Source: Hyphomicrobium sp. (GTDB taxonomy: Bacteria > Pseudomonadota > Alphaproteobacteria > Rhizobiales > Hyphomicrobiaceae). Taken from it: a stretch of 51,903 bases of DNA. Positions within the stretch are counted from its first letter, which is position 1, and every line of letters starts with the position of its first letter. The position numbers and the translations under genes are program-made. The stretch spans positions 1-51,903 of the forward strand of contig JANNUW010000024.1 of assembly GCA_031414095.1 (NCBI GenBank), in the 5' to 3' direction. Positions 1-51,903 of this stretch are shown piece by piece. Below the pieces are notes generated by a model, which saw only the letters and a list, made by a program, of their open reading frames with translations, did not search any database and was not told the DNA's origin.

Positions 1-3000
1 CGCAAAAACTTGCCGAGCGCATTCTACAGTCAATTGCCCAAACTGGCGGACGGTCCTCTAGCTGGATACCCCCGTATCCTGGGCGTGGCCTGGGCGTTCG
101 TGGCTCACACCGACAGCTATTTCGATTACAAATTGCTGCAAGCTTTTGTTGGAGCCTATCAGCGCGTCGAAGCGCTGACGATCGGCGAGTTGTGGGTTTT
201 GCCGCTCACGCTTAGGCTTGTACTCGTTGAAAACCTGCGGCGCGCAGGACGCCGGATTTTGTCGAGCCGCGAAGAACGCAAGGCGGCCGACGAACTCGCC
301 GACCGGCTCGCAAATAACCCCGATAGGACGCTCGAGCTCCTTTCGTCAGCGTCGGTCAACGGCCGGCGCGGGGAACTGCGATCAGCCTTCATTGCGCAGC
401 TCATGCACCGCTATGGCGACGCGACGGGCGATGTCAGATCGGCCCGCGAATGGCTAGGCACGCAGCTGTCTGAATCCAAAACGACGCCCGAAGACGTGGT
501 TGCTCGCGAGCACCAAAGTATCGGCGCGACGAACAACAGCGTGCGCCACATCATCCGCAGCATGCGGGTGATGCCGGATATCAAGTGGGCCGACTTCGTC
601 GAAAGCGTCAGTCTTGTCGACGTCGAGTTGGGAGAATATCCGCTGTTTGCGGAAATGGACTTCCCGACACGCAACTCCTATCGCAACGCGATCGAGTATC
701 TGGCGCGGAGATCACCGTTGGCCGAGCGGGAAATCGCACGTCTGGCTGTGACGCTGGCCAAACGTGCGGCCCCGAATACTAAAGCGTGCGACCCGGGGTT
801 TTATTTGCTTGGACATGGCCGGCCGCTACTCGAGGCAGAAATAAACTTCCGGCGAATGGCGCGTGATATTCCCGCGGCTGTCACGCAAAAAGGCGGCCTG
901 CCGGGGTATGTCGCAAGTGTTGCTTTTCTGACCGTTGCGATTCTGGCTATTCCGATGCTTGCCCTCGTCGGGCAGAGCTTGCCGCCGGGTGTGCTCGTGC
1001 TGCTGGCGGTGTTCGGCTTCCTGCCAGCATTTGATTTGGCGATCGCAGTGGTCAATCAGGCGATCACGCACGAAGTGCAACCGCAGATCATACCGGGCCT
1101 CGAACTTTTACATGGAGTGTCTGAAGAAGCACGTACGCTCATTGTCATACCGACTTTGTTCGCAAACTCCGAGGGTATCGACGAACTGCTCAACCGGTTG
1201 GAGATCCACTACCTCGCAACTCAAGAAAAGAACGTTTTTTTCGCGCTTCTGTCTGACTGGACGGATGCGGCGGCCGGGCTGTCGGAGCGCGATGCCGATC
1301 TTCTCAATCGAGCCCGCGGCGGCATAGATAACCTCAACCGCCAGTATGCGGATGCGTCGGCCGGACAAGATCTGTTTTATGTATTCCATCGTAAGCGGCA
1401 CTGGAATCCATCTGAAGACCGGTGGATGGGTTGGGAGCGTAAGCGCGGCAAGCTGCACGAATTGAACCGGTATTTGCGGGGCGCAAAAGATACGTCCTTC
1501 ATACCTGCGGAGGCCGCGGGCAACGACTATCCGCATGGTATCAAGTATATTATCACGCTCGATTCCGACACCCGCCTGCCGCGTGAGGCCGCGCGCCGGC
1601 TTATCGGCAAAATGATTCATCCCCTCAACAAGCCCGTATTTTCCGATGCGAGGCAAAATATTTTCGACGGCTACGCGGTTCTGCAGCCGCGCGTTACTCC
1701 AGCACTTCCCGCGGCTCAAGATGCCACGCTGCTGCAAAGACTGTTTTCGTCAGGTGGCGGTATAGATCCGTACGCGGGCGCAATATCGGACGTCTATCAG
1801 GATTTGTTCGATGAAGGATCGTTTGCCGGCAAAGGCATCTATGACATCGACGCCTTCGAACGGGCGATCGGCGAACGATTTCCAGAAAACACAGTGCTCA
1901 GCCACGATTTGCTGGAAGGCCTCTACAGCCGCGCCGGTCTTGCGACCGACGTCGAGTTTATCGAAGAATTTCCCAGCCGCTATGACGTGGCGCGTGCCCG
2001 CGACCATCGATGGGTCCGGGGTGATTGGCAGCTGCTGCCCTGGATTCTTGCCGGCCGGGCTTATTTCAGGCGCACACCCGGCGATATGCCCGACGGCTTG
2101 ACGGCGCTTGGCCGATGGAAACTCATCGACAATCTGCGGCGTTCGCTGACGCCGATCGCGCTGGTTATCGCATTGATCATCGGCTGGCATCAGCCGTTCG
2201 TGGCAGCGGCGATTTGGACCGTATTCATTCTGATCTCGATCGGCATTCCGACATTCCTGTCGATCGCTGCGAACATAGTGGGGAATGATAACAATACGAC
2301 GCTAAAAAGCCACTTTGAGGCTCTCGGGCACGATGCGCTGCTCGCGGCTTTGCAATCGACTTTGCATTTGACGCTCGTTGCCGACAAGGCCGTGTCTATG
2401 GCAGATGCGATCGGGCGCACGCTCTATCGCTTGTTCGTCAGCCGCAAACATTTGCTCGAGTGGACAACCGCAGCACAGTCAAAGGCGATGGCGGCGCTGA
2501 CCACTACTGCGTACTATCGGCAGATGTGGGGAAGCGTTGCGATCGGCTTAGTGTCGGCGCTCCTGGTCGCGCGCTCGGGCTCGCAATCCCTGACGGTTGC
2601 CGGGCCCGTTATCGCACTGTGGATCGCAGCGCCTGCGATTGCGCATTGGGTGAGCTTCCGGCCAGCGGGCACCAAGCGCGAACAATTGACTGCTGACAAC
2701 CGGACGAAGCTCAGAGCGTTGGCCCGACGGACATGGCTCTTTTTCGAAGAATTCGTAACGTCTGAGGATCATTATCTTCCACCTGACAATTTTCAGGAAG
2801 CCCCGCGGCCCGTTGTGGCACATCGGACGTCTCCCACCAACGTTGGCCTCTACATGATGTCAACGGTGAGCGCCTACGACTTCGGCTGGATATCTGTATT
2901 GGAAGCGGCCGAACGCTTGGAACAGACGCTCCGCTCCCTCACCGAACTCGCGCGCTACAAAGGTCATTTTTATAACTGGTATGACACCCGCGCGATGGCG

Positions 3001-6000
3001 GTCCTGGAGCCGCGCTATGTGTCCTCGGTCGACAGCGGCAATCTTGCAGGGCATTTGATTGTCATCGCCGTCGCTTGCCGGGAATGGGCTGCTAAAAAGG
3101 GTGCGAACCCGGCCGCCGGCGACGGGATTGGCGATTGCCTGGCGCTTTTAGATTCGGCATTGCCATTGGAATTGCGCAGCGCGGCCGTGGCAGCGGCGAT
3201 CGATCGGTTCCGGTCCTTTGCCGGCACTGCTCAGCCCATGCGCGACGAGCAGCGTTACTGGACCGAGGTGCATCAAAGCGCGCAGGAGTTGTCCGATCTC
3301 CTCGACCATTCGGTGGCCGCCCCAACGGCCATCAGAAGCGCGCGGGCGATTGCGCGAACGGCCCACAGCCACCTACTTTACGCGGAACTCGACGCCGATG
3401 GCGCGCGCGGGCTTCGGCGCCGGCTGACGGCGATCGCCGACGCATCTGAATACATGGCCATGTCCATGGAATTCGGTTTTCTCATCGAACCCGAGCGCGA
3501 GCTGTTGTCTGTCGGTTATTCGGTCGACGAGGAGAAGCTCGACCAGAGCTGCTACGATTTGCTCGCATCGGAGGCTCGGCTGGCCAGCTTCTTCGGCATC
3601 GCCAAAGGTGACTTGCCGCCACGCCATTGGTTCAGGCTCGGCCGCACACTGCTGCCCGTCAGTGGCCGTTCCGTGCTGATGTCCTGGTCTGGCTCGATGT
3701 TCGAATACCTGATGCCGGATCTCGTCACGTTAACGCCGCCCGACAGTTTGCTTGGCAGCACTGTCCGCGCCGCCGTCGACGAGCAGATGCAATTCGGTGC
3801 AAAGAACAACACCCCGTGGGGCGTGTCAGAATCAGCGTTCAACGCGCGCGACATCGAATTTACGTATCAGTACTCGAGCTTCGGCGTTCAAGAACTTGGG
3901 TTGAAGCGCGGCCTGGGCGACGATCTCGTCATCGCACCTTATGCCACGGCGCTTGCCAGCATGGTGGCGCCCAACGCTGCGGCGGCTAACTATGGTGAGC
4001 TGGCCAAAATCGGCGGTTGCGGAGCCTATGGTTTTTACGAAGCCATCGATTTCACGCCAGCGCGCGTCGCAATTGCCGAGCGCTGTGAAGTCATCAAAGC
4101 CTACATGGCACACCATCAGGGTATGACGATCGTGGCTCTCGCCAACACAATCCTCGATAACGCCATCGCCAAGCGCTTCCACACGGCACCGATGGTGCAA
4201 GCGGCCGAGCTGTTGCTTCAGGAGAGGGCGCCGCGCCTCGTCCCCAAGGCGGTACAACGGGCAACGCTGATCAAGGCCCGGCCGGATGATGAAGACCTGA
4301 GTTTAGCCGGCGGCCGCCGTGTAGCCGTCAACCGGGGGCCTACTCCGGACTGTCACGTTCTGGCGAATGGCCGGTTGAGCGTTTTCGTGACGGCGGCGGG
4401 ATCTGGCTACACGCGCTGGAAGACGTTGGCGGTGACGCGCTGGCAGGCTGATCCCGCCCTCGACAATCTCGGCTCGTATGTTTACCTGCGAGACGTGCAT
4501 AGCGGTTCCGTATGGTCGGCTGGCCATCAGCCGGTGGGCGCTGGCGCATCGAGTGCGGAGGCAGCGTTCACAGAAGACAGGGTGCAGCTATCGCGCACCG
4601 ACGGCAAATTGCAGACCGTGCTCGACGTCATCGTCTCTCCGGAGGATGACGCTACGTGCCGCCGCGTCAGTATCAAGAATACCGGCCGTAAGGTCCGAAC
4701 GATCGAAGTCACCAGCTACGAAGAGCTTGTGCTGGCGCCGTTAGATTCCGACACCGCACATCCGGCCTTTTCGAAATTGTTCGTCGAGACCGAGTTCGAT
4801 GAGGACGCGGGCGCGATCCTCGCAACCAGGCGGCGGCGCGGACCCGACGACCCCCACATTCACGCGGCCTCGTTTGTGGCAGCAGACGGCGCACCATCGA
4901 CGAAATTTGAATTCGAAACCGACCGCGCTAAATTCATTGGCCGCAGCCGGACGCTGGTGTCGCCCATCGCGATCATCAGCGGGCGTCCGTTGGAAGGCAA
5001 TGTTGGCCCTGTCCTCGATCCCGTGTTTGCGATCCGGCGGCGCGTGACTATTCCCCCCGGTGCGACCGCGCGGGTATCGTTCTGGACCGTTGTGGCGGCC
5101 AGCCGCGAGTCTATTCTACCCTTGATCGCCAAGTACAAAGACGGCGCAACGTTTGCCCGTTCTGCAACGCTTGCTTGGACGCACGGACTTGTCGAGCTGC
5201 GCCACCTCGGCATCGAGGCGGACGACGCGATGTTGTTCCAGCAGCTTGCCGGCGCGTTGGTCTATTCAGCACCAGCACTGCGGGCTTCGGAGCCAGTCAT
5301 ACAGGCTGGCGCGCTCGGCTTCAGCGCGCTGTGGACCGCTGGTATATCCGGCGATCTGCCCATCGTTCTCGTACGCATTGAAGAGGTCGAAGATCTGAGC
5401 CTCGTGCGTCAGCTGCTGCACGCGTATGAATACTGGCGCAACAAGGGCATCGAGGTCGATCTCGTGATCCTCAATGAGCATTCGGCATCCTATCACCAGG
5501 AATTGCAGACGGCGTTGGAAACAATGTGTCAATCCGTTCCGAGCCGCCACCGGCTGGCGCGCGACAACACAAAGGGGTCGGTCTACCTTTTGCGCGCCGA
5601 TCTGATGCAATCCTCCACGCTTGCCGCACTTCCCGCAGCAGCGCGCGCCGTTTTCAGAGCGCGGCGGGGTGCACTCGCGGAACAGATCATCCGCCTCACA
5701 TCGCGTTCGTCGATTAGCGTCGCGCCTCCGCCCAGACTCGCGCCGGCCGAAGTTTCGACGCGGCGTGTCGATGCTACGGACCTTGAGTTCTTTAACGGTT
5801 ATGGCGGTTTTCGCCGGGACGGCCGCGAATATGTTGTGATCCTGAATGCCGGCCAGACGACTCCCGCGCCCTGGATCAACGTAATTGCCAACGAATCCTT
5901 CGGGTTCCAGGTGGGCGCTGACGGCGGCGGTTACAGCTGGTGCACCAATAGCCGCGAACGCCAGCTGACGCCGTGGTCGAACGACCCCGTCATTAACCGG

Positions 6001-8244
6001 CCTGGTGAGGTGTTCTATGTGCGCGACGAGGACACCGGCGAACTTTGGACACCGACCGCATCGCCCATCCGCGATCACGCCAACCCCTATATCATTGCAC
6101 ACGGACAGGGGTACACACGCTTCGAACATTCCTCTCGCGGCATCGAGCTCGTGCTCGAAGTGTTCGTCTCGCAGGACGATCCGGTCAAGATATCGAGACT
6201 GACGTTACGAAACGATTCCGGCAAGCCGCGCCGCTTGACGGTGACGAGCTACGTCGAATGGGTGCTGGGCTCGTCGCGCCGCGCCACGGCCGCGCACATC
6301 GCAACAGACTTTATCCGCGAAGATAGCGCCATCTACGCGCGCAACCCGTGGCATCATTTTTTCCCCGAGCGGGTGGCATTCTCGAGACTGTCGGGGAAAA
6401 TCGCAGGGTGGACAGCGGACCGCAATAATTTCATTGGCCATAACGGTACGCTCGATAATCCGGCAGGACTTGCCGGAACGAACTTCGTGAAGGCACAGGC
6501 CGGAACGGGTTACGATGCGTGCGCGGTCTTGCAAACGTCCGTTGTGCTGGCCGCCTCCGAGACCACCGAAATCGTCGCTCTGCTGGGAGACGCGGCCAAC
6601 AAGGATGAAGCCCGGCGGCTTGTTGCGAAATATGCGACGGTCAACGCCGGGCAAGCGCTCGTTGCCTCGGTGCAGGCGTGGGACGGCTTCCTCGACAAGA
6701 TACAAATCAAGACGCCTGATCGTGCGCTCGATCTGATGGTCAACCGATGGCTTCCCTACCAGACGCTGTCGTGCCGGTTCTGGGGCCGGTCCGGGCTCTA
6801 TCAGGCAGGCGGTGCGTTCGGATATCGCGACCAGCTGCAAGACGTTTTATCGCTTGCCGTTACCCGCCCGGATTTAACACGGGCGCATATTGTGCGGGCG
6901 GCAGGCCGGCAGTTCCCCGAGGGTGACGTGCAGCATTGGTGGCTCTCACCATCGGGCCATGGTGTGCGTACGCGCATCGCCGACAGCTGTCTGTGGCTCG
7001 CCTACGTGACCGCCCACTATGTGCAAACGACGGGCGATTTAACGCTGCTCGATGAGGACGTAGCCTTCATCGACGGCCCCAAGCTCAAGGATCACGAGCA
7101 CGAATTGTACTTTCTACCGACGCACGCCGATGAATCGGCGTCCGTATTCGAGCACTGCGCGCGGACACTCGACCGCACCCTGGGCACCGGCGCGCATGGC
7201 CTCACGCTCATGGGCGGCGGCGACTGGAACGACGGTATGAATCGCGTCGGAATCGAAGGACGGGGCGAAAGCGTATGGATGAGCTGGTTCTTGATGACGT
7301 GTCTCAATGCCATGATTCCGCTTGCGACAGCCCGGGGCGAAACGCAGCGTGTTGAAATCTGGCGCGCACACGTCGCGAAATTGCAGGCGGCGCTCGAGGA
7401 ACATGGCTGGGATGGCAAGTGGTACCGCCGCGGGTTTTTCGACAATGGAGAACCGCTCGGCAGTGCGGCAAGCGAAGAATGCCAGATCGATACCATCGCG
7501 CAATCATGGAGCGTCATTTCCGGCATGGGAGATCCCAAACGGGCGCGCATCGCTATGACTTCGGTTCAAGACTCGCTGATCGACTACGATGACAAGCTGG
7601 CGCTTTTGTTTTCACCGCCGTTCGACCAAACCAAATTGGACCCGGGCTATATCAAAGGCTATCCACCCGGTATCCGGGAAAATGGCGGCCAGTATACACA
7701 CGCGGCCGCGTGGAGCGTGATCGCCTTGGCGGAACTAGGCGATGGCGATGCAGCCGGCCGATTGTTGTCGATCATAAATCCGGTCAACCTGTCTGCCAAC
7801 CGCTCCGACAGCCGCCGTTACCGGCTCGAGCCTTATGTTGTGGCCGCCGACGTGTATTCCGTCGGCCAGAACAGAGGCCGCGGCGGGTGGTCGTGGTACA
7901 CGGGCGCTGCCGGCTGGATCTACCGCGCCGCCCTTGAGCATGTCCTGGGTGTTCGAAAAGAAGGCGCCACGTTGATGATTTCTCCGTGTATCCCGAAAGC
8001 CTGGCCGCAATTCGAACTGACGTACAACGACGGTACTTCGACCTATAGGATCGTCGTCAATAATCCGGCCGGGGTCTCGCGCGGCATTGTGGGGGCGACC
8101 CTGAATGACAAACCATTGCAAATTCGCGATGGGGTTGCCGTGTTAGTGCCTCTGGCTGGGGAAGCAAAATCGCACGTTATTCATTTGACGATGGGCAGTC
8201 GCCAGGAAGCCGTTTCAGATCCGCTGTCTGCTTCGGCTGCATGA
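1..8244 (+). CDS. ndvB: cyclic beta-1,2-glucan synthase (glycosyltransferase plus glucan-phosphorylase-like C-terminal region), 5'-partial
   Basis: One 2744-codon ORF. The frame is open back to base 1 and the first listed start is only a TTG at 10, so the true N-terminus is probably outside the window. It has multi-pass TM segments, glycosyltransferase motifs LDSDTRLP and HRWVRGDWQ, then a very long C-terminal region. Size and architecture match NdvB/ChvB/Cgs. Confidence 0.9.
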   Translation, partial: RKNLPSAFYSQLPKLADGPLAGYPRILGVAWAFVAHTDSYFDYKLLQAFVGAYQRVEALTIGELWVLPLTLRLVLVENLRRAGRRILSSREERKAADELADRLANNPDRTLELLSSASVNGRRGELRSAFIAQLMHRYGDATGDVRSAREWLGTQLSESKTTPEDVVAREHQSIGATNNSVRHIIRSMRVMPDIKWADFVESVSLVDVELGEYPLFAEMDFPTRNSYRNAIEYLARRSPLAEREIARLAVTLAKRAAPNTKACDPGFYLLGHGRPLLEAEINFRRMARDIPAAVTQKGGLPGYVASVAFLTVAILAIPMLALVGQSLPPGVLVLLAVFGFLPAFDLAIAVVNQAITHEVQPQIIPGLELLHGVSEEARTLIVIPTLFANSEGIDELLNRLEIHYLATQEKNVFFALLSDWTDAAAGLSERDADLLNRARGGIDNLNRQYADASAGQDLFYVFHRKRHWNPSEDRWMGWERKRGKLHELNRYLRGAKDTSFIPAEAAGNDYPHGIKYIITLDSDTRLPREAARRLIGKMIHPLNKPVFSDARQNIFDGYAVLQPRVTPALPAAQDATLLQRLFSSGGGIDPYAGAISDVYQDLFDEGSFAGKGIYDIDAFERAIGERFPENTVLSHDLLEGLYSRAGLATDVEFIEEFPSRYDVARARDHRWVRGDWQLLPWILAGRAYFRRTPGDMPDGLTALGRWKLIDNLRRSLTPIALVIALIIGWHQPFVAAAIWTVFILISIGIPTFLSIAANIVGNDNNTTLKSHFEALGHDALLAALQSTLHLTLVADKAVSMADAIGRTLYRLFVSRKHLLEWTTAAQSKAMAALTTTAYYRQMWGSVAIGLVSALLVARSGSQSLTVAGPVIALWIAAPAIAHWVSFRPAGTKREQLTADNRTKLRALARRTWLFFEEFVTSEDHYLPPDNFQEAPRPVVAHRTSPTNVGLYMMSTVSAYDFGWISVLEAAERLEQTLRSLTELARYKGHFYNWYDTRAMAVLEPRYVSSVDSGNLAGHLIVIAVACREWAAKKGANPAAGDGIGDCLALLDSALPLELRSAAVAAAIDRFRSFAGTAQPMRDEQRYWTEVHQSAQELSDLLDHSVAAPTAIRSARAIARTAHSHLLYAELDADGARGLRRRLTAIADASEYMAMSMEFGFLIEPERELLSVGYSVDEEKLDQSCYDLLASEARLASFFGIAKGDLPPRHWFRLGRTLLPVSGRSVLMSWSGSMFEYLMPDLVTLTPPDSLLGSTVRAAVDEQMQFGAKNNTPWGVSESAFNARDIEFTYQYSSFGVQELGLKRGLGDDLVIAPYATALASMVAPNAAAANYGELAKIGGCGAYGFYEAIDFTPARVAIAERCEVIKAYMAHHQGMTIVALANTILDNAIAKRFHTAPMVQAAELLLQERAPRLVPKAVQRATLIKARPDDEDLSLAGGRRVAVNRGPTPDCHVLANGRLSVFVTAAGSGYTRWKTLAVTRWQADPALDNLGSYVYLRDVHSGSVWSAGHQPVGAGASSAEAAFTEDRVQLSRTDGKLQTVLDVIVSPEDDATCRRVSIKNTGRKVRTIEVTSYEELVLAPLDSDTAHPAFSKLFVETEFDEDAGAILATRRRRGPDDPHIHAASFVAADGAPSTKFEFETDRAKFIGRSRTLVSPIAIISGRPLEGNVGPVLDPVFAIRRRVTIPPGATARVSFWTVVAASRESILPLIAKYKDGATFARSATLAWTHGLVELRHLGIEADDAMLFQQLAGALVYSAPALRASEPVIQAGALGFSALWTAGISGDLPIVLVRIEEVEDLSLVRQLLHAYEYWRNKGIEVDLVILNEHSASYHQELQTALETMCQSVPSRHRLARDNTKGSVYLLRADLMQSSTLAALPAAARAVFRARRGALAEQIIRLTSRSSISVAPPPRLAPAEVSTRRVDATDLEFFNGYGGFRRDGREYVVILNAGQTTPAPWINVIANESFGFQVGADGGGYSWCTNSRERQLTPWSNDPVINRPGEVFYVRDEDTGELWTPTASPIRDHANPYIIAHGQGYTRFEHSSRGIELVLEVFVSQDDPVKISRLTLRNDSGKPRRLTVTSYVEWVLGSSRRATAAHIATDFIREDSAIYARNPWHHFFPERVAFSRLSGKIAGWTADRNNFIGHNGTLDNPAGLAGTNFVKAQAGTGYDACAVLQTSVVLAASETTEIVALLGDAANKDEARRLVAKYATVNAGQALVASVQAWDGFLDKIQIKTPDRALDLMVNRWLPYQTLSCRFWGRSGLYQAGGAFGYRDQLQDVLSLAVTRPDLTRAHIVRAAGRQFPEGDVQHWWLSPSGHGVRTRIADSCLWLAYVTAHYVQTTGDLTLLDEDVAFIDGPKLKDHEHELYFLPTHADESASVFEHCARTLDRTLGTGAHGLTLMGGGDWNDGMNRVGIEGRGESVWMSWFLMTCLNAMIPLATARGETQRVEIWRAHVAKLQAALEEHGWDGKWYRRGFFDNGEPLGSAASEECQIDTIAQSWSVISGMGDPKRARIAMTSVQDSLIDYDDKLALLFSPPFDQTKLDPGYIKGYPPGIRENGGQYTHAAAWSVIALAELGDGDAAGRLLSIINPVNLSANRSDSRRYRLEPYVVAADVYSVGQNRGRGGWSWYTGAAGWIYRAALEHVLGVRKEGATLMISPCIPKAWPQFELTYNDGTSTYRIVVNNPAGVSRGIVGATLNDKPLQIRDGVAVLVPLAGEAKSHVIHLTMGSRQEAVSDPLSASAA

Positions 8245-8321
8245 CGAGCGGCGTGGGAACTCGCAGTGAGATCTAAGCGTTTATGGCATATCGTAATTCA
8301 ACCATAAGTGAGGTCCCACAA

Positions 8322-8618
8322 ATGTATCGATCCGCATTAGCTGCCATTGCGTTGGCTTTGGCATCCTCGTCGGGCATGGCTGCAGAAGACAAGAGCTTGC
8401 CCGGCAAGGCAATGGACGATCACCCAGGCACGACGGGCGGCGCTACTGCAGCTCCGACAGTGAAGCCCGAATCGGGCAGCCTGTCTGAAAAGGCGATGCA
8501 GGACCAGCCGGGTGTGAACAAAGATAAGACCGGCGCGACGGCCGATCCCAACGCGGTACCTGAGGACAGCAGCCTCGCAGGCAAGGCAGCAAAAGACACT
8601 CCGACTGCAACGAAGTAG
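8322..8618 (+). CDS. small secreted protein with three internal repeats (hypothetical)
   Basis: ATG at 8322 is preceded by GTGAGG and starts a signal-peptide-like MYRSALAAIALALASSSGMAAE. The mature part repeats the motif SL-x-GKA/EKA-M-x-D-x-PG three times. A hairpin terminator follows. The ORF-track start at 8283 adds a non-signal extension and is less likely. Confidence 0.6.
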   Translation: MYRSALAAIALALASSSGMAAEDKSLPGKAMDDHPGTTGGATAAPTVKPESGSLSEKAMQDQPGVNKDKTGATADPNAVPEDSSLAGKAAKDTPTATK

Positions 8619-8623
8619 AAAAA

Positions 8624-8652
8624 AAGGGATCCTAAGCGGGTCCCTTCTTTTT
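8624..8652 (+). terminator. rho-independent terminator
   Basis: AAGGGATCC-taagc-GGGTCCCTT forms a 9-bp stem with one G:U pair. It is followed by CTTTTT, immediately after the stop at 8618. Confidence 0.7.
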
Positions 8653-8679
8653 CGCTCTGTTTTTGCTAACGTCACAACA

Positions 8680-8710
8680 AAAAAGCCGGCTCATTTAGAG
8701 CCGGCTTTTT
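8680..8710. terminator. bidirectional rho-independent terminator
   Basis: AAAAAGCCGGCTC-attta-GAGCCGGCTTTTT is a perfect GC-rich stem flanked by an A-tract and a T-tract. It lies between the convergent genes ending at 8618 (+) and 8735 (-). Confidence 0.75.
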
Positions 8711-8734
8711 CAATGTGGAAATAACCTGACAAGT

Positions 8735-9310
8735 TTAACGCGTGGGACCAGGCCTGTTGATTTCGCCCTGCCTATACGCTTCTGAGTCCGCTTCGCCACC
8801 GCGCCAACCAGCCGACGAGTACTCGTCGCGGCGGTCGGCAGTGTTCACAGGGCCGTGGCGACGGAGGATGGTATCGGCTTGCTGCCAGCGGCTGTCATCC
8901 GCGCGTACTGTCACGAGCGAGCCGCCGCGGCGTATGCCTTCTGCGTAGACGTCGGCATCTGCGCGGTCGACGCCGTAATCAGTAAGAGCACCGATCAAGC
9001 CGCCTGCGACGGCGCCGCCCGTGGCTGTTACCAGCGTGGTGGCAAGCACGCCAGCCGCCACGACAGGGCCGATGCCGGGAATAGCCAGCATGCCCAACGC
9101 GGCCAGAATGCCAGCGCCGGCGCCAGCTACGCCGCCAATTTCAGCGCCCGTGGCCGCGCCCGACGAGTCAGTGTAGTCGTCAACACCGTCGTCTCCAGCG
9201 CGCGCAACCATGCTGACTTCGCTGCTGGTGAAGCCAGCGCTTTCAAGCTCTGCCACCGCGCGGCGCGCCTGGTTCGTGTCATCGAACATGTAACTCAAAA
9301 CACGTGTCAT
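8735..9310 (-). CDS. glycine-zipper membrane/stress protein (general-stress-protein-like, hypothetical)
   Basis: ATG at 9310 is preceded by AAAGGA. The product has an N-terminal soluble segment MTRVLSYMFDDTNQARRAVAELESAGF, a central Gly/Ala-rich zipper (GGVAGAGAGILAALGMLAIPGIGPVVAAG) and a C-terminal DADVYAEGIRRGGSLVTV motif. The ORF-track start at 9388 is an unsupported extension. Confidence 0.6.
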   Translation of the reverse strand: MTRVLSYMFDDTNQARRAVAELESAGFTSSEVSMVARAGDDGVDDYTDSSGAATGAEIGGVAGAGAGILAALGMLAIPGIGPVVAAGVLATTLVTATGGAVAGGLIGALTDYGVDRADADVYAEGIRRGGSLVTVRADDSRWQQADTILRRHGPVNTADRRDEYSSAGWRGGEADSEAYRQGEINRPGPTR

Positions 9311-9347
9311 ATCTGGTGTCCTTTTAATTGTAAAACTTGCCGGGAGG

Positions 9348-9755
9348 TTAGTTAGCTTGAACGACGTTGCCTTTGTAGTCGACGGCAACGCTCGCGGATT
9401 TGCCGGCCTTCATCGCTGTGCCGCGCCAGATCCCGTTGTCATCCTTGGCAAGAGCGGAAACGGATGTGAAACCAGCGTCAGCAATGCGCTGCTTTGCCTG
9501 TGCTTCGGTAAAGCTGTTGGCACCTGCAAGCGGTGGTTTGTTGGGATCGGCCGCCGCCGTCGTGTCCTTATTGACCGGGGCAGGAGCCGTCATCTTCGAG
9601 GGATTCGGAGCGGGCTGCTCAACGGCGGGCGTGGTCTTTTCGACGGTCGTCGGTGCAGCTGCCGGGGTTTGGGGCGGCGTTGTCTGGGCCTGGGCGCCGC
9701 CGGCTAAAGTGGCCATCAAGCCGAGCGAGCCAATAAATACGATAGGTTTGCTCAT
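9348..9755 (-). CDS. secreted small protein with PepSY-like C-terminal domain (hypothetical)
   Basis: ATG at 9755 is preceded by GGAAAGG. Signal peptide is MSKPIVFIGSLGLMATLAGGAQA, followed by a Pro/Thr/Ala linker and a C-terminal FTEAQAKQRIADAGFTSV...GIWRGTAMKAGK...VDYKGNVV. It is co-oriented and 37 nt upstream of the 8735-9310 gene. Confidence 0.6.
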   Translation of the reverse strand: MSKPIVFIGSLGLMATLAGGAQAQTTPPQTPAAAPTTVEKTTPAVEQPAPNPSKMTAPAPVNKDTTAAADPNKPPLAGANSFTEAQAKQRIADAGFTSVSALAKDDNGIWRGTAMKAGKSASVAVDYKGNVVQAN

Positions 9756-10139
9756 GGTGTAACCTTTCCCTTGAACTGGTTTATAATCACGCTGAATGAA
9801 CGTGCAGCCAGTGCAATTGTTCCGCGCTTGTGCCGGTTGGAACCATAAGACCTTTGAATTGTTTTCAGTATAAATCACGCCCTTCAAAGTACTTGAGAGG
9901 ATAGGAGAGATGTCGGAATCAAGCAGGCTTGACGACTCGCCCGAGCTTCTTCCGGCGACAATTCTTGATCTATTGAGCGCGCTTCATTGGGATTCGATTT
10001 TTGCCGAAGACGCAGATGCACAGCGCGCCAGCGTGCCAGGCCCTCCGCGTTGAGATCGGTTCACCGCTGGTAACTGGCTTCGCTCCGTTGAACGATCCCA
10101 ACGGAAAAGTTTCGGCAGCAAAGCCAGTTTGAGCTTCTA

Positions 10140-12077
10140 TTATTTGTTCTGGAATTGCTCCGAAAGCAGCGGCGAGATACGCCGTATGGCAATACGCCGA
10201 TTGGCCTGCTCGGGGTTCTGCGTATCGACCTTTAGATTACTTTCTCCGTAGCCTTGCGTAACCAGGTTCTCAGGCGGAACAGAAAACTCGCTCGTCAGGA
10301 TTTCCGCAACCGACTGCGCGCGACGATCCGATAAGGTCAGATTGTCTTCTTCAGATCCGACCGCATCCGTGTGGCCTTCGATCAGGAATATTTCGTCAGC
10401 GTTGCGCTCGAGCACGCGGTTGATATTGGCGGCAATCCGTTCAAGGGCGCGCGAATATTCCGGTCGCACTTCCCACGATCCAAACTCAAAGTTGACAGTG
10501 TCGATGTCGACACGGCGCATGCGCTCACGCAACGGCTCGTTATAGCGAACTTCTTCCAGCGAATAAGTCCTTTCGAGCCGCTGTACGGGCGGTGCGGTCA
10601 GGGCCTCATAAACGTCATCCTCAGACGCTTGGCCGTAATCGACGATGTACTTTTCCCGAGGCACATTGAGTGCCAGCGGGGCGAGCACGACGGCCGCGCC
10701 GACGGCGATGCCGACGCCCACGCCGATAGCAATCGCCTGATTGCGGTCTCGACGCTCGTCACGATACCATTTGCGGTTGTCGATCAGGATCACGTCGCGG
10801 CCAGCGCTATCGCGCCGGTAGCGGTAGAGTATGCGGCCGTTATCATCGACAACGTTGTGCACTTGCACGCCGTCCGCACGGACGATGATGGTTTCAACCG
10901 AGCCATCAGAGTTGCGCGACGATCGCGAATTACGTGAAATGCGGCGGAACCGGTCTGAATCGTCATTACGAATGATCACGCGGTTGTCTTGCCTGATGAT
11001 GAGGCGGCGGTCTGGCTCTTCGATGACTCGCACTTTGCCGCCCTGCACAACGGTCTCCTTGCGCTGCTTGGAAATCTCGCTGATCCGCCGGGGATTTTTC
11101 GGAGCAACGACATAGGTCTTTTTCGCGACTTCTGCGGTCGGACGGGCTCTCGCCGGCGAGTTGGGGGCGGGTGCGGGCCCTGGAGCTGGGACGACCGCGT
11201 CGCGCTGCGGATCAGCTGCCGGTCCTGGTGGTGCCGGCGTGTCTGCCGCGGGTGCTGGTGTTGCCGGTTGATTGGTTGGGGCCGGCGGTTCGTTGCGCTT
11301 CACAGGCTCGGTCGCGGGCTGATCGGGTTTAGCGTCCTTCTCAGGTTTGGTACGCGCGTCCTCACCCCCCTTCTTGTTTCGATCGCGCTGCTTCTCGGTA
11401 TCGGCAGCCGGAGCAGGCACGGCCTCGCCCGCGGGCGCAGGTTTAGCCGCATTGTTTGCCGGCGGCGTTGTCGGCGGTTCATTTGTCTGCGCCGGCGTCG
11501 CGCTCTTGGGAGCTTCCGGAGCGGGCTTGGCGGCGTCCTCTACAGCCTTTGCATCGGGCTTGGGCGGAGCAGCTTTATCGGTATCGACTTTCGCTTTAGC
11601 TGTGGGCTCTTCTGTAACAGGCTTGGCTACGCTGTCGGGGGCCTTAGGCGCAGGAGGCGCAATCGCTTCGGCAGGAGCTGTCGCGTTGCCGGGCGTCACA
11701 GGTGATGGTTTGGGGACGGGTTTGCCAATTTCCTGCTTGTTGTTTTGCCGGTTTTTCGCGTTCTCTTGAGCGCGTTCCTGCTGGCGCTGTTGAGCATCAC
11801 CGTCAGGCTGCTGGCTCTGCGCGTTTTTTGGCCTGCCTTTTTGAGCGGGATCTTGATCCGGCTCACCGGCATTTTCTGCCGGCGGAGCATTGCTTTTTTC
11901 GCGCGCTGCCTTATTAGCCGCTTTTCTCTTTTCGACTTCTGCTGGACTCAACTCTGGAACAGCCTGCGCCACTCGTTGCCCCATTGGCTGCGCGCTGATT
12001 TCTGCGGCGAATGCGACGTGAGACAGACCGCCTGCCAATGCGCACGCGAGCGCGGTTTTCAATGCATAATTTTTCAT
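10140..12077 (-). CDS. OmpA-family protein with long Pro/Ala/Lys-rich low-complexity region
   Basis: ATG at 12077 gives signal peptide MKNYALKTALACALAGGLSHVAFA. About 300 aa of PAK-rich low complexity follow, then a Gly-rich hydrophobic segment. The C-terminal OmpA-like motifs are IEGHTDAVGSEEDNLTLSDRRAQSV and NRRIAIRR. Confidence 0.8.
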   Translation of the reverse strand: MKNYALKTALACALAGGLSHVAFAAEISAQPMGQRVAQAVPELSPAEVEKRKAANKAAREKSNAPPAENAGEPDQDPAQKGRPKNAQSQQPDGDAQQRQQERAQENAKNRQNNKQEIGKPVPKPSPVTPGNATAPAEAIAPPAPKAPDSVAKPVTEEPTAKAKVDTDKAAPPKPDAKAVEDAAKPAPEAPKSATPAQTNEPPTTPPANNAAKPAPAGEAVPAPAADTEKQRDRNKKGGEDARTKPEKDAKPDQPATEPVKRNEPPAPTNQPATPAPAADTPAPPGPAADPQRDAVVPAPGPAPAPNSPARARPTAEVAKKTYVVAPKNPRRISEISKQRKETVVQGGKVRVIEEPDRRLIIRQDNRVIIRNDDSDRFRRISRNSRSSRNSDGSVETIIVRADGVQVHNVVDDNGRILYRYRRDSAGRDVILIDNRKWYRDERRDRNQAIAIGVGVGIAVGAAVVLAPLALNVPREKYIVDYGQASEDDVYEALTAPPVQRLERTYSLEEVRYNEPLRERMRRVDIDTVNFEFGSWEVRPEYSRALERIAANINRVLERNADEIFLIEGHTDAVGSEEDNLTLSDRRAQSVAEILTSEFSVPPENLVTQGYGESNLKVDTQNPEQANRRIAIRRISPLLSEQFQNK

Positions 12078-12365
12078 TTTGGTTCCACTTAGCTTGGCTA
12101 AAAGACAAGTCGGCGCTGCGATCCCGAGGGGCTGCAAGTCACGTCAGCCGCTCGGTCCTCACTGCTTGTTGTTGGCCGATTGAGCTCATTTAGCGGTGCA
12201 CTATTCCGCCGTCACTTGACGCTCTGAGCCGGGCGTTTTGCGCTCAGATCCTATACTCACGGGTGCCAAACGCGCCCCATCAACGGGAGTTCCCTTGGTA
12301 GATGCGCAGCGCGTGCCTATGTGTGGAACGGATACCGGATTACAGCGGCTCGACAGCCGCGTTAA

Positions 12366-13394
12366 ATGCGTGGGAGTTCAATGTCGTCAGCCTCTGTAGA
12401 AACTTGGCTATATCCCACTCCTTCGGGACTTTTCTGCGCCCCTGGTAATTTTTACATTGATCCGCCGTCGGGCGTTCCTCGCGCCGTCATCACCCACGGT
12501 CACGCCGACCACGCCAGGGCCGGACACGGTGCCGTGCTCGCCACGTCTGAAACCATCGATATTATGAAAGTACGTTACGGCGAGCAATGTGCGGGCCAGT
12601 TTCAACGGGCCGCGTATGGGCATCCGATATCCATCAACGGCGTCGATGTGCGCCTCGTGCCAGCTGGACATATACTCGGCTCTGCACAGATCGTGTTGGA
12701 TTACGGCGGCCGCCGTGCCGTCGTCTCGGGTGATTATAAAAGAGCGCTGGACCCGACGTGCACGGCCTTCGAACTCGTGAAATGCGATGTCTTTGTAACC
12801 GAGGCAACTTTTGCGTTGCCTGTATTTCGCCATGAATCGGCGGCCGCAGAGATACAAAAGTTGCTCGCGTCAGTGCGCACGCAGCCCGAGCGTACGCATC
12901 TCGTGGGCGCTTACGGTCTGGGCAAATGTCAGCGCGTCATCAAGCTGATCAGGCAAGCCGGCTACGATCTCCCAATCTACCTGCACGGCTCAATGGTCGC
13001 GCTTTGCGATCTTTATGCGTTTCTGCAAATCGATCTGGGCGATCTCCAGCCAGCGGCCGGGTTGGATTCGAAAAATCTTATCGGAGGGATCGTCTTGTGT
13101 CCTCCCTCAGCCCTGAAGGATCGCTGGTCACGCCGGTTTAATGATCCCGTCAGCGTGTTTGCGAGCGGTTGGATGCGGGTGCGCGGCCGCGCGCGCCAGC
13201 GCGGCGTCGAGCTGCCGCTCGTGATTTCCGACCACGCCGATTGGCCCGAATTGATCGAGACGATCGTCGGGACGGGTGCCGAAGAAATCTGGGTCACGCA
13301 CGGCCGGGAAGACGCCCTCGTCTATCACTTGGCAACGCTTGGATTGAAGTCGCGCGCGTTGGCGCTTGTCGGACGCGATGAGGAGGTGGAGTAG
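12366..13394 (+). CDS. ligase-associated DNA damage response exonuclease (metallo-beta-lactamase/beta-CASP fold)
   Basis: Carries the HGHADHAR metallo-beta-lactamase motif. It is ~340 aa and lies immediately upstream of, and overlapping (TAGTG), an ATP-dependent ligase. A second possible start is the ATG at 12381. Confidence 0.8.
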   Translation: MRGSSMSSASVETWLYPTPSGLFCAPGNFYIDPPSGVPRAVITHGHADHARAGHGAVLATSETIDIMKVRYGEQCAGQFQRAAYGHPISINGVDVRLVPAGHILGSAQIVLDYGGRRAVVSGDYKRALDPTCTAFELVKCDVFVTEATFALPVFRHESAAAEIQKLLASVRTQPERTHLVGAYGLGKCQRVIKLIRQAGYDLPIYLHGSMVALCDLYAFLQIDLGDLQPAAGLDSKNLIGGIVLCPPSALKDRWSRRFNDPVSVFASGWMRVRGRARQRGVELPLVISDHADWPELIETIVGTGAEEIWVTHGREDALVYHLATLGLKSRALALVGRDEEVE

Positions 13395-15022
13395 TGCAAG
13401 ACTTCGCGAACCTGCTCGACGGTCTCGGCTACACTCAGAGCCGCAATCGCAAAGCGGCACTGCTGGCCGACTATCTGCGCAGAGTGCCAGACCCCGATCG
13501 GGGCTGGGCTCTGGCCGTGCTGACCGACAGCTTGCCGCGCTCCGTACTCGGGCCCTCGCGCTTGCGGCCGATGCTGGCAGAACTGACAGCCCGCTTCATC
13601 GATCCGGTGCTCTACAAAATGTCCCGCGACTATGTTGGTGACACCGCGGAAACAGTTACGCTGCTGTGGCCTGAGGCTCCAGAACATGGTCCAACTGCAA
13701 TTGGCAGCGCGGCCGCTGCGCCGCCTCGGCTCGACGTCGTGGTGCAATCCATGACCATGCTGGGCGCAGCACAGCGGACGGCCCAGCTTGGGCAATATCT
13801 CGACAGGTTGGATGTTTCCGGGCGCTGGGCGCTTCTGAAGTTGCTGGGCGGTGCGGCGCGAGTGGGCGTTTCAGCGCGGCTGGCGAAAACGGCATTGGCG
13901 GACGCCTTCGCACGCGATGTCAATGAAATCGAAGAACTTTGGCACGCGCTCGAAGCGCCCTACACCGATCTTTTTGCCTGGCTCGAGAGCCGTGGTGACA
14001 AGCCCGACTCTGAGTCGAAGCCGGTGTTCCGGCCGGTAATGCTGGCCCATCCGATTGAAGACGCCGACTGGCCCAAGCTCGCGCCAGGAAATTTTGCAGC
14101 GGAGTGGAAGTGGGATGGCGTCCGCGTGCAGATCTCGGCGCGTGAGGGCACTGTCCGCATTTTTTCGCGCCAGGGTGACGACGTCTCCGGCGCATTTCCA
14201 GAAATCTGTAACGCCTTTCTGCTGCTCGACTGTGTCGTCGACGGCGAGTTACTCGTTATGCGAGAAGCGGCGGTCGCGCCGTTCAATGATTTGCAACAAC
14301 GGCTCAATCGCAAGAGTGTCACGGCCAAGATGCTGCGTGAATATCCAGCGCACGTCCGGCTCTACGATCTTCTTTTCGATCAACGCAAAGATCTCCGCGC
14401 GCTTGCCTTTGATGAGCGCCGTGACCGCTTGGAGCAGTGGCATCGTGTGCATAGTCCAGTGCGGACCGACGTTTCGGAACTGATTCAATTCGCAACGTTC
14501 GCAGAGCTGACGGAGCTGTGGTCTGCGGCGCGCACCGAAGGCATCGAGGGCCTGATGTTGAAGCGCCGTCAGGCGCCGTACCAGGCCGGGCGGGTGAAGG
14601 GGCAGTGGTTCAAGTGGAAACGGGCGGCGCTAACACTCGATTGTGTTCTCATGTACGCGCAAAGGGGGTCGGGCAAGCGATCGTCGTTCTATTCGGACTA
14701 CACGTTCGGCGTTTGGCGGCAAAGTCCAGCGAGCGATCCGGAACTCGTGCCGGTCGGTATAGCCTATTCGGGCTTCACCGATGATGAGTTACGCAAGATT
14801 GACAGTTGGGTACGCGCGCATACGACCGAGACGTTCGGGCCGGTACGTGCAGTGGAAGCCGGCCTCGTGTTTGAAGTCGCCTTCGATGCCGTGCAAACAT
14901 CGGCACGTCACAAGTCTGGTGTGGCTATGCGGTTTCCGCGCATTCATCGCATCCGCTGGGATAAGCCCGCGGCCGAAGCTGACACGCTGGCTACGGTAAC
15001 GGCTCTTGTCGGTCACGGTTAG
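13394..15022 (+). CDS. ATP-dependent DNA ligase (ligase-associated damage-response type)
   Basis: GTG start overlaps the upstream stop by 1 nt. The adenylation motif I is EWKWDGVRVQ, and further nucleotidyltransferase/OB motifs are EGLMLK and WFKWK. Length is 542 aa. Confidence 0.85.
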   Translation: MQDFANLLDGLGYTQSRNRKAALLADYLRRVPDPDRGWALAVLTDSLPRSVLGPSRLRPMLAELTARFIDPVLYKMSRDYVGDTAETVTLLWPEAPEHGPTAIGSAAAAPPRLDVVVQSMTMLGAAQRTAQLGQYLDRLDVSGRWALLKLLGGAARVGVSARLAKTALADAFARDVNEIEELWHALEAPYTDLFAWLESRGDKPDSESKPVFRPVMLAHPIEDADWPKLAPGNFAAEWKWDGVRVQISAREGTVRIFSRQGDDVSGAFPEICNAFLLLDCVVDGELLVMREAAVAPFNDLQQRLNRKSVTAKMLREYPAHVRLYDLLFDQRKDLRALAFDERRDRLEQWHRVHSPVRTDVSELIQFATFAELTELWSAARTEGIEGLMLKRRQAPYQAGRVKGQWFKWKRAALTLDCVLMYAQRGSGKRSSFYSDYTFGVWRQSPASDPELVPVGIAYSGFTDDELRKIDSWVRAHTTETFGPVRAVEAGLVFEVAFDAVQTSARHKSGVAMRFPRIHRIRWDKPAAEADTLATVTALVGHG

Positions 15023-15057
15023 GTTGGTTGCCACAATGTTAGTCGTTGGATCTTTGC

Positions 15058-17658
15058 ATGCCAGCCGTTGATTTAAAACAAAAGCGCAGAGCTCCCGCGC
15101 GCAAGTCGACGTCGGACGCTGAACGCGGTCTCAAGCTCCTGCTGCCATCGGAATTTTCGGCTTGGTTCAAGAGCCGTGGCTGGTCGCTTCGCTCACACCA
15201 GCTGGAACTTCTGAAAGCGGCCCGCGAACGCCGGTCGACTTTGCTCATCGCCCCGACGGGGGCTGGAAAAACCCTTGCGGGCTTCCTCCCGACGCTCGTC
15301 GAACTGGCCAAGCCCAGTCCGTGCGATGCCTCCAGCGGCGTTCATACACTTTACATTTCACCTTTGAAGGCGCTCGCCGTCGACGTGGCGCGCAACCTGA
15401 CTATTCCGGTCCAAGAGATGGGGTTGTCCGTCCGCATAGACACCCGGACCGGAGATACATCGAGCGCGCGCAAGCAGCGCCAACGGGCAAGACCGCCCCA
15501 AGTCCTGCTGACGACGCCCGAGCAAATCGCGCTGCTGCTCAGTCATGAAGACGCGGGCTTTATTTTCGCCAACTTGAAAACCGTGATCTTGGATGAGCTG
15601 CACGCGCTCGCCGCTTCGAAGCGGGGCGATCTGCTGGCACTTGGTTTGACCCGATTGCGCGCGCTTGCACCCGGGCTGATGATCATCGGGTTGTCGGCAA
15701 CTGTTGCCAGACCCTCGCAATTGCGCAGCTATCTGGTGCAGCAGGAAATGCCGGGGACGCAAACCGACATGAGCGGCTTGGTGGTTGCCGCAGACGGCGC
15801 CAAACCGCGTTTGCAAATTTTGGAGAGCGCCAACGCGCTGCCGTGGGCGGGACATACGGCGCGTTACGCGGTCGTCGAGATTTACGAGGCCCTCAAAGCC
15901 CATCGCCTGACTTTGCTGTTTGTGAATACGCGCAGTCAGGCCGAGCTGTTGTTTCAAGAGTTGTGGGCCGTCAACGAGGACACGCTCGCCATCGGTCTTC
16001 ATCACGGTTCTCTGGCAGCGGTTCAGCGGCGCAAAGTCGAGGCTGCAATGGCGGCGGGAACACTGCGCGCCGTCGTGTCCACGTCAACGCTCGACCTCGG
16101 CGTCGACTGGGGCGATGTGGATCTCGTCATAAATGTTGGCGCGCCCAAAGGCGCAAGCCGCCTCATGCAACGCATCGGCCGCGCCAACCACCGCCTGGAC
16201 GATCCGTCAAAGGCGCTGCTTGTGCCGGGCAATCGCTTCGAAGTTCTCGAGTGCCGCGCGGCGATCGATGCCGCCAACGCGGGCGAGCAGGATGCCGAGC
16301 TATTCCGGACCGGCGCCATCGACGTGCTGGCCCAGCATGTCTTCGGGATGGCCTGCAGCGGACCGTTTTACCCCAGTGATCTGTTCGCGCAGGTGCGCTC
16401 CGCCGCTCCCTATGCATGGTTGGGCCGTGACACCTTCGACCTCGTCATCGATTTCGTTTCGACGGGCGGATACGCGCTCAGGGCCTATGAACGCTACGCC
16501 AAATTGCGGCAGATGGACGATGGGCGCTTGCGGATTTCGCACCCGCGGTTTGCAACGCAGTTCCGATTGAACATCGGCACAATCGTCGAAGCCGAACTCA
16601 TGAGAATGCGCCTCGTGCGCAAAGGCGGTGCGCCCAAGCTCGATGGCCACGCGCGCGCGAAACCGTTGTCGGGCGGCCGCCATCTCGGTGAGATCGACGA
16701 ATTCTTCATCAGTGAGTTGAGTACGGGCGACACCTTTTTCTTTGCTGGACAGGTCGTGCGGCTCGAAGGCATTCGCGGCAGCGAGGTCTACGTCTCCAAG
16801 GGGCATTCTGGCGATCCAAAAATTCCCAGCTATTCCGGAGGCAGGTTTCCACTATCGACGCATTTGGCCGCAAGAGTGCGGGCGATCCTGGCCAACGCCG
16901 AGGGCTGGCAGCATTTGCCAGAGTCCGTGGGCGACTGGCTCTCGCACCAAGCGCACAGATCACAGCTGCCCAGCGTCGCTGACGTGCTGGTTGAAACGTT
17001 TCCACGCCACGGCAAGCATTACCTCGTGGTCTATCCCTTCGAAGGACGTATCGCGCATCAAACGCTGGGGATGCTTCTAACCCGCCGCTTGGCACGCATG
17101 GGCGCGCGGCCGCTCGGCTTCGTCGCCAACGACTATGGGCTCGCCATCTGGTGCCTTTCCGAACTCGACGGCGTGCTCGGCAAAGGCAAACTCAATCAAG
17201 CTGGCCAGTCGCTTACGGATCTTTTTTCTGAAGACATGCTGGGTGACGATCTCGATGCTTGGCTTGCCGAGAGCAATTTGATGAAGCGCACTTTCCGGAG
17301 CTGCGCAATTATTGCGGGGCTCATTGAGCGGCGTCATCCGGGCCAAGAGAAGTCCGGGCGGCAAGTCACATTCTCGACCAATTTAATCTATGATGTTCTG
17401 CGGCAGCACGATCCTCATCACATTTTGCTTGAAGCCGCCTGGACGGATGCGGCGACGGGGTTATTGGACTTACGCCGGCTCAGTGATTTTCTTAGCCGTA
17501 TGCGCGGCAAGATCATTCATCGCCGGCTTTCGCGGGCCTCGCCCCTTTCGGTGCCGATCCTGCTCGAGATTGGGCGTGAGCAAGTGGGTGGAGCGGACCG
17601 GGATGCGCTGCTGCGTGACGCTGCCGACAGTTTAATCGCCGAAGCCATGGAGGACTGA
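15058..17658 (+). CDS. lhr: ligase-associated DNA damage response DExH-box helicase (Lhr-like)
   Basis: Walker A is APTGAGKT, the DExH box is ILDELH, and motif III is LSATV. Lhr-type C-terminal extension is present. The first in-frame ATG is 15058 (the ORF track begins at TTG 15046). Confidence 0.85.
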   Translation: MPAVDLKQKRRAPARKSTSDAERGLKLLLPSEFSAWFKSRGWSLRSHQLELLKAARERRSTLLIAPTGAGKTLAGFLPTLVELAKPSPCDASSGVHTLYISPLKALAVDVARNLTIPVQEMGLSVRIDTRTGDTSSARKQRQRARPPQVLLTTPEQIALLLSHEDAGFIFANLKTVILDELHALAASKRGDLLALGLTRLRALAPGLMIIGLSATVARPSQLRSYLVQQEMPGTQTDMSGLVVAADGAKPRLQILESANALPWAGHTARYAVVEIYEALKAHRLTLLFVNTRSQAELLFQELWAVNEDTLAIGLHHGSLAAVQRRKVEAAMAAGTLRAVVSTSTLDLGVDWGDVDLVINVGAPKGASRLMQRIGRANHRLDDPSKALLVPGNRFEVLECRAAIDAANAGEQDAELFRTGAIDVLAQHVFGMACSGPFYPSDLFAQVRSAAPYAWLGRDTFDLVIDFVSTGGYALRAYERYAKLRQMDDGRLRISHPRFATQFRLNIGTIVEAELMRMRLVRKGGAPKLDGHARAKPLSGGRHLGEIDEFFISELSTGDTFFFAGQVVRLEGIRGSEVYVSKGHSGDPKIPSYSGGRFPLSTHLAARVRAILANAEGWQHLPESVGDWLSHQAHRSQLPSVADVLVETFPRHGKHYLVVYPFEGRIAHQTLGMLLTRRLARMGARPLGFVANDYGLAIWCLSELDGVLGKGKLNQAGQSLTDLFSEDMLGDDLDAWLAESNLMKRTFRSCAIIAGLIERRHPGQEKSGRQVTFSTNLIYDVLRQHDPHHILLEAAWTDAATGLLDLRRLSDFLSRMRGKIIHRRLSRASPLSVPILLEIGREQVGGADRDALLRDAADSLIAEAMED

Positions 17659-17661
17659 AGC

Positions 17662-18384
17662 TTGGACGGGGGGTTGAGACGGGTTCGGGAAAATGCTGAC
17701 TATTCGGCCAAGGTGCTGACAATTTGCGGTCACTCGTTCGTTGCCGATCACTCGGGCGCTTTGTTTTGCCCTGAGCGGAAAACCTTAATCGTCGCCGATC
17801 TGCATTTAGAAAAAGGCTCAAGCTACGCCGCACGCGGATCTATGGTGCCCCCCTACGATACCCGTAGTACGCTGGCCAAGCTCGCCGCCGCGGTCGCTAA
17901 GTACAATCCTGAAACAATCATAGCTTTGGGTGACAGCTTCCACGACGGCGGTGCCGGTGAGCGCATGATGAGCGAAGATCTTTCAATGCTGCGCCGGCTG
18001 CAGCAACAGATGCGTTGGATATGGGTGCTTGGCAATCACGACACCAGTATCCCTGAAAAGTTCGGCGGCGAGGTGTGCGAGACGGTCGCGTTCGGGCACC
18101 TCTGGCTGCGCCATATCCCCAGTAGCACGCACCTGAGCCACGAGATTGCGGGGCATTTGCACCCGCAAGCCCATCTCTCTTTTAAAGGTAACACGATCCG
18201 GCGGGCTTGCTTTATCAGCAATGGCCATCGCTTGGTGATGCCAGCATTCGGAGCCTTCACGGGCGGGCTTGACGTGTTCGATCAAGTATTCCAGTCCGTA
18301 TTTCCAGAACCGTTCACGTTCGTTTTGATGCTCGGCGAGACTGGCATCTATCCGGTCCCTTATCGCGGTCTTAAAGGCATTTGA
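17662..18384 (+). CDS. pdeM: ligase-associated DNA damage response endonuclease PdeM (metallophosphoesterase)
   Basis: Metallophosphoesterase motifs are VADLHLEKG, GDSFHD and GNHD. It lies 3 nt after the helicase stop. The start is uncertain: TTG at 17662, or alternatively GTG at 17713. Confidence 0.75.
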   Translation: MDGGLRRVRENADYSAKVLTICGHSFVADHSGALFCPERKTLIVADLHLEKGSSYAARGSMVPPYDTRSTLAKLAAAVAKYNPETIIALGDSFHDGGAGERMMSEDLSMLRRLQQQMRWIWVLGNHDTSIPEKFGGEVCETVAFGHLWLRHIPSSTHLSHEIAGHLHPQAHLSFKGNTIRRACFISNGHRLVMPAFGAFTGGLDVFDQVFQSVFPEPFTFVLMLGETGIYPVPYRGLKGI

Positions 18385-18391
18385 TCGTTCT

Positions 18392-18601
18392 TCAGTTGAA
18401 ATTGAGGTCGGCGACGTCGACTGTGGCGCAAGACCATTTCGTAATCTGCCAATCGCCATGGTCTTCAGCCCACTGAGGAAGATATCGCTGTGCCGACATA
18501 TTGCATGCGAACGTATTGTATTCCGCCGGCAACGGAACTCGGAAGGCGTGACAGGATTCCGTGCGCGTCATTAAGCAGGCTGAAATGATGATCGTGATCA
18601 T
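18392..18601 (-). CDS. small Cys-containing protein, 69 aa (hypothetical)
   Basis: ATG at 18601-18599 overlaps the stop of the upstream small gene in an ATGA arrangement. The product MITIIISACLM... has a hydrophobic N-terminus and 4 Cys. I recognise no family. Confidence 0.4.
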   Translation of the reverse strand: MITIIISACLMTRTESCHAFRVPLPAEYNTFACNMSAQRYLPQWAEDHGDWQITKWSCATVDVADLNFN

Positions 18602-18792
18602 TGTTGATCTCCCAACCGATGGATAGGTGACTGAGCGAGATGCTGAATCGCAAGAGGGGAAAAAATCAACGCCAATAGCGCAATTACAGCTATTACCAAA
18701 ATTGCAAACCATGCCCATATCGTGCCCATGGGTATTGGGCCCGAAAGGAACTTGTTGTCGAATTTCGCAGAATGTCCTATCAACCTTGCCAT
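18598..18792 (-). CDS. small single-pass membrane protein, 64 aa (hypothetical)
   Basis: ATG at 18792 is preceded by a strong AAGGAGG 5 nt upstream. The TM segment is IWAWFAILVIAVIALLALIF. The stop overlaps the next start (ATGA). The longer ORF-track version (to 19002) lacks a ribosome-binding site. Confidence 0.5.
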   Translation of the reverse strand: MARLIGHSAKFDNKFLSGPIPMGTIWAWFAILVIAVIALLALIFSPLAIQHLAQSPIHRLGDQQ

Positions 18793-19028
18793 TATGACCT
18801 CCTTGAGGTGTGCAAAGTCAACGTCGCCATGTCGGCGATGGTTCCAGCGCCCAATTCGTGCATTCTGCCATTTATGTGGCTCTTTATTTTTCCTTGAAGC
18901 CGCCGCCGTTGGCGCTAAATCGACAGCACAGTGGTCCAAGATTATTGAAGCGGACGCGGATAATTCGAGTGCCGAGTTCGTGGCTTGCCACTGCTCCCGC
19001 ACGTCAGACTGAAATAACTAAACGTCGG

Positions 19029-19074
19029 AAAAAATGGCGACCCGCAACGACGGGGGGGAGAGGTTGCGGGCCGC
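19029..19074 (-). terminator. rho-independent terminator
   Basis: On the minus strand, GCGGCCCGCAAC-loop-GTTGCGGGTCGC forms a 12-bp stem with one mismatch, followed by C-ATTTTTT. It lies ~85 nt downstream of the stop at 19158. Confidence 0.6.
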
Positions 19075-19157
19075 TACGGACAGCCTGGAGGGAGGATTAG
19101 GCGTCCGGCCATTTGACGGCAATAGATAAACTCTCAAGTGCTGTTATTGTTCCAAGC

Positions 19158-19529
19158 CTATTTTGGTTGAATGGATTGATCGCCTCCCGGGTCGCCCGGA
19201 GGTGTCAACACGGGCATTTCACTCTTGAAGCCCTCGGGCGGCGAAAGTTTTATTTCGGGATCCACGCCTTTGGGGGGCACGATGACACCTTCGCTCTCAT
19301 CTAATTGTTCCGACAGCGATTGTTTGGGGTTACCTGGCGGATTCACGGGAGTTTCAGTTTGGTTTGCGGAAGGATTGTCAGAGCTTTCCGATGGTGGCTG
19401 GGGCGTCACGGTTGGCTTTGTCGTCCCCGGCGCCTCAACCGGAACATCGGCCAACGCTGCCGTCGCCCCCAACGCAGCGACCCAAGCTATCATGGCCGCC
19501 GCACCATAGTTTTTCGGTCGAATGAGCAT
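19158..19529 (-). CDS. secreted Pro-rich protein (hypothetical)
   Basis: ATG at 19529 has AGGAGA 7 nt upstream (the ORF-track start at 19535 is a TTG). A signal-peptide-like AAAMIAWVAALGATAALA is followed by a Pro/Thr/Ser-rich mature part with GVIVPPKGVDPEI. Confidence 0.6.
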   Translation of the reverse strand: MLIRPKNYGAAAMIAWVAALGATAALADVPVEAPGTTKPTVTPQPPSESSDNPSANQTETPVNPPGNPKQSLSEQLDESEGVIVPPKGVDPEIKLSPPEGFKSEMPVLTPPGDPGGDQSIQPK

Positions 19530-19672
19530 GTCCAATCTCCTAATTCACGCTCTACACGCGTTGCTCTAAAAACGCATGGCGCGAGCACACGTTCCTTCAA
19601 AGCCGGGAACTCGGAGCAATCACACGGCGTTGCACTTTAGATTGGGTTTTAAATTTTGAGGAGGGAACCGAA

Positions 19673-19795
19673 ATGAAAAAGTCAATTCTTATGCTTTGCC
19701 TAGCCGCAGCTTTTGTTGGCGGATGCCGCCGCGAGGCGACCCAATATGAGCCCATGAAAGCGGGTGCGCCTGTGGCCGAACCGGTCCGTCATTAG
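19673..19795 (+). CDS. 40-aa lipoprotein (hypothetical; below the ORF-track size cut-off)
   Basis: A GGAGGG ribosome-binding site lies 7-8 nt before the ATG. The product is MKKSILMLCLAAAFVGGCRREATQYEPMKAGAPVAEPVRH, with the lipobox-like FVGG-C directly after the hydrophobic core. Confidence 0.5.
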   Translation: MKKSILMLCLAAAFVGGCRREATQYEPMKAGAPVAEPVRH

Positions 19796-19840
19796 ATGAA
19801 ATTGAAATTCCCCCTTCAGCGACACCGCCTGCCGCATCAA

Positions 19841-20266
19841 TTAGTCGGCGTTCGGCCGGCCCAATAGCAACGCCACGGCCTTGCAGACGTCATGATCATT
19901 ATAAGGTTTGGCGAGCACCGGGTTCATTTGAAATTCCGTTGGAAGTGCCATTTTGATATCGAATCCGGTTGAAAACACAAAGGGGACGAGTTGCTTGCGC
20001 AAAGCTTCAGCTATTGAGATAGTCGTCGTCTCGCCTAACCGGACATCCAAAAATGCAGCGTCGAATTTTTCAGATTGGATCAGCTTCAAGGCTTGCGGAA
20101 CGGTGCTCGCAATTGCAACTTTAAGTGCGCCGCAATCCAACAACATGCTTTCGAGATCGAGAGCGATCAGCATTTGATCTTCGACAACCAAGCATGAAAA
20201 CGCACCAGCGTACGGTAACGTACCATTCGTCACTGAGCACTCCGATCGTTGGGTAACTATGGACAT
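19841..20266 (-). CDS. single-domain response regulator (receiver only)
   Basis: Receiver signature is present: LVVEDQ acidic pocket, phospho-acceptor in AAFLDVRL, FVFSTGF, and conserved Lys in LAKPY. There is no output domain. Confidence 0.8.
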   Translation of the reverse strand: MSIVTQRSECSVTNGTLPYAGAFSCLVVEDQMLIALDLESMLLDCGALKVAIASTVPQALKLIQSEKFDAAFLDVRLGETTTISIAEALRKQLVPFVFSTGFDIKMALPTEFQMNPVLAKPYNDHDVCKAVALLLGRPNAD

Positions 20267-20394
20267 TTTAATCCTGACGAAGCCAACAAGGCGTGCACTT
20301 CATACGAAATCCCGCCGGTGTCATTTAACTAAGACATACAGGCGGCAGGCTCATGACGACGCGTAATCCCGGCACTTAACTGAAGACAGAGCTC

Positions 20395-21162
20395 GTGAAA
20401 TCAAAATCAGTTCGTCCCGCCCCAACCGCCAAGATGTCTACGCCTTGCCATCAGTGCCCTTTGCGGAAAATGGCCGCTTTCCGTGCGTTTACGGAAAAAG
20501 AATTGAACTTCATGGAAACTTTTAAATCGGGAGAGCTGACGGTCGATCCCGGTTCAACGATCCTGCTTGACGGCACCAATAGCGCCCACTTGTTCACGCT
20601 GCTGTCGGGGTGGGCGTTTCGATTTAAAACGCTTGAAGATGGCCGCCGGCAAATCCTCAATTTTGTGCTGCCTGGAGATTTTTTAGGCCTGCAAGGCTCG
20701 ATCTTCGACAAGATGCAACATTCCGTCGAAGCCTTGACGGCGACCACTCTGTGCGTCTTTCCGCGCGAGAAGGTTTGGTCGCTCTTCGAAAATCATCCCG
20801 GTCTGGCCTTTGACACGACGTGGCTCGCCTCGCGCGAGGAAACGATTCTCGACGAACATCTCTTGAGTGTGGGGCAACGGCGCGCTGTCGAGCGCATGTC
20901 GTTTCTGCTGCTACACCTGCACCGCCGCGCGCTGCAGTCGGGACTGGCTACCAAGAAAAAAGTGGATTTTCCATTTACCCAACAGCACCTCGCCGATGCC
21001 CTGGGCTTCTCGATCGTGCACACCAATAAAACCTTGAAACGCGTGCGTGCCACGGGCGCCATAAAGTGGGAAGGCACGACGTTCGAGGTCGTGGACGAAG
21101 ACAAGCTGCATGAGCTTGCGGGGAACCCGACATTTTCGTTGGGCCGCCGTCCGCTGCTGTAG
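20395..21162 (+). CDS. Crp/Fnr family transcriptional regulator
   Basis: It has a cNMP-binding-like beta-roll (LLDGTNSAHLFTLLSGWAFRFK, RQILNFVLPGDFLGL) and a C-terminal HTH (FTQQHLADALGFSIVHTNKTLKRV). The start is either GTG 20395 or ATG 20434. Confidence 0.8.
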   Translation: MKSKSVRPAPTAKMSTPCHQCPLRKMAAFRAFTEKELNFMETFKSGELTVDPGSTILLDGTNSAHLFTLLSGWAFRFKTLEDGRRQILNFVLPGDFLGLQGSIFDKMQHSVEALTATTLCVFPREKVWSLFENHPGLAFDTTWLASREETILDEHLLSVGQRRAVERMSFLLLHLHRRALQSGLATKKKVDFPFTQQHLADALGFSIVHTNKTLKRVRATGAIKWEGTTFEVVDEDKLHELAGNPTFSLGRRPLL

Positions 21163-21175
21163 CGCGCGGGTCGCC

Positions 21176-22360
21176 TCAACGCCGCAAAATGGCCTGTAAC
21201 ACGTTGCGCACACCAATGGCGCCAACAAAATGGTCGCTGTCATCGAACAGGGCGACGGGCGCGACGCCAGACCGGTGCATGGCGAGGATGACGGTCTTGA
21301 GGCTGGTGCCCGGCCGTGCCCAGTAGACGGGGCTCATGCCCGGCGGCACGGGCTGGTCGGCTTCGGTGCATGAAACCCAGGCGGCCTTCTGGCCGTTGCA
21401 CTCGGCCTCGCAGACGTTGCCCGCGCTGTCGATTTTAAAGCGTGTGGTCTTCCTGACGTCGAGCCAGACCCAGCCTTCGCCCGCTCGTTCTAAGTCGCGG
21501 GCATCACGCATGACATTCCACGCCGTCAGAACCGAAAGCGGGTTCACGTTGGAAATAAATTCGCGCACGTAATCGTTGGCGGGCTTCAACACGATGTCTT
21601 CGGGCGTCCCCGACTGAACGATGCGTCCGCCCTCCATGATGGTGATGCGGTTGCCGATCTTGAGGGCTTCTTCGAGATCGTGACTGACGAAAATAATCGT
21701 TTTCTGGATCGACTTCTGCAGCTGCAAAAGCTCGTCCTGCAGCTTGGTGCGGATCAGCGGGTCGAGCGCGGAGAACGGCTCATCCATCAGCAGGATCGGC
21801 GCATCGGTTGCAAATGCCCGAGCTAAGCCGACACGCTGCTGCATACCGCCCGACAGCTCGTGCACGTACTTGTTGGCCCAGGTGTCGAGGCCGACGAGTT
21901 TCAATTGGCGGTCGACGCGCTCGGTCAGCTCGGCTTCGGGGACGCCGGCCAGTTCGAGTCCCAGTCCCGCGTTCTCGCGCACGGTGCGCCAGGGAAGAAG
22001 CGCGAACTGCTGGAATACCATGGCGACTTGCTTCTGGCGGATATGGCGAAGCGTGTTAGCGTCGCACGACACCACGTCGACCATGCGGTCGCCGTCTTTG
22101 ACCAGGACTTCCCCGCGCGACACCTTGTTGAGGCCGTTGACGGCCCGCAGAACCGTCGATTTACCCGAGCCCGAAAGCCCCATGAGCACGGAAATCTCGC
22201 CTTCGTTGACGGTCAGGTTGGCGCCGGCCGCTCCGAGGACCGATCCGGTTTGAGCGAGTATTTCGGCCCGGTTGGCGCCGGCGTCGATGAGCTTGAGCGT
22301 GCCGGGAATGTCGCGCCCAAAAACGATATCGACATTTTTAAAATCAACTGCGACGCTCAT
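21176..22360 (-). CDS. proV: glycine betaine/choline/proline ABC transporter ATP-binding protein with C-terminal CBS region
   Basis: Walker A is GLSGSGKST, the signature is LSGGMQQRVGLARA and Walker B is ILLMDEPFSALD. There is a ~120-aa C-terminal extension. The start overlaps the proW stop (ATGA). Confidence 0.9.
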   Translation of the reverse strand: MSVAVDFKNVDIVFGRDIPGTLKLIDAGANRAEILAQTGSVLGAAGANLTVNEGEISVLMGLSGSGKSTVLRAVNGLNKVSRGEVLVKDGDRMVDVVSCDANTLRHIRQKQVAMVFQQFALLPWRTVRENAGLGLELAGVPEAELTERVDRQLKLVGLDTWANKYVHELSGGMQQRVGLARAFATDAPILLMDEPFSALDPLIRTKLQDELLQLQKSIQKTIIFVSHDLEEALKIGNRITIMEGGRIVQSGTPEDIVLKPANDYVREFISNVNPLSVLTAWNVMRDARDLERAGEGWVWLDVRKTTRFKIDSAGNVCEAECNGQKAAWVSCTEADQPVPPGMSPVYWARPGTSLKTVILAMHRSGVAPVALFDDSDHFVGAIGVRNVLQAILRR

Positions 22361-23211
22361 TTCTTACCTCCCGTACGTACGGACAAGGCGCGGTCGAGAA
22401 TGATCGCCAACACCACGAGGGCGAGGCCCGCTTCAATGCCGAGCGGAATGTTACGGTTGGAAAGAGCCTTGTTGACCGGGTTGCCGAGGCTCGGCGCACC
22501 GATAAGTGTTGCGAAAACCACCATCGACAACGACAGCATGATGCATTGCGTGAGCCCCGCCATGATCGACGGCAGGGCGGCGGGCAGCTCGACTTTCCAT
22601 AGCAGTTGACGCTTTGTGGCGCCGAAGCTTTCGCCGGCTTCTATCATCGGGCGCGGGATGGACGTCAAGCCCAGATACGTCATGCGCACGGGTGCGGGCA
22701 TCGCAAAGATGATGGTGACGATGAGCGCGGGCGCGGCGCCGAGGCCGAAGAGAATGAGAATGGGTATGAGGTAGACGAACGTCGGCATAGTCTGCATCAA
22801 ATCCAGAATCGGCTGCATCACTTTCCAGACCCGCGGGTTATGTGCCGCCCAGATGCCCAGCGGCACGCCGATGGACATGGACAAGGCCGTGGCGGCAACC
22901 ACCAGAACCAATGTTTGGACGGTTTCTTTCCAAAGACCCTGATTGATAATGAACAGGAAGCCGGCCAGCACGCCGAGCGCCAGAGGCTTGGAGCGTTGCA
23001 GCCAGTACGCAAAGCCGGCCAACAGTACGGCGAGCAGAACGGGCGGCACCTGCAGGAGCCAGTAAGACGTGCCCTCGACGCTCATGTTGAGCGCGTATTT
23101 GATGGCGTCAAACAGCCATTGGAAATTCGTGACGACAAAGTCGATGAGAGCTTTTCCCCATTGGCCAACGGGGATTTTCCACTCTGTGATCAGCTTCGAA
23201 ATGGGATCCAT
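22357..23211 (-). CDS. proW: glycine betaine/choline/proline ABC transporter permease
   Basis: Multi-pass membrane protein with a binding-protein-dependent permease EAA-like region (IEAGESFGATKRQLLWKVELP). It sits between proX-like and proV-like genes. Confidence 0.85.
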   Translation of the reverse strand: MDPISKLITEWKIPVGQWGKALIDFVVTNFQWLFDAIKYALNMSVEGTSYWLLQVPPVLLAVLLAGFAYWLQRSKPLALGVLAGFLFIINQGLWKETVQTLVLVVAATALSMSIGVPLGIWAAHNPRVWKVMQPILDLMQTMPTFVYLIPILILFGLGAAPALIVTIIFAMPAPVRMTYLGLTSIPRPMIEAGESFGATKRQLLWKVELPAALPSIMAGLTQCIMLSLSMVVFATLIGAPSLGNPVNKALSNRNIPLGIEAGLALVVLAIILDRALSVRTGGKK

Positions 23212-23300
23212 GTCGCGCCCCCAGACCCGAAGCTGGTCCGTGGTGGACGGCCGTTTCCATATCGGCCGTCCACACCCGGAAGCTGCGTGTCGTTATCGGA

Positions 23301-24230
23301 TTACTTTGCCAGTGCCGCCGTCACCGCCGGGGCTGCATCCTTGCCGTCTGCCGTCGTCACGCCCGCCAGCCACGGTGCGAAAGCGGCCGGGTTAGCCTTC
23401 AACCAGGTCTTGGCTGTGGCTTTGGGATCGGCGCTGTCCTTCAAGACCGGACCCATCATGGCGCCTTCCGCGGCGAGATCGAACTTGAGATTGGACAGGA
23501 GCTTGCCGACGTTGGGGCATTGCGCGAGGTAGCCGGCGCGGACGTTGGTCGAGACCGTCGCGGCGCCGAAGCCCGAGTCGCCCATGCCGTCGAGGTAGGC
23601 GATTTTCATGTCGCCCATGACCGGGTGCGGGGTCCAGCCGAGGAAGATGATCCATTCTTTGTTCTTCATGGCCTGCTCAGCCTGCGTGAGCATGCCAGCT
23701 TCGGAGCTTTCGACCAATTCGAAGCCTGCGAGCTTGTTTTCGGGCTTGGCGATCATTTCGCCGATGATACGGTTGCCGTCGTTGCCGGCTTCGATGCCGT
23801 AGATCTTGCCTTTGAACTTGTCTTTGTTGGCGGCGAGATCGGCTAAGGTTTTGACGCCCGCGTCCGCCACGTATTGCGGCACGACGAGGCCATAGCCGGC
23901 GCCGTCGAGATTGACACCAATGGTCTCGACCGACTTGTCGTCCGTGTAGGCCTTGATGTCGGCCGTCATGCTCGGCATCCAGTTGCCGAGAAACACGTCG
24001 ATGTCTTTGTTCTTGAGCGACGCGTAGGTTACCGGTACCGACAGCGTCTTGACTTCGGGCTCGTAGCCTAAGGCTTCGAGAAGGACCTGGGTAACGCCGG
24101 TCGTGACCTGGATGTCCGTCCAGCCGACGTCTGCAAAGCGCACTTTCTTGCAAGCGGCATCTTCTGCGGCTGAAGCTCCATTGGCAGCTAAACCAAGAGC
24201 CAGAGCGGCTCCAATCATCAGACGTTTCAT
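23301..24230 (-). CDS. proX: glycine betaine/choline ABC transporter substrate-binding protein (ProX/ChoX family)
   Basis: ATG at 24230 is preceded by GGAAGGA. Signal peptide is MKRLMIGAALALGLAANGASA. The ProX-type start of the mature protein is VRFADVGWTDIQVTTGV. The exact ligand (choline or betaine) cannot be told from sequence. Confidence 0.8.
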   Translation of the reverse strand: MKRLMIGAALALGLAANGASAAEDAACKKVRFADVGWTDIQVTTGVTQVLLEALGYEPEVKTLSVPVTYASLKNKDIDVFLGNWMPSMTADIKAYTDDKSVETIGVNLDGAGYGLVVPQYVADAGVKTLADLAANKDKFKGKIYGIEAGNDGNRIIGEMIAKPENKLAGFELVESSEAGMLTQAEQAMKNKEWIIFLGWTPHPVMGDMKIAYLDGMGDSGFGAATVSTNVRAGYLAQCPNVGKLLSNLKFDLAAEGAMMGPVLKDSADPKATAKTWLKANPAAFAPWLAGVTTADGKDAAPAVTAALAK

Positions 24231-24440
24231 GAGAAATCCTTCCAAAGCAGGAATTGTAGCGTGACGATGAGGCGCTCGGGCTCAAGCGACGCCCGTAAAG
24301 GCGTTGATCTCCCGTTTGGCGATCGGCCGCGAGCTCAACCCCGAGAAGATCACCTTGTGGCAAATTAGCAAGGGGGGGATCCGCCGATTTCTCAATTACG
24401 ACATGATCTATATTTTTCACGCCCTTGCCCGGGCGGGGCC

Positions 24441-25502
24441 TCAAATCGTGCCGATAGCTTCGCGGCGGCGACTGGCGGGTGTTTTTGCTGCATCGCCGAA
24501 CAAGGGCTGCTGGCGTTCGCTGCGCGGCGACCGGCCATAGAGGACACGGTAGGATTTGCTGAAATGGCACGCCGACTGAAAACCGCAGGCGACCGCGATT
24601 TGCGTGATCGACATGTCGGACTGTACGAGCAGGGCGCGGGCACGTTGCAGTCGCAACCGCAGGTAATACTTGGTCGGCGTCGTCCCCAGCGTTTCGTGGA
24701 ACATGCGCTGCACTTGGCGCAGGGATAGGCCGGCGAGATCGGCGATTTCGACCGCGGTCAGCGGCTCTTCGAAGTTGGCCTCCATCAGCTCGGCGATCTT
24801 GCGCAAGGTCTGCTGGCCCGATCCTAAGCGCGCGGCGAGCGGGATATATTGCCGGTCGTCACTATCGCGCACCCGGTCGAGAATAAACTGACTGGAAATT
24901 TCAGCGACGAGCGTTTTGCCGAAGCGCGCCCGCACCAGGGCCAACATCATGTCGATGGGCGCGATACCGCCCGTGCACGTAATGCGGTCACGGTCGATGA
25001 CGAACAGTTCTTCCAGAAATGACACCCGGCGGTAATTCTCGCGCAGACCCGCCATATTTTCCCAATGGATTGTGCACTGGTAACCGTCCAGCAGGCCCGA
25101 TTGCACGAGCGCGTAGGTACCTGTGCACAATCCGCCCAGCATCACGCCGTCGCGCGAAATTCTGCGCAGCAGGCCGGTGACCCGATCGTCGACGAACTTG
25201 GTGATATTGGTGCCGCCGCAAACGAAGACGATGTCGAGCCGCGGGCAGTCTTCATAGGTCGAGGCTTCGAGCGGCGTGAGGCCGCTGCTCGACGCCACCG
25301 ACTTCCCGTCGAGCGACAGCACGGTCCATTCGTAGTGGGTCTCGCCGCTCAGGTGATTGGCCATGCGCAACGTTTCGATGGCGCTGGCAAAGGCCATCAT
25401 CGTGAACTCGTTCAGCGTTAGAAAGCCGATCCGGCAAATCGAACCGATTTCTCGAGCCACGAGGGCCTGCTCCTTGGTTGACTGCGCAACGGGATGGCGC
25501 AT
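24441..25502 (-). CDS. GlxA/GbdR-like AraC-family transcriptional regulator with N-terminal DJ-1/PfpI (GATase1-like) domain
   Basis: The N-terminal GATase1-like fold has FVCGG. The C-terminal AraC double HTH is ITQIAVACGFQSACHFSKSYRVLYGRSP. It is divergent from betBA and upstream of proXWV. Confidence 0.8.
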   Translation of the reverse strand: MRHPVAQSTKEQALVAREIGSICRIGFLTLNEFTMMAFASAIETLRMANHLSGETHYEWTVLSLDGKSVASSSGLTPLEASTYEDCPRLDIVFVCGGTNITKFVDDRVTGLLRRISRDGVMLGGLCTGTYALVQSGLLDGYQCTIHWENMAGLRENYRRVSFLEELFVIDRDRITCTGGIAPIDMMLALVRARFGKTLVAEISSQFILDRVRDSDDRQYIPLAARLGSGQQTLRKIAELMEANFEEPLTAVEIADLAGLSLRQVQRMFHETLGTTPTKYYLRLRLQRARALLVQSDMSITQIAVACGFQSACHFSKSYRVLYGRSPRSERQQPLFGDAAKTPASRRREAIGTI

Positions 25503-25716
25503 TTAACGCGCTTGCTGCAACGCATTCAAACGAATTCTTGGGCGGCCAGCCCGAGGTCTCCAATCCTGACGTTAACGGCCGTGGCGGCCAAGACTGGAGT
25601 GTCGCAACATAAGCGTTAACATAAGTCGGTGCTCTCGTTACGGGACGGCTACGCGATCGGGTTAGAGCGAAGTGTTTGCGCGCCAAACAGGCGCGTAAGG
25701 ACTCAGAATTCCCGTC

Positions 25717-25736
25717 ATGGCCACGCAGGTGGCCAT
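25717..25736. promoter_or_regulatory. perfect 8-bp inverted repeat in the regulator/betB divergent intergenic region (candidate operator)
   Basis: ATGGCCAC-gcag-GTGGCCAT lies inside the unusually long (554 bp) non-coding region between 25502 and 26057. Function is not established. Confidence 0.25.
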
Positions 25737-26056
25737 CCACGACAAGCCTCCGCAAGGGTGATGAATCCCGTTGGGCCAAACTATGGCAACGCACTCATTC
25801 GTCCTGCGTGACCGAGCCGTTGAAGCTTGTCGTGGGTGGCCGCCTGTTGCGCGCTCGCGCGCAATCGCTCCGCTTCCGCTCCGCGACGCGGCCATGACAA
25901 TAAGAGTGCATGATGCGCCTATGTTAGCACGTAGGGAGTGTCGCAGCGGAAGTCGTTTGCGTCGCATCTGAAACAGAGCTGAAGCCGGCAAAGGTTTTTA
26001 GTTCAAAGCTAGGGCGTTGCGATCAATCGAACGTCGTCGTTTCGAGGTGAGCCGAT

Positions 26057-27517
<1,461 letters not shown>

Positions 27518-27521
27518 TGAC

Positions 27522-29183
27522 ATGAACGGCGGAAAATCATTCGACTATATAATCTGCGGCGCGGGATCGGCGGGCTCAGTGCTCGCCAACCGCCTGACCG
27601 AGGACGAGGGCGTGCGCGCGCTCGTGCTGGAGGCGGGCCCAAACGACTACAGCATTTTCATTCACATGCCATCGGCGTTCGCCTATCCGCTCGCGGGCAC
27701 CAAATACAACTGGCACTACGAGACCGAGCCCGAGCCGTATATGAACAACCGGCGGATGCACTGCCCGCGCGGGCGTGTCATCGGCGGATCGTCGTCCATC
27801 AACGGCATGGTTTACATTCGCGGCCACGCCTTCGACTACGACGCTTGGGCCAAGCGCCCCGGCCTTGAAAACTGGTCCTACGCGGACTGCCTCCCCTATT
27901 TCAAAAAATCCGAAACCCGGCTCAAGGGCGGCGACGCCTATCGTGGCAGCTCGGGCCCGCTTTATGCAACGACGGCTGCGTGCAAGAATCCTCTGTATCG
28001 CGCTTTCATCGAGGCTGGCCGTCAGGCTGGTTACCCGGTCACAGACGACATGAACGGATACCAGCAGGAAGGGCTGGGCCGCATGGATATGACGACCTAC
28101 AAGGGCCGCCGCTGGAGTACCGCCCAAGCGCATCTTCGCCCGGCCCTCAAACGCGGACGGCTCGAGGTGCGAACGCGCGCGCTCGTCACGCGCGTGCTCT
28201 TCGACGGGCGGCGCGCCATCGGCGTCGAATACGAGCGCGGCGGAAAACTGGAACAGGTGTTCGCCGGCCGCGAAGTGATCCTCAGCGGGGGCGCTATCAA
28301 CTCGCCGCAGCTGCTGATGCTCTCGGGCATCGGCCCAGCCGGCGATCTGAAGAAGCACGCCATTCCTGTGGTGCAGGACCTTCCGGGCGTAGGCAGCAAT
28401 CTGCAGGATCATATCGAAGCCTACGTGCAATACGCCTGCAAACAGCCGATTACGCTCTACGGCGCGACGGGCCCGCTTGCGAAACTCAAGATTGGTGTCG
28501 AATGGATCCTGACCCGCGGCGGTTTGGGTGCAACCAATCATTTTGAAGCGGGCGGTTTTATCCGCAGCGAAGCCGGCGTTAGGCAGCCTGATCTGCAGTA
28601 TCATTTTCTGCCGATGGCCGTCAGCTACGATGGCTCGTCGTCGGCCAAGGGGCATGGCTATCAGGCGCACGTCGGCCCCATGCGCCCGACGAGTAAAGGC
28701 TCGATTACGCTCAAATCCGCCGATCCGCGCCAGCATCCGCGCGTCCTGTTCAACTACATGCAGACCGAGCAGGACCGCAAAGAGATGCGCGCCGGAATCC
28801 GGCTCACGCGCGAGATTATGCAGCAGGGTGCGTTCGATGCGTTTCGCGGTGAAGAACTGGCTCCCGGAAATGGCAAAGTGAGCGATGCGGACATAGATAC
28901 TTTCGTCCGCGCGAAAGCCGAGAGCGCCTATCATCCGTCGTGCACCTGCGCCATGGGCGCCGATGCGATGGCGGTCGTCGACAACGCTGCGCGCGTTCAC
29001 GGTTTGGAAAATTTGCGCGTCGTCGATGCATCGATTATGCCCGACGTTGTCAGCGGCAATCTTAACGTGCCGATCATTATGATGGCCGAAAAGCTCGCCG
29101 ATGAAATCCGGCGCGTTAAACCACTGCCGCAAGAAAAAGTTCCCGTTTGGATGCACCCCGAATTTGCAACTCAGCAGCGTTAA
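27522..29183 (+). CDS. betA: choline dehydrogenase (GMC oxidoreductase)
   Basis: The FAD-binding N-terminus is FDYIICGAGSAGSVLANRLTED, with the GMC signature GGSSSINGMVYIRG. ATG 27522 lies 4 nt after the betB stop. In-frame upstream starts at 27480 and 27495 would overlap betB. Confidence 0.9.
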   Translation: MNGGKSFDYIICGAGSAGSVLANRLTEDEGVRALVLEAGPNDYSIFIHMPSAFAYPLAGTKYNWHYETEPEPYMNNRRMHCPRGRVIGGSSSINGMVYIRGHAFDYDAWAKRPGLENWSYADCLPYFKKSETRLKGGDAYRGSSGPLYATTAACKNPLYRAFIEAGRQAGYPVTDDMNGYQQEGLGRMDMTTYKGRRWSTAQAHLRPALKRGRLEVRTRALVTRVLFDGRRAIGVEYERGGKLEQVFAGREVILSGGAINSPQLLMLSGIGPAGDLKKHAIPVVQDLPGVGSNLQDHIEAYVQYACKQPITLYGATGPLAKLKIGVEWILTRGGLGATNHFEAGGFIRSEAGVRQPDLQYHFLPMAVSYDGSSSAKGHGYQAHVGPMRPTSKGSITLKSADPRQHPRVLFNYMQTEQDRKEMRAGIRLTREIMQQGAFDAFRGEELAPGNGKVSDADIDTFVRAKAESAYHPSCTCAMGADAMAVVDNAARVHGLENLRVVDASIMPDVVSGNLNVPIIMMAEKLADEIRRVKPLPQEKVPVWMHPEFATQQR

Positions 29184-29280
29184 CGACGCCTGCAAAACTA
29201 AGCTAACCCTAGCGTTGCCACATCGGCGCGTTATGTATGAGGTGTCTACTAGGTCTAATCACGGTGCCTAATCACCCATT

Positions 29281-29401
29281 CCGTCATCCCGGCGAAGGCC
29301 GGGATCCGGCGAGATTCTTAATGTTGGTTGTCCGAGTTGTTATTGGTTCTAAGCCTGAATTTTCTTCGAGACACCAGATCCAGGCCTTCGCTGGGATACG
29401 G
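29281..29401. repeat. MITE-like palindromic element (about 28-nt imperfect terminal inverted repeats around an AT-rich core)
   Basis: The left end is CCGTCATCCCGGCGAAGGCCGGGATCCGG (29281-29309). The reverse complement of the right end (29374-29401) is CCGTATCCCAGCGAAGGCCTGGATCTGG. Each end also contains its own short hairpin (ATCCCGGC-gaa-GCCGGGAT). The element lies in the betA-aceE spacer. Confidence 0.6.
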
Positions 29402-29453
29402 TGAGGAGAGGGCCGAGACCCAACGGCGAAAAGAGTTTGAGGAGCTTTCTCCG

Positions 29454-32120
29454 ATGCAGAGTAGCGATCGCAGTCCCGACCACGAAGCGCAGGAATGGAA
29501 TGACGCGATCTCATCGGTGATTGCCTTCGAGGGTGTGCATCGCGCCAGCGATTTACTCGAAGGCGCGGTCGCAACGGCGCGGCGCAGCGGTGCGCAACTG
29601 CCGTTTGCGGCCAATACCGCCTATATGAATACGATTTCGCCATCCGAGCAGCCCGTGCAGCCGGGCGACCGTGTCCTTGAAAACAAAATTCGCTCCGCCA
29701 TCCGCTGGAACGCAGCCGCGATTGTTTTGAAAGCCAACAAAGAAAGCTCTGAACTCGGCGGGCATATCGCCAGTTTCCAGTCGTCGGCGACATTATACGA
29801 TGTTGGCTTCATGCACTTCTGGCACGCGGCCAGCGAGAAGCACGGCGGCGATCTTATTTATGTGCAGGGCCATTCATCGCCCGGCATTTACGCGCGTGCC
29901 TTCCTCGAAGGCCGATTGAGCGAGGAGCAGCTCAATAACTTTCGCCAAGAGGTCGATGGTCGCGGGCTGTCGTCTTATCCTCATCCCTGGTTGATGCCCG
30001 ATTTCTGGCAGTTCCCGACCGTCTCGATGGGCCTGGGGCCGCTCATGGGAATCTATCAGGCGCGCTTCCTCAAATATCTCCACTGCCGCGAAATCGCTGA
30101 TACCGCCGCACGCAAGGTATGGGTGTTCTGCGGCGATGGCGAGATGGATGAGCCGGAAAGTCTCGGCGCCATTTCGCTCGCCGGCCGCGAAAAGCTCGAC
30201 AACCTCGTCTTCGTGGTAAATTGCAACTTGCAGCGGCTCGATGGCCCGGTGCGCGGCAACGGCAAAATTATCCAGGAGCTGGAACGCAATTTCCGTGGCG
30301 CTGGGTGGAACGTCGTCAAGGTTATCTGGGGCACGAGCTGGGATGAGCTCTTGGCGCGCGACACGTCCGGCAAGCTGCGCCAGCTGATGGAAGAATGTCT
30401 CGATGGCGAATATCAGGACTTCAAGTCGAAGAACGGCGCCTACATCCGCGAGAAATTTTTCGGCCGTTATCCCGAAACGGCGGCCATGGTCGCTGATTGG
30501 TCGGACGACAAGATCTGGAGCCTGACGCGCGGCGGGCATGACTGCGCCAAGGTCTATGCCGGTTACAAAGCCGCCATGGACTGCAAGGGCCAGCCGACGG
30601 TGATCCTCGCCAAGACCGTCAAAGGCTATGGTATGGGCAAGGCCGGCGAAGGCCAGATGATCAGCCATCAGCAAAAGAAAATGGGCGACGAGGCGCTGTT
30701 GGTGTTCCGCGACCGCTTCCACGTGGCCGTCGCCGATGCGGACGTCAAAGACCTGCCGTTTGTAAAATTCGCCGAAGACTCAGCCGAGATGAAATATATG
30801 CGGGCCCGGCGCCAGGAGCTTGGCGGCTATCTGCCAGCCCGGCGCGTCAAGTCCGACGAGACGCTCAACGTGCCCCCCCTTTCAGTCTTCGACTCTCTGC
30901 TCAAAGCCAGCGGCGAGCGCGAGCTTTCGACCACCATGGCGTTCGTGCGCATCATGAACACGCTGCTGCGCGACAAGACCATCGGCCCGCGCATTGTGCC
31001 CATCGTGCCCGACGAAAGCCGTACGTTCGGCATGGAGGCGATGTTCCGCCAATACGGCATCTTCTCGCAAGTGGGGCAGCTGTACCGGCCCGAAGATGCC
31101 GATCAGCTGATGTTCTATAAGGAAGACAAAACGGGCCAAGTGCTGCAAGAGGGCATCAACGAAGCTGGCGCCATGTCGTCGTGGATCGCAGCCGCGACGA
31201 GCTATTCGACGTCGAACAAGCCGATGATCCCGTTTTACATCTACTATTCGATGTTCGGATTTCAGCGCGTCGGCGATCTGGCGTGGGCAGCCGGTGACAT
31301 TCGTGCGCGCGGCTTTCTGATCGGCGGCACGTCTGGGCGCACCACACTGAATGGTGAAGGCCTGCAGCATGAAGACGGGCACAGTCATCTGATCTCGGCG
31401 ACGATCCCGAACTGCATCTCGTATGATCCAACGTATGCTTACGAACTGGCGGTCATCGTCCACGACGGCATGCGGCGCATGTACAGCGAGCAAGAGGACG
31501 TCTTCTACTATCTGACGACGCTCAACGAGAACTACGAACACCCGGCTATGCCCGAAGGCTCTGAGGCGGGAATCGTCAAGGGCATGTATCTGCTCAAAGC
31601 CGCCGATCCCAAAGCCAAGGGACATAAGGTGCAGCTCATGGGCTCTGGCGCCATCCTGCGGGAAGTCATCGCGGGTGCGGACCTGCTCGCCAAAGACTTC
31701 GGCGTTGCCGCCGACATCTGGAGTGTGACCAGCTTCACCGAATTGCGCCGCGAAGCCCAGGACATCGACCGCTGGAATATGCTGCACCCAGAGGAGAAGC
31801 CGCGCGTGCCCTACGTCTCAGCGAAACTTGCGGAGCGCGGCGACGGGCCATTCGTTGCCGCCACCGATTACATGAAAGCCTTCGCAGATCAGATCGGCCC
31901 GTTTGTGCCCGGGCATTATCGCGTTCTAGGGACGGACGGCTTTGGGCGCTCCGACTACCGCCGCCGCCTGCGCGCGCATTTCGAAGTCGATCGCCATTTC
32001 GTGGCGGTCGCGGCTTTGAAAGCCTTAGCCGACGAAAACAAAATACCCTCGATTGAGGTTTCCAAAGCGCTCAAGAAATACGGCATCGATCCAGAAAAGC
32101 CCAATCCGGTCCACGTTTGA
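29454..32120 (+). CDS. aceE: pyruvate dehydrogenase E1 component, homodimeric AceE type
   Basis: ATG 29454 is preceded by GAGGAG and gives 888 aa, the typical AceE length. The thiamine diphosphate motif is GDGEMDEPES. E2 and E3 genes follow. The ORF-track start at 29328 runs through the repeat element and is rejected. Confidence 0.9.
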   Translation: MQSSDRSPDHEAQEWNDAISSVIAFEGVHRASDLLEGAVATARRSGAQLPFAANTAYMNTISPSEQPVQPGDRVLENKIRSAIRWNAAAIVLKANKESSELGGHIASFQSSATLYDVGFMHFWHAASEKHGGDLIYVQGHSSPGIYARAFLEGRLSEEQLNNFRQEVDGRGLSSYPHPWLMPDFWQFPTVSMGLGPLMGIYQARFLKYLHCREIADTAARKVWVFCGDGEMDEPESLGAISLAGREKLDNLVFVVNCNLQRLDGPVRGNGKIIQELERNFRGAGWNVVKVIWGTSWDELLARDTSGKLRQLMEECLDGEYQDFKSKNGAYIREKFFGRYPETAAMVADWSDDKIWSLTRGGHDCAKVYAGYKAAMDCKGQPTVILAKTVKGYGMGKAGEGQMISHQQKKMGDEALLVFRDRFHVAVADADVKDLPFVKFAEDSAEMKYMRARRQELGGYLPARRVKSDETLNVPPLSVFDSLLKASGERELSTTMAFVRIMNTLLRDKTIGPRIVPIVPDESRTFGMEAMFRQYGIFSQVGQLYRPEDADQLMFYKEDKTGQVLQEGINEAGAMSSWIAAATSYSTSNKPMIPFYIYYSMFGFQRVGDLAWAAGDIRARGFLIGGTSGRTTLNGEGLQHEDGHSHLISATIPNCISYDPTYAYELAVIVHDGMRRMYSEQEDVFYYLTTLNENYEHPAMPEGSEAGIVKGMYLLKAADPKAKGHKVQLMGSGAILREVIAGADLLAKDFGVAADIWSVTSFTELRREAQDIDRWNMLHPEEKPRVPYVSAKLAERGDGPFVAATDYMKAFADQIGPFVPGHYRVLGTDGFGRSDYRRRLRAHFEVDRHFVAVAALKALADENKIPSIEVSKALKKYGIDPEKPNPVHV

Positions 32121-32151
32121 TTGACTTGTCAGAGTTCTCAAGGAAAAATTC

Positions 32152-33471
32152 ATGCCGATCATCGACGTCAAAATCCCAGATATCGGCGATTTTAAGGGTA
32201 TTCCGATCGTCGAGGTGTTCGTGAAGGCGGGAGACGTGGTTGCAATTGATGACCCGCTGCTGTCGATCGAATCCGACAAGGCGACGATGGAGATTCCATC
32301 GCCCGCAGCCGGCCGGGTGGCGGAAATTCTCGTGAAGATTGGAGACAAGGTCAGCCAAGGCAGCCCGATTTTCAAACTTGAGTCAGGGGCCGCGGCAGAG
32401 GACAAGCCTGCGCCACGAAAGCCGGCACCTAAAAGCAACGGCCCCGTGCGCATGGACGAAGTGCCAGATCCCGAAATGCCCTCGAATGATGACAAGCCTG
32501 CGTCCAGCGCTTCAAATGCCCCGCCCTCATTGCCGGAGGCTGCGCCCGCGCCGCAGAGCGATCTGCCGCCGCCCGCCGATTTTGGCAACGCTCACGCCAG
32601 CCCTTCGGTGCGCCGCTTAGCGCGTGAACTCGACGTCGATCTCACGGCGATGGCGGGCACTGGCGACAAGGGCCGCATCACCAAGGACGACGTCAAAAAA
32701 AGGCTCGCCGGCCAGGGCCCCGCATCAGGAAGTGCGGGCATTGATCCGATTCCTGCTCAAGACTTTTCGAAGTTCGGCGCCATCGAGACAAAACCGTTGT
32801 CGCGGCTGAAACGATTGTCCGGGCCGCATTTGCACCGGGCCTGGCTCAACATTCCGCACGTTACGCATAGCGACGAGGCCGATATTTCAGAGCTTGAAAC
32901 CTATCGCAAGACACTCGATGCGGCCGCCAAGGACAAGGGCTACCGCGTCACGCTGCTCGCCTTTCTGCTGAAGGCCAGCGTCGTTGCACTGAAGGAGTTT
33001 CCCGACGTCAACGCATCGCTCTCGCCGGCCAAAGACACACTGATCTATAAGCACTATTACCACCTGGGCGTGGCCGTTGATACACCCGACGGCCTCGTCG
33101 TTCCGGTCCTGCGCGATGTCGACCGCAAGGGCATCCTCGAACTCAGCCAGGAGCTCGGCACCGTGTCAGCGAGGATGCGCGACGGCAAAATCGCGCCCGC
33201 CGATATTCAAGGCGGTACTTTCTCGATCTCGAGCCTGGGCGGCATCGGCGGCGTTAGCTTCACGCCGATCATCAACGCGCCAGAGCTCGCGATCCTGGGC
33301 GGGGTGCGCGCGATCATGAAACCGGTATGGGACGGCAAAGACTTTCAACCCCGCCTCATGCTGCCGCTATGCCTGTCGTACGATCATCGCGTGATCGACG
33401 GCGCTATGGCCGCCCGCTTCACACGCCGCATCTGCGAAATTCTGGGCGACATGCGCCAGCTGGTTCTTTGA
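32152..33471 (+). CDS. aceF: dihydrolipoamide acetyltransferase E2 (single lipoyl domain)
   Basis: There is one lipoyl domain (SIESDKATMEIPSP), then an Ala/Pro linker, an E3-binding domain (ASPSVRRLARELDVDL) and a catalytic domain with DHRVIDGA. Confidence 0.9.
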   Translation: MPIIDVKIPDIGDFKGIPIVEVFVKAGDVVAIDDPLLSIESDKATMEIPSPAAGRVAEILVKIGDKVSQGSPIFKLESGAAAEDKPAPRKPAPKSNGPVRMDEVPDPEMPSNDDKPASSASNAPPSLPEAAPAPQSDLPPPADFGNAHASPSVRRLARELDVDLTAMAGTGDKGRITKDDVKKRLAGQGPASGSAGIDPIPAQDFSKFGAIETKPLSRLKRLSGPHLHRAWLNIPHVTHSDEADISELETYRKTLDAAAKDKGYRVTLLAFLLKASVVALKEFPDVNASLSPAKDTLIYKHYYHLGVAVDTPDGLVVPVLRDVDRKGILELSQELGTVSARMRDGKIAPADIQGGTFSISSLGGIGGVSFTPIINAPELAILGGVRAIMKPVWDGKDFQPRLMLPLCLSYDHRVIDGAMAARFTRRICEILGDMRQLVL

Positions 33472-33500
33472 TCGTTATTGGTTTTGAAAGGCAAGGCAGC

Positions 33501-34958
33501 ATGGCAGACGGCCCTGACGTCGAAGCGCCTTTGAGCAAGGCCGCAGCCGGTCTTCACGCAGAGGTCTTGGTGCTGGGTGCCGGGCCTGGTGGCTATACGG
33601 CAGCCTTTCGCGCCGCCGATCTTGGCAAAAAAGTCGTGCTCGTCGAGCGCTGGCCGGTGCTCGGCGGAGTATGCCTCAACGTCGGTTGTATTCCGTCTAA
33701 GGCACTGCTGCATGCGGCCAAGTTGCTCGAAGACAGTCGCGGCTTCAGCGCTCACGGGATCGATTTTGGCGTACCCAAGATCGATCTGGCAAAACTCGCC
33801 GCGTGGAAAATGAGCGTCGTCAAAAAATTGACCGGCGGTTTGGCGCAGCTCACAAAGCAACGCAAAGTGACTGTCGTCACGGGCACCGGACAGTTCGTGT
33901 CGGACCGGGAACTCAACGTCACAGATGCGAACGGCGCAGACCAGCGCATATCTTTCGATCAAGCCATCATAGCGGCCGGCTCCGAGCCGGTGTCGCTTCC
34001 GTTCATTCCAGCAAACGATGCGCGCATCATGGACAGCACTGCTGCGCTTGATCTCGCCGATATTCCAAAGCGGCTTTTGATCATAGGCGGCGGCATCATC
34101 GGTCTTGAAATGGCGAGCGTCTATCACGCGCTGGGATCAAGAATCACGGTCGTTGAAATGGCCGATCAGATCATCCCAGGGGCCGACCCGGACATTGTCG
34201 CGCCGCTCATGAAGCGCATCGCGCAGCGCTATGAGGCGATACATCTCAAAACCAAAGTAACGCGCGTCGAACTCATGGACGCTGAACTTGAGGCCACTTT
34301 TGAAGGCTCGGCCTCTGCTGGCGGGCGCTTCGACAAAGTTCTGGTGGCTGTCGGCCGCACGCCCAATGGCTCCAAGATCGGCGCAGAGCGCGCCGGCGTC
34401 GCAGTCGGCGGGCGCGGCTTTATTGCTGTTGACCGGCAGATGCGCACCAATGTGGCGCATATCTTTGCCATCGGCGATATCGTCGGGCAGCCGATGCTCG
34501 CCCATAAGGCGACGCATGAAGCCAAAGTCGCGGCTGAAGTGGCAGCCGGCCTGAAAAGCGCGTTCGACGCGCGCGTCATTGCCTCCGTCGCCTACACGGA
34601 TCCGGAAGTGGCGTGGGTGGGCCGTACGGAAGCGGAACTCAAGGCGGCCGGGACGGCGTACGAAAAAGCGAGCTTTCCCTGGGCGGCATCGGGGCGTTCG
34701 CTCGCGATGGGCCGCAGCGAAGGGATAACGAAGCTGATGTTCGATCCCCAGACGCACCGCATCCTGGCGGCGGCTATCGTCGGGCCGCACGCTGGCGATC
34801 TCATTTCCGAAGTGGCACTCGCCATCGAAATGGGCGCCGACGCGAGCGACATCGGCCACACCATCCATCCGCATCCGACGTTATCTGAGACCATCGCGAT
34901 GGCAGCCGAGGCGTTCGAGGGTACTTTGACCGACCTCTATTTGCCGAAGAAACGCTGA
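33501..34958 (+). CDS. lpdA: dihydrolipoyl dehydrogenase E3
   Basis: ATG 33501. The FAD motif is GAGPGGY, the redox-active disulfide is GGVCLNVGCIPSK, and the C-terminal dimerisation His-Pro motif is HPHPTLSE. The upstream part of the track ORF (from 33327) overlaps aceF and is not coding. Confidence 0.9.
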   Translation: MADGPDVEAPLSKAAAGLHAEVLVLGAGPGGYTAAFRAADLGKKVVLVERWPVLGGVCLNVGCIPSKALLHAAKLLEDSRGFSAHGIDFGVPKIDLAKLAAWKMSVVKKLTGGLAQLTKQRKVTVVTGTGQFVSDRELNVTDANGADQRISFDQAIIAAGSEPVSLPFIPANDARIMDSTAALDLADIPKRLLIIGGGIIGLEMASVYHALGSRITVVEMADQIIPGADPDIVAPLMKRIAQRYEAIHLKTKVTRVELMDAELEATFEGSASAGGRFDKVLVAVGRTPNGSKIGAERAGVAVGGRGFIAVDRQMRTNVAHIFAIGDIVGQPMLAHKATHEAKVAAEVAAGLKSAFDARVIASVAYTDPEVAWVGRTEAELKAAGTAYEKASFPWAASGRSLAMGRSEGITKLMFDPQTHRILAAAIVGPHAGDLISEVALAIEMGADASDIGHTIHPHPTLSETIAMAAEAFEGTLTDLYLPKKR

Positions 34959-34968
34959 AGCCAAATGT

Positions 34969-36006
34969 CTATCGTCGTGGCTTGCGTGATCCAGATGCAG
35001 CCGCCGGCTGCACCGGCTTCGCCGGGGGACCAGCATGGGACGTTGGTGCGCGCGCAGGTTCGGTCGTGTCAAGCGCAGCGATCTTGCCTGAAGCGGCCGA
35101 CGTCGCGGCGCTGTGTGCTTCACCGATTTTCTGCATGCGGGCTTCGAAGTCTTCAAGCACGCGTTCAAGATGCGTGCGGCGCTCGTGCTCTTGGGCTAAC
35201 AGCTCTTCCTGCTCGTGCTCAAGCGCGTTGCGGGCAATGGCGTTTTCGCGGAATACATCGGCGGCGAGGGCCATATCTCCGATCTCATCGTCGCGGCCGC
35301 CGCCCGGGAACGACACGGCCATGTTGCCGCCGGCCAGTTCGCGCATGGCCGCAGCCGTCTCGGTTATGGGCGCGACGACGCCTTTGAGAGCGGCCATGAT
35401 TGCGGCCAGCATTGCAGCGAGCACGGCAAGCGCCACAAGCCCCGCCAGCCACATCGACTGCGAAACGCGCGACGCGGCCGTGACCTCAATGTTTTGGACC
35501 ATATTCGTCGCTTGCGAGACTGTCTGGTCAATCTTTTCCCGATGAGTAACGTAGGCCGCTGACATTTTTTCGTGCGCCAGTTTTGCTTTCGCCAGATCGC
35601 CGCCTTCGAGTGCCGGGAAAAAGTCAGCCTCCGCGATTTGCCAGAATTGTTCCGCGCTTGCATGCGCGTCTTGCAGGAATGTCTTCGCCAAATCGCCTGG
35701 CAATTGCTGCTTTGACCAAAAGGCATGGCGCGTGTCGTAGTCTTTGCGCAGCGCTTGCATGCGTTGCTTGCGGCCGTTGGACTGCCCCGGCTCAGTGAGC
35801 GCTAGGGTCGATTCCAGAAACGGCTCGATGATATATGCCGGCGGCGGCAGAATATCGGCGAGCAGGTCTTTGCCGAGAATTATGCTCTGATAATGCGGGC
35901 CGCCGACCTTCAATTCGTCGACCATCAGCCAGCCCGCTCCCGTCAGCGTTATGAGGCCGCCAATGATAGCGGCTCCGGCAATTTTGGCGAGCTTGGCGAT
36001 ACGCAT
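34969..36006 (-). CDS. MCP-like sensor/HAMP protein lacking the methyl-accepting signalling domain (possibly a 3'-truncated chemoreceptor)
   Basis: AGGGGA precedes the ATG at 36006. The order is TM1 (AGAAIIGGLITLTGAGWLMV), a periplasmic helical region, TM2 and HAMP (PITETAAAMRELAGGNMAVSFPGGGRDDEIGDMALAADVF). The ORF stops ~80 aa later, 10 nt from the convergent lpd stop. Confidence 0.65.
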   Translation of the reverse strand: MRIAKLAKIAGAAIIGGLITLTGAGWLMVDELKVGGPHYQSIILGKDLLADILPPPAYIIEPFLESTLALTEPGQSNGRKQRMQALRKDYDTRHAFWSKQQLPGDLAKTFLQDAHASAEQFWQIAEADFFPALEGGDLAKAKLAHEKMSAAYVTHREKIDQTVSQATNMVQNIEVTAASRVSQSMWLAGLVALAVLAAMLAAIMAALKGVVAPITETAAAMRELAGGNMAVSFPGGGRDDEIGDMALAADVFRENAIARNALEHEQEELLAQEHERRTHLERVLEDFEARMQKIGEAHSAATSAASGKIAALDTTEPARAPTSHAGPPAKPVQPAAASGSRKPRR

Positions 36007-36182
36007 TATTTTTCCCCTTGAGACACGCCTGCCGAATGCGCCGGCCTGTGGCTTCGATCAGCCGAGGCGCAAGCATGAGGGCGGGCCGGCTATGTATCAG
36101 TCCATCCGGGGCAGCAAGTAAACTCCACAGCGATGCGTTGGTAAAGAATGCGCAGTGCGCTGACATGGGGCCTTCAGAAGTT

Positions 36183-36283
36183 AAAGTTTCATCACGCCGT
36201 ATTACAGAAAGTTTCGTCGCGGACCCGGTAACTACAAAACCGGAATTGTCACCCGTGAAGCGTTGAATAATGGTTTTGTAGTT
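36183..36283. promoter_or_regulatory. direct repeats plus 12-bp perfect inverted repeat upstream of the Sel1/Srf-like locus (candidate regulatory region)
   Basis: The direct repeats are AAAGTTTCATCACGC (36183-36197) and AAAGTTTCGTCGCGG (36208-36222), 25 nt apart. Next come AACTACAAAACC (36230-36241) and GGTTTTGTAGTT (36272-36283), separated by 30 nt. All lie in the 480-bp divergent spacer 36007-36486. Confidence 0.3.
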
Positions 36284-36486
36284 TGGGGTTCTGATCAACG
36301 GCCGGCGCAAGTTCTATTCTTTAGCACCCGATAGACAGCACAGGTTTTGTCCCTGTACAAATCTACGGCTTGAACACCTTGCGTGTCGCTAGCCGCCGGT
36401 CAATTTGGGCAACGCCGAATTGAAGTGTCCTGATTAAAGTGTTGAGTGAGGTCGCGTAGTTTGGCCTCGAAAGGGAAGCGCGAGAC

Positions 36487-37548
36487 ATGACTCAGAAACC
36501 GCCGATGCTTCAGCAAGTTGAGGGAACAGGCACGGGTGCGGCAGGTTCGGCGATAGTCAAGCAGCTCGGCGATGGCGCCCGCGACCTCGGTCCCTCCAAC
36601 GCATCCGGTCCGGGCCCAGCCGCCGCTTCCACGCCGGAAATTTACGAGATGCTGGCCGAGCTTCGCCGCGATCTTGACGCGCGTCGCGCTGAGCAGCCAA
36701 GCTCGCAAGGCGGCGACGACGGTGAACTTTTTTCGATGATGTCGGATTTGCGCCGCGATATGTCGGTGCTGAAAAGATCTGCGGTCTCGATCCGCCCAGC
36801 CGGCACGTCGAGGCCTGCCGGCACCGGCGCAATTCCAGCAGCGAAGGTGCCCGCGCCGCGAGCCGCGCAGCCGCCCAGCGTCTACGTGCCGGTCTACGAT
36901 CTGGCTCCCGAGCCATCGTTCATGCGCAAACTCTTCAGCGAAGAGAAACGTCCAGCACTGTCATTGGCGACCGCGCTCGCCATCGCCGTGAGCGGACTCT
37001 ATCTGATTACCAACAGAGGTCCGGCGGCGGCGACCCTTGCGGCCGCTCCGGCGCTGGTTGCAACGGGCTCGACGAGCGTCGCGGGCGTGACCACTGGAAC
37101 GGCGCTTTTTGAAGCGCTGTCGGCCGGAGCCTCCTCGCCGCAAGGCATATCGGCGAAGGGCGTAACAGCGACCCGCGCGTTATCGCGGGCCAACGCGCAG
37201 CTCCAGATCAAAGGCGCGGCGCGCGATACGCAAGAGGCCGCCTTCTGGTTGAAGAGATATATGACAGACACTCTGGGCGATGTCCGCATGGCGCGCGCGC
37301 TGACGCAACTCGGCGCCACCTATGCCGAGCAGCAGAACGATAAGGCCGCCGGCTACGTCAAGGCGCGGCAGCTATGGGAGATGGCGGGCGCTCTGGGAGA
37401 TCCGGTGGCTATGTGCTTCTTGGGCCGTCTGTTCGAAAACGGCTGGAGCGTTGCCGCCAACAGCACGACGGCGCTGCGGTGGTTCGAACGCGCGCGCGAT
37501 GCGGGGGGCTGTCCCGGAGTCGAGGATTCGATTGCAAGGGTACAGTAG
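36487..37548 (+). CDS. single-pass membrane protein with C-terminal Sel1-like repeats
   Basis: It has a disordered N-terminus, a TM segment (ALSLATALAIAVSGLYLITN) and C-terminal Sel1/TPR-like repeats (AAFWLKRYM..., GDPVAMCFLGRLFENGWSV, ALRWFERARDAGG). The last ~150 aa are paralogous to the C-terminus of the next gene. Confidence 0.75.
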   Translation: MTQKPPMLQQVEGTGTGAAGSAIVKQLGDGARDLGPSNASGPGPAAASTPEIYEMLAELRRDLDARRAEQPSSQGGDDGELFSMMSDLRRDMSVLKRSAVSIRPAGTSRPAGTGAIPAAKVPAPRAAQPPSVYVPVYDLAPEPSFMRKLFSEEKRPALSLATALAIAVSGLYLITNRGPAAATLAAAPALVATGSTSVAGVTTGTALFEALSAGASSPQGISAKGVTATRALSRANAQLQIKGAARDTQEAAFWLKRYMTDTLGDVRMARALTQLGATYAEQQNDKAAGYVKARQLWEMAGALGDPVAMCFLGRLFENGWSVAANSTTALRWFERARDAGGCPGVEDSIARVQ

Positions 37549-37677
37549 CGCGCCGCAAATCGAACGCCGCTTTGGCGGGAGCAAAAGTTGCGAGCGCCAG
37601 GACACGACGAATTGCGAACGGGCGCGGTCGCGGATGTCATGACGAATAATTCTGGACACGGGTGTGGAGAGTAAACT

Positions 37678-39552
37678 TTGAAACGGATCAGTGTCCAAGC
37701 GTACGAAGATCGCTCTCAAGCCGACGGCGGGCATGCCATTTTTTTGCTTGAGGGGGTGATGTCGATTCCGAGCCGTTCGACATTCAAGTTGCGGTCGGCC
37801 GAACCCAACCAGATCGGCGCCGATGGAGCCGTTTGGCAAGACAGCGAGATCTTCGCTCTTGAATCGCGGGTCAGCGCCAAGGGGATCGAACTCGTCGTCG
37901 GTCCCGACGTGGCAGAAGATCCGGGCCTGCTGGCCGGCGCGGTCATGGAAATCGAGATCGCTGAAGCCGGATTGCGTGGCGAATTCCTGTGGCCACAGAT
38001 CACGCCACGGGCCCGGCCGAAACGCAAAAACATCGCAGCCAACCGGCCGCGGCGCGACGTGCGGCCGGGAGACGGCCATCCGCGCTCGGAAAGTTCCGGC
38101 ACTGCGGAGGGCGAACGGGTCGCCTCCGTCGCCGCGACTGAGCCGGTATCGGCTGACCGGCAAGCGGCCGTTCCGCCCGGTAGCGTGCCAGACTCCAATC
38201 GGCCTTTCGCTCCCACTGAGTCAGCGACACGTCCAGTTTCGGCCGTCCGGCCAGCGAGCGCCTTGATGGACGCTCACTTGAAGGCATTGAAAAACGCCAC
38301 ATCGGTGCCGGCGCTGCCGCTGACACTTGCTTTTAATGATGCAGGGAGATCGATCGTGCCTTTTGATCGCAAGACACCGGCGCAGTCGACGGCTGGATCG
38401 TCGAAACCTCCTCAGCCGACTGTCACCGCGGCACCCGCGGCGCCAGTTGCCGATTTGCCGGCGATCGACAGCGTGTCCGGCAAGGCCGCAGCGAGCGCGA
38501 CGGCGCAAGCACCCGAGCCCGAGTTGGCGCCGCCGCTCATCGATCCGCACGGCGCGCATGTCAATCTTTCGACGGCGTTGGTGTTCGAGTCCGATCCCAA
38601 CGATCCCAACGAGCCCAAAGCGGAGGAAAATCCCTGGGCTTGGAGAAAGGACGTCACAGCAATGCTGTCGACAAAATTTCTCGCCATGGGCAGCCCCGGC
38701 AAGCCGGGTGAAAAGGCGACATCAGCGAAGCCTTCGCAACCACCGCTTGGCGCATCTACACACCCGGTTATTATCGACAGAGCTGTGTCACGGCCGCCTG
38801 GTGTGGCCGCGTGGGTCCGCGACAACGCCGAAGCCGGATCGACATTCATCAAGCGGGCAAATACCAGCGCTTTACCGAGCGGATGGCCCACGTACGCAGC
38901 CGGGCTATGCGCGGCGCTGGCTTTAGGTGCGCTCGGCCTGCAACTGGCGGGAAAGCTGCCAGATTTTAAGGCGGCAACAGCCGTCGAACCCGCGCGCGCC
39001 GTCACGGCCGCAGCGGCACCTGGACCGTTTGCGAGCGTGCCTCCTGCCGGAACTTTCGCCGCGCCCTCGCCGGCTGACGTGGCCGGAAGCGTTGCCCAGC
39101 CGGGCACACTTTTTGACGCGCTGACAGTCGGCGAAACGTCGCCGCGGGGTACGGCCGTTGCCAATATCAGCGCGACCAAGGCGCTCGAAACGGCCAATAG
39201 CATGCTGCTTGCCGACGGCGCTGCGCGGGATTCTTCTGAAGGCGCGTTCTGGCTCAAGCGCTACATCAGGGGCGTCATTGGCGACGAGCGGAATATGCGC
39301 GTCGTCACGCAGTTGGGGTCGCTGTATGCCGAACCCACGGGTCAAGTTCCCGATTTCGAAAAGGCCCGGACGCTGTGGGAGATTGCGAGCGCTGCCGGTG
39401 ATCCGGTGGCGATGTGTTTCCTCGGCCAGCTTCATGAAAATGGTCTGGGCCTCGATCTCGACAAGAAAACCGCCTTGCATTGGTACGAACACGCCAAGCA
39501 AGCCGGCGGTTGCAGCTCGGTCGATGAAGCCATCACGCGTGTCAGGAATTGA
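37678..39552 (+). CDS. membrane protein: conserved ~110-aa N-domain, long Pro-rich linker, TM segment, periplasmic Sel1-like repeats
   Basis: TTG start is preceded by GGAGAG. The N-domain MKRISVQAYEDRSQADGGHAIFLL...LLAGAVMEIEIAEAGLRGEFLWP is paralogous from residue 1 to the N-terminus of the 48743 gene. The TM segment is WPTYAAGLCAALALGALGLQLAG. The Sel1-like C-terminus is GDPVAMCFLGQLHENGLGL, ALHWYEHAKQAGG. Confidence 0.75.
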   Translation: MKRISVQAYEDRSQADGGHAIFLLEGVMSIPSRSTFKLRSAEPNQIGADGAVWQDSEIFALESRVSAKGIELVVGPDVAEDPGLLAGAVMEIEIAEAGLRGEFLWPQITPRARPKRKNIAANRPRRDVRPGDGHPRSESSGTAEGERVASVAATEPVSADRQAAVPPGSVPDSNRPFAPTESATRPVSAVRPASALMDAHLKALKNATSVPALPLTLAFNDAGRSIVPFDRKTPAQSTAGSSKPPQPTVTAAPAAPVADLPAIDSVSGKAAASATAQAPEPELAPPLIDPHGAHVNLSTALVFESDPNDPNEPKAEENPWAWRKDVTAMLSTKFLAMGSPGKPGEKATSAKPSQPPLGASTHPVIIDRAVSRPPGVAAWVRDNAEAGSTFIKRANTSALPSGWPTYAAGLCAALALGALGLQLAGKLPDFKAATAVEPARAVTAAAAPGPFASVPPAGTFAAPSPADVAGSVAQPGTLFDALTVGETSPRGTAVANISATKALETANSMLLADGAARDSSEGAFWLKRYIRGVIGDERNMRVVTQLGSLYAEPTGQVPDFEKARTLWEIASAAGDPVAMCFLGQLHENGLGLDLDKKTALHWYEHAKQAGGCSSVDEAITRVRN

Positions 39553-41181
39553 GTGAGTATGCAGCATCGTCTCAGCGCGCTTGTGAACAGCTTACGGTCT
39601 CGGGCGGCAGCGGCCGTCCCGCGCGGCACCGCTATTTATCCGTTCGCCCTTGCGGCCGCACTTTCGCTCGTTGGCGGTGTCTGGATGCTGGGCGGCTTCC
39701 AGCGCGCGGATAGTCAAACAGCAACGGCCGCTGGTCCGGCCACCGTCACGTCCAGCGACCGGACCCATTCCGCTGGGAGCACGGCAGCCGCCCCGTCATT
39801 TTCCTTTGCCGACAACCGGCCCATCGCGGCGGCCGGGCCCGATGTCGACACACCGGTACAGATTGCTGCGGCTGCCACACAAACGGCACCGGCGTCGTTT
39901 GCCGATACGCGGCCGTTGCCGGCGGCCGAGCTGGATCGAGCGAAGGCGGCAGATCAGCTCAACGCCTCGGCTGCATCGTTTAGCGATGCACGGCCGCTCA
40001 ACGCCACGTCCTTCGAAGATGGCCGTCTGGTGGAATTGCCTCCGTTGTTTCAAGATAGGCGTCCGGTTGCCGCCCCCATATTCACCGATGAAAGACTTGC
40101 GGGCGAACCGGCCTTCAATGATGTTCGCCCCGTTGCTGCGCCCTCGTTCAACGACGACCGCGTGCTGGCGGTCGATTCCGGCCGTGAGGCAGTTCGCGAT
40201 GCAGTAGGCACCGTCGAGACGCCGGTGGCTTCGACCACCCCGCCCGCAGCGATTGTCACGGTGATGACAAAAGCTGAACCGGCAACGGCTCCCGCTTCTG
40301 CCGTCGATGCCCCGGCGGTGCCGGTAACGGCAGCATCGCCTCCAGCGGCAGCGCTCTCTGCGGCGGCAGCCGCCGATCCTGTAAAGACAGCGGGCCTGCC
40401 GACGCTGGTCGCGGTTTCACCCTCGTCAATCCGGCTCGATGCCACCGGCGCCTGCAGTGCAACTGAAATTTCAACGGAGCCGCTCGACGGCGGCCAGATG
40501 CGCATTCGCATCGCGGCTGGCTGTCACGCGGGTGAAGCCGTGCAGATCAGTTATGGCGGCGCCGAATTTATCCGCAAATTGAACGCCTGGGGCGCGCTCG
40601 ATTTTGTCCTCGATTGTTTTGCCGGAAGTGGCTCGGCAGCCGAAGTCAGATTGGCAGACGGCAGCCGCAAAACTCTGCCGGTCGTGGCCAACGATCTCGA
40701 CAAGGTTTCTAAAATCGCGGTGGTGTGGCGCGCGGCGACCAACCTCGATCTGCATGTCTTCGAGTATGGCTCGCGCGACGATGAGCCGGGTCACCTGTGG
40801 GCTAAAGCGCCATCGTCAATATCATCGGCCCTTATCCAAGCCCAGGCAGACAAGCGTGGACATGGCGTCCTGAGCGCAGTCGACGACGGCGAGACTCTCG
40901 GCGACAAGGTCGAGGTCTACACCTTCGTGCACAACGACGAGCAGGCGACGGGCGCGATCTCGATGGCGCTCGATTACGAATCGCGCGGCGAAAAACCCTC
41001 AGGCGCAAACTGCGGCTCCGGCGCGCTGGCGGAGGTCGATTTCCAGGTCAACATTCTTCCCCGTAATGGTCAGGTCTCACGCCAAGCCGGTATTTTGACC
41101 CGTGTCGATTGCGGTTCGACTATTCCGCGCGAAGCCCGCTTCAATCAATCGGCGTTGCCGGTTTTGCGAATTAAGAAATAG
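39553..41181 (+). CDS. membrane-anchored periplasmic protein: F-x-D-x-R-P degenerate repeats plus Cys-containing C-domain (hypothetical)
   Basis: It starts directly after the upstream stop (GTG 39553, or ATG 39559). The N-terminal anchor is PFALAAALSLVGGVWMLGG, followed by eight short repeats. The ~250-aa C-domain (LDGGQMRIRIAAGCHAG...NLDLHVFEY...VEVYTFV...ALDYESRG) is paralogous to the C-terminal half of the 48743 gene. Confidence 0.75.
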   Translation: MSMQHRLSALVNSLRSRAAAAVPRGTAIYPFALAAALSLVGGVWMLGGFQRADSQTATAAGPATVTSSDRTHSAGSTAAAPSFSFADNRPIAAAGPDVDTPVQIAAAATQTAPASFADTRPLPAAELDRAKAADQLNASAASFSDARPLNATSFEDGRLVELPPLFQDRRPVAAPIFTDERLAGEPAFNDVRPVAAPSFNDDRVLAVDSGREAVRDAVGTVETPVASTTPPAAIVTVMTKAEPATAPASAVDAPAVPVTAASPPAAALSAAAAADPVKTAGLPTLVAVSPSSIRLDATGACSATEISTEPLDGGQMRIRIAAGCHAGEAVQISYGGAEFIRKLNAWGALDFVLDCFAGSGSAAEVRLADGSRKTLPVVANDLDKVSKIAVVWRAATNLDLHVFEYGSRDDEPGHLWAKAPSSISSALIQAQADKRGHGVLSAVDDGETLGDKVEVYTFVHNDEQATGAISMALDYESRGEKPSGANCGSGALAEVDFQVNILPRNGQVSRQAGILTRVDCGSTIPREARFNQSALPVLRIKK

Positions 41182-41189
41182 GGGCCGCT

Positions 41190-42821
41190 GTGAAGAAATG
41201 GCACCTGTGGATCGCGGCCGCGCTTTCAATGGCGAGTTCGCCCATTGCAACGGCTTGGGCGGGCGCGGCGGTCGTGCTGCGCCTCAAAGACACCGGCTTT
41301 GAATTTTCAGGCGAGCTAAAATCCTTCGATGGTTCCAAGTATGTCGTCGCAGCTCCCGCGTTTGGCGTGCTGTCGCTCGACGCCGCGCGCTTCGATTGCG
41401 AGGGCGAAGCGTGCGGGCGAGCCGCGGGCGGGACCAAGTTTGAGACGTCGGCTACCGCATCGCCGGCACCGTCGGCGATATTCACCATAGAGGCCAACGC
41501 CGGCGGCCATCAGACGTTCGCCATCGACGGCTCGGCTACTATCGGCCACGAGTTGATGCCCCAGCTCATCCGCGATTACGCCAGCAGTTTGGGCGGCGCG
41601 GCCAAGCAGATCATCGGCGGCGCCAGCGGCAGCGTGCGCTTCAAAATCACCGACGCGCGCGGCAGTGAACTATCGGACGTCGAACTGAGGCGCCGGAGTT
41701 CGACGGACGCCTTCGGTGCGCTCATCGCGGGCCGCGCAGATATCGGCATGTCGAGCCGTCCGATCTCAGCGTCCGAAGCGGCCGCCATGCCAGCCATGGC
41801 CGGCGGCGTTCACGGCGCGGGCGGCGAAGTCGTTCTCGCGCTCGATGCCCTCGCCGTGCTGGTTGCTCCCGGCAATCCGGCGGCGTCGATCTCGATGGAG
41901 GCGCTCGCCAAAGTCGCATCGGGCAAATTTACGAACTGGTCGCAGCTTGGTCTGCCGGCGGGACCGATCAAGCTCTACGCCGGCAGTCGTTTGTCAGGCG
42001 CGGGCGAAGGTTTCGACGAACTGGTGCTGAAGCCTCGCGGACTGACACTGGCCGCGCGGGCAACGCAACTGCAAACGGACGCCGAGTTGTCGGATGCCGT
42101 CGCGCGCGATCGCCGGGCCATTGGAATCACCTCGCTCGCGTTCTTGCGCAACGCCAAGTCTCTCGCCATCGCCGATGACTGCGCAATGACCACCGCGCCA
42201 TCAATTTTTTCCGTTAAATCGGAAGAGTATCCGCTCGGCCGCCGACTCTATCTCTATTCAAAGGGATTGGCAGACAACTCCGTCGCGCGCGGGCTTCTGA
42301 CATTTGCAGGTTCGCAGACCGCCCAGGCCAGTGTGCAGACCAGTCAGTTTATCGACCAGTCGATCGAACTGTCCGATTTTGTCACTGAGCGCGCACGTTT
42401 CGACCGAGCGATTAAAGGCGCGCTACGCGAGACGGAGCGCGAGCAAGCGCGGGCTGTTACTGCTGCCCTGAAAGGCGCGCGGCGGCTGTCGGCAACGCTG
42501 CGCTTTGCATCGGGCTCATCCCAGCTCGATGCCAAAGCACGCGATGACGTGGCGCGTGTGCGCGAGCTGCTGGTCTCGCCAGCGCTCCGAGGCAAGACCG
42601 CGCTCTTCGTCGGGTACACCGATAGCATCGGCAGCGCCAAGGCTAACAGAGACTTGTCATACCGCCGCGCTGTTCAAATTCGCGATGCTGTGTTGGGCGA
42701 ACGCCCTGCCGGCAAAGCGCCCGTTGTGGTCGGCGGCGGGACGTTGGCACCCGTCGCGTGTGATGCAACGGATAATGGGCAGCGCCTCAACCGGCGGGTC
42801 GAGGTATGGCTGCGAGATTGA
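41190..42821 (+). CDS. periplasmic PstS-like substrate-binding domain fused to OmpA-like peptidoglycan-binding domain
   Basis: GTG start lies 8 nt after the upstream stop. Signal peptide is MKKWHLWIAAALSMASSPIATAWA. PBP (PstS-like) motifs are IDGSATIG, ALAVLVAPGNP, SGKFTNWSQLG, AIGITSLAF and EYPLGRRLYLY. The C-terminal OmpA motifs are FVGYTDSIGSAKANRDLSYRRA and NRRVEVWL. Confidence 0.8.
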   Translation: MKKWHLWIAAALSMASSPIATAWAGAAVVLRLKDTGFEFSGELKSFDGSKYVVAAPAFGVLSLDAARFDCEGEACGRAAGGTKFETSATASPAPSAIFTIEANAGGHQTFAIDGSATIGHELMPQLIRDYASSLGGAAKQIIGGASGSVRFKITDARGSELSDVELRRRSSTDAFGALIAGRADIGMSSRPISASEAAAMPAMAGGVHGAGGEVVLALDALAVLVAPGNPAASISMEALAKVASGKFTNWSQLGLPAGPIKLYAGSRLSGAGEGFDELVLKPRGLTLAARATQLQTDAELSDAVARDRRAIGITSLAFLRNAKSLAIADDCAMTTAPSIFSVKSEEYPLGRRLYLYSKGLADNSVARGLLTFAGSQTAQASVQTSQFIDQSIELSDFVTERARFDRAIKGALRETEREQARAVTAALKGARRLSATLRFASGSSQLDAKARDDVARVRELLVSPALRGKTALFVGYTDSIGSAKANRDLSYRRAVQIRDAVLGERPAGKAPVVVGGGTLAPVACDATDNGQRLNRRVEVWLRD

Positions 42822-43059
42822 ACTGTAAATGGCGGATCGCCGCTCCGCTATCGCGGCCGATCCACGTCTCGCGCGCCTTCCACTACCGGCCAACTTAGGG
42901 AATAACCATGTTGCGAGGTTGCTGCCATGGTCGCGTTCCGTGAGACGGTTTTTACTGCTAATGATACGCTGATCGGGCACTTCTGCCGCCGCGCATTTCC
43001 ACTGCCCCGTTCGCTGATTGTTGTGCCGGGTCTGCAAGTTCTGAAAGAGGCTCGGACGT

Positions 43060-46000
43060 ATGCCGTATAACGGGGACACCGCCGGCTTAGAGCCTCCCAG
43101 TGCCTACGGCCTAGACAGCACCGATGGCGAGACTCAGCCAGGCCGCGACGCCGTGACTTTGATACCCAACAGTTCGATTCAGTTTCTCAACAGGACCATT
43201 GAGGCCGATGCGGCCGCCGCGGTAGGCCGCCGCTTTTTTGAGGATACGAATGCCGCTGCCGACAGCGACGGCGCCGTTCTTTACACAGTGAAGCTCGAAG
43301 ACGACGGATCGTTTCATCATCCCGTCACCAACCTTGTCGCCGATGTTCGTCAAACCTACGCTATTGATGGCGTCGCAGCCCTCGATGCCTTCCTCGACAC
43401 TTGGCTGCCGGTTCCCTACATGCGTATGCTCGAGGGAGAGGAAGGCGAAACTTACCTCGACGAGGGCCCCTCGAACTGGGCGCGGATTCACATCAGCCGC
43501 AGCAATGCCAGCGACGAGGCGCCGATCAGCCATCGGATGGTGCTCGCCATCGACACGACGTGCTGTGCCAAGCAACGCGGACGCACGCGCACATTTGCGG
43601 CGCCCTCGCTCGAGGATGCCGAGCACGGCGGCGTCTTCCGGTTCAGCGACGACGAGGCCGAAATTGCGTGGTTCGTTACCGAGGCGTGGGTCGACGACTG
43701 GCTGCGCGAAACCTATGCCGCACAAAAGCTGCCGGCTGGCGGCGCGAGCGAAGTCGATCAAGCCGAGTTCGAGGGCTCCGAGCCTTCGGCCCTTGAATAT
43801 CTCGGCCACTACCTCACGCTTCTTGCGGTTTTGAAGCAGGCCGTCGGTCTGCCCGACATTCGCCTTCAAGCGCTCGGCCGCAGCTCCAACCTCGCCAGCA
43901 GTGTCGGCGTCGATCTCGTCGTCGATATCGGCAACAGCCGCACTTGTGTTCTACTGAGTGAAACAGGCAAGGCCGTCGCGGGTCACGATGATCTCAAATG
44001 TCAGCTGCTGGCGCTGCGCGATTTCGATCAGCCCTGGCGCGAGCACAGCGGCCTGTTCTCCAGCCGCATCGAATTTTCGCGAGCGTCCTTCGGCAAGGAA
44101 TCGTTGTCTCGCTGGAGCGGGCGCACCAATGCGTTTTATTGGCCGAGCCTCGTGAGAGTGGGTCCGGAAGCGCAACGGCTCGTTTCGCAAAGCCACACGA
44201 CGACGGATATCACCGGGCTGTCGGGGCCGATGCGTTATCTGTGGGACGATCAGCCAGGTGATCAGCCGTGGCGATTTGCGCGAACGCTCGACAATGCTCC
44301 GCGGCGGCGCGCTTTGGTGTCGGGGCCGCTGCTCGGATTCATTTCTGAAACCGGCGATGTGCTGCCCGAGGGCAGTCGCGCCGGTTCGACCACCAAGCCG
44401 CGCTTTTCGCGCTCGTCGCTGCTGACGTTCTTTGGCAACGAGATCATCATGCAGGCAATCGTCGCAATCAATTCGCCGGATTACCGGGCCAACAAGCAGC
44501 GTGCCGATGCACCGCGCCGCATTGAGCGGATTTTGGTTACCGTGCCGTCTGGTGTGCACCCGCGTGAACGTCACATCATGCTGCAACGGCTGCGTGCGGC
44601 GGCTCAGCTCACTTGGGATGGTCTGGGCTGGCAGGGCGTGCCGGGCGCCGCGCCGTTGCCTTTGGTCAGTCTCGTCGAAGACAACGCCACAAACGCGCAG
44701 ACCGCCTATTTGTACAACGAGATCGAACACAAGTTCCGCGGCAAGGCGTCGGAGTATTTCGATCTCATGGGCAAGGCCCGGCCCGGCCACCGTTCGGCCC
44801 GCGCCATACGTGTTGCGAGCCTCGATATCGGCGGCGGCACCACGGGATTATCGGTCAACAATTGGGAACTGCAGTCGAAGGGCATTGCGCGCGCTCCATT
44901 GGCCGTTGATGGCTTCTCGGTCGGCGGCGACGATATTCTGAAGCGCATCATCGAAGCCCATGTCATGCCCGCGATCGAACGCGGCTTGAGCGAGAGCAAG
45001 CTTGGCAAGCCAAAGCGCTTTCTCGACGACATCATTGGCGGCAAGGCGAACGGCCGCCCCTCATGGATCGCCGAATTCGGCAGACGCTTTGCGGCCGAGT
45101 TCGCGATGCCGGTTGCACTGGCACTGCTCAATGAAAGCCGTGAGGCCCGCGCCGCGGGCGATGACGTCCTAGTCCGGCGATCGTTCCGGCAACTGCTCGA
45201 AGCCGCCGAATTTATGCCAAAGGCTGTGATCGAGGAATTCGACGAACTTGCCGCCGACGAAGGCGCTGACGGGTTTGCAGTGCTCGATGCCGGCATAGAT
45301 GTGCGCCATCGCGATCTGAAACAGACGATTGGCGAAGTTCTCACTCCGCTTCTCAGTAACACCGTGCGCATCATAGAGGCGCTCGATTGCGATCTGGTGC
45401 TGCTGTCGGGTTGGACGACGTGCCTGCCGCCAGTTCTCGATGCCTTACTGGGCGGATTGGCGACCCAGCCAAACCGCATCGTAGCGCTGCACGGCATGCG
45501 CGTGCATCCGTGGTATCCGCACCTCGACGAAACGGGCGTAAAAATCAAGGATGCCAAATCGGTGGCCGCAGTCGGCGCGCTGCTCGCCAGTCCGAAGGCA
45601 TCGAACGGCGATAGCGGCTTTACGATTATCGCAGCGCCGGCCGGGCCCGAATGCCGCCGGCTGTTCGTCGGTAGGCTTGGTTCGGATGGACTGGTCAGAA
45701 ACGATCAGATGCTCTTCGTGTTCGATGAGGCCGCCGCCCCCCTGCAAGGCAAGGCCGGTAGCGATGCACAATGCACGATCAAGGCCGATCTGCCGGCGGT
45801 GCTCGGTGTGCGCCGCCTGGCACTCGAGCGATGGCCGGCGTCCCCGCTATTTGTCATTGATCTCAGTGATCTTAATGCCGCAGATCGCCCAAAAATGCCC
45901 GTCGAGGTCACGCTCGAGCGGGTTGCAGGCGAGACAGGGCAGCCTGATGAGTTACGTATTGTGAAGGTCCGGGATGGTCATGGCAGTAGCCTGCCGCCCT

Positions 46001-46080
46001 CGGACCTGGAGATTAGATTGCAGACACTGACCGCGCGAAATGGACACTGGTCCGACACCGGCGCGATTTTGACTGCATGA
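43060..46080 (+). CDS. srfB: SrfB-like protein with actin/HSP70 (ASKHA) ATPase motifs
   Basis: It is 1006 aa with no signal peptide or TM segment. The N-terminal VTLIPNSSIQFLN and the size recall the SrfB family. The ASKHA motifs are phosphate-1 DLVVDIGNSRT (aa 289-295), phosphate-2 LDIGGGTTG (aa 589-595), VGGDDILKRI, and adenosine motif DLVLLSGWTTCLPPV (aa 778-790). The family call is from memory, not a search. Confidence 0.65.
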   Translation: MPYNGDTAGLEPPSAYGLDSTDGETQPGRDAVTLIPNSSIQFLNRTIEADAAAAVGRRFFEDTNAAADSDGAVLYTVKLEDDGSFHHPVTNLVADVRQTYAIDGVAALDAFLDTWLPVPYMRMLEGEEGETYLDEGPSNWARIHISRSNASDEAPISHRMVLAIDTTCCAKQRGRTRTFAAPSLEDAEHGGVFRFSDDEAEIAWFVTEAWVDDWLRETYAAQKLPAGGASEVDQAEFEGSEPSALEYLGHYLTLLAVLKQAVGLPDIRLQALGRSSNLASSVGVDLVVDIGNSRTCVLLSETGKAVAGHDDLKCQLLALRDFDQPWREHSGLFSSRIEFSRASFGKESLSRWSGRTNAFYWPSLVRVGPEAQRLVSQSHTTTDITGLSGPMRYLWDDQPGDQPWRFARTLDNAPRRRALVSGPLLGFISETGDVLPEGSRAGSTTKPRFSRSSLLTFFGNEIIMQAIVAINSPDYRANKQRADAPRRIERILVTVPSGVHPRERHIMLQRLRAAAQLTWDGLGWQGVPGAAPLPLVSLVEDNATNAQTAYLYNEIEHKFRGKASEYFDLMGKARPGHRSARAIRVASLDIGGGTTGLSVNNWELQSKGIARAPLAVDGFSVGGDDILKRIIEAHVMPAIERGLSESKLGKPKRFLDDIIGGKANGRPSWIAEFGRRFAAEFAMPVALALLNESREARAAGDDVLVRRSFRQLLEAAEFMPKAVIEEFDELAADEGADGFAVLDAGIDVRHRDLKQTIGEVLTPLLSNTVRIIEALDCDLVLLSGWTTCLPPVLDALLGGLATQPNRIVALHGMRVHPWYPHLDETGVKIKDAKSVAAVGALLASPKASNGDSGFTIIAAPAGPECRRLFVGRLGSDGLVRNDQMLFVFDEAAAPLQGKAGSDAQCTIKADLPAVLGVRRLALERWPASPLFVIDLSDLNAADRPKMPVEVTLERVAGETGQPDELRIVKVRDGHGSSLPPSDLEIRLQTLTARNGHWSDTGAILTA

Positions 46081-48722
46081 GTGGAGCGGTTGGCGTGATG
46101 AATACAGTTGAGTCCAGGCTGCAGTTTGCTTGCAAGCAGGTGAGCGGTGCTGCCAGCGAGATGCTGGATTGGATCGACGACAATCCCAGTATCGTCGCGA
46201 CCGAGCGGCTGTCGATGCTGCACGAATTCTATGGCATCGACGTACGCGCGGCTGGCCTCGGGGCTGCCGTCAATCAACCGCCCTGCGTTGCCTTCGTGGG
46301 TCCGAGCCGGTCGGGCAAGACGCAAGTCTTCACATCGCTGATCGAGCGCGGCCGCGGCCCGCTCAATATGCGTTTTGACGGAATTCGCGAGCAGGTCGAT
46401 TATCAGCGGCTGATCGTGCCGGACGGTTCCAAGCAGGGTGCCTCGATGGTCATCCGGCTTTCGGAGCAGAAAAAAACACCGCCGCAGAATTTCCCCATCC
46501 GGGTGCGGCTGCTGTCGCTCGCCGACGTCATCAAGGTTCTTGGCAATGCGTTCTTTACCGCGTGCAAGGACCGGCAGCCGGCGCCGAGTTTGGCCGACGT
46601 TCGCAGCATGCACGCGCGCGTTACGGCCAAGACGGCGGACAGTCCCGTCGCCGGTTTGACTGAGGGCGATATCTGGGAGGTGCGCTCGTACTTCGCCAAG
46701 CGCTTCGGCGACGAGCCGATTTTCCGTGCGTTGTCGGCGGCCGGATTCTGGCAATCGCTGGCGACGCTGGCGCCGTATCTCTCGAACGCGGCGCGCGGCG
46801 AGTTGCTGGGTCTCATGTGGGGCGGCCTGGAGCCGTTCCGGCTGGCGTTCACATCGCTTGCTGAAATTCTGGCGAGCCTGGGCGGTAGCCTCGAGGCCAA
46901 CTGCGCGCTCGATTCTATTCTCAGTCTCGATCCCCGCACCGGCAAACTGCTGCGCCGCGAAGACAGCATCATCAACGCGCAAACCATCGACGGCTTTGTC
47001 GGCTCCGACGATCAGTCGGTGCTGGTGTGCGGAGAGTTCGGCAATTGGGTTTCGATCAGCCGCTCTGGTTTGGCGGCTCTCGCCGCCGAAGTGCGGCTAC
47101 CGGTTCCGGGCTGGTCGAGCGAGGTTTTGGAAAAAGCGGACCTGCTCGAATTCCCCGGCATCGATCCGCGCGAAAGCATCCCCAATCTCGACCGCACGCT
47201 GAATCGCAAGCCAGCGCTTTTGGCGCAACTTTATGCGCGCGCCAAGTCTGTCTACCTGCTCGATCGCTACACCGAGGAACTCGCCATTACCTGCATGGTG
47301 GTATGCATCGATCCAGCGAGCGTCCAGGTCGGCGAGTTGGCGGGCCTCGTGTCGGAATGGATTGAACGCTCGCATGGCCCTGACGCCATCGCCCGCGAGC
47401 AGCAGGATACCGGGTTGTTCCTGGCGTTCACGAAACTCGACAAGGATTTCGCCGACGTGTCGCGCGGCGTCAAGGAACGCAAGATCGATTGGGACCGCCG
47501 CATCGGCGACATTCTCATCGAAGGCTTCGGGCGCGGTCACAGTTGGCCGCTCGAGTGGACGCCTTCGCGGTCGTTCGACAGTATTCATCTTCTGCGCAAT
47601 CCCGGCTTCAAAGCCAAGCAGGTCTGCGATTACTCGCGCGAAGGACGCGAGATCGGCTTCAAGCCCGGCCAGCCGGAACGCATCGCGCGCGCAAATAGAG
47701 AGTTTTTGAAGAGCGAGATCGTACGCCGTCACGTTTCGGACCCGATGAACATCTGGAACGAAGCCCTGGCGTTGAACGACGGCGGCATCACCTATCTCGG
47801 CCAATCGATCGCTGGCGTCTGCGATAAGCGCGTTAAGGTCCGCCAGATCGTGACGGCGCTGAACTCGCTGCGCCAACTGATGAAGGACCGGTTGCAGCGT
47901 TATTACCTCGCCGATAATTTCGAACTGCAGCGCGACAAGCGTCATACCTCGGGGTTGCTCGTCGTACGGCGGCTGAAGTTTTGCGCCGAGCGCCGCCGTC
48001 TCGGGCACCTGATACGGGCTTTCCAACTATCGGAAGCGGAGTTCGCCGACGTTCTGCAGAACATCGAAGTTCGCAGCCATCTGCCCACCGCATCGGAGAA
48101 GGCCTCTGCACAGGCGGCGGGCATGAACGGAGCAGGCGCCAACGGCAGCGTGACCGAGCTCCGCAAATCCGATACCGCCGCCGAGGCATTGTTGTTTGCC
48201 CGCACGTCGATCGACCATTGGATCGATGCCGTCCGGTCGACTGCGCAGGCGGCGGGCGCGTGCCAGCGCTTCGAGATGCCGCGTCAGGCACTGCTATCTC
48301 TCGTCGACGAGCTGATCGTGGGGGCGACGCGCATGGAGTTCGAGCACCGCGTTGCCGCGCACATCGAGTCTGCCATCCTCAACGAGGCCGACAAAGACGC
48401 GCGGCTCGCCAAGGCCGCGATCTGCGTCGCCGAGGCAGTCGGGGGCTACGTCATGCGGCTTGGATTCGATGATATCTTCTCCAACAGCCATCCGCGCCGC
48501 AAGGGACATGCGCAAAAGCCGATCTTTCCGCCGCGCAATGCAATCTCGCTCGCCGACCTCGATGATCAACCGAGCCCGGAGACAGAATTTTATTCCGACT
48601 GGTCGCAGGCCTTCATTACCATGGTCGACGATAACGCCGCCGGTTTGCGCGAGCGTGATATTGAAGACGAACAGAACCAGAGGCTCGGCCAACTGCTGAG
48701 ACTTCTGGAAACACCCATCTAA
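46077..48722 (+). CDS. srfC: SrfC-like P-loop protein with dynamin-type GTPase motifs
   Basis: The ATG overlaps the upstream stop (ATGA). G1/Walker A is GPSRSGKT (aa 75-82), G3-like is DLLEFPG (aa 355-361) and dynamin-type G4 is TKLD (aa 452-455). It is 881 aa and cytoplasmic. Its position after a SrfB-like gene matches the srfB-srfC arrangement. The family call is from memory. Confidence 0.6.
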   Translation: MSGAVGVMNTVESRLQFACKQVSGAASEMLDWIDDNPSIVATERLSMLHEFYGIDVRAAGLGAAVNQPPCVAFVGPSRSGKTQVFTSLIERGRGPLNMRFDGIREQVDYQRLIVPDGSKQGASMVIRLSEQKKTPPQNFPIRVRLLSLADVIKVLGNAFFTACKDRQPAPSLADVRSMHARVTAKTADSPVAGLTEGDIWEVRSYFAKRFGDEPIFRALSAAGFWQSLATLAPYLSNAARGELLGLMWGGLEPFRLAFTSLAEILASLGGSLEANCALDSILSLDPRTGKLLRREDSIINAQTIDGFVGSDDQSVLVCGEFGNWVSISRSGLAALAAEVRLPVPGWSSEVLEKADLLEFPGIDPRESIPNLDRTLNRKPALLAQLYARAKSVYLLDRYTEELAITCMVVCIDPASVQVGELAGLVSEWIERSHGPDAIAREQQDTGLFLAFTKLDKDFADVSRGVKERKIDWDRRIGDILIEGFGRGHSWPLEWTPSRSFDSIHLLRNPGFKAKQVCDYSREGREIGFKPGQPERIARANREFLKSEIVRRHVSDPMNIWNEALALNDGGITYLGQSIAGVCDKRVKVRQIVTALNSLRQLMKDRLQRYYLADNFELQRDKRHTSGLLVVRRLKFCAERRRLGHLIRAFQLSEAEFADVLQNIEVRSHLPTASEKASAQAAGMNGAGANGSVTELRKSDTAAEALLFARTSIDHWIDAVRSTAQAAGACQRFEMPRQALLSLVDELIVGATRMEFEHRVAAHIESAILNEADKDARLAKAAICVAEAVGGYVMRLGFDDIFSNSHPRRKGHAQKPIFPPRNAISLADLDDQPSPETEFYSDWSQAFITMVDDNAAGLRERDIEDEQNQRLGQLLRLLETPI

Positions 48723-48742
48723 GCGACTAGGACCGCCGTCCC

Positions 48743-50308
48743 GTGAAAAAAGTCACTGCAGAGGCTTTCGAAGATACGAGCCGCCCGGAGGGTGGGCATG
48801 CCGTGATCCTGATCGTGGGATTGGGCGGCGTGTCCGACCACCCGACGTTTCGCTTGAGGCCTGTCGATTCCGGCCTTGCCGCCGATCATCGCGGCCTATG
48901 GGCTGGCCGGCCCGTTTCGCCATTGGCAACCCGTCAGACAGAACGGGGAACCGAGTTTGTCGTCGGGCCCGATATCGTCGACAATCCGTTGCTGCTGGCC
49001 GGAACTGCGGTTTCGATCGAAATTCCCGAAGCCATGGTGCGCGGCGAATTCCTGTGGCCCAACGTAACGTCGCTGGCCCAGCCCAAGCGCCGCCATGTCG
49101 TGTCGTCGCGCCGGTCGCGCACGCCGGAGCCGGCGGAACAGCCCGGCCTCGACGTAAGTATGGCCGCACCAATTGGCGTTGACGACGGGCTGGCAACCGA
49201 GCAACTTCCGGGCGTCTCAATGCAGCTGCCCGCTGTTGTCGTGCCCGGCCATGAACTCATTGCGTCCGGCGAGCAAGAGCAGCCGAATGCCGACGCGGTG
49301 CTGTTGCGGTCTGCGCACCGCTCTGGTGGGTGGGCGGCCGAGCAGAGCCACCGAAGCGGCAAGCGCTGGTTCGCCTCGGTCGCGACGGCCTGCGCAGTTG
49401 TGATCGGATTTACTCTGCTGGTGCAGTCTGTGCGCGAGAAAGCGGCGCGGGAAGCCGATGAACTGGACGTTGCCAGCGTCAGCCAAACCGTGCGCCAAGA
49501 CGCCGTGGCGGCCGCAGTCGGCGCCGTGATGAAACCGTCGCAAGCCACAGCCGTTCAACTGCCGCCGTTGCCGGTCAGTTGCGAACTGCCGTCAATTTCG
49601 AGCGATCCGCTCGACGGCGGCCGCATGCGGCTGCGCTTCGCATCGGCCTGTCATGCCGGACAGAAGGTCAAGCTCAGCTACGGCGGCGCAGATTTTGTCC
49701 GCGACGTCGACAGCGCCGGAGCTTTCGATGATGTCGTCGACGGTTTCGCGGGCCCGGCAAGCAGCGTCGACATCGTCTTTCAAGACGGTAAAACACAGAC
49801 CGTGAAGATGGCCGCCAACGACTTCAATCGCATCACCAAAATTGCGGTGTTCTGGCAGGCGCCCGTCAATCTCGACCTGCACGTGTTCGAATATGCCGCT
49901 AAGCCCCAACAGAAGGGGCACATATTTGCCAAGGCACCATCGGACGCGACGGCGGCTCAAGACGCGGTCTCGGCCGATCACCGCGGCCATGGTTTCATGA
50001 GCACACTTGGCGACGGCACGAGCGACCATCGCATGGTCGAAGTCTACACCTTGCTGCACCACGGGGAGCAGGTCTCGGGTCTCATCACCATGGCGGTCGA
50101 CTATGAAACCCGCGGTGACACGCCGAGTGCTAGCACCTGCCGGGGCGGCGCACTCGCAGAGATGCCGTTTCAGATCAGCGTGCTCGACCGGCGCGGCCAG
50201 ATTTCCACTCAGGCCGGTATTCTCGCGGCCGCCGAGTGCGGCAAGGCGCTCGACTCCAAGACGCGTTTTGACGACAGCGTTTTAACTCCGATCAAGATTG
50301 GCAAATGA
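48743..50308 (+). CDS. single-pass membrane protein fusing the N-domain (as in 37678 gene) to the Cys-containing C-domain (as in 39553 gene)
   Basis: GTG start lies 20 nt after the srfC-like stop. The N-domain is MKKVTAEAFEDTSRPEGGHAVILI...LLAGTAVSIEIPEAMVRGEFLWP. The TM segment is WFASVATACAVVIGFTLLVQSV, preceded by RSGKR. The C-domain is LDGGRMRLRFASACHAG...NLDLHVFEY...VEVYTLL...AVDYETRG. Confidence 0.75.
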   Translation: MKKVTAEAFEDTSRPEGGHAVILIVGLGGVSDHPTFRLRPVDSGLAADHRGLWAGRPVSPLATRQTERGTEFVVGPDIVDNPLLLAGTAVSIEIPEAMVRGEFLWPNVTSLAQPKRRHVVSSRRSRTPEPAEQPGLDVSMAAPIGVDDGLATEQLPGVSMQLPAVVVPGHELIASGEQEQPNADAVLLRSAHRSGGWAAEQSHRSGKRWFASVATACAVVIGFTLLVQSVREKAAREADELDVASVSQTVRQDAVAAAVGAVMKPSQATAVQLPPLPVSCELPSISSDPLDGGRMRLRFASACHAGQKVKLSYGGADFVRDVDSAGAFDDVVDGFAGPASSVDIVFQDGKTQTVKMAANDFNRITKIAVFWQAPVNLDLHVFEYAAKPQQKGHIFAKAPSDATAAQDAVSADHRGHGFMSTLGDGTSDHRMVEVYTLLHHGEQVSGLITMAVDYETRGDTPSASTCRGGALAEMPFQISVLDRRGQISTQAGILAAAECGKALDSKTRFDDSVLTPIKIGK

Positions 50309-51903
50309 TGTTTGGGCGACGCGATATACGGGGAGAACCTATTCCAGGCAAGCATCGCAGCCGGCCGGCAGTGCGCGCAGCAGCCGCCGTTTGCGCTCTC
50401 GTGCCGCTGCTGGCCTCGCAGACGCTCGCCGGCGAAGTCACGCTCAAGATGAAAGGCGGCGATCTGGAAGTTGCAGGCGAACTCGTGGCCTTCAACGGCC
50501 TCAAGTATACCATCACCGCTCCCGCGTTCGGCACCATGACACTCGAAGCGGCGCGCTTTGAATGCATCGGAGCCGATTGCACCCGGCTCAGTGTGGCTCC
50601 CGCGCTGGCGCCCGAACGCCTCGATCCTTCAGCACCGGGCGCCTTCACGGTGCGTGGTTCCGCTTCGATCGGCTCGGGATTGATGCCAGCGCTCATTCGC
50701 GGCTACGCCAACTCGCTCGGCGCGTCGATGACACAGATCGTCGGCACGTCGCCGGGCGAATCGAAGTTCAAGCTCGGCGATGCCGCCGGCGCTGAACTGG
50801 CAACCATCGTCGTGCAAAAAGAAGGGTCTGCGGCAGCCTTCGCCGCGCTCGCCCAGCCCGATACGATCGCCATATCTGATCGCGTTATCGCCGAACAAGA
50901 GGTGGCAGGCTTGGGTGCCTCGGGCGGCCGCATCCGCACACCCGAAAACGAGCACGTGCTCGCCGACGACGCGCTCGCGGTCATCGTATCGCCCGACAAC
51001 GCAGCCGTCTCCATGCGCGAGGATACGATCGCCAAAGTTTTTGCAGGTCAGTTGACCGACTGGTTCGATCTGGGGGTCTCGGGCGGAAAAATCACGCTCT
51101 ACACGATGGCGCCTGTGAGCGAAGTACAAAACGTCTTTGCGAATTTGGTACTGAAGCCGCGCGCGCTGACGCTGTCGGATCAGGTCCGTGTCGTCGAGAC
51201 CGAAGGCGATGTCGCCGATGCCGTGGCGCGCGATCCCAACGGCATCGGCATTACGTCGCTGGCTTTTCTGCGCAACGCCAAGCCGCTGAACATCGAAGGC
51301 AGTTGCGGGCTCATCACCAGGCCGTCGCCGTTCTCGGTCAAGTCAGGCGAGTATCCGCTGCGCCGGCGGCTGTATCTCTACAACGCCAAAACGCTTGATC
51401 AGCCGGCCGCGCGCGGGCTTTTGCGCTATGCGCTCTCGAATGAATCGCAGGCTGAAATTGCCGCCAACCAGTTCGTCGACCGGTCCATCGAAACGCTCAG
51501 CCTCGATGATCAGAAATGGCGGATGGCGCATGCCGCCAATGCGCCCGCACCCGTGTTTGACGCCGAACAGATGCGCGCTCTGCTCGCCGACGTGAAGGGC
51601 GCGCGGCGGCTGTCATTGACTTTCCGTTACGTCACCGGCACGACCGATCTCGACGCGGGCTCGCGCGAAAACGTGGCGAGGCTTGCGACGCTGCTGCAAG
51701 GACCGCAGTACGCCGGCAAAAAGGTCTTGCTGATCGGCTTTACCGACGGCGCTGGTCGGTTGCAGGCGAATATGAGCACGGCCAACAAGCGCGCTCAGCA
51801 AATTCGCACCGCGGTGTTGGCCGGAAGCGGCGGTCACGTCAACGTCGCCGGGATCGATGTGCGCGGGTACGGCCCCCTAGCGCCCGTTGCGTGTTCCGAC
51901 ACC
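50305..51903 (+). CDS. second PstS-like substrate-binding / OmpA-like fusion protein, 3'-partial
   Basis: This ORF is not in the track because it runs off the window. I translated it by hand and found no stop from 50305 to 51903. The ATG overlaps the upstream stop (ATGA). Signal peptide is AVCALVPLLASQTLAGE. PBP motifs are VRGSASIG, ALAVIVSPDN, AGQLTDWFDLG, GIGITSLAF and EYPLRRRLYLY. The OmpA-like start is LIGFTDGAGRLQANMSTANKRA. It is a paralogue of 41190-42821. Confidence 0.8.
   Translation, partial: MMFGRRDIRGEPIPGKHRSRPAVRAAAAVCALVPLLASQTLAGEVTLKMKGGDLEVAGELVAFNGLKYTITAPAFGTMTLEAARFECIGADCTRLSVAPALAPERLDPSAPGAFTVRGSASIGSGLMPALIRGYANSLGASMTQIVGTSPGESKFKLGDAAGAELATIVVQKEGSAAAFAALAQPDTIAISDRVIAEQEVAGLGASGGRIRTPENEHVLADDALAVIVSPDNAAVSMREDTIAKVFAGQLTDWFDLGVSGGKITLYTMAPVSEVQNVFANLVLKPRALTLSDQVRVVETEGDVADAVARDPNGIGITSLAFLRNAKPLNIEGSCGLITRPSPFSVKSGEYPLRRRLYLYNAKTLDQPAARGLLRYALSNESQAEIAANQFVDRSIETLSLDDQKWRMAHAANAPAPVFDAEQMRALLADVKGARRLSLTFRYVTGTTDLDAGSRENVARLATLLQGPQYAGKKVLLIGFTDGAGRLQANMSTANKRAQQIRTAVLAGSGGHVNVAGIDVRGYGPLAPVACSDT

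Follow-up and report, generated by a model that had tools for sequence, protein, structure and literature searches.

The last part of the window, which is the whole 51,903-nt stretch of DNA analyzed here, carries eight consecutive genes on the plus strand, named g1 to g8 (Table 1). The eight open reading frames lie where the sequence-only reading had placed them, and their domains and paralogies were confirmed by ORF, Pfam and blastp checks. The junction gaps of 0, 8 and 20 nt that it listed were also found. Both of its 4-nt overlaps are present in the ORF list, but the ATGA at 46077 is uncertain, since SrfC begins at Met8 (46098) according to gene callers and in the closest orthologue; srfC directly follows srfB on the same strand, either with a 4-nt overlap or, with the start at 46098, 17 nt apart. 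The suggestion that the locus may run past the window was not borne out: in orthologous contigs the second PstS-OmpA gene is the last one of the locus, and only a few C-terminal residues are missing from g8, of which 533 aa are present (520-539 aa in orthologues).

Table 1. Coordinates of the genes and intergenic features of the locus.
Feature	Position	Strand	Description
HAMP gene upstream of g1	34969-36006	-	Other side of the 480-nt intergenic region
Intergenic region upstream of g1	36007-36486		Candidate promoter region, divergent; 480 nt
g1	36487-37548	+	Sel1 bitopic protein
g2	37678-39552	+	N-domain, linker, TM, Sel1
g3	39553-41181	+	TM anchor, repeats, C-domain
g4	41190-42821	+	PstS-OmpA
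Gap between g4 and srfB	42822-43059		238 nt
g5	43060-46080	+	SrfB
g6	46077-48722	+	SrfC; start possibly 46098
g7	48743-50308	+	N-domain/TM/C-domain fusion
g8	50305-51903 (window end)	+	Second PstS-OmpA; stops a few residues before its end

Hydropathy profiles gave one TM-like segment each in g1 (156-176), g2 (406-425), g3 (25-49) and g7 (208-231), and no TM segment or signal peptide in g5 and g6. These positions, together with cysteines that are invariant in the C-domain and in the Sel1 tails, fit the topology proposed earlier for the flanking proteins, with a cytoplasmic N-part and a periplasmic C-part. When the products were compared with each other by blastp, matches were obtained between the C-termini of g1 and g2 (~50%), the N-termini of g2 and g7 (39% over 132 aa), the C-termini of g3 and g7 (48% over 243 aa), and g4 and g8 (43% over 505 aa). 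No named NCBIfam family was assigned to g1-g3, g5, g6 or g7.

One sigma-70-like match was found upstream of g1, at 36160-36187; it denotes similarity to the consensus alone and does not imply function. The gap before srfB, which in orthologous loci measures about 147-300 nt, makes separate transcription possible. Its alignment over seven loci revealed no element conserved across lineages, and the terminator scan gave no excess over shuffled sequences and no convincing terminator within the gap. Scans of the window for tRNA genes and Rfam families were empty.

The two large proteins, read earlier as SrfB-like and SrfC-like, were identified by Pfam as full-length members of these families. The g5 product matched SrfB (PF07520) with an E value of 5.2e-211; its score of 703.8 bits far exceeds the cut-off of 27.1, and the alignment spans positions 10-991 of the 992-position profile. 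The g6 product matched SrfC (PF10139, Virul_Fac) with an E value of 1.4e-171 and 573.2 bits (cut-off 28.1), over positions 2-878 of 878. Motifs of the ASKHA (Hsp70/actin) type occur in g5 in the canonical order (DIGNSRT at 289, TVP, DIGGGTT at 589, GGDD at 622 and LLSG..LP at 781). When g5 was aligned with the nucleotide-binding domain of DnaK by hhalign, the TVP, DxGGGT and GGxD motifs fell in register in a weak match (E 0.0015, probability 17%). Judging by its motifs, SrfB is a probable Hsp70/actin-type ATPase, and g5, which has no TM segment, is predicted to be cytoplasmic.

GTPase motifs were recognized in g6 (G1, GPSRSGKT, 75-82; G3-like, DLLEFPG, 355-361; G4, TKLD, 452-455), followed by helical bundles, and these G motifs are near-invariant among 30 homologues. 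The AF2 model of SrfC (pLDDT 84, pTM 0.87) consists of a GTPase domain with helical neck and trunk bundles. As shown by Foldseek, this model matched SynDLP (6.6e-8), BDLP (1e-5) and IniA (9e-5), as well as Campylobacter DLP and Fzo1/mitofusin, with a probability of 1.00 for SynDLP, BDLP, IniA and Fzo1. Nothing meaningful was returned when PDB sequences were searched with g5, g6 and the SrfB and SrfC profiles as queries, and a literature search pairing SrfC with dynamin returned nothing relevant. The modelled fold of SrfC is dynamin-like, and a GTPase role is predicted.

The bitopic proteins share a limited set of domains. The g2 product has an N-domain (aa 1-115), a long Pro/Ala-rich linker, the TM segment and a predicted periplasmic Sel1 domain (Pfam Sel1). 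In g3, the TM anchor is followed by eight F-x-[DN]-x-R repeats (85-199) and a C-domain (about 300-542) that has conserved cysteines and is predicted to be periplasmic. The g7 product, with an N-domain (1-115), a disordered linker, the TM segment and a C-domain (about 280-521), unites in one polypeptide the domains that are split between g2 and g3, which suggests a functional link between the N-domain and C-domain proteins. The g1 product lacks the N-domain; it has a low-complexity N-part and, after its TM segment, a Sel1-type C-terminal domain (Pfam Sel1, E 3.5e-7). None of the related loci that were examined has a counterpart of g1; the conserved unit is therefore g2-g8, and g1 is a lineage-specific extra paralogue.

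Pfam assigned no family to g3 and g7, and found nothing at E <= 1 in the isolated N-domain, C-domain, PstS-OmpA pre-domain, g1 N-part or g3 N-part; a PDB sequence search with g7 gave nothing meaningful. The AF2 model of g7 shows a beta N-domain (pLDDT ~90), a TM helix and two beta-rich C-terminal lobes. When this model was searched for function by Foldseek, only generic Ig-like sandwiches were matched, with TM-scores below 0.35, and the structure was thus uninformative on the functions of the N-domain and C-domain.

A gene of the N-domain type lies after srfC in six of the six canonical srfABC loci inspected. A profile search was used for this comparison, as tblastn against plasmids with a canonical post-SrfC protein as the query lacked sensitivity. 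The N-Sel1 family aligned with the canonical post-SrfC proteins in hhalign at 94.7% (E 6.3e-8, 101 columns), and at 90.7% with four sequences. In the Hyphomicrobium locus, g7 occupies the place of the N-domain/TM/TPR-like gene after srfC, and g2 has the N-domain with the Sel1 tail; g2 corresponds to the unnamed, conserved gene located just after srfC in the canonical cassettes. Across 47 loci, the N-domain and SrfBC occurred together in 12, the N-domain alone in 1, SrfBC alone in 1 and neither in 33 (p 3e-9). Stand-alone N-domain modules were seen in two MAGs, both of which have a SrfBC-linked locus too. These counts point towards the N-domain membrane protein as a constant third partner of SrfB and SrfC.

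The g4 and g8 products combine a PstS-type domain with an OmpA domain. By Pfam, g4 contains PBP_like_2 (164-372, E 9.6e-20) and OmpA (438-535, E 2.4e-11) after a small beta pre-domain (about 25-80); its signal peptide was assigned by visual inspection of the N-terminus, and the hydropathy profile of this protein has a single window, which is internal (207-232). In g8, a hydrophobic, signal-like segment (25-43) near the N-terminus is followed by PBP_like_2 (143-380) and OmpA (443-525). Binding to the peptidoglycan of the wall is predicted from the OmpA domain (PF00691), which scored 44.3 bits in g4 and 33.9 bits in g8 against a cut-off of 27.2. Literature searches on PstS-OmpA fusions and the Pfam accessions returned nothing relevant.

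The conserved anion-binding residues of PstS are GS.T, S.R and R...SGT, and alignments to PDB PstS and motif tables were compiled. The site is degenerate in g4 (G at the Arg position, SGA for SGT) and worse in g8 (M at the Arg position, SEV for SGT, SDR for SSR). The intact signature was kept in 18 of 34 unlinked family members and in none of the 15 SrfBC-linked copies. Of the 'ligand-binding' PstS fold proposed earlier, the family match therefore stands, but its coupling to a bound ligand is doubtful, and the PstS-OmpA proteins of the locus probably do not bind phosphate. Sensing or capture of phosphate or another oxyanion, in which the PstS domains would bind ligand in the periplasm and the bitopic proteins would relay the signal to SrfBC, agrees with the homology of g4 and g8 to PstS and with the sites retained in unlinked relatives. 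It is nevertheless improbable, given the loss of the Arg and Thr equivalents in g4 and g8, TIGR02136 (PstS) scores of 97.8 and 93.5 bits, respectively, that fall far under the cut-off of 206.6, and the lack of pstCAB or phoU near the locus in the window and in the orthologous contigs.

The order of the seven genes g2-g8 is kept in independent Hyphomicrobiaceae contigs at 45-54% protein identity, which is far beyond chance, and orthologues of g7 hold the same position. The comparison loci were mostly metagenome bins of environmental Hyphomicrobiaceae. Two tightly packed arrangements recur, namely SrfB-SrfC-(N-Sel1)-(C)-(PstS-OmpA) and module-SrfBC-module. The locus is genuine and conserved, a predicted operon of Hyphomicrobium-like bacteria; the flanking genes are conserved neighbours, as had been anticipated, within one Hyphomicrobiaceae clade, but they are not general partners of SrfBC. 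The genomic surroundings of the locus vary by lineage and paralogous modules are expanded within genomes, features that would suit an anti-phage or anti-predator defence in which the membrane is remodelled or collapsed upon attack; a bacterial dynamin has reportedly been linked to phage resistance, and the OmpA domain weakly resembles ZorB. We give such a role little likelihood, because housekeeping genes surround the locus in the window, neither mobile-element genes nor further defence genes lie next to it, and PADLOC 2.0, run on all eight proteins, matched only the OmpA domain of g4 to ZorB/MotB (E 2e-5) and nothing in the other seven.

The C-domain gene was followed by the PstS-OmpA gene in 60 of 69 cases, and the pair occurred without SrfBC in 33 of the 47 loci with enough flank, which argues for a function of its own. 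The pair is a separate two-gene unit, usually found apart from SrfBC, and cultured Rhodomicrobium vannielii and Hyphomicrobium have it as well; in the locus it is doubled, as a split copy (g2+g3+g4) and a fused copy (g7+g8). An exhaustive profile search gave 1550 representatives of the g7 family (32 clusters in the first word-index search). This independence, together with the 238-nt gap before srfB, would agree with two unrelated systems lying side by side, a C-domain and PstS-OmpA envelope unit and a SrfBC unit. That reading is quite improbable, as g7 joins the SrfBC-associated N-domain to the C-domain, two differing, tightly packed arrangements recur, and loss of the anion site is specific to the linked copies.

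SrfA was not detected in the locus: there was no NCBIfam SrfA match, the gene upstream of srfB encodes PstS-OmpA, and the five-gene relatives of the locus likewise lack SrfA. When g7, g2 and g3 were compared as candidate SrfA homologues with four SrfA proteins by hhalign, the probability was 0.1%, and they were rejected. The vWA protein, ABC ATPase, FtsX/Lol-type permease and FGE-sulfatase were absent from the window and from the complete orthologous loci, whereas canonical loci carry SrfA, vWA, a Lol-like ABC transporter and FGE-sulfatase. The locus shares with canonical cassettes a core made up of SrfB, SrfC and a bitopic protein whose N-domain is a small beta-sandwich, this last being the only accessory product in common, and the canonical periphery is replaced by the pre-existing C-domain and PstS-OmpA unit. 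By its gene content, it is a SrfA-less variant of the poorly understood srf cassette in Hyphomicrobium-like Alphaproteobacteria. It appears to be previously undescribed: the sequence-only reading knew of no description of this gene set, and full-text searches found none published.

An exported tripartite toxin, as proposed for Xenorhabdus SrfABC, whose SrfB and SrfC would exit the cell and target eukaryotic cells, is very improbable here, since SrfA is absent, SrfB and SrfC carry no signal peptide or TM segment, SrfC is modelled with the fold of a GTPase that remodels endogenous membranes, the adjacent genes encode predicted wall-anchored periplasmic proteins rather than secretion functions, and the loci come from environmental bins of Hyphomicrobiaceae, which are free-living bacteria. 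The toxin account draws on a report that lysates and proteins of SrfA, SrfB and SrfC are cytotoxic (PMC6950479) and on the description of SrfABC as a vesicle-exported toxin platform (bioRxiv 10.64898/2026.09.18.752743). Co-immunoprecipitation and an AF3 model have shown that SrfA, a bitopic membrane protein, binds SrfB and SrfC (PMC6950479; bioRxiv 10.64898/2026.09.18.752743), which provides a precedent for a membrane platform.

The earlier proposal of a 'trans-envelope machine or sensor' is reasonable, and we infer that the locus most likely encodes a machine that spans the envelope and serves in membrane remodelling or sensing. Through their cytoplasmic N-domains, g2 and g7 would bring SrfB and SrfC to the inner membrane, where the membrane attachment of SrfC may be supplied by partner proteins. 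The periplasmic Sel1 and C-domains would touch the wall-anchored PstS-OmpA proteins, which, having lost the phosphate site, may serve as structural or protein-binding anchors. The outcome would be an envelope-spanning complex that couples the state of the wall or periplasm to nucleotide-driven remodelling of the inner membrane (fusion, fission or repair) by dynamin-like SrfC, with SrfB assisting or regulating. As a whole, with its inferred mechanism, this SrfA-less srf variant forming an envelope-spanning complex is our best explanation, to which we give about an even chance.

In thousands of genomes and plasmids, srfABC is annotated as 'virulence factors', toxin activity being the sole functional claim, and the question of its function has stood since 2000. 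The locus argues against the toxin reading of the cassette. The dynamin-like model of SrfC, the Hsp70/actin motifs of SrfB and the constant N-domain partner favour an endogenous membrane-attached machine, as does the retention of the core by a free-living clade that exchanges the entire periphery for wall-anchored modules. A broader reading, that the srf core is a widespread endogenous inner-membrane remodelling machine and not a virulence toxin, linked to the wall in budding, hypha-forming Hyphomicrobiaceae through pseudo-PstS-OmpA anchors, and that it carries out or guards a fission, fusion or repair step, for example at hyphal or bud formation or upon envelope damage, is possible but doubtful. 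A tie of the locus to the budding morphology of these genera is speculation. The analysis also separately defines an unstudied two-gene unit of a C-domain protein and PstS-OmpA, and illustrates how a binding protein may lose its ligand site upon recruitment into a larger system.

Compared with known systems, g4 and g8 share the fold family and several motifs with PstS (PBP_like_2, TIGR02136), but they additionally carry a fused OmpA domain and a pre-domain at the N-terminus, do not lie beside pstCAB and have lost anion-site residues. With MotB, ZorB, Pal and TssL they share a C-terminal OmpA-like domain with the TD...R wall-binding motif region; unlike these, they have no ion-channel partner of the MotA, ZorA or TolQ type, and the OmpA domain is joined to a periplasmic binding-protein fold and not to a TM helix as in stator and tether proteins. 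The predicted fold of SrfC and its G1, G3-like and G4 (TKxD) motifs resemble those of bacterial dynamin-like proteins (Nostoc BDLP, SynDLP, IniA, Campylobacter DLP1/2, LeoA) and mitofusin/Fzo1, although sequence similarity is undetectable, no paddle or TM region was identified in SrfC, and its partner is SrfB rather than a second DLP. The canonical srfABC cassettes (Salmonella, Xenorhabdus, Klebsiella plasmids, Pseudomonas, Aeromonas, Rhizobium and Cereibacter) also have adjacent full-length SrfB and SrfC, at 26-32% identity, and after them a bitopic protein with the same N-domain, Pro-rich linker, TM segment and TPR/Sel1-like tail. In these cassettes the gene directly upstream of srfB encodes SrfA, which is bitopic with a lipocalin-like periplasmic domain, whereas the Hyphomicrobium locus adds two copies of the C-domain and PstS-OmpA proteins and, in addition, fuses the N-domain straight to the C-domain.

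The eight-gene locus is a genuine variant of the srf cassette, conserved and so far undescribed; the cassette itself is of a known but poorly understood kind. All eight plus-strand ORFs (g1 to g8) were found at exactly the positions proposed in the sequence-only reading, with the same gene junctions, and its assignment of the two large proteins to the SrfB (g5) and SrfC (g6) families was confirmed by full-length Pfam matches. The start of SrfC is probably Met8, which is also where the called protein and its nearest orthologue begin. No Pfam family was matched by g3 or g7. Based on hydropathy, g1, g2, g3 and g7 each contain a single TM-like segment, g8 begins with a signal-like hydrophobic segment, and no such segment of any kind is seen in SrfB or SrfC; the signal peptide of g4 was assigned by eye from its N-terminal sequence. 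The paralogies proposed among the flanking genes were borne out by blastp, which matched the C-termini of g1 and g2 (~50%), the N-termini of g2 and g7 (the N-domain; 39% over 132 aa), the C-termini of g3 and g7 (the C-domain; 48% over 243 aa) and the two PstS-OmpA proteins, g4 and g8 (43% over 505 aa). Eight short F-x-[DN]-x-R repeats were present in g3.

Features of the window and domain assignments of the locus
Feature	Position (strand)	Description
ORF at window start	10-8244 (+)	2744 aa, truncated by the window start; GH94 supersandwich, GH94 catalytic and glucoamylase domains; resembles cyclic beta-1,2-glucan synthase
Four-gene cluster	12366-18384 (+)	MBL-fold protein, ATP-dependent DNA ligase, Lhr-type DEAD helicase, metallophosphoesterase
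Short-ORF stretch	18400-20300	GC down to 0.535; short ORFs only; no tRNA or Rfam match
ORF within this stretch	19841-20266 (-)	141 aa; receiver-like by eye
HAMP protein	34969-36006 (-)	345 aa; HAMP the sole recognisable domain; divergent to g1
g1, g2		Sel1 (Pfam)
g4, g8		PBP_like_2 and OmpA (Pfam)
Pre-domain of g4	41262-41430	residues 25-80
g5		SrfB, PF07520, full length, E 5.2e-211 (Pfam)
g6		SrfC/Virul_Fac, PF10139, full length, E 1.4e-171 (Pfam)
Probable SrfC start	46098	Met8
Pre-domain of g8	50428-50595	residues 42-97

The AF2 model of SrfC (pLDDT 84, pTM 0.87) matched bacterial dynamin-like proteins and mitofusins in a fold search, the best matches being SynDLP (E 6.6e-8), BDLP, IniA, the Campylobacter DLP pair and Fzo1. 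Its G1, G3-like and TKLD motifs were near-invariant. A literature search found no paper tying bacterial SrfC to dynamins. SrfB contained, in order, Hsp70/actin phosphate-1, phosphate-2, GGDD and adenosine-type motifs, three of which were in register with the DnaK nucleotide-binding domain in a weak match (hhalign E 0.0015, probability 17%).

The best relatives of the locus were found in Hyphomicrobium and Hyphomicrobiaceae bins, and the claim that the flanking genes are conserved neighbours of SrfBC held, as the same order was present in the contigs with g7 homologues: Sel1 protein, g3-like, PstS-OmpA, SrfB, SrfC, g7-like and PstS-OmpA, with 40-63% identity to the window proteins. A counterpart of g1 was absent from the related loci. 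The suggestion that the locus might continue past g8 was not upheld, since unrelated genes on the other strand lie 3' of the last PstS-OmpA gene in these contigs. Each PstS-OmpA copy had the same-position copy in related loci as its nearest relative, and the duplication is therefore old. A second arrangement was a tight five-gene operon of SrfB, SrfC, N-domain/TM/Sel1, C-domain and PstS-OmpA proteins, with variable flanking genes and no SrfA. In the third, N-Sel1, C-domain and PstS-OmpA genes stood alone (L006/L014, JANLQP010000093.1, and L016), with no SrfBC within 10 kb. In two bins with such modules, a separate contig holds an SrfBC-linked locus (L043, L020), which suggests that the stand-alone modules act in trans.

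Six canonical srf loci were inspected (Cereibacter, Rhizobium, Klebsiella, Haematospirillum, Pseudomonas and Aeromonas). SrfA, SrfB, SrfC and then a ~340-aa protein were found in all six, followed in five by a vWA protein, an ABC ATPase and an FtsX-type permease, with an FGE-sulfatase as well in four of those five; in the Rhizobium exception, PAN-domain proteins and a glycoside hydrolase lay 3' of the ~340-aa protein. This protein, which matched no Pfam family, has an N-terminal domain joined through a Pro-rich linker to a TM segment, and ends in a TPR/Sel1-like tail. In profile-profile comparison with the g2-type N-Sel1 family it scored 90.7% (E 1.2e-6) with four sequences and 94.7% (E 6.3e-8, 101 columns) with 37. 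The N-domain co-occurs with SrfBC: of the loci whose flanks were long enough, 12 had both, one had the N-domain only, one SrfBC only and 33 neither (p 3e-9). As judged from these sequences, the N-domain links the window locus to all srf cassettes. SrfA was sought in the window locus and gave no NCBIfam match and an hhalign probability of 0.1%. The periphery of the srf core varied widely among canonical loci; two to three more conserved unnamed genes lay upstream of SrfA in L001, L082, L083, L086 and L087, and one such upstream gene in Cereibacter encodes a trypsin-like protease.

When the C-domain alignment was scanned against one genome per species, 74 loci were found, and all those with a class-level label were Alphaproteobacteria (Hyphomicrobiaceae, Rhodomicrobium, Filomicrobium, Methyloligellaceae and some Rhodobacterales). 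A PstS-OmpA gene lay ≤900 nt 3' of the C-domain gene in 60 of the 69 cases with room downstream, no other broadly conserved neighbour was observed, and SrfBC was present at only ~13 of the 74. The C-domain and PstS-OmpA pair is widespread. In an exhaustive profile search the N/C-domain family numbered 1550 representatives (332 at E ≤ 1e-30), and it is therefore sizeable and unnamed; for the PstS-OmpA partner the sole annotation is [quoted passage not shown], a label it also bears in Rhodomicrobium vannielii ATCC 17100. In the minimal pairs of that strain and of Rhodomicrobium sp. Az07 (L051, 9884-12302), the C-domain protein is short (~270-310 aa), with a lipobox-like LAGC in L051, and the PstS-OmpA partner, annotated by domain names only, retains the full PstS anion signature.

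In the g7 model a disordered linker and a TM helix separate an all-beta N-domain, modelled with confidence, from a beta-rich two-lobed C-domain; its only fold matches were generic Ig-like sandwiches. Four invariant cysteines in the C-domain and two in the Sel1 tail fit a periplasmic location for both. In almost every PstS-OmpA protein of the family, the PstS fold is preceded by a small, conserved beta "pre-domain" that contains a pair of Cys residues and matches no Pfam family. The PstS ligand-binding fold proposed for g4 and g8 stands by the PBP_like_2 match, but the anion-site signature is lost in linked copies. Alignment to solved PstS proteins located the anion-site motifs, and the consensus of 53 family members retains them (GSNT, SSRP, R..SGT); the full six-residue signature was present in 18/34 unlinked copies, 0/15 SrfBC-linked copies (it is missing from both g4 and g8) and 0/4 N/Sel-only copies. 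It is therefore probable that the SrfBC-linked copies do not bind phosphate.

Outside the locus, the window has the gene content of an ordinary alphaproteobacterial chromosome, with cyclic-glucan synthase, the ligase/Lhr cluster, genes for betaine uptake and oxidation, the pyruvate dehydrogenase complex and the divergent HAMP protein, whose gene is not kept beside related loci. The ligase/Lhr cluster resembles the "ligase-associated DNA damage response" set. Scans of the window for tRNA and Rfam families gave no matches.

Taken together, SrfB, SrfC and the N-domain anchor form a core that is kept across Proteobacteria with an interchangeable periphery, and in this clade the core has captured a pre-existing wall-anchored unit, duplicated in the window, which the N-C fusion g7 ties to the core. 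Every step past composition, homology and co-occurrence we infer. An envelope-spanning assembly would be the most economical mechanism: cytoplasmic N-domains would dock both NTPases to the inner membrane, periplasmic domains would contact PstS-OmpA proteins on peptidoglycan, and SrfC would remodel the membrane. A precedent for a membrane platform comes from published co-immunoprecipitation of SrfA with SrfB and SrfC and from an AF3 model of the three (PMC6950479; bioRxiv 10.64898/2026.09.18.752743). A defence system has a low probability and gains no support from the PADLOC scan, which was empty apart from an OmpA/MotB similarity. Phosphate sensing is disfavoured because the binding site is lost and no pst genes are present, and SrfBC as a toxin because SrfA and export signals are missing, the SrfC model has a dynamin-like fold and the hosts are environmental. 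Mere juxtaposition of two systems is contradicted by the g7 fusion, the recurrence of tight arrangements and a site loss specific to linked copies. The variant places srfABC in a new frame and offers direct tests. Canonical srf loci carry SrfA, whereas the window locus does not, and its SrfC is like bacterial dynamin-like proteins and mitofusins in predicted fold.

Follow-up and report, generated by a model that had tools for sequence, protein, structure and literature searches.

The window, a 51,903-nucleotide stretch of a Hyphomicrobium sp. contig, carries a variant of the known srf operon. SrfB and SrfC are flanked by genes for three membrane proteins (B, C and G), and G is homologous to B in one part and to C in another that does not overlap it, a Rosetta-stone relationship. 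On balance we favor the view that the region from 36.5 to 51.9 kb is one conserved envelope-associated cluster around SrfB/SrfC, in which one-pass adaptors tether these cytoplasmic proteins to exchangeable modules that lie in the periplasm or bind peptidoglycan. Both Srf proteins occur widely in Proteobacteria, where routine annotation calls them 'virulence factors', while to our knowledge neither has an established mechanism or biochemical function.

Using BLASTP with B (37678–39549, 624 aa), C (39553–41178, 542 aa) and G (48743–50305, 521 aa) as queries and targets, residues 1–132 of B aligned without gaps to residues 1–132 of G (51/132 identical, 39%, E 7e-30), and residues 300–542 of C aligned, also ungapped, to residues 279–521 of G (116/243 identical, 48%, E 5e-84). 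A preliminary description of this DNA had judged by eye that about four in ten N-terminal residues were identical and that C-terminal identity was somewhat higher; both estimates agree with the alignments, whose E values put the similarity well outside chance, and its gene coordinates were correct. The architectures it proposed are borne out by a Sel1 profile match in B and one hydrophobic segment each in B, C and G: B is an N-domain followed by a transmembrane (TM) segment and Sel1 repeats, C is a TM segment followed by eight FxDxR repeats and a C-domain, and G is an N-domain, a TM segment and a C-domain. Coordinates are collected in Table 1.

Table 1. Genes, domains and segments of the srf cluster, in window coordinates.
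Feature	Position	Strand	Description
Gene A	36487..37548	+	353 aa: cytoplasmic N-region without known match, TM (residues 157-175), Sel1-type C-terminal region
Gene B	37678..39552	+	624 aa, TTG start: N-domain, long low-complexity linker, TM, Sel1 repeats
B N-domain (residues 1-124)	37678..38049	+	Predicted cytoplasmic beta-sandwich; N-domain HMM E 5e-49
B TM segment (residues 407-425)	38896..38952	+	Kyte-Doolittle window 1.73
B Sel1-repeat region (residues ~455-623)	39040..39549	+	Predicted periplasmic; two conserved Cys
Gene C	39553..41181	+	542 aa: short basic N-tail, TM, FxDxR repeats, C-domain
C TM segment (residues 25-43)	39625..39681	+	Hydrophobicity (Kyte-Doolittle)
C repeat array, eight copies (residues 83-205)	39799..40167	+	~11-residue motif s-F-x-D-x-R-P-h-a-a; predicted periplasmic linker
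C-domain of C (residues 298-542)	40444..41178	+	Two beta-sandwich subdomains, four invariant Cys; HMM E 2e-117
Gene D	41190..42821	+	543 aa: signal-peptide-like N-terminus, PBP_like_2 (PstS-type), OmpA-like peptidoglycan-binding domain
Gene E (SrfB)	43060..46080	+	1006 aa; PF07520; no TM; DIGNSRT and DIGGGTT motifs
Gene F (SrfC-type)	46077..48722	+	881 aa; PF10139; no TM; Walker A GPSRSGKT
Gene G	48743..50308	+	521 aa: fused N-domain, TM and C-domain; starts 20 nt after SrfC
G N-domain (residues 1-124)	48743..49114	+	Homology to B; N-domain HMM
G TM segment (residues 209-227)	49367..49423	+	Kyte-Doolittle window 2.14
G C-domain (residues 277-521)	49571..50305	+	Homology to C; HMM
Gene H	50305..51903	+	>530 aa, cut by window end; second PBP_like_2+OmpA protein, D paralogue

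The relationship among the three genes in the preliminary description stands, but it had missed their SrfB/SrfC operon context, and it is this context that gives the split and fused forms a functional reading: it suggests modular membrane adaptors as the connection between SrfB/SrfC and the cell envelope. SrfB (gene E) matches PF07520 over residues 30–1003 (703.8 bits, E 5e-211), and SrfC (gene F), directly downstream with its ATG overlapping the SrfB stop (ATGA), matches PF10139 (Virul_Fac; 573 bits, E 1e-171). A hydrophobicity scan found no TM segment in either protein. Pfam and PDB searches with SrfB and SrfC returned nothing beyond the Srf families. The SrfB translation contains VDIGNSRT and LDIGGGTT, which resemble the phosphate-1 (DxGxxxx) and phosphate-2 (DxGGGT) motifs; from these short motifs, and with no profile or PDB match, we take SrfB to be a candidate actin/Hsp70-fold (ASKHA) ATPase. 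SrfC is presumably a P-loop NTPase/GTPase, judging from its short Walker A motif. A PBP_like_2+OmpA gene follows each set, D after B and C, and H after G, the H ATG overlapping the G stop. D matches PF12849 (PBP_like_2, E 1e-19) and PF00691 (OmpA, E 2e-11; 44.3 bits vs. a gathering score of 27.2); its PstS-family score (TIGR02136, 97.8 bits) lies below the NCBIfam cut-off of 206.6 and indicates only the PBP_like_2 fold family. H was identified by its homology to D alone (phmmer E 2e-111). For Sel1 (PF08238, cut-off 30.7 bits), B has a single unit above the Pfam threshold (37.3 bits, residues 576–610), and A scores 31.0 bits. Gene A is an additional paralogue of the C-terminal half of B, does not match the N-domain HMM, and was not seen in the related loci.

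A survey of fused and split forms, which the preliminary description had proposed, gathered 201 family proteins, including 110 with the N+TM+Sel1 architecture, the commonest sampled for the N-domain, 33 that are C-only, 24 that are fused and five in which the N-domain is joined directly to PBP_like_2+OmpA; this last fusion is seen in L017–L019 and L032. The N-domain lies at the N-terminus in every one of the best 150 of 297 representative clusters. In the tree its partners have been exchanged repeatedly, and by these sequence comparisons the N-domain is a swappable module; the trees do not settle whether fusion or fission was the direction of change. The seven-gene order of the window (N+Sel1, TM+C, PBP-OmpA, SrfB, SrfC, N+TM+C, PBP-OmpA) occurs in at least eight other Hyphomicrobiales-type assemblies (loci L001/2, L003/4/27, L010, L011, L012/15, L013/14, L021 and L029/31/33), and SrfB divergence among loci with conserved order spans phmmer E values from ~1e-85 to 0. 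Other arrangements include SrfB-SrfC followed by N+Sel1 (L023), N+Sel1 followed by SrfB-SrfC, N+C and PBP-OmpA (L024), and SrfB-SrfC followed by N+PBP-OmpA (L018, L019 and L032). In L030, SrfC is followed by N+Sel1, C-only and PBP-OmpA, so that a split pair lies just where the window has its fused gene. This equivalence and the conserved synteny strengthen the earlier proposal that the N-domain and C-domain work together. SrfB/SrfC lie within 10 kb at 13 of the 15 N-domain loci with enough flank, the N-domain genes of L005 and L025 having neither within that distance.

Neither the N-domain nor the C-domain has a Pfam model, even at E<=10; no NCBIfam or PADLOC family was found for G or C, and PDB profile searches with the two domains gave E>=0.25. 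AlphaFold2 models of both are all-beta, with beta-sandwiches (pLDDT 84 for the N-domain family and 84.7 for the C-domain). Foldseek searches with these models returned generic Ig/FN3/adhesin-like matches at low TM-scores and no specific structural match, and thus give no functional clue. A Kyte-Doolittle scan shows a single hydrophobic segment in each of A, B, C and G. K/R residues are more numerous in the flank ahead of this segment than in the one behind it in 16/22 fused proteins (reverse in 3/22) and in 70/107 N+Sel1 proteins (reverse in 17/107). Cysteines are usually absent from the N-domain, number four to five in the C-domain, and are exactly two in the Sel1 region of 108/110 proteins. 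A signal peptide precedes the N-domain in none of the proteins that carry it. The family positive-inside and cysteine statistics thus lend statistical support to a predicted cytoplasmic N-domain and a periplasmic C-domain and Sel1 region, the sidedness that had been suggested for the N-domain and C-domain from the window alone.

B, C and G would then be single-pass inner-membrane proteins built from interchangeable modules: a cytoplasmic N-terminal beta-sandwich of ~120 aa, one TM helix, and a periplasmic module that may be Sel1 repeats (B), a disulfide-containing double beta-sandwich C-domain (C and G) or, in other genomes, a PBP_like_2+OmpA peptidoglycan binder. We infer that the N-domain is a cytoplasmic handle docking the soluble SrfB/SrfC NTPases at the membrane, and that the periplasmic modules, namely Sel1, the C-domain and the D and H proteins secreted on their own, associate among themselves and with peptidoglycan. 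The outcome would be a trans-envelope assembly, with two copies of the periplasmic set in the window, B+C+D and G+H. In the split version, a non-covalent link probably substitutes for the covalent N-to-C link of G. Sel1 repeats are peptide-binding solenoids, and our guess is that those of B could bind the FxDxR repeats in the linker of C. C contains eight F-x-[D/N]-x-R copies between residues 85 and 205, and G contains none; at least two copies occur in 7/33 C-only, 0/24 fused and 0/110 N+Sel1 proteins. The repeat-bearing C-only proteins form one clade (bootstrap 92/100). As the motif is absent from 20/33 C-only proteins, such a contact cannot be general.

The TGA stop of B (39550–39552) directly precedes the GTG start of C at 39553, in the same frame, as might be expected if B and C were halves of a once-fused gene broken by a nonsense mutation or sequencing error, leaving a pseudogene or a TGA that is read through. 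That explanation is effectively refuted. B ends in a complete TM and Sel1 module that is absent from the fused proteins, its C-terminal 170 aa (residues 455–623) sharing 49% identity with the C-terminal end of gene A just upstream (E 4e-49), and C has its own N-terminal TM segment. Read-through would yield a two-TM protein with a cytoplasmic C-domain, which clashes with the four invariant cysteines. Furthermore, N+Sel1 is the most frequent architecture sampled, and the N+Sel1/C-only pair recurs in many assemblies with varied frames and intergenic distances (L001 +7 nt, L003 +12 nt, L021 +5 nt; in L022 the two genes overlap by 4 nt). The split is therefore not a simple fission or a pseudogene. 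Of the original contrast of split vs. fused, the homology holds, while the implied fission of one gene is too simple, as B and C are each complete bitopic proteins.

Two further readings were weighed. The membrane proteins could be independent envelope proteins of common ancestry that do not assemble, clustered by tandem duplication of an operon segment in a way that says nothing about a SrfB/SrfC complex. The repeated partner swaps are what one expects of a generic anchor, and sets without SrfB/SrfC nearby do exist, in Rhodomicrobium vannielii (L020: C-only, PBP-OmpA) and in L005 (N+Sel1, C, PBP-OmpA). We think this unlikely, because gene order is kept across divergent SrfB sequences, start and stop codons are coupled (B/C, E/F and G/H), the same modules occur in three different covalent fusions (N-C, N-Sel1 and N-PBP/OmpA), and the split pair of L030 and the fused gene of the window hold equivalent positions after srfC. 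Less probable still is a variant of the SrfABC toxin, in which SrfB/SrfC would be effectors destined for export, served by the membrane and OmpA proteins as an export or immunity apparatus. In Xenorhabdus, SrfA, SrfB and SrfC co-precipitate and lysates containing them are cytotoxic (PMC6950479); an earlier prediction had SrfC as an effector (PMC3608642). Against this, no SrfA homologue is present, as phmmer searches with Rahnella, Cereibacter and Mesorhizobium SrfA or SrfA-like proteins matched none of A–H at E<=10; the cluster encodes no secretion-system component, channel or ATPase-translocase; its hosts are MAGs of free-living, Hyphomicrobiales-type bacteria; and the genetic phenotype of srf in Salmonella is defective swarming (PMC4219756).

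In this locus and its relatives, which represent one alphaproteobacterial lineage, SrfB/SrfC always come with single-pass membrane proteins that have a common, predicted cytoplasmic domain and swappable periplasmic domains, and the alternative fusions provide a natural wiring diagram of likely contacts. The N-domain and C-domain are also two new domain families to model. More tentatively, the N-domain may define an unrecognised family of cytoplasmic docking domains, coupling the SrfB/SrfC NTPase pair via one TM helix to interchangeable periplasmic and peptidoglycan modules, and the alphaproteobacterial Srf systems may be trans-envelope machines or sensors, not secreted toxins. If this is true, the split, fused and OmpA-fused variants would map subunit contacts of such a machine. 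Nothing would be overturned by this, but Srf proteins would shift from 'effector/toxin' towards 'envelope-associated NTPase machine'.

The closest known systems are other srf loci. Like srfABC of Salmonella enterica and Xenorhabdus stockiae, the window has adjacent, translationally overlapped SrfB and SrfC with full-length Pfam matches. Unlike them, it belongs to a Hyphomicrobiales-type alphaproteobacterial lineage and has D, a PBP+OmpA gene, immediately upstream of SrfB where srfABC has SrfA. Enterobacterial srfABC also lacks the flanking bitopic N-domain and PBP_like_2+OmpA proteins; having no N-domain gene (L009), it indicates that the adaptor does not partner Srf proteins everywhere. In the Mesorhizobium japonicum pMLa cluster, the gene immediately after SrfB-SrfC is a remote N-domain homologue at its N-terminus (hhalign 92%, E 5e-7; hmmsearch E 3e-6), and the post-SrfC gene of Cereibacter sphaeroides p.A has a weak match (24%). 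In contrast to the window, both plasmid clusters retain a SrfA-like gene and a serine protease upstream, and downstream have PAN-domain (Mesorhizobium) or VWA and ABC-transporter (Cereibacter) genes with no C-domain, Sel1 or PBP-OmpA. In other bacteria srfBC adjoin trans-envelope signalling genes (PMC3608642, PMC6950479), such as the TagQRST/PpkA module, whereas the window has no T6SS or Tag genes.

The C-terminal domain of D and H is OmpA-like, as in the TssL/TagL, MotB and ZorB anchors, and weakly matches the TssL-long-form, MotB and ZorB models, all far below the family cut-offs; in place of a TM stator or baseplate part, the two proteins have a signal peptide and a PBP domain of the PstS type. 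Periplasmic Sel1-like-repeat proteins include the Helicobacter Hcp family and Caulobacter PodJ, a bitopic polarity factor with periplasmic Sel1/TPR repeats and a peptidoglycan-binding domain. Shared with these are a conserved Cys pair per Sel1 region, a bitopic layout with a cytoplasmic N-part and periplasmic Sel1, and a link to peptidoglycan binding, although the N-domain is unrelated to the PodJ coiled coil and peptidoglycan binding resides on a separate OmpA-type protein or is fused to the N-domain. An analogy is PilM-PilN of type IV pili, in which an actin-fold protein in the cytoplasm is tied to a membrane protein that crosses the bilayer once and reaches other envelope components through its periplasmic part. 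No relationship to it was detected in sequence or fold, nothing in the window points to a pilus or secretin, the handle would be a ~120 aa beta-sandwich domain and not a short peptide, and it is not the ATPase but the handle and the periplasmic domain that are split or fused here. What the systems would have in common is the same parts being split in one and fused in another, as PilM-PilN are separate genes while GspL of type II secretion is one fused gene.

Genes B, C and G of the window belong to a modular family of putative adaptors inside a conserved SrfB/SrfC envelope cluster, and are not one gene cut in two. B and G share an N-terminal domain (the N-domain), while C and G share a C-terminal domain (the C-domain). 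By BLASTP, residues 1–132 of B align with residues 1–132 of G at 39% identity (ungapped, E 7e-30), and residues 300–542 of C with residues 279–521 of G at 48% identity (ungapped, E 5e-84), so both similarities pointed out in the preliminary description are real. The architectures it proposed also hold: N-domain, transmembrane segment (TM) and Sel1 repeats for B; TM, repeats and C-domain for C; N-domain, TM and C-domain for G. They are judged correct because, besides these alignments, a Sel1 repeat scores above the Pfam threshold within the C-terminal 170 residues of B, a single hydrophobic segment is present in each of B, C and G (and in A), and eight copies of F-x-D/N-x-R, mostly spaced by 11 residues, occupy residues 85–205 of C, with zero copies in G. 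The repeats were undetected in a DNA-level tandem-repeat search, their conservation being at the protein level only. The sole DNA-level tandem repeat between 37.6 and 41.2 kb is a 9-bp unit, CGATCCCAA, present in three copies in the linker of B and encoding DPNDPNEPK-type residues.

Features of the window and of related loci discussed in the text
Feature	Position	Strand	Size or extent
ORF with OmpA-like C-terminus	10140–12137	−	665 aa
HAMP-domain membrane protein	34969–36006	−	345 aa
Gene A	36487–37548	+	353 aa
Gene A, N-terminal region	36487–36960		
Gene B	37678–39552	+	624 aa
Gene B, residues 1–27	37678–37761		
Gene B, linker tandem repeat	38592–38618		
Gene B, linker W-A-[WF] motif	38630–38700		residues ~319–340
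Gene C	39553–41181	+	542 aa
Gene D	41190–42821	+	543 aa
Gene D, pre-PBP domain	41190–41500		~60 residues
Gene E	43060–46080	+	1006 aa
Gene F	46077–48722	+	881 aa
Gene G	48743–50308	+	521 aa
Gene H	50305 to window end	+	incomplete at window end
Gene H, pre-PBP domain	50380–50600		~60 residues
L005 (GCA_031367895.1), C-domain gene	11118–12827		
L006 (GCA_031367895.1), C-domain gene	8819–10528		
L007 (Cereibacter sphaeroides plasmid p.A), srf cluster	2441–18601		
L008 (pMLa), post-srfC genes	13817–15567		

The upstream TTG at 37678 is the true start of B, because residues 1–27 can be aligned to the N-domains of G and all relatives; the public gene call (P0130, 597 aa) begins at Met28. Within its low-complexity cytoplasmic linker, B carries a conserved motif, W-A-[WF]-[RK]-K-D-x3-M-L-S-[TK]-K-F-[LF]-A-[LM]-G, common to four other long clusters that join the N-domain to Sel1 repeats (P0026, P0065, P0075 and P0078), which may form an amphipathic helix or mediate binding. 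Gene A is an extra TM+Sel1 paralogue without an N-domain, its C-terminus matching the C-terminal 170 residues of B at 49% identity (E 4e-49); two short helical motifs that resemble each other, EIYEMLAELRRDLDARR and ELFSMMSDLRRDMSVLKR, lie in the cytoplasmic part of its N-terminal region. Three related loci (L003, L021 and L024) showed no counterpart of A upstream of B.

The intervening genes, left without identification in the preliminary description, were assigned using Pfam. E and F encode full-length proteins, respectively SrfB (PF07520, E 5e-211) and an SrfC-type protein (PF10139, E 1e-171). In D a PBP_like_2 domain precedes an OmpA-like peptidoglycan-binding domain (PBP-OmpA); H is a paralogue of D. 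D and H also have in common a conserved domain preceding the PBP domain, with two cysteines and outside Pfam coverage (examples are GELKSFDGSKYVVAAPAFGVLSLDAARFDCEGEAC and GELVAFNGLKYTITAPAFGTMTLEAARFECIGADC). The order is thus A, B (N+Sel1), C (TM+C), D (PBP-OmpA), SrfB, SrfC, G (N+C) and H (PBP-OmpA). Start and stop codons abut or overlap at the B/C, E/F and G/H junctions, and 20 nt separate the end of SrfC from the start of G. Neither SrfB nor SrfC has a hydrophobic segment. A promoter and terminator scan from 36 to 51.9 kb gave counts no higher than shuffled sequence, and PADLOC found no defence-system match beyond a weak MotB/ZorB-like OmpA match in D. Upstream of 36 kb lie housekeeping genes, assigned by reading translations (a very large glucan-related ORF, a DNA ligase/helicase group, betaine synthesis and pyruvate dehydrogenase). 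Adjoining the srf cluster divergently is a membrane protein that contains a HAMP domain and weakly matches a TorS-type sensor, but lacks a kinase or MCP signalling domain. Farther upstream, an ORF with a signal-peptide-like start and then ~300 residues of Pro/Ala/Lys/Glu-rich low complexity has a C-terminus resembling an OmpA-type domain (EGHTDAVGSEEDNLTLSDRRAQ); it has no relation to B, C and G.

The G family is rare. Searching 5.8 billion proteins with G gave 32 clusters, and a one-genome-per-species scan (185,579 species, queried with an 8-sequence alignment) gave 10 loci, all in Hyphomicrobiales-type MAGs (Hyphomicrobium sp., "Devosia" MAGs and a Bradyrhizobiaceae MAG); none of 72,556 plasmids matched G by tblastn. 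Loci fetched from other assemblies were annotated with HMMs of the N-domain and C-domain and with the Sel1, PBP-OmpA, SrfB and SrfC sequences of the window. The seven-gene order from B to H recurs in L001/2, L003/4/27, L010, L011, L012/15, L013/14, L021 and L029/31/33. The most telling arrangement is that of L030, SrfC–(N+Sel1)–(C-only)–(PBP-OmpA), where the split pair sits at the exact post-srfC position held by the fused gene in the window. Elsewhere we found SrfB–SrfC–(N+Sel1) in L023, (N+Sel1)–SrfB–SrfC–(N+C)–(PBP-OmpA) in L024, (N+Sel1)–SrfB–SrfC–(N+PBP-OmpA) in L019 and L032, SrfB–SrfC–(N+PBP-OmpA) in L018, and (C-only)–(PBP-OmpA) in L020 (Rhodomicrobium vannielii). L005 has (N+Sel1)–(C)–(PBP-OmpA), with SrfB and SrfC absent within 10 kb; among loci with enough flanking DNA, 13 of 15 have SrfB/SrfC within 10 kb of the N-domain gene. 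In GCA_031367895.1, gene calling broke up the C-domain gene into a 227-aa gene and an antisense 238-aa one; a single ORF there holds the complete C-domain (HMM E 7e-100).

The N-domain is an interchangeable module at the N-terminus. Its profile matched 297 clusters at E≤1e-3 (218 at E≤1e-10) among 1.84 billion representative proteins, and in all of the best 150 of the 297 it is N-terminal. Local HMM classification of 201 family proteins, whose counts are not frequencies because the sample is a mixture from several searches, gave 110 N+Sel1, 33 C-only, 29 N-only (mostly short fragments), 24 fused N+C and five N+PBP_like_2+OmpA proteins. More distantly, a remote homologue of the N-domain forms the N-terminus of the protein encoded immediately downstream of srfC on pMLa of Mesorhizobium japonicum (hhalign 92%, E 5e-7; hmmsearch E 3e-6); a Cereibacter counterpart, at 24%, is weak and suggestive only. 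The remainder of this 322-aa pMLa protein is homologous to the product of the next gene (E 1e-45), a protein of 239 aa whose N-terminus resembles a signal peptide and that is followed by PAN-domain proteins, and may be another periplasmic partner for the N-domain handle.

Could B and C be a single broken gene? The stop codon of B (TGA, 39550–39552) is directly followed by an in-frame GTG (39553), with the next ATG at 39559, an abutment that prompted us to consider a pseudogene or TGA read-through. Either codon is a candidate start for C, the GTG being preceded at 6 nt by AGGA. Other loci do not keep the in-frame abutment; there the spacing is +7, +12 or +5 nt or a 4-nt overlap. Because this spacing differs, and because B ends in a TM+Sel1 module absent from the fused proteins and C has a TM of its own, both explanations were rejected. 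The preliminary description, which had contrasted split with fused copies, is thus partly supported: some genes do join the domains covalently, and elsewhere the same domains lie in adjacent genes, but division of one gene in two is not borne out, and its interpretation is better framed as one of SrfB/SrfC-linked modular adaptors.

The direction of change was also considered. On a first, small NJ tree rooted at the midpoint, the fused form looked derived. Larger bootstrapped NJ trees supported no deep placement (<40% for where the C-only clade falls with respect to the fused sequences), and the N-domain tree pointed the opposite way once the Mesorhizobium homologue was used as root; we therefore withdrew any claim in favour of fusion or of fission. 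The N-domain tree intersperses fused and PBP-fused members with N+Sel1 proteins, monophyly being recovered in 0 of 40 replicates. Bootstrap support is 92/100 for a clade of the upstream C-only proteins that bear the repeats, and 100/100 for one of the closest fused relatives of G. A small unbootstrapped tree separates D-type from H-type PBP-OmpA proteins and groups the N-fused ones with the H-type. Our conclusion is that the window's two copies are old paralogues; partner swapping probably happened more than once.

The topology put forward in the preliminary description, with the N-domain cytoplasmic and the C-domain periplasmic, and a periplasmic Sel1 region are statistically supported by the charges flanking the TM, the cysteine counts and the lack of a signal peptide. 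K/R residues are richer before the TM than after it in 16 of 22 fused proteins (the reverse in 3) and in 70 of 107 N+Sel1 proteins (the reverse in 17). Cysteines are absent from 127 of 168 N-domains, number four or five in 46 of 57 C-domains (four being invariant in alignment A1), and number exactly two in 108 of 110 Sel1 regions. The N-domain starts at residue 1, and the TM follows 90–400 residues further on. Using family alignments, AF2 confidently predicted two β-sandwich subdomains for the C-domain (pLDDT 84.7, pTM 0.83) and a small sandwich of about seven strands for the N-domain (pLDDT 84.0). Foldseek comparison of both models with the PDB returned generic tandem Ig/FN3/adhesin matches only (TM-scores ≤0.4; best E-values 2.8e-4 and 2.4e-2), and such generic β-sandwich matches do not allow function to be read from them. 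Both domains lack database models, with nothing found in PDB profile searches, Pfam, NCBIfam or PADLOC, and nothing points to an enzyme. SrfB and SrfC, searched as single sequences against the PDB, had no significant match.

SrfB contains the motifs VDIGNSRT and LDIGGGTT, which match the phosphate-1 and phosphate-2 signatures of ATPases with the actin/Hsp70 fold, and SrfC has a Walker A motif, GPSRSGKT; SrfB is thus a candidate actin-fold protein, and SrfC a candidate dynamin-like GTPase. OmpA-like domains bind peptidoglycan, and Sel1/TPR solenoids bind extended peptides. In our model, the N-domain of the bitopic adaptors would be a cytoplasmic handle that holds SrfB/SrfC at the inner membrane, and the periplasmic modules would assemble at the cell wall with PBP-OmpA proteins. 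The invariant GEFLWP and GGHA residues could lie in such interfaces. Where the two domains are on separate proteins, the Sel1 repeats of B might hold the FxDxR repeats of C. Such a contact would not be general, as most C-only proteins are without the motif (at least two copies in 7 of 33 C-only, 0 of 24 fused and 0 of 110 N+Sel1 proteins). Domain shuffling and Rosetta-stone pairs are ordinary; the value here lies in testable contacts for SrfB/SrfC, a functionally obscure pair.

The literature is sparse, though compatible with the adaptor model. Swarming is impaired in srf mutants of Salmonella (PMC4219756), Xenorhabdus lysates have been claimed to have "toxin" activity (PMC6950479), and in Deltaproteobacteria and Xenorhabdus srfBC adjoin trans-envelope T6SS-regulatory genes (PMC3608642, PMC6950479). 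The cluster in the window is a new form of the known srf operon. A homology search for SrfA over all window proteins found none; the enterobacterial srfABC of Rahnella has SrfA and no N-domain gene. The Cereibacter srf cluster (L007) includes a SrfA-like gene and a serine protease; SrfC is followed there by a VWA-domain protein and a pair of ABC transporter genes. This cluster resembles the TagS/TagT-type neighbours of the literature.
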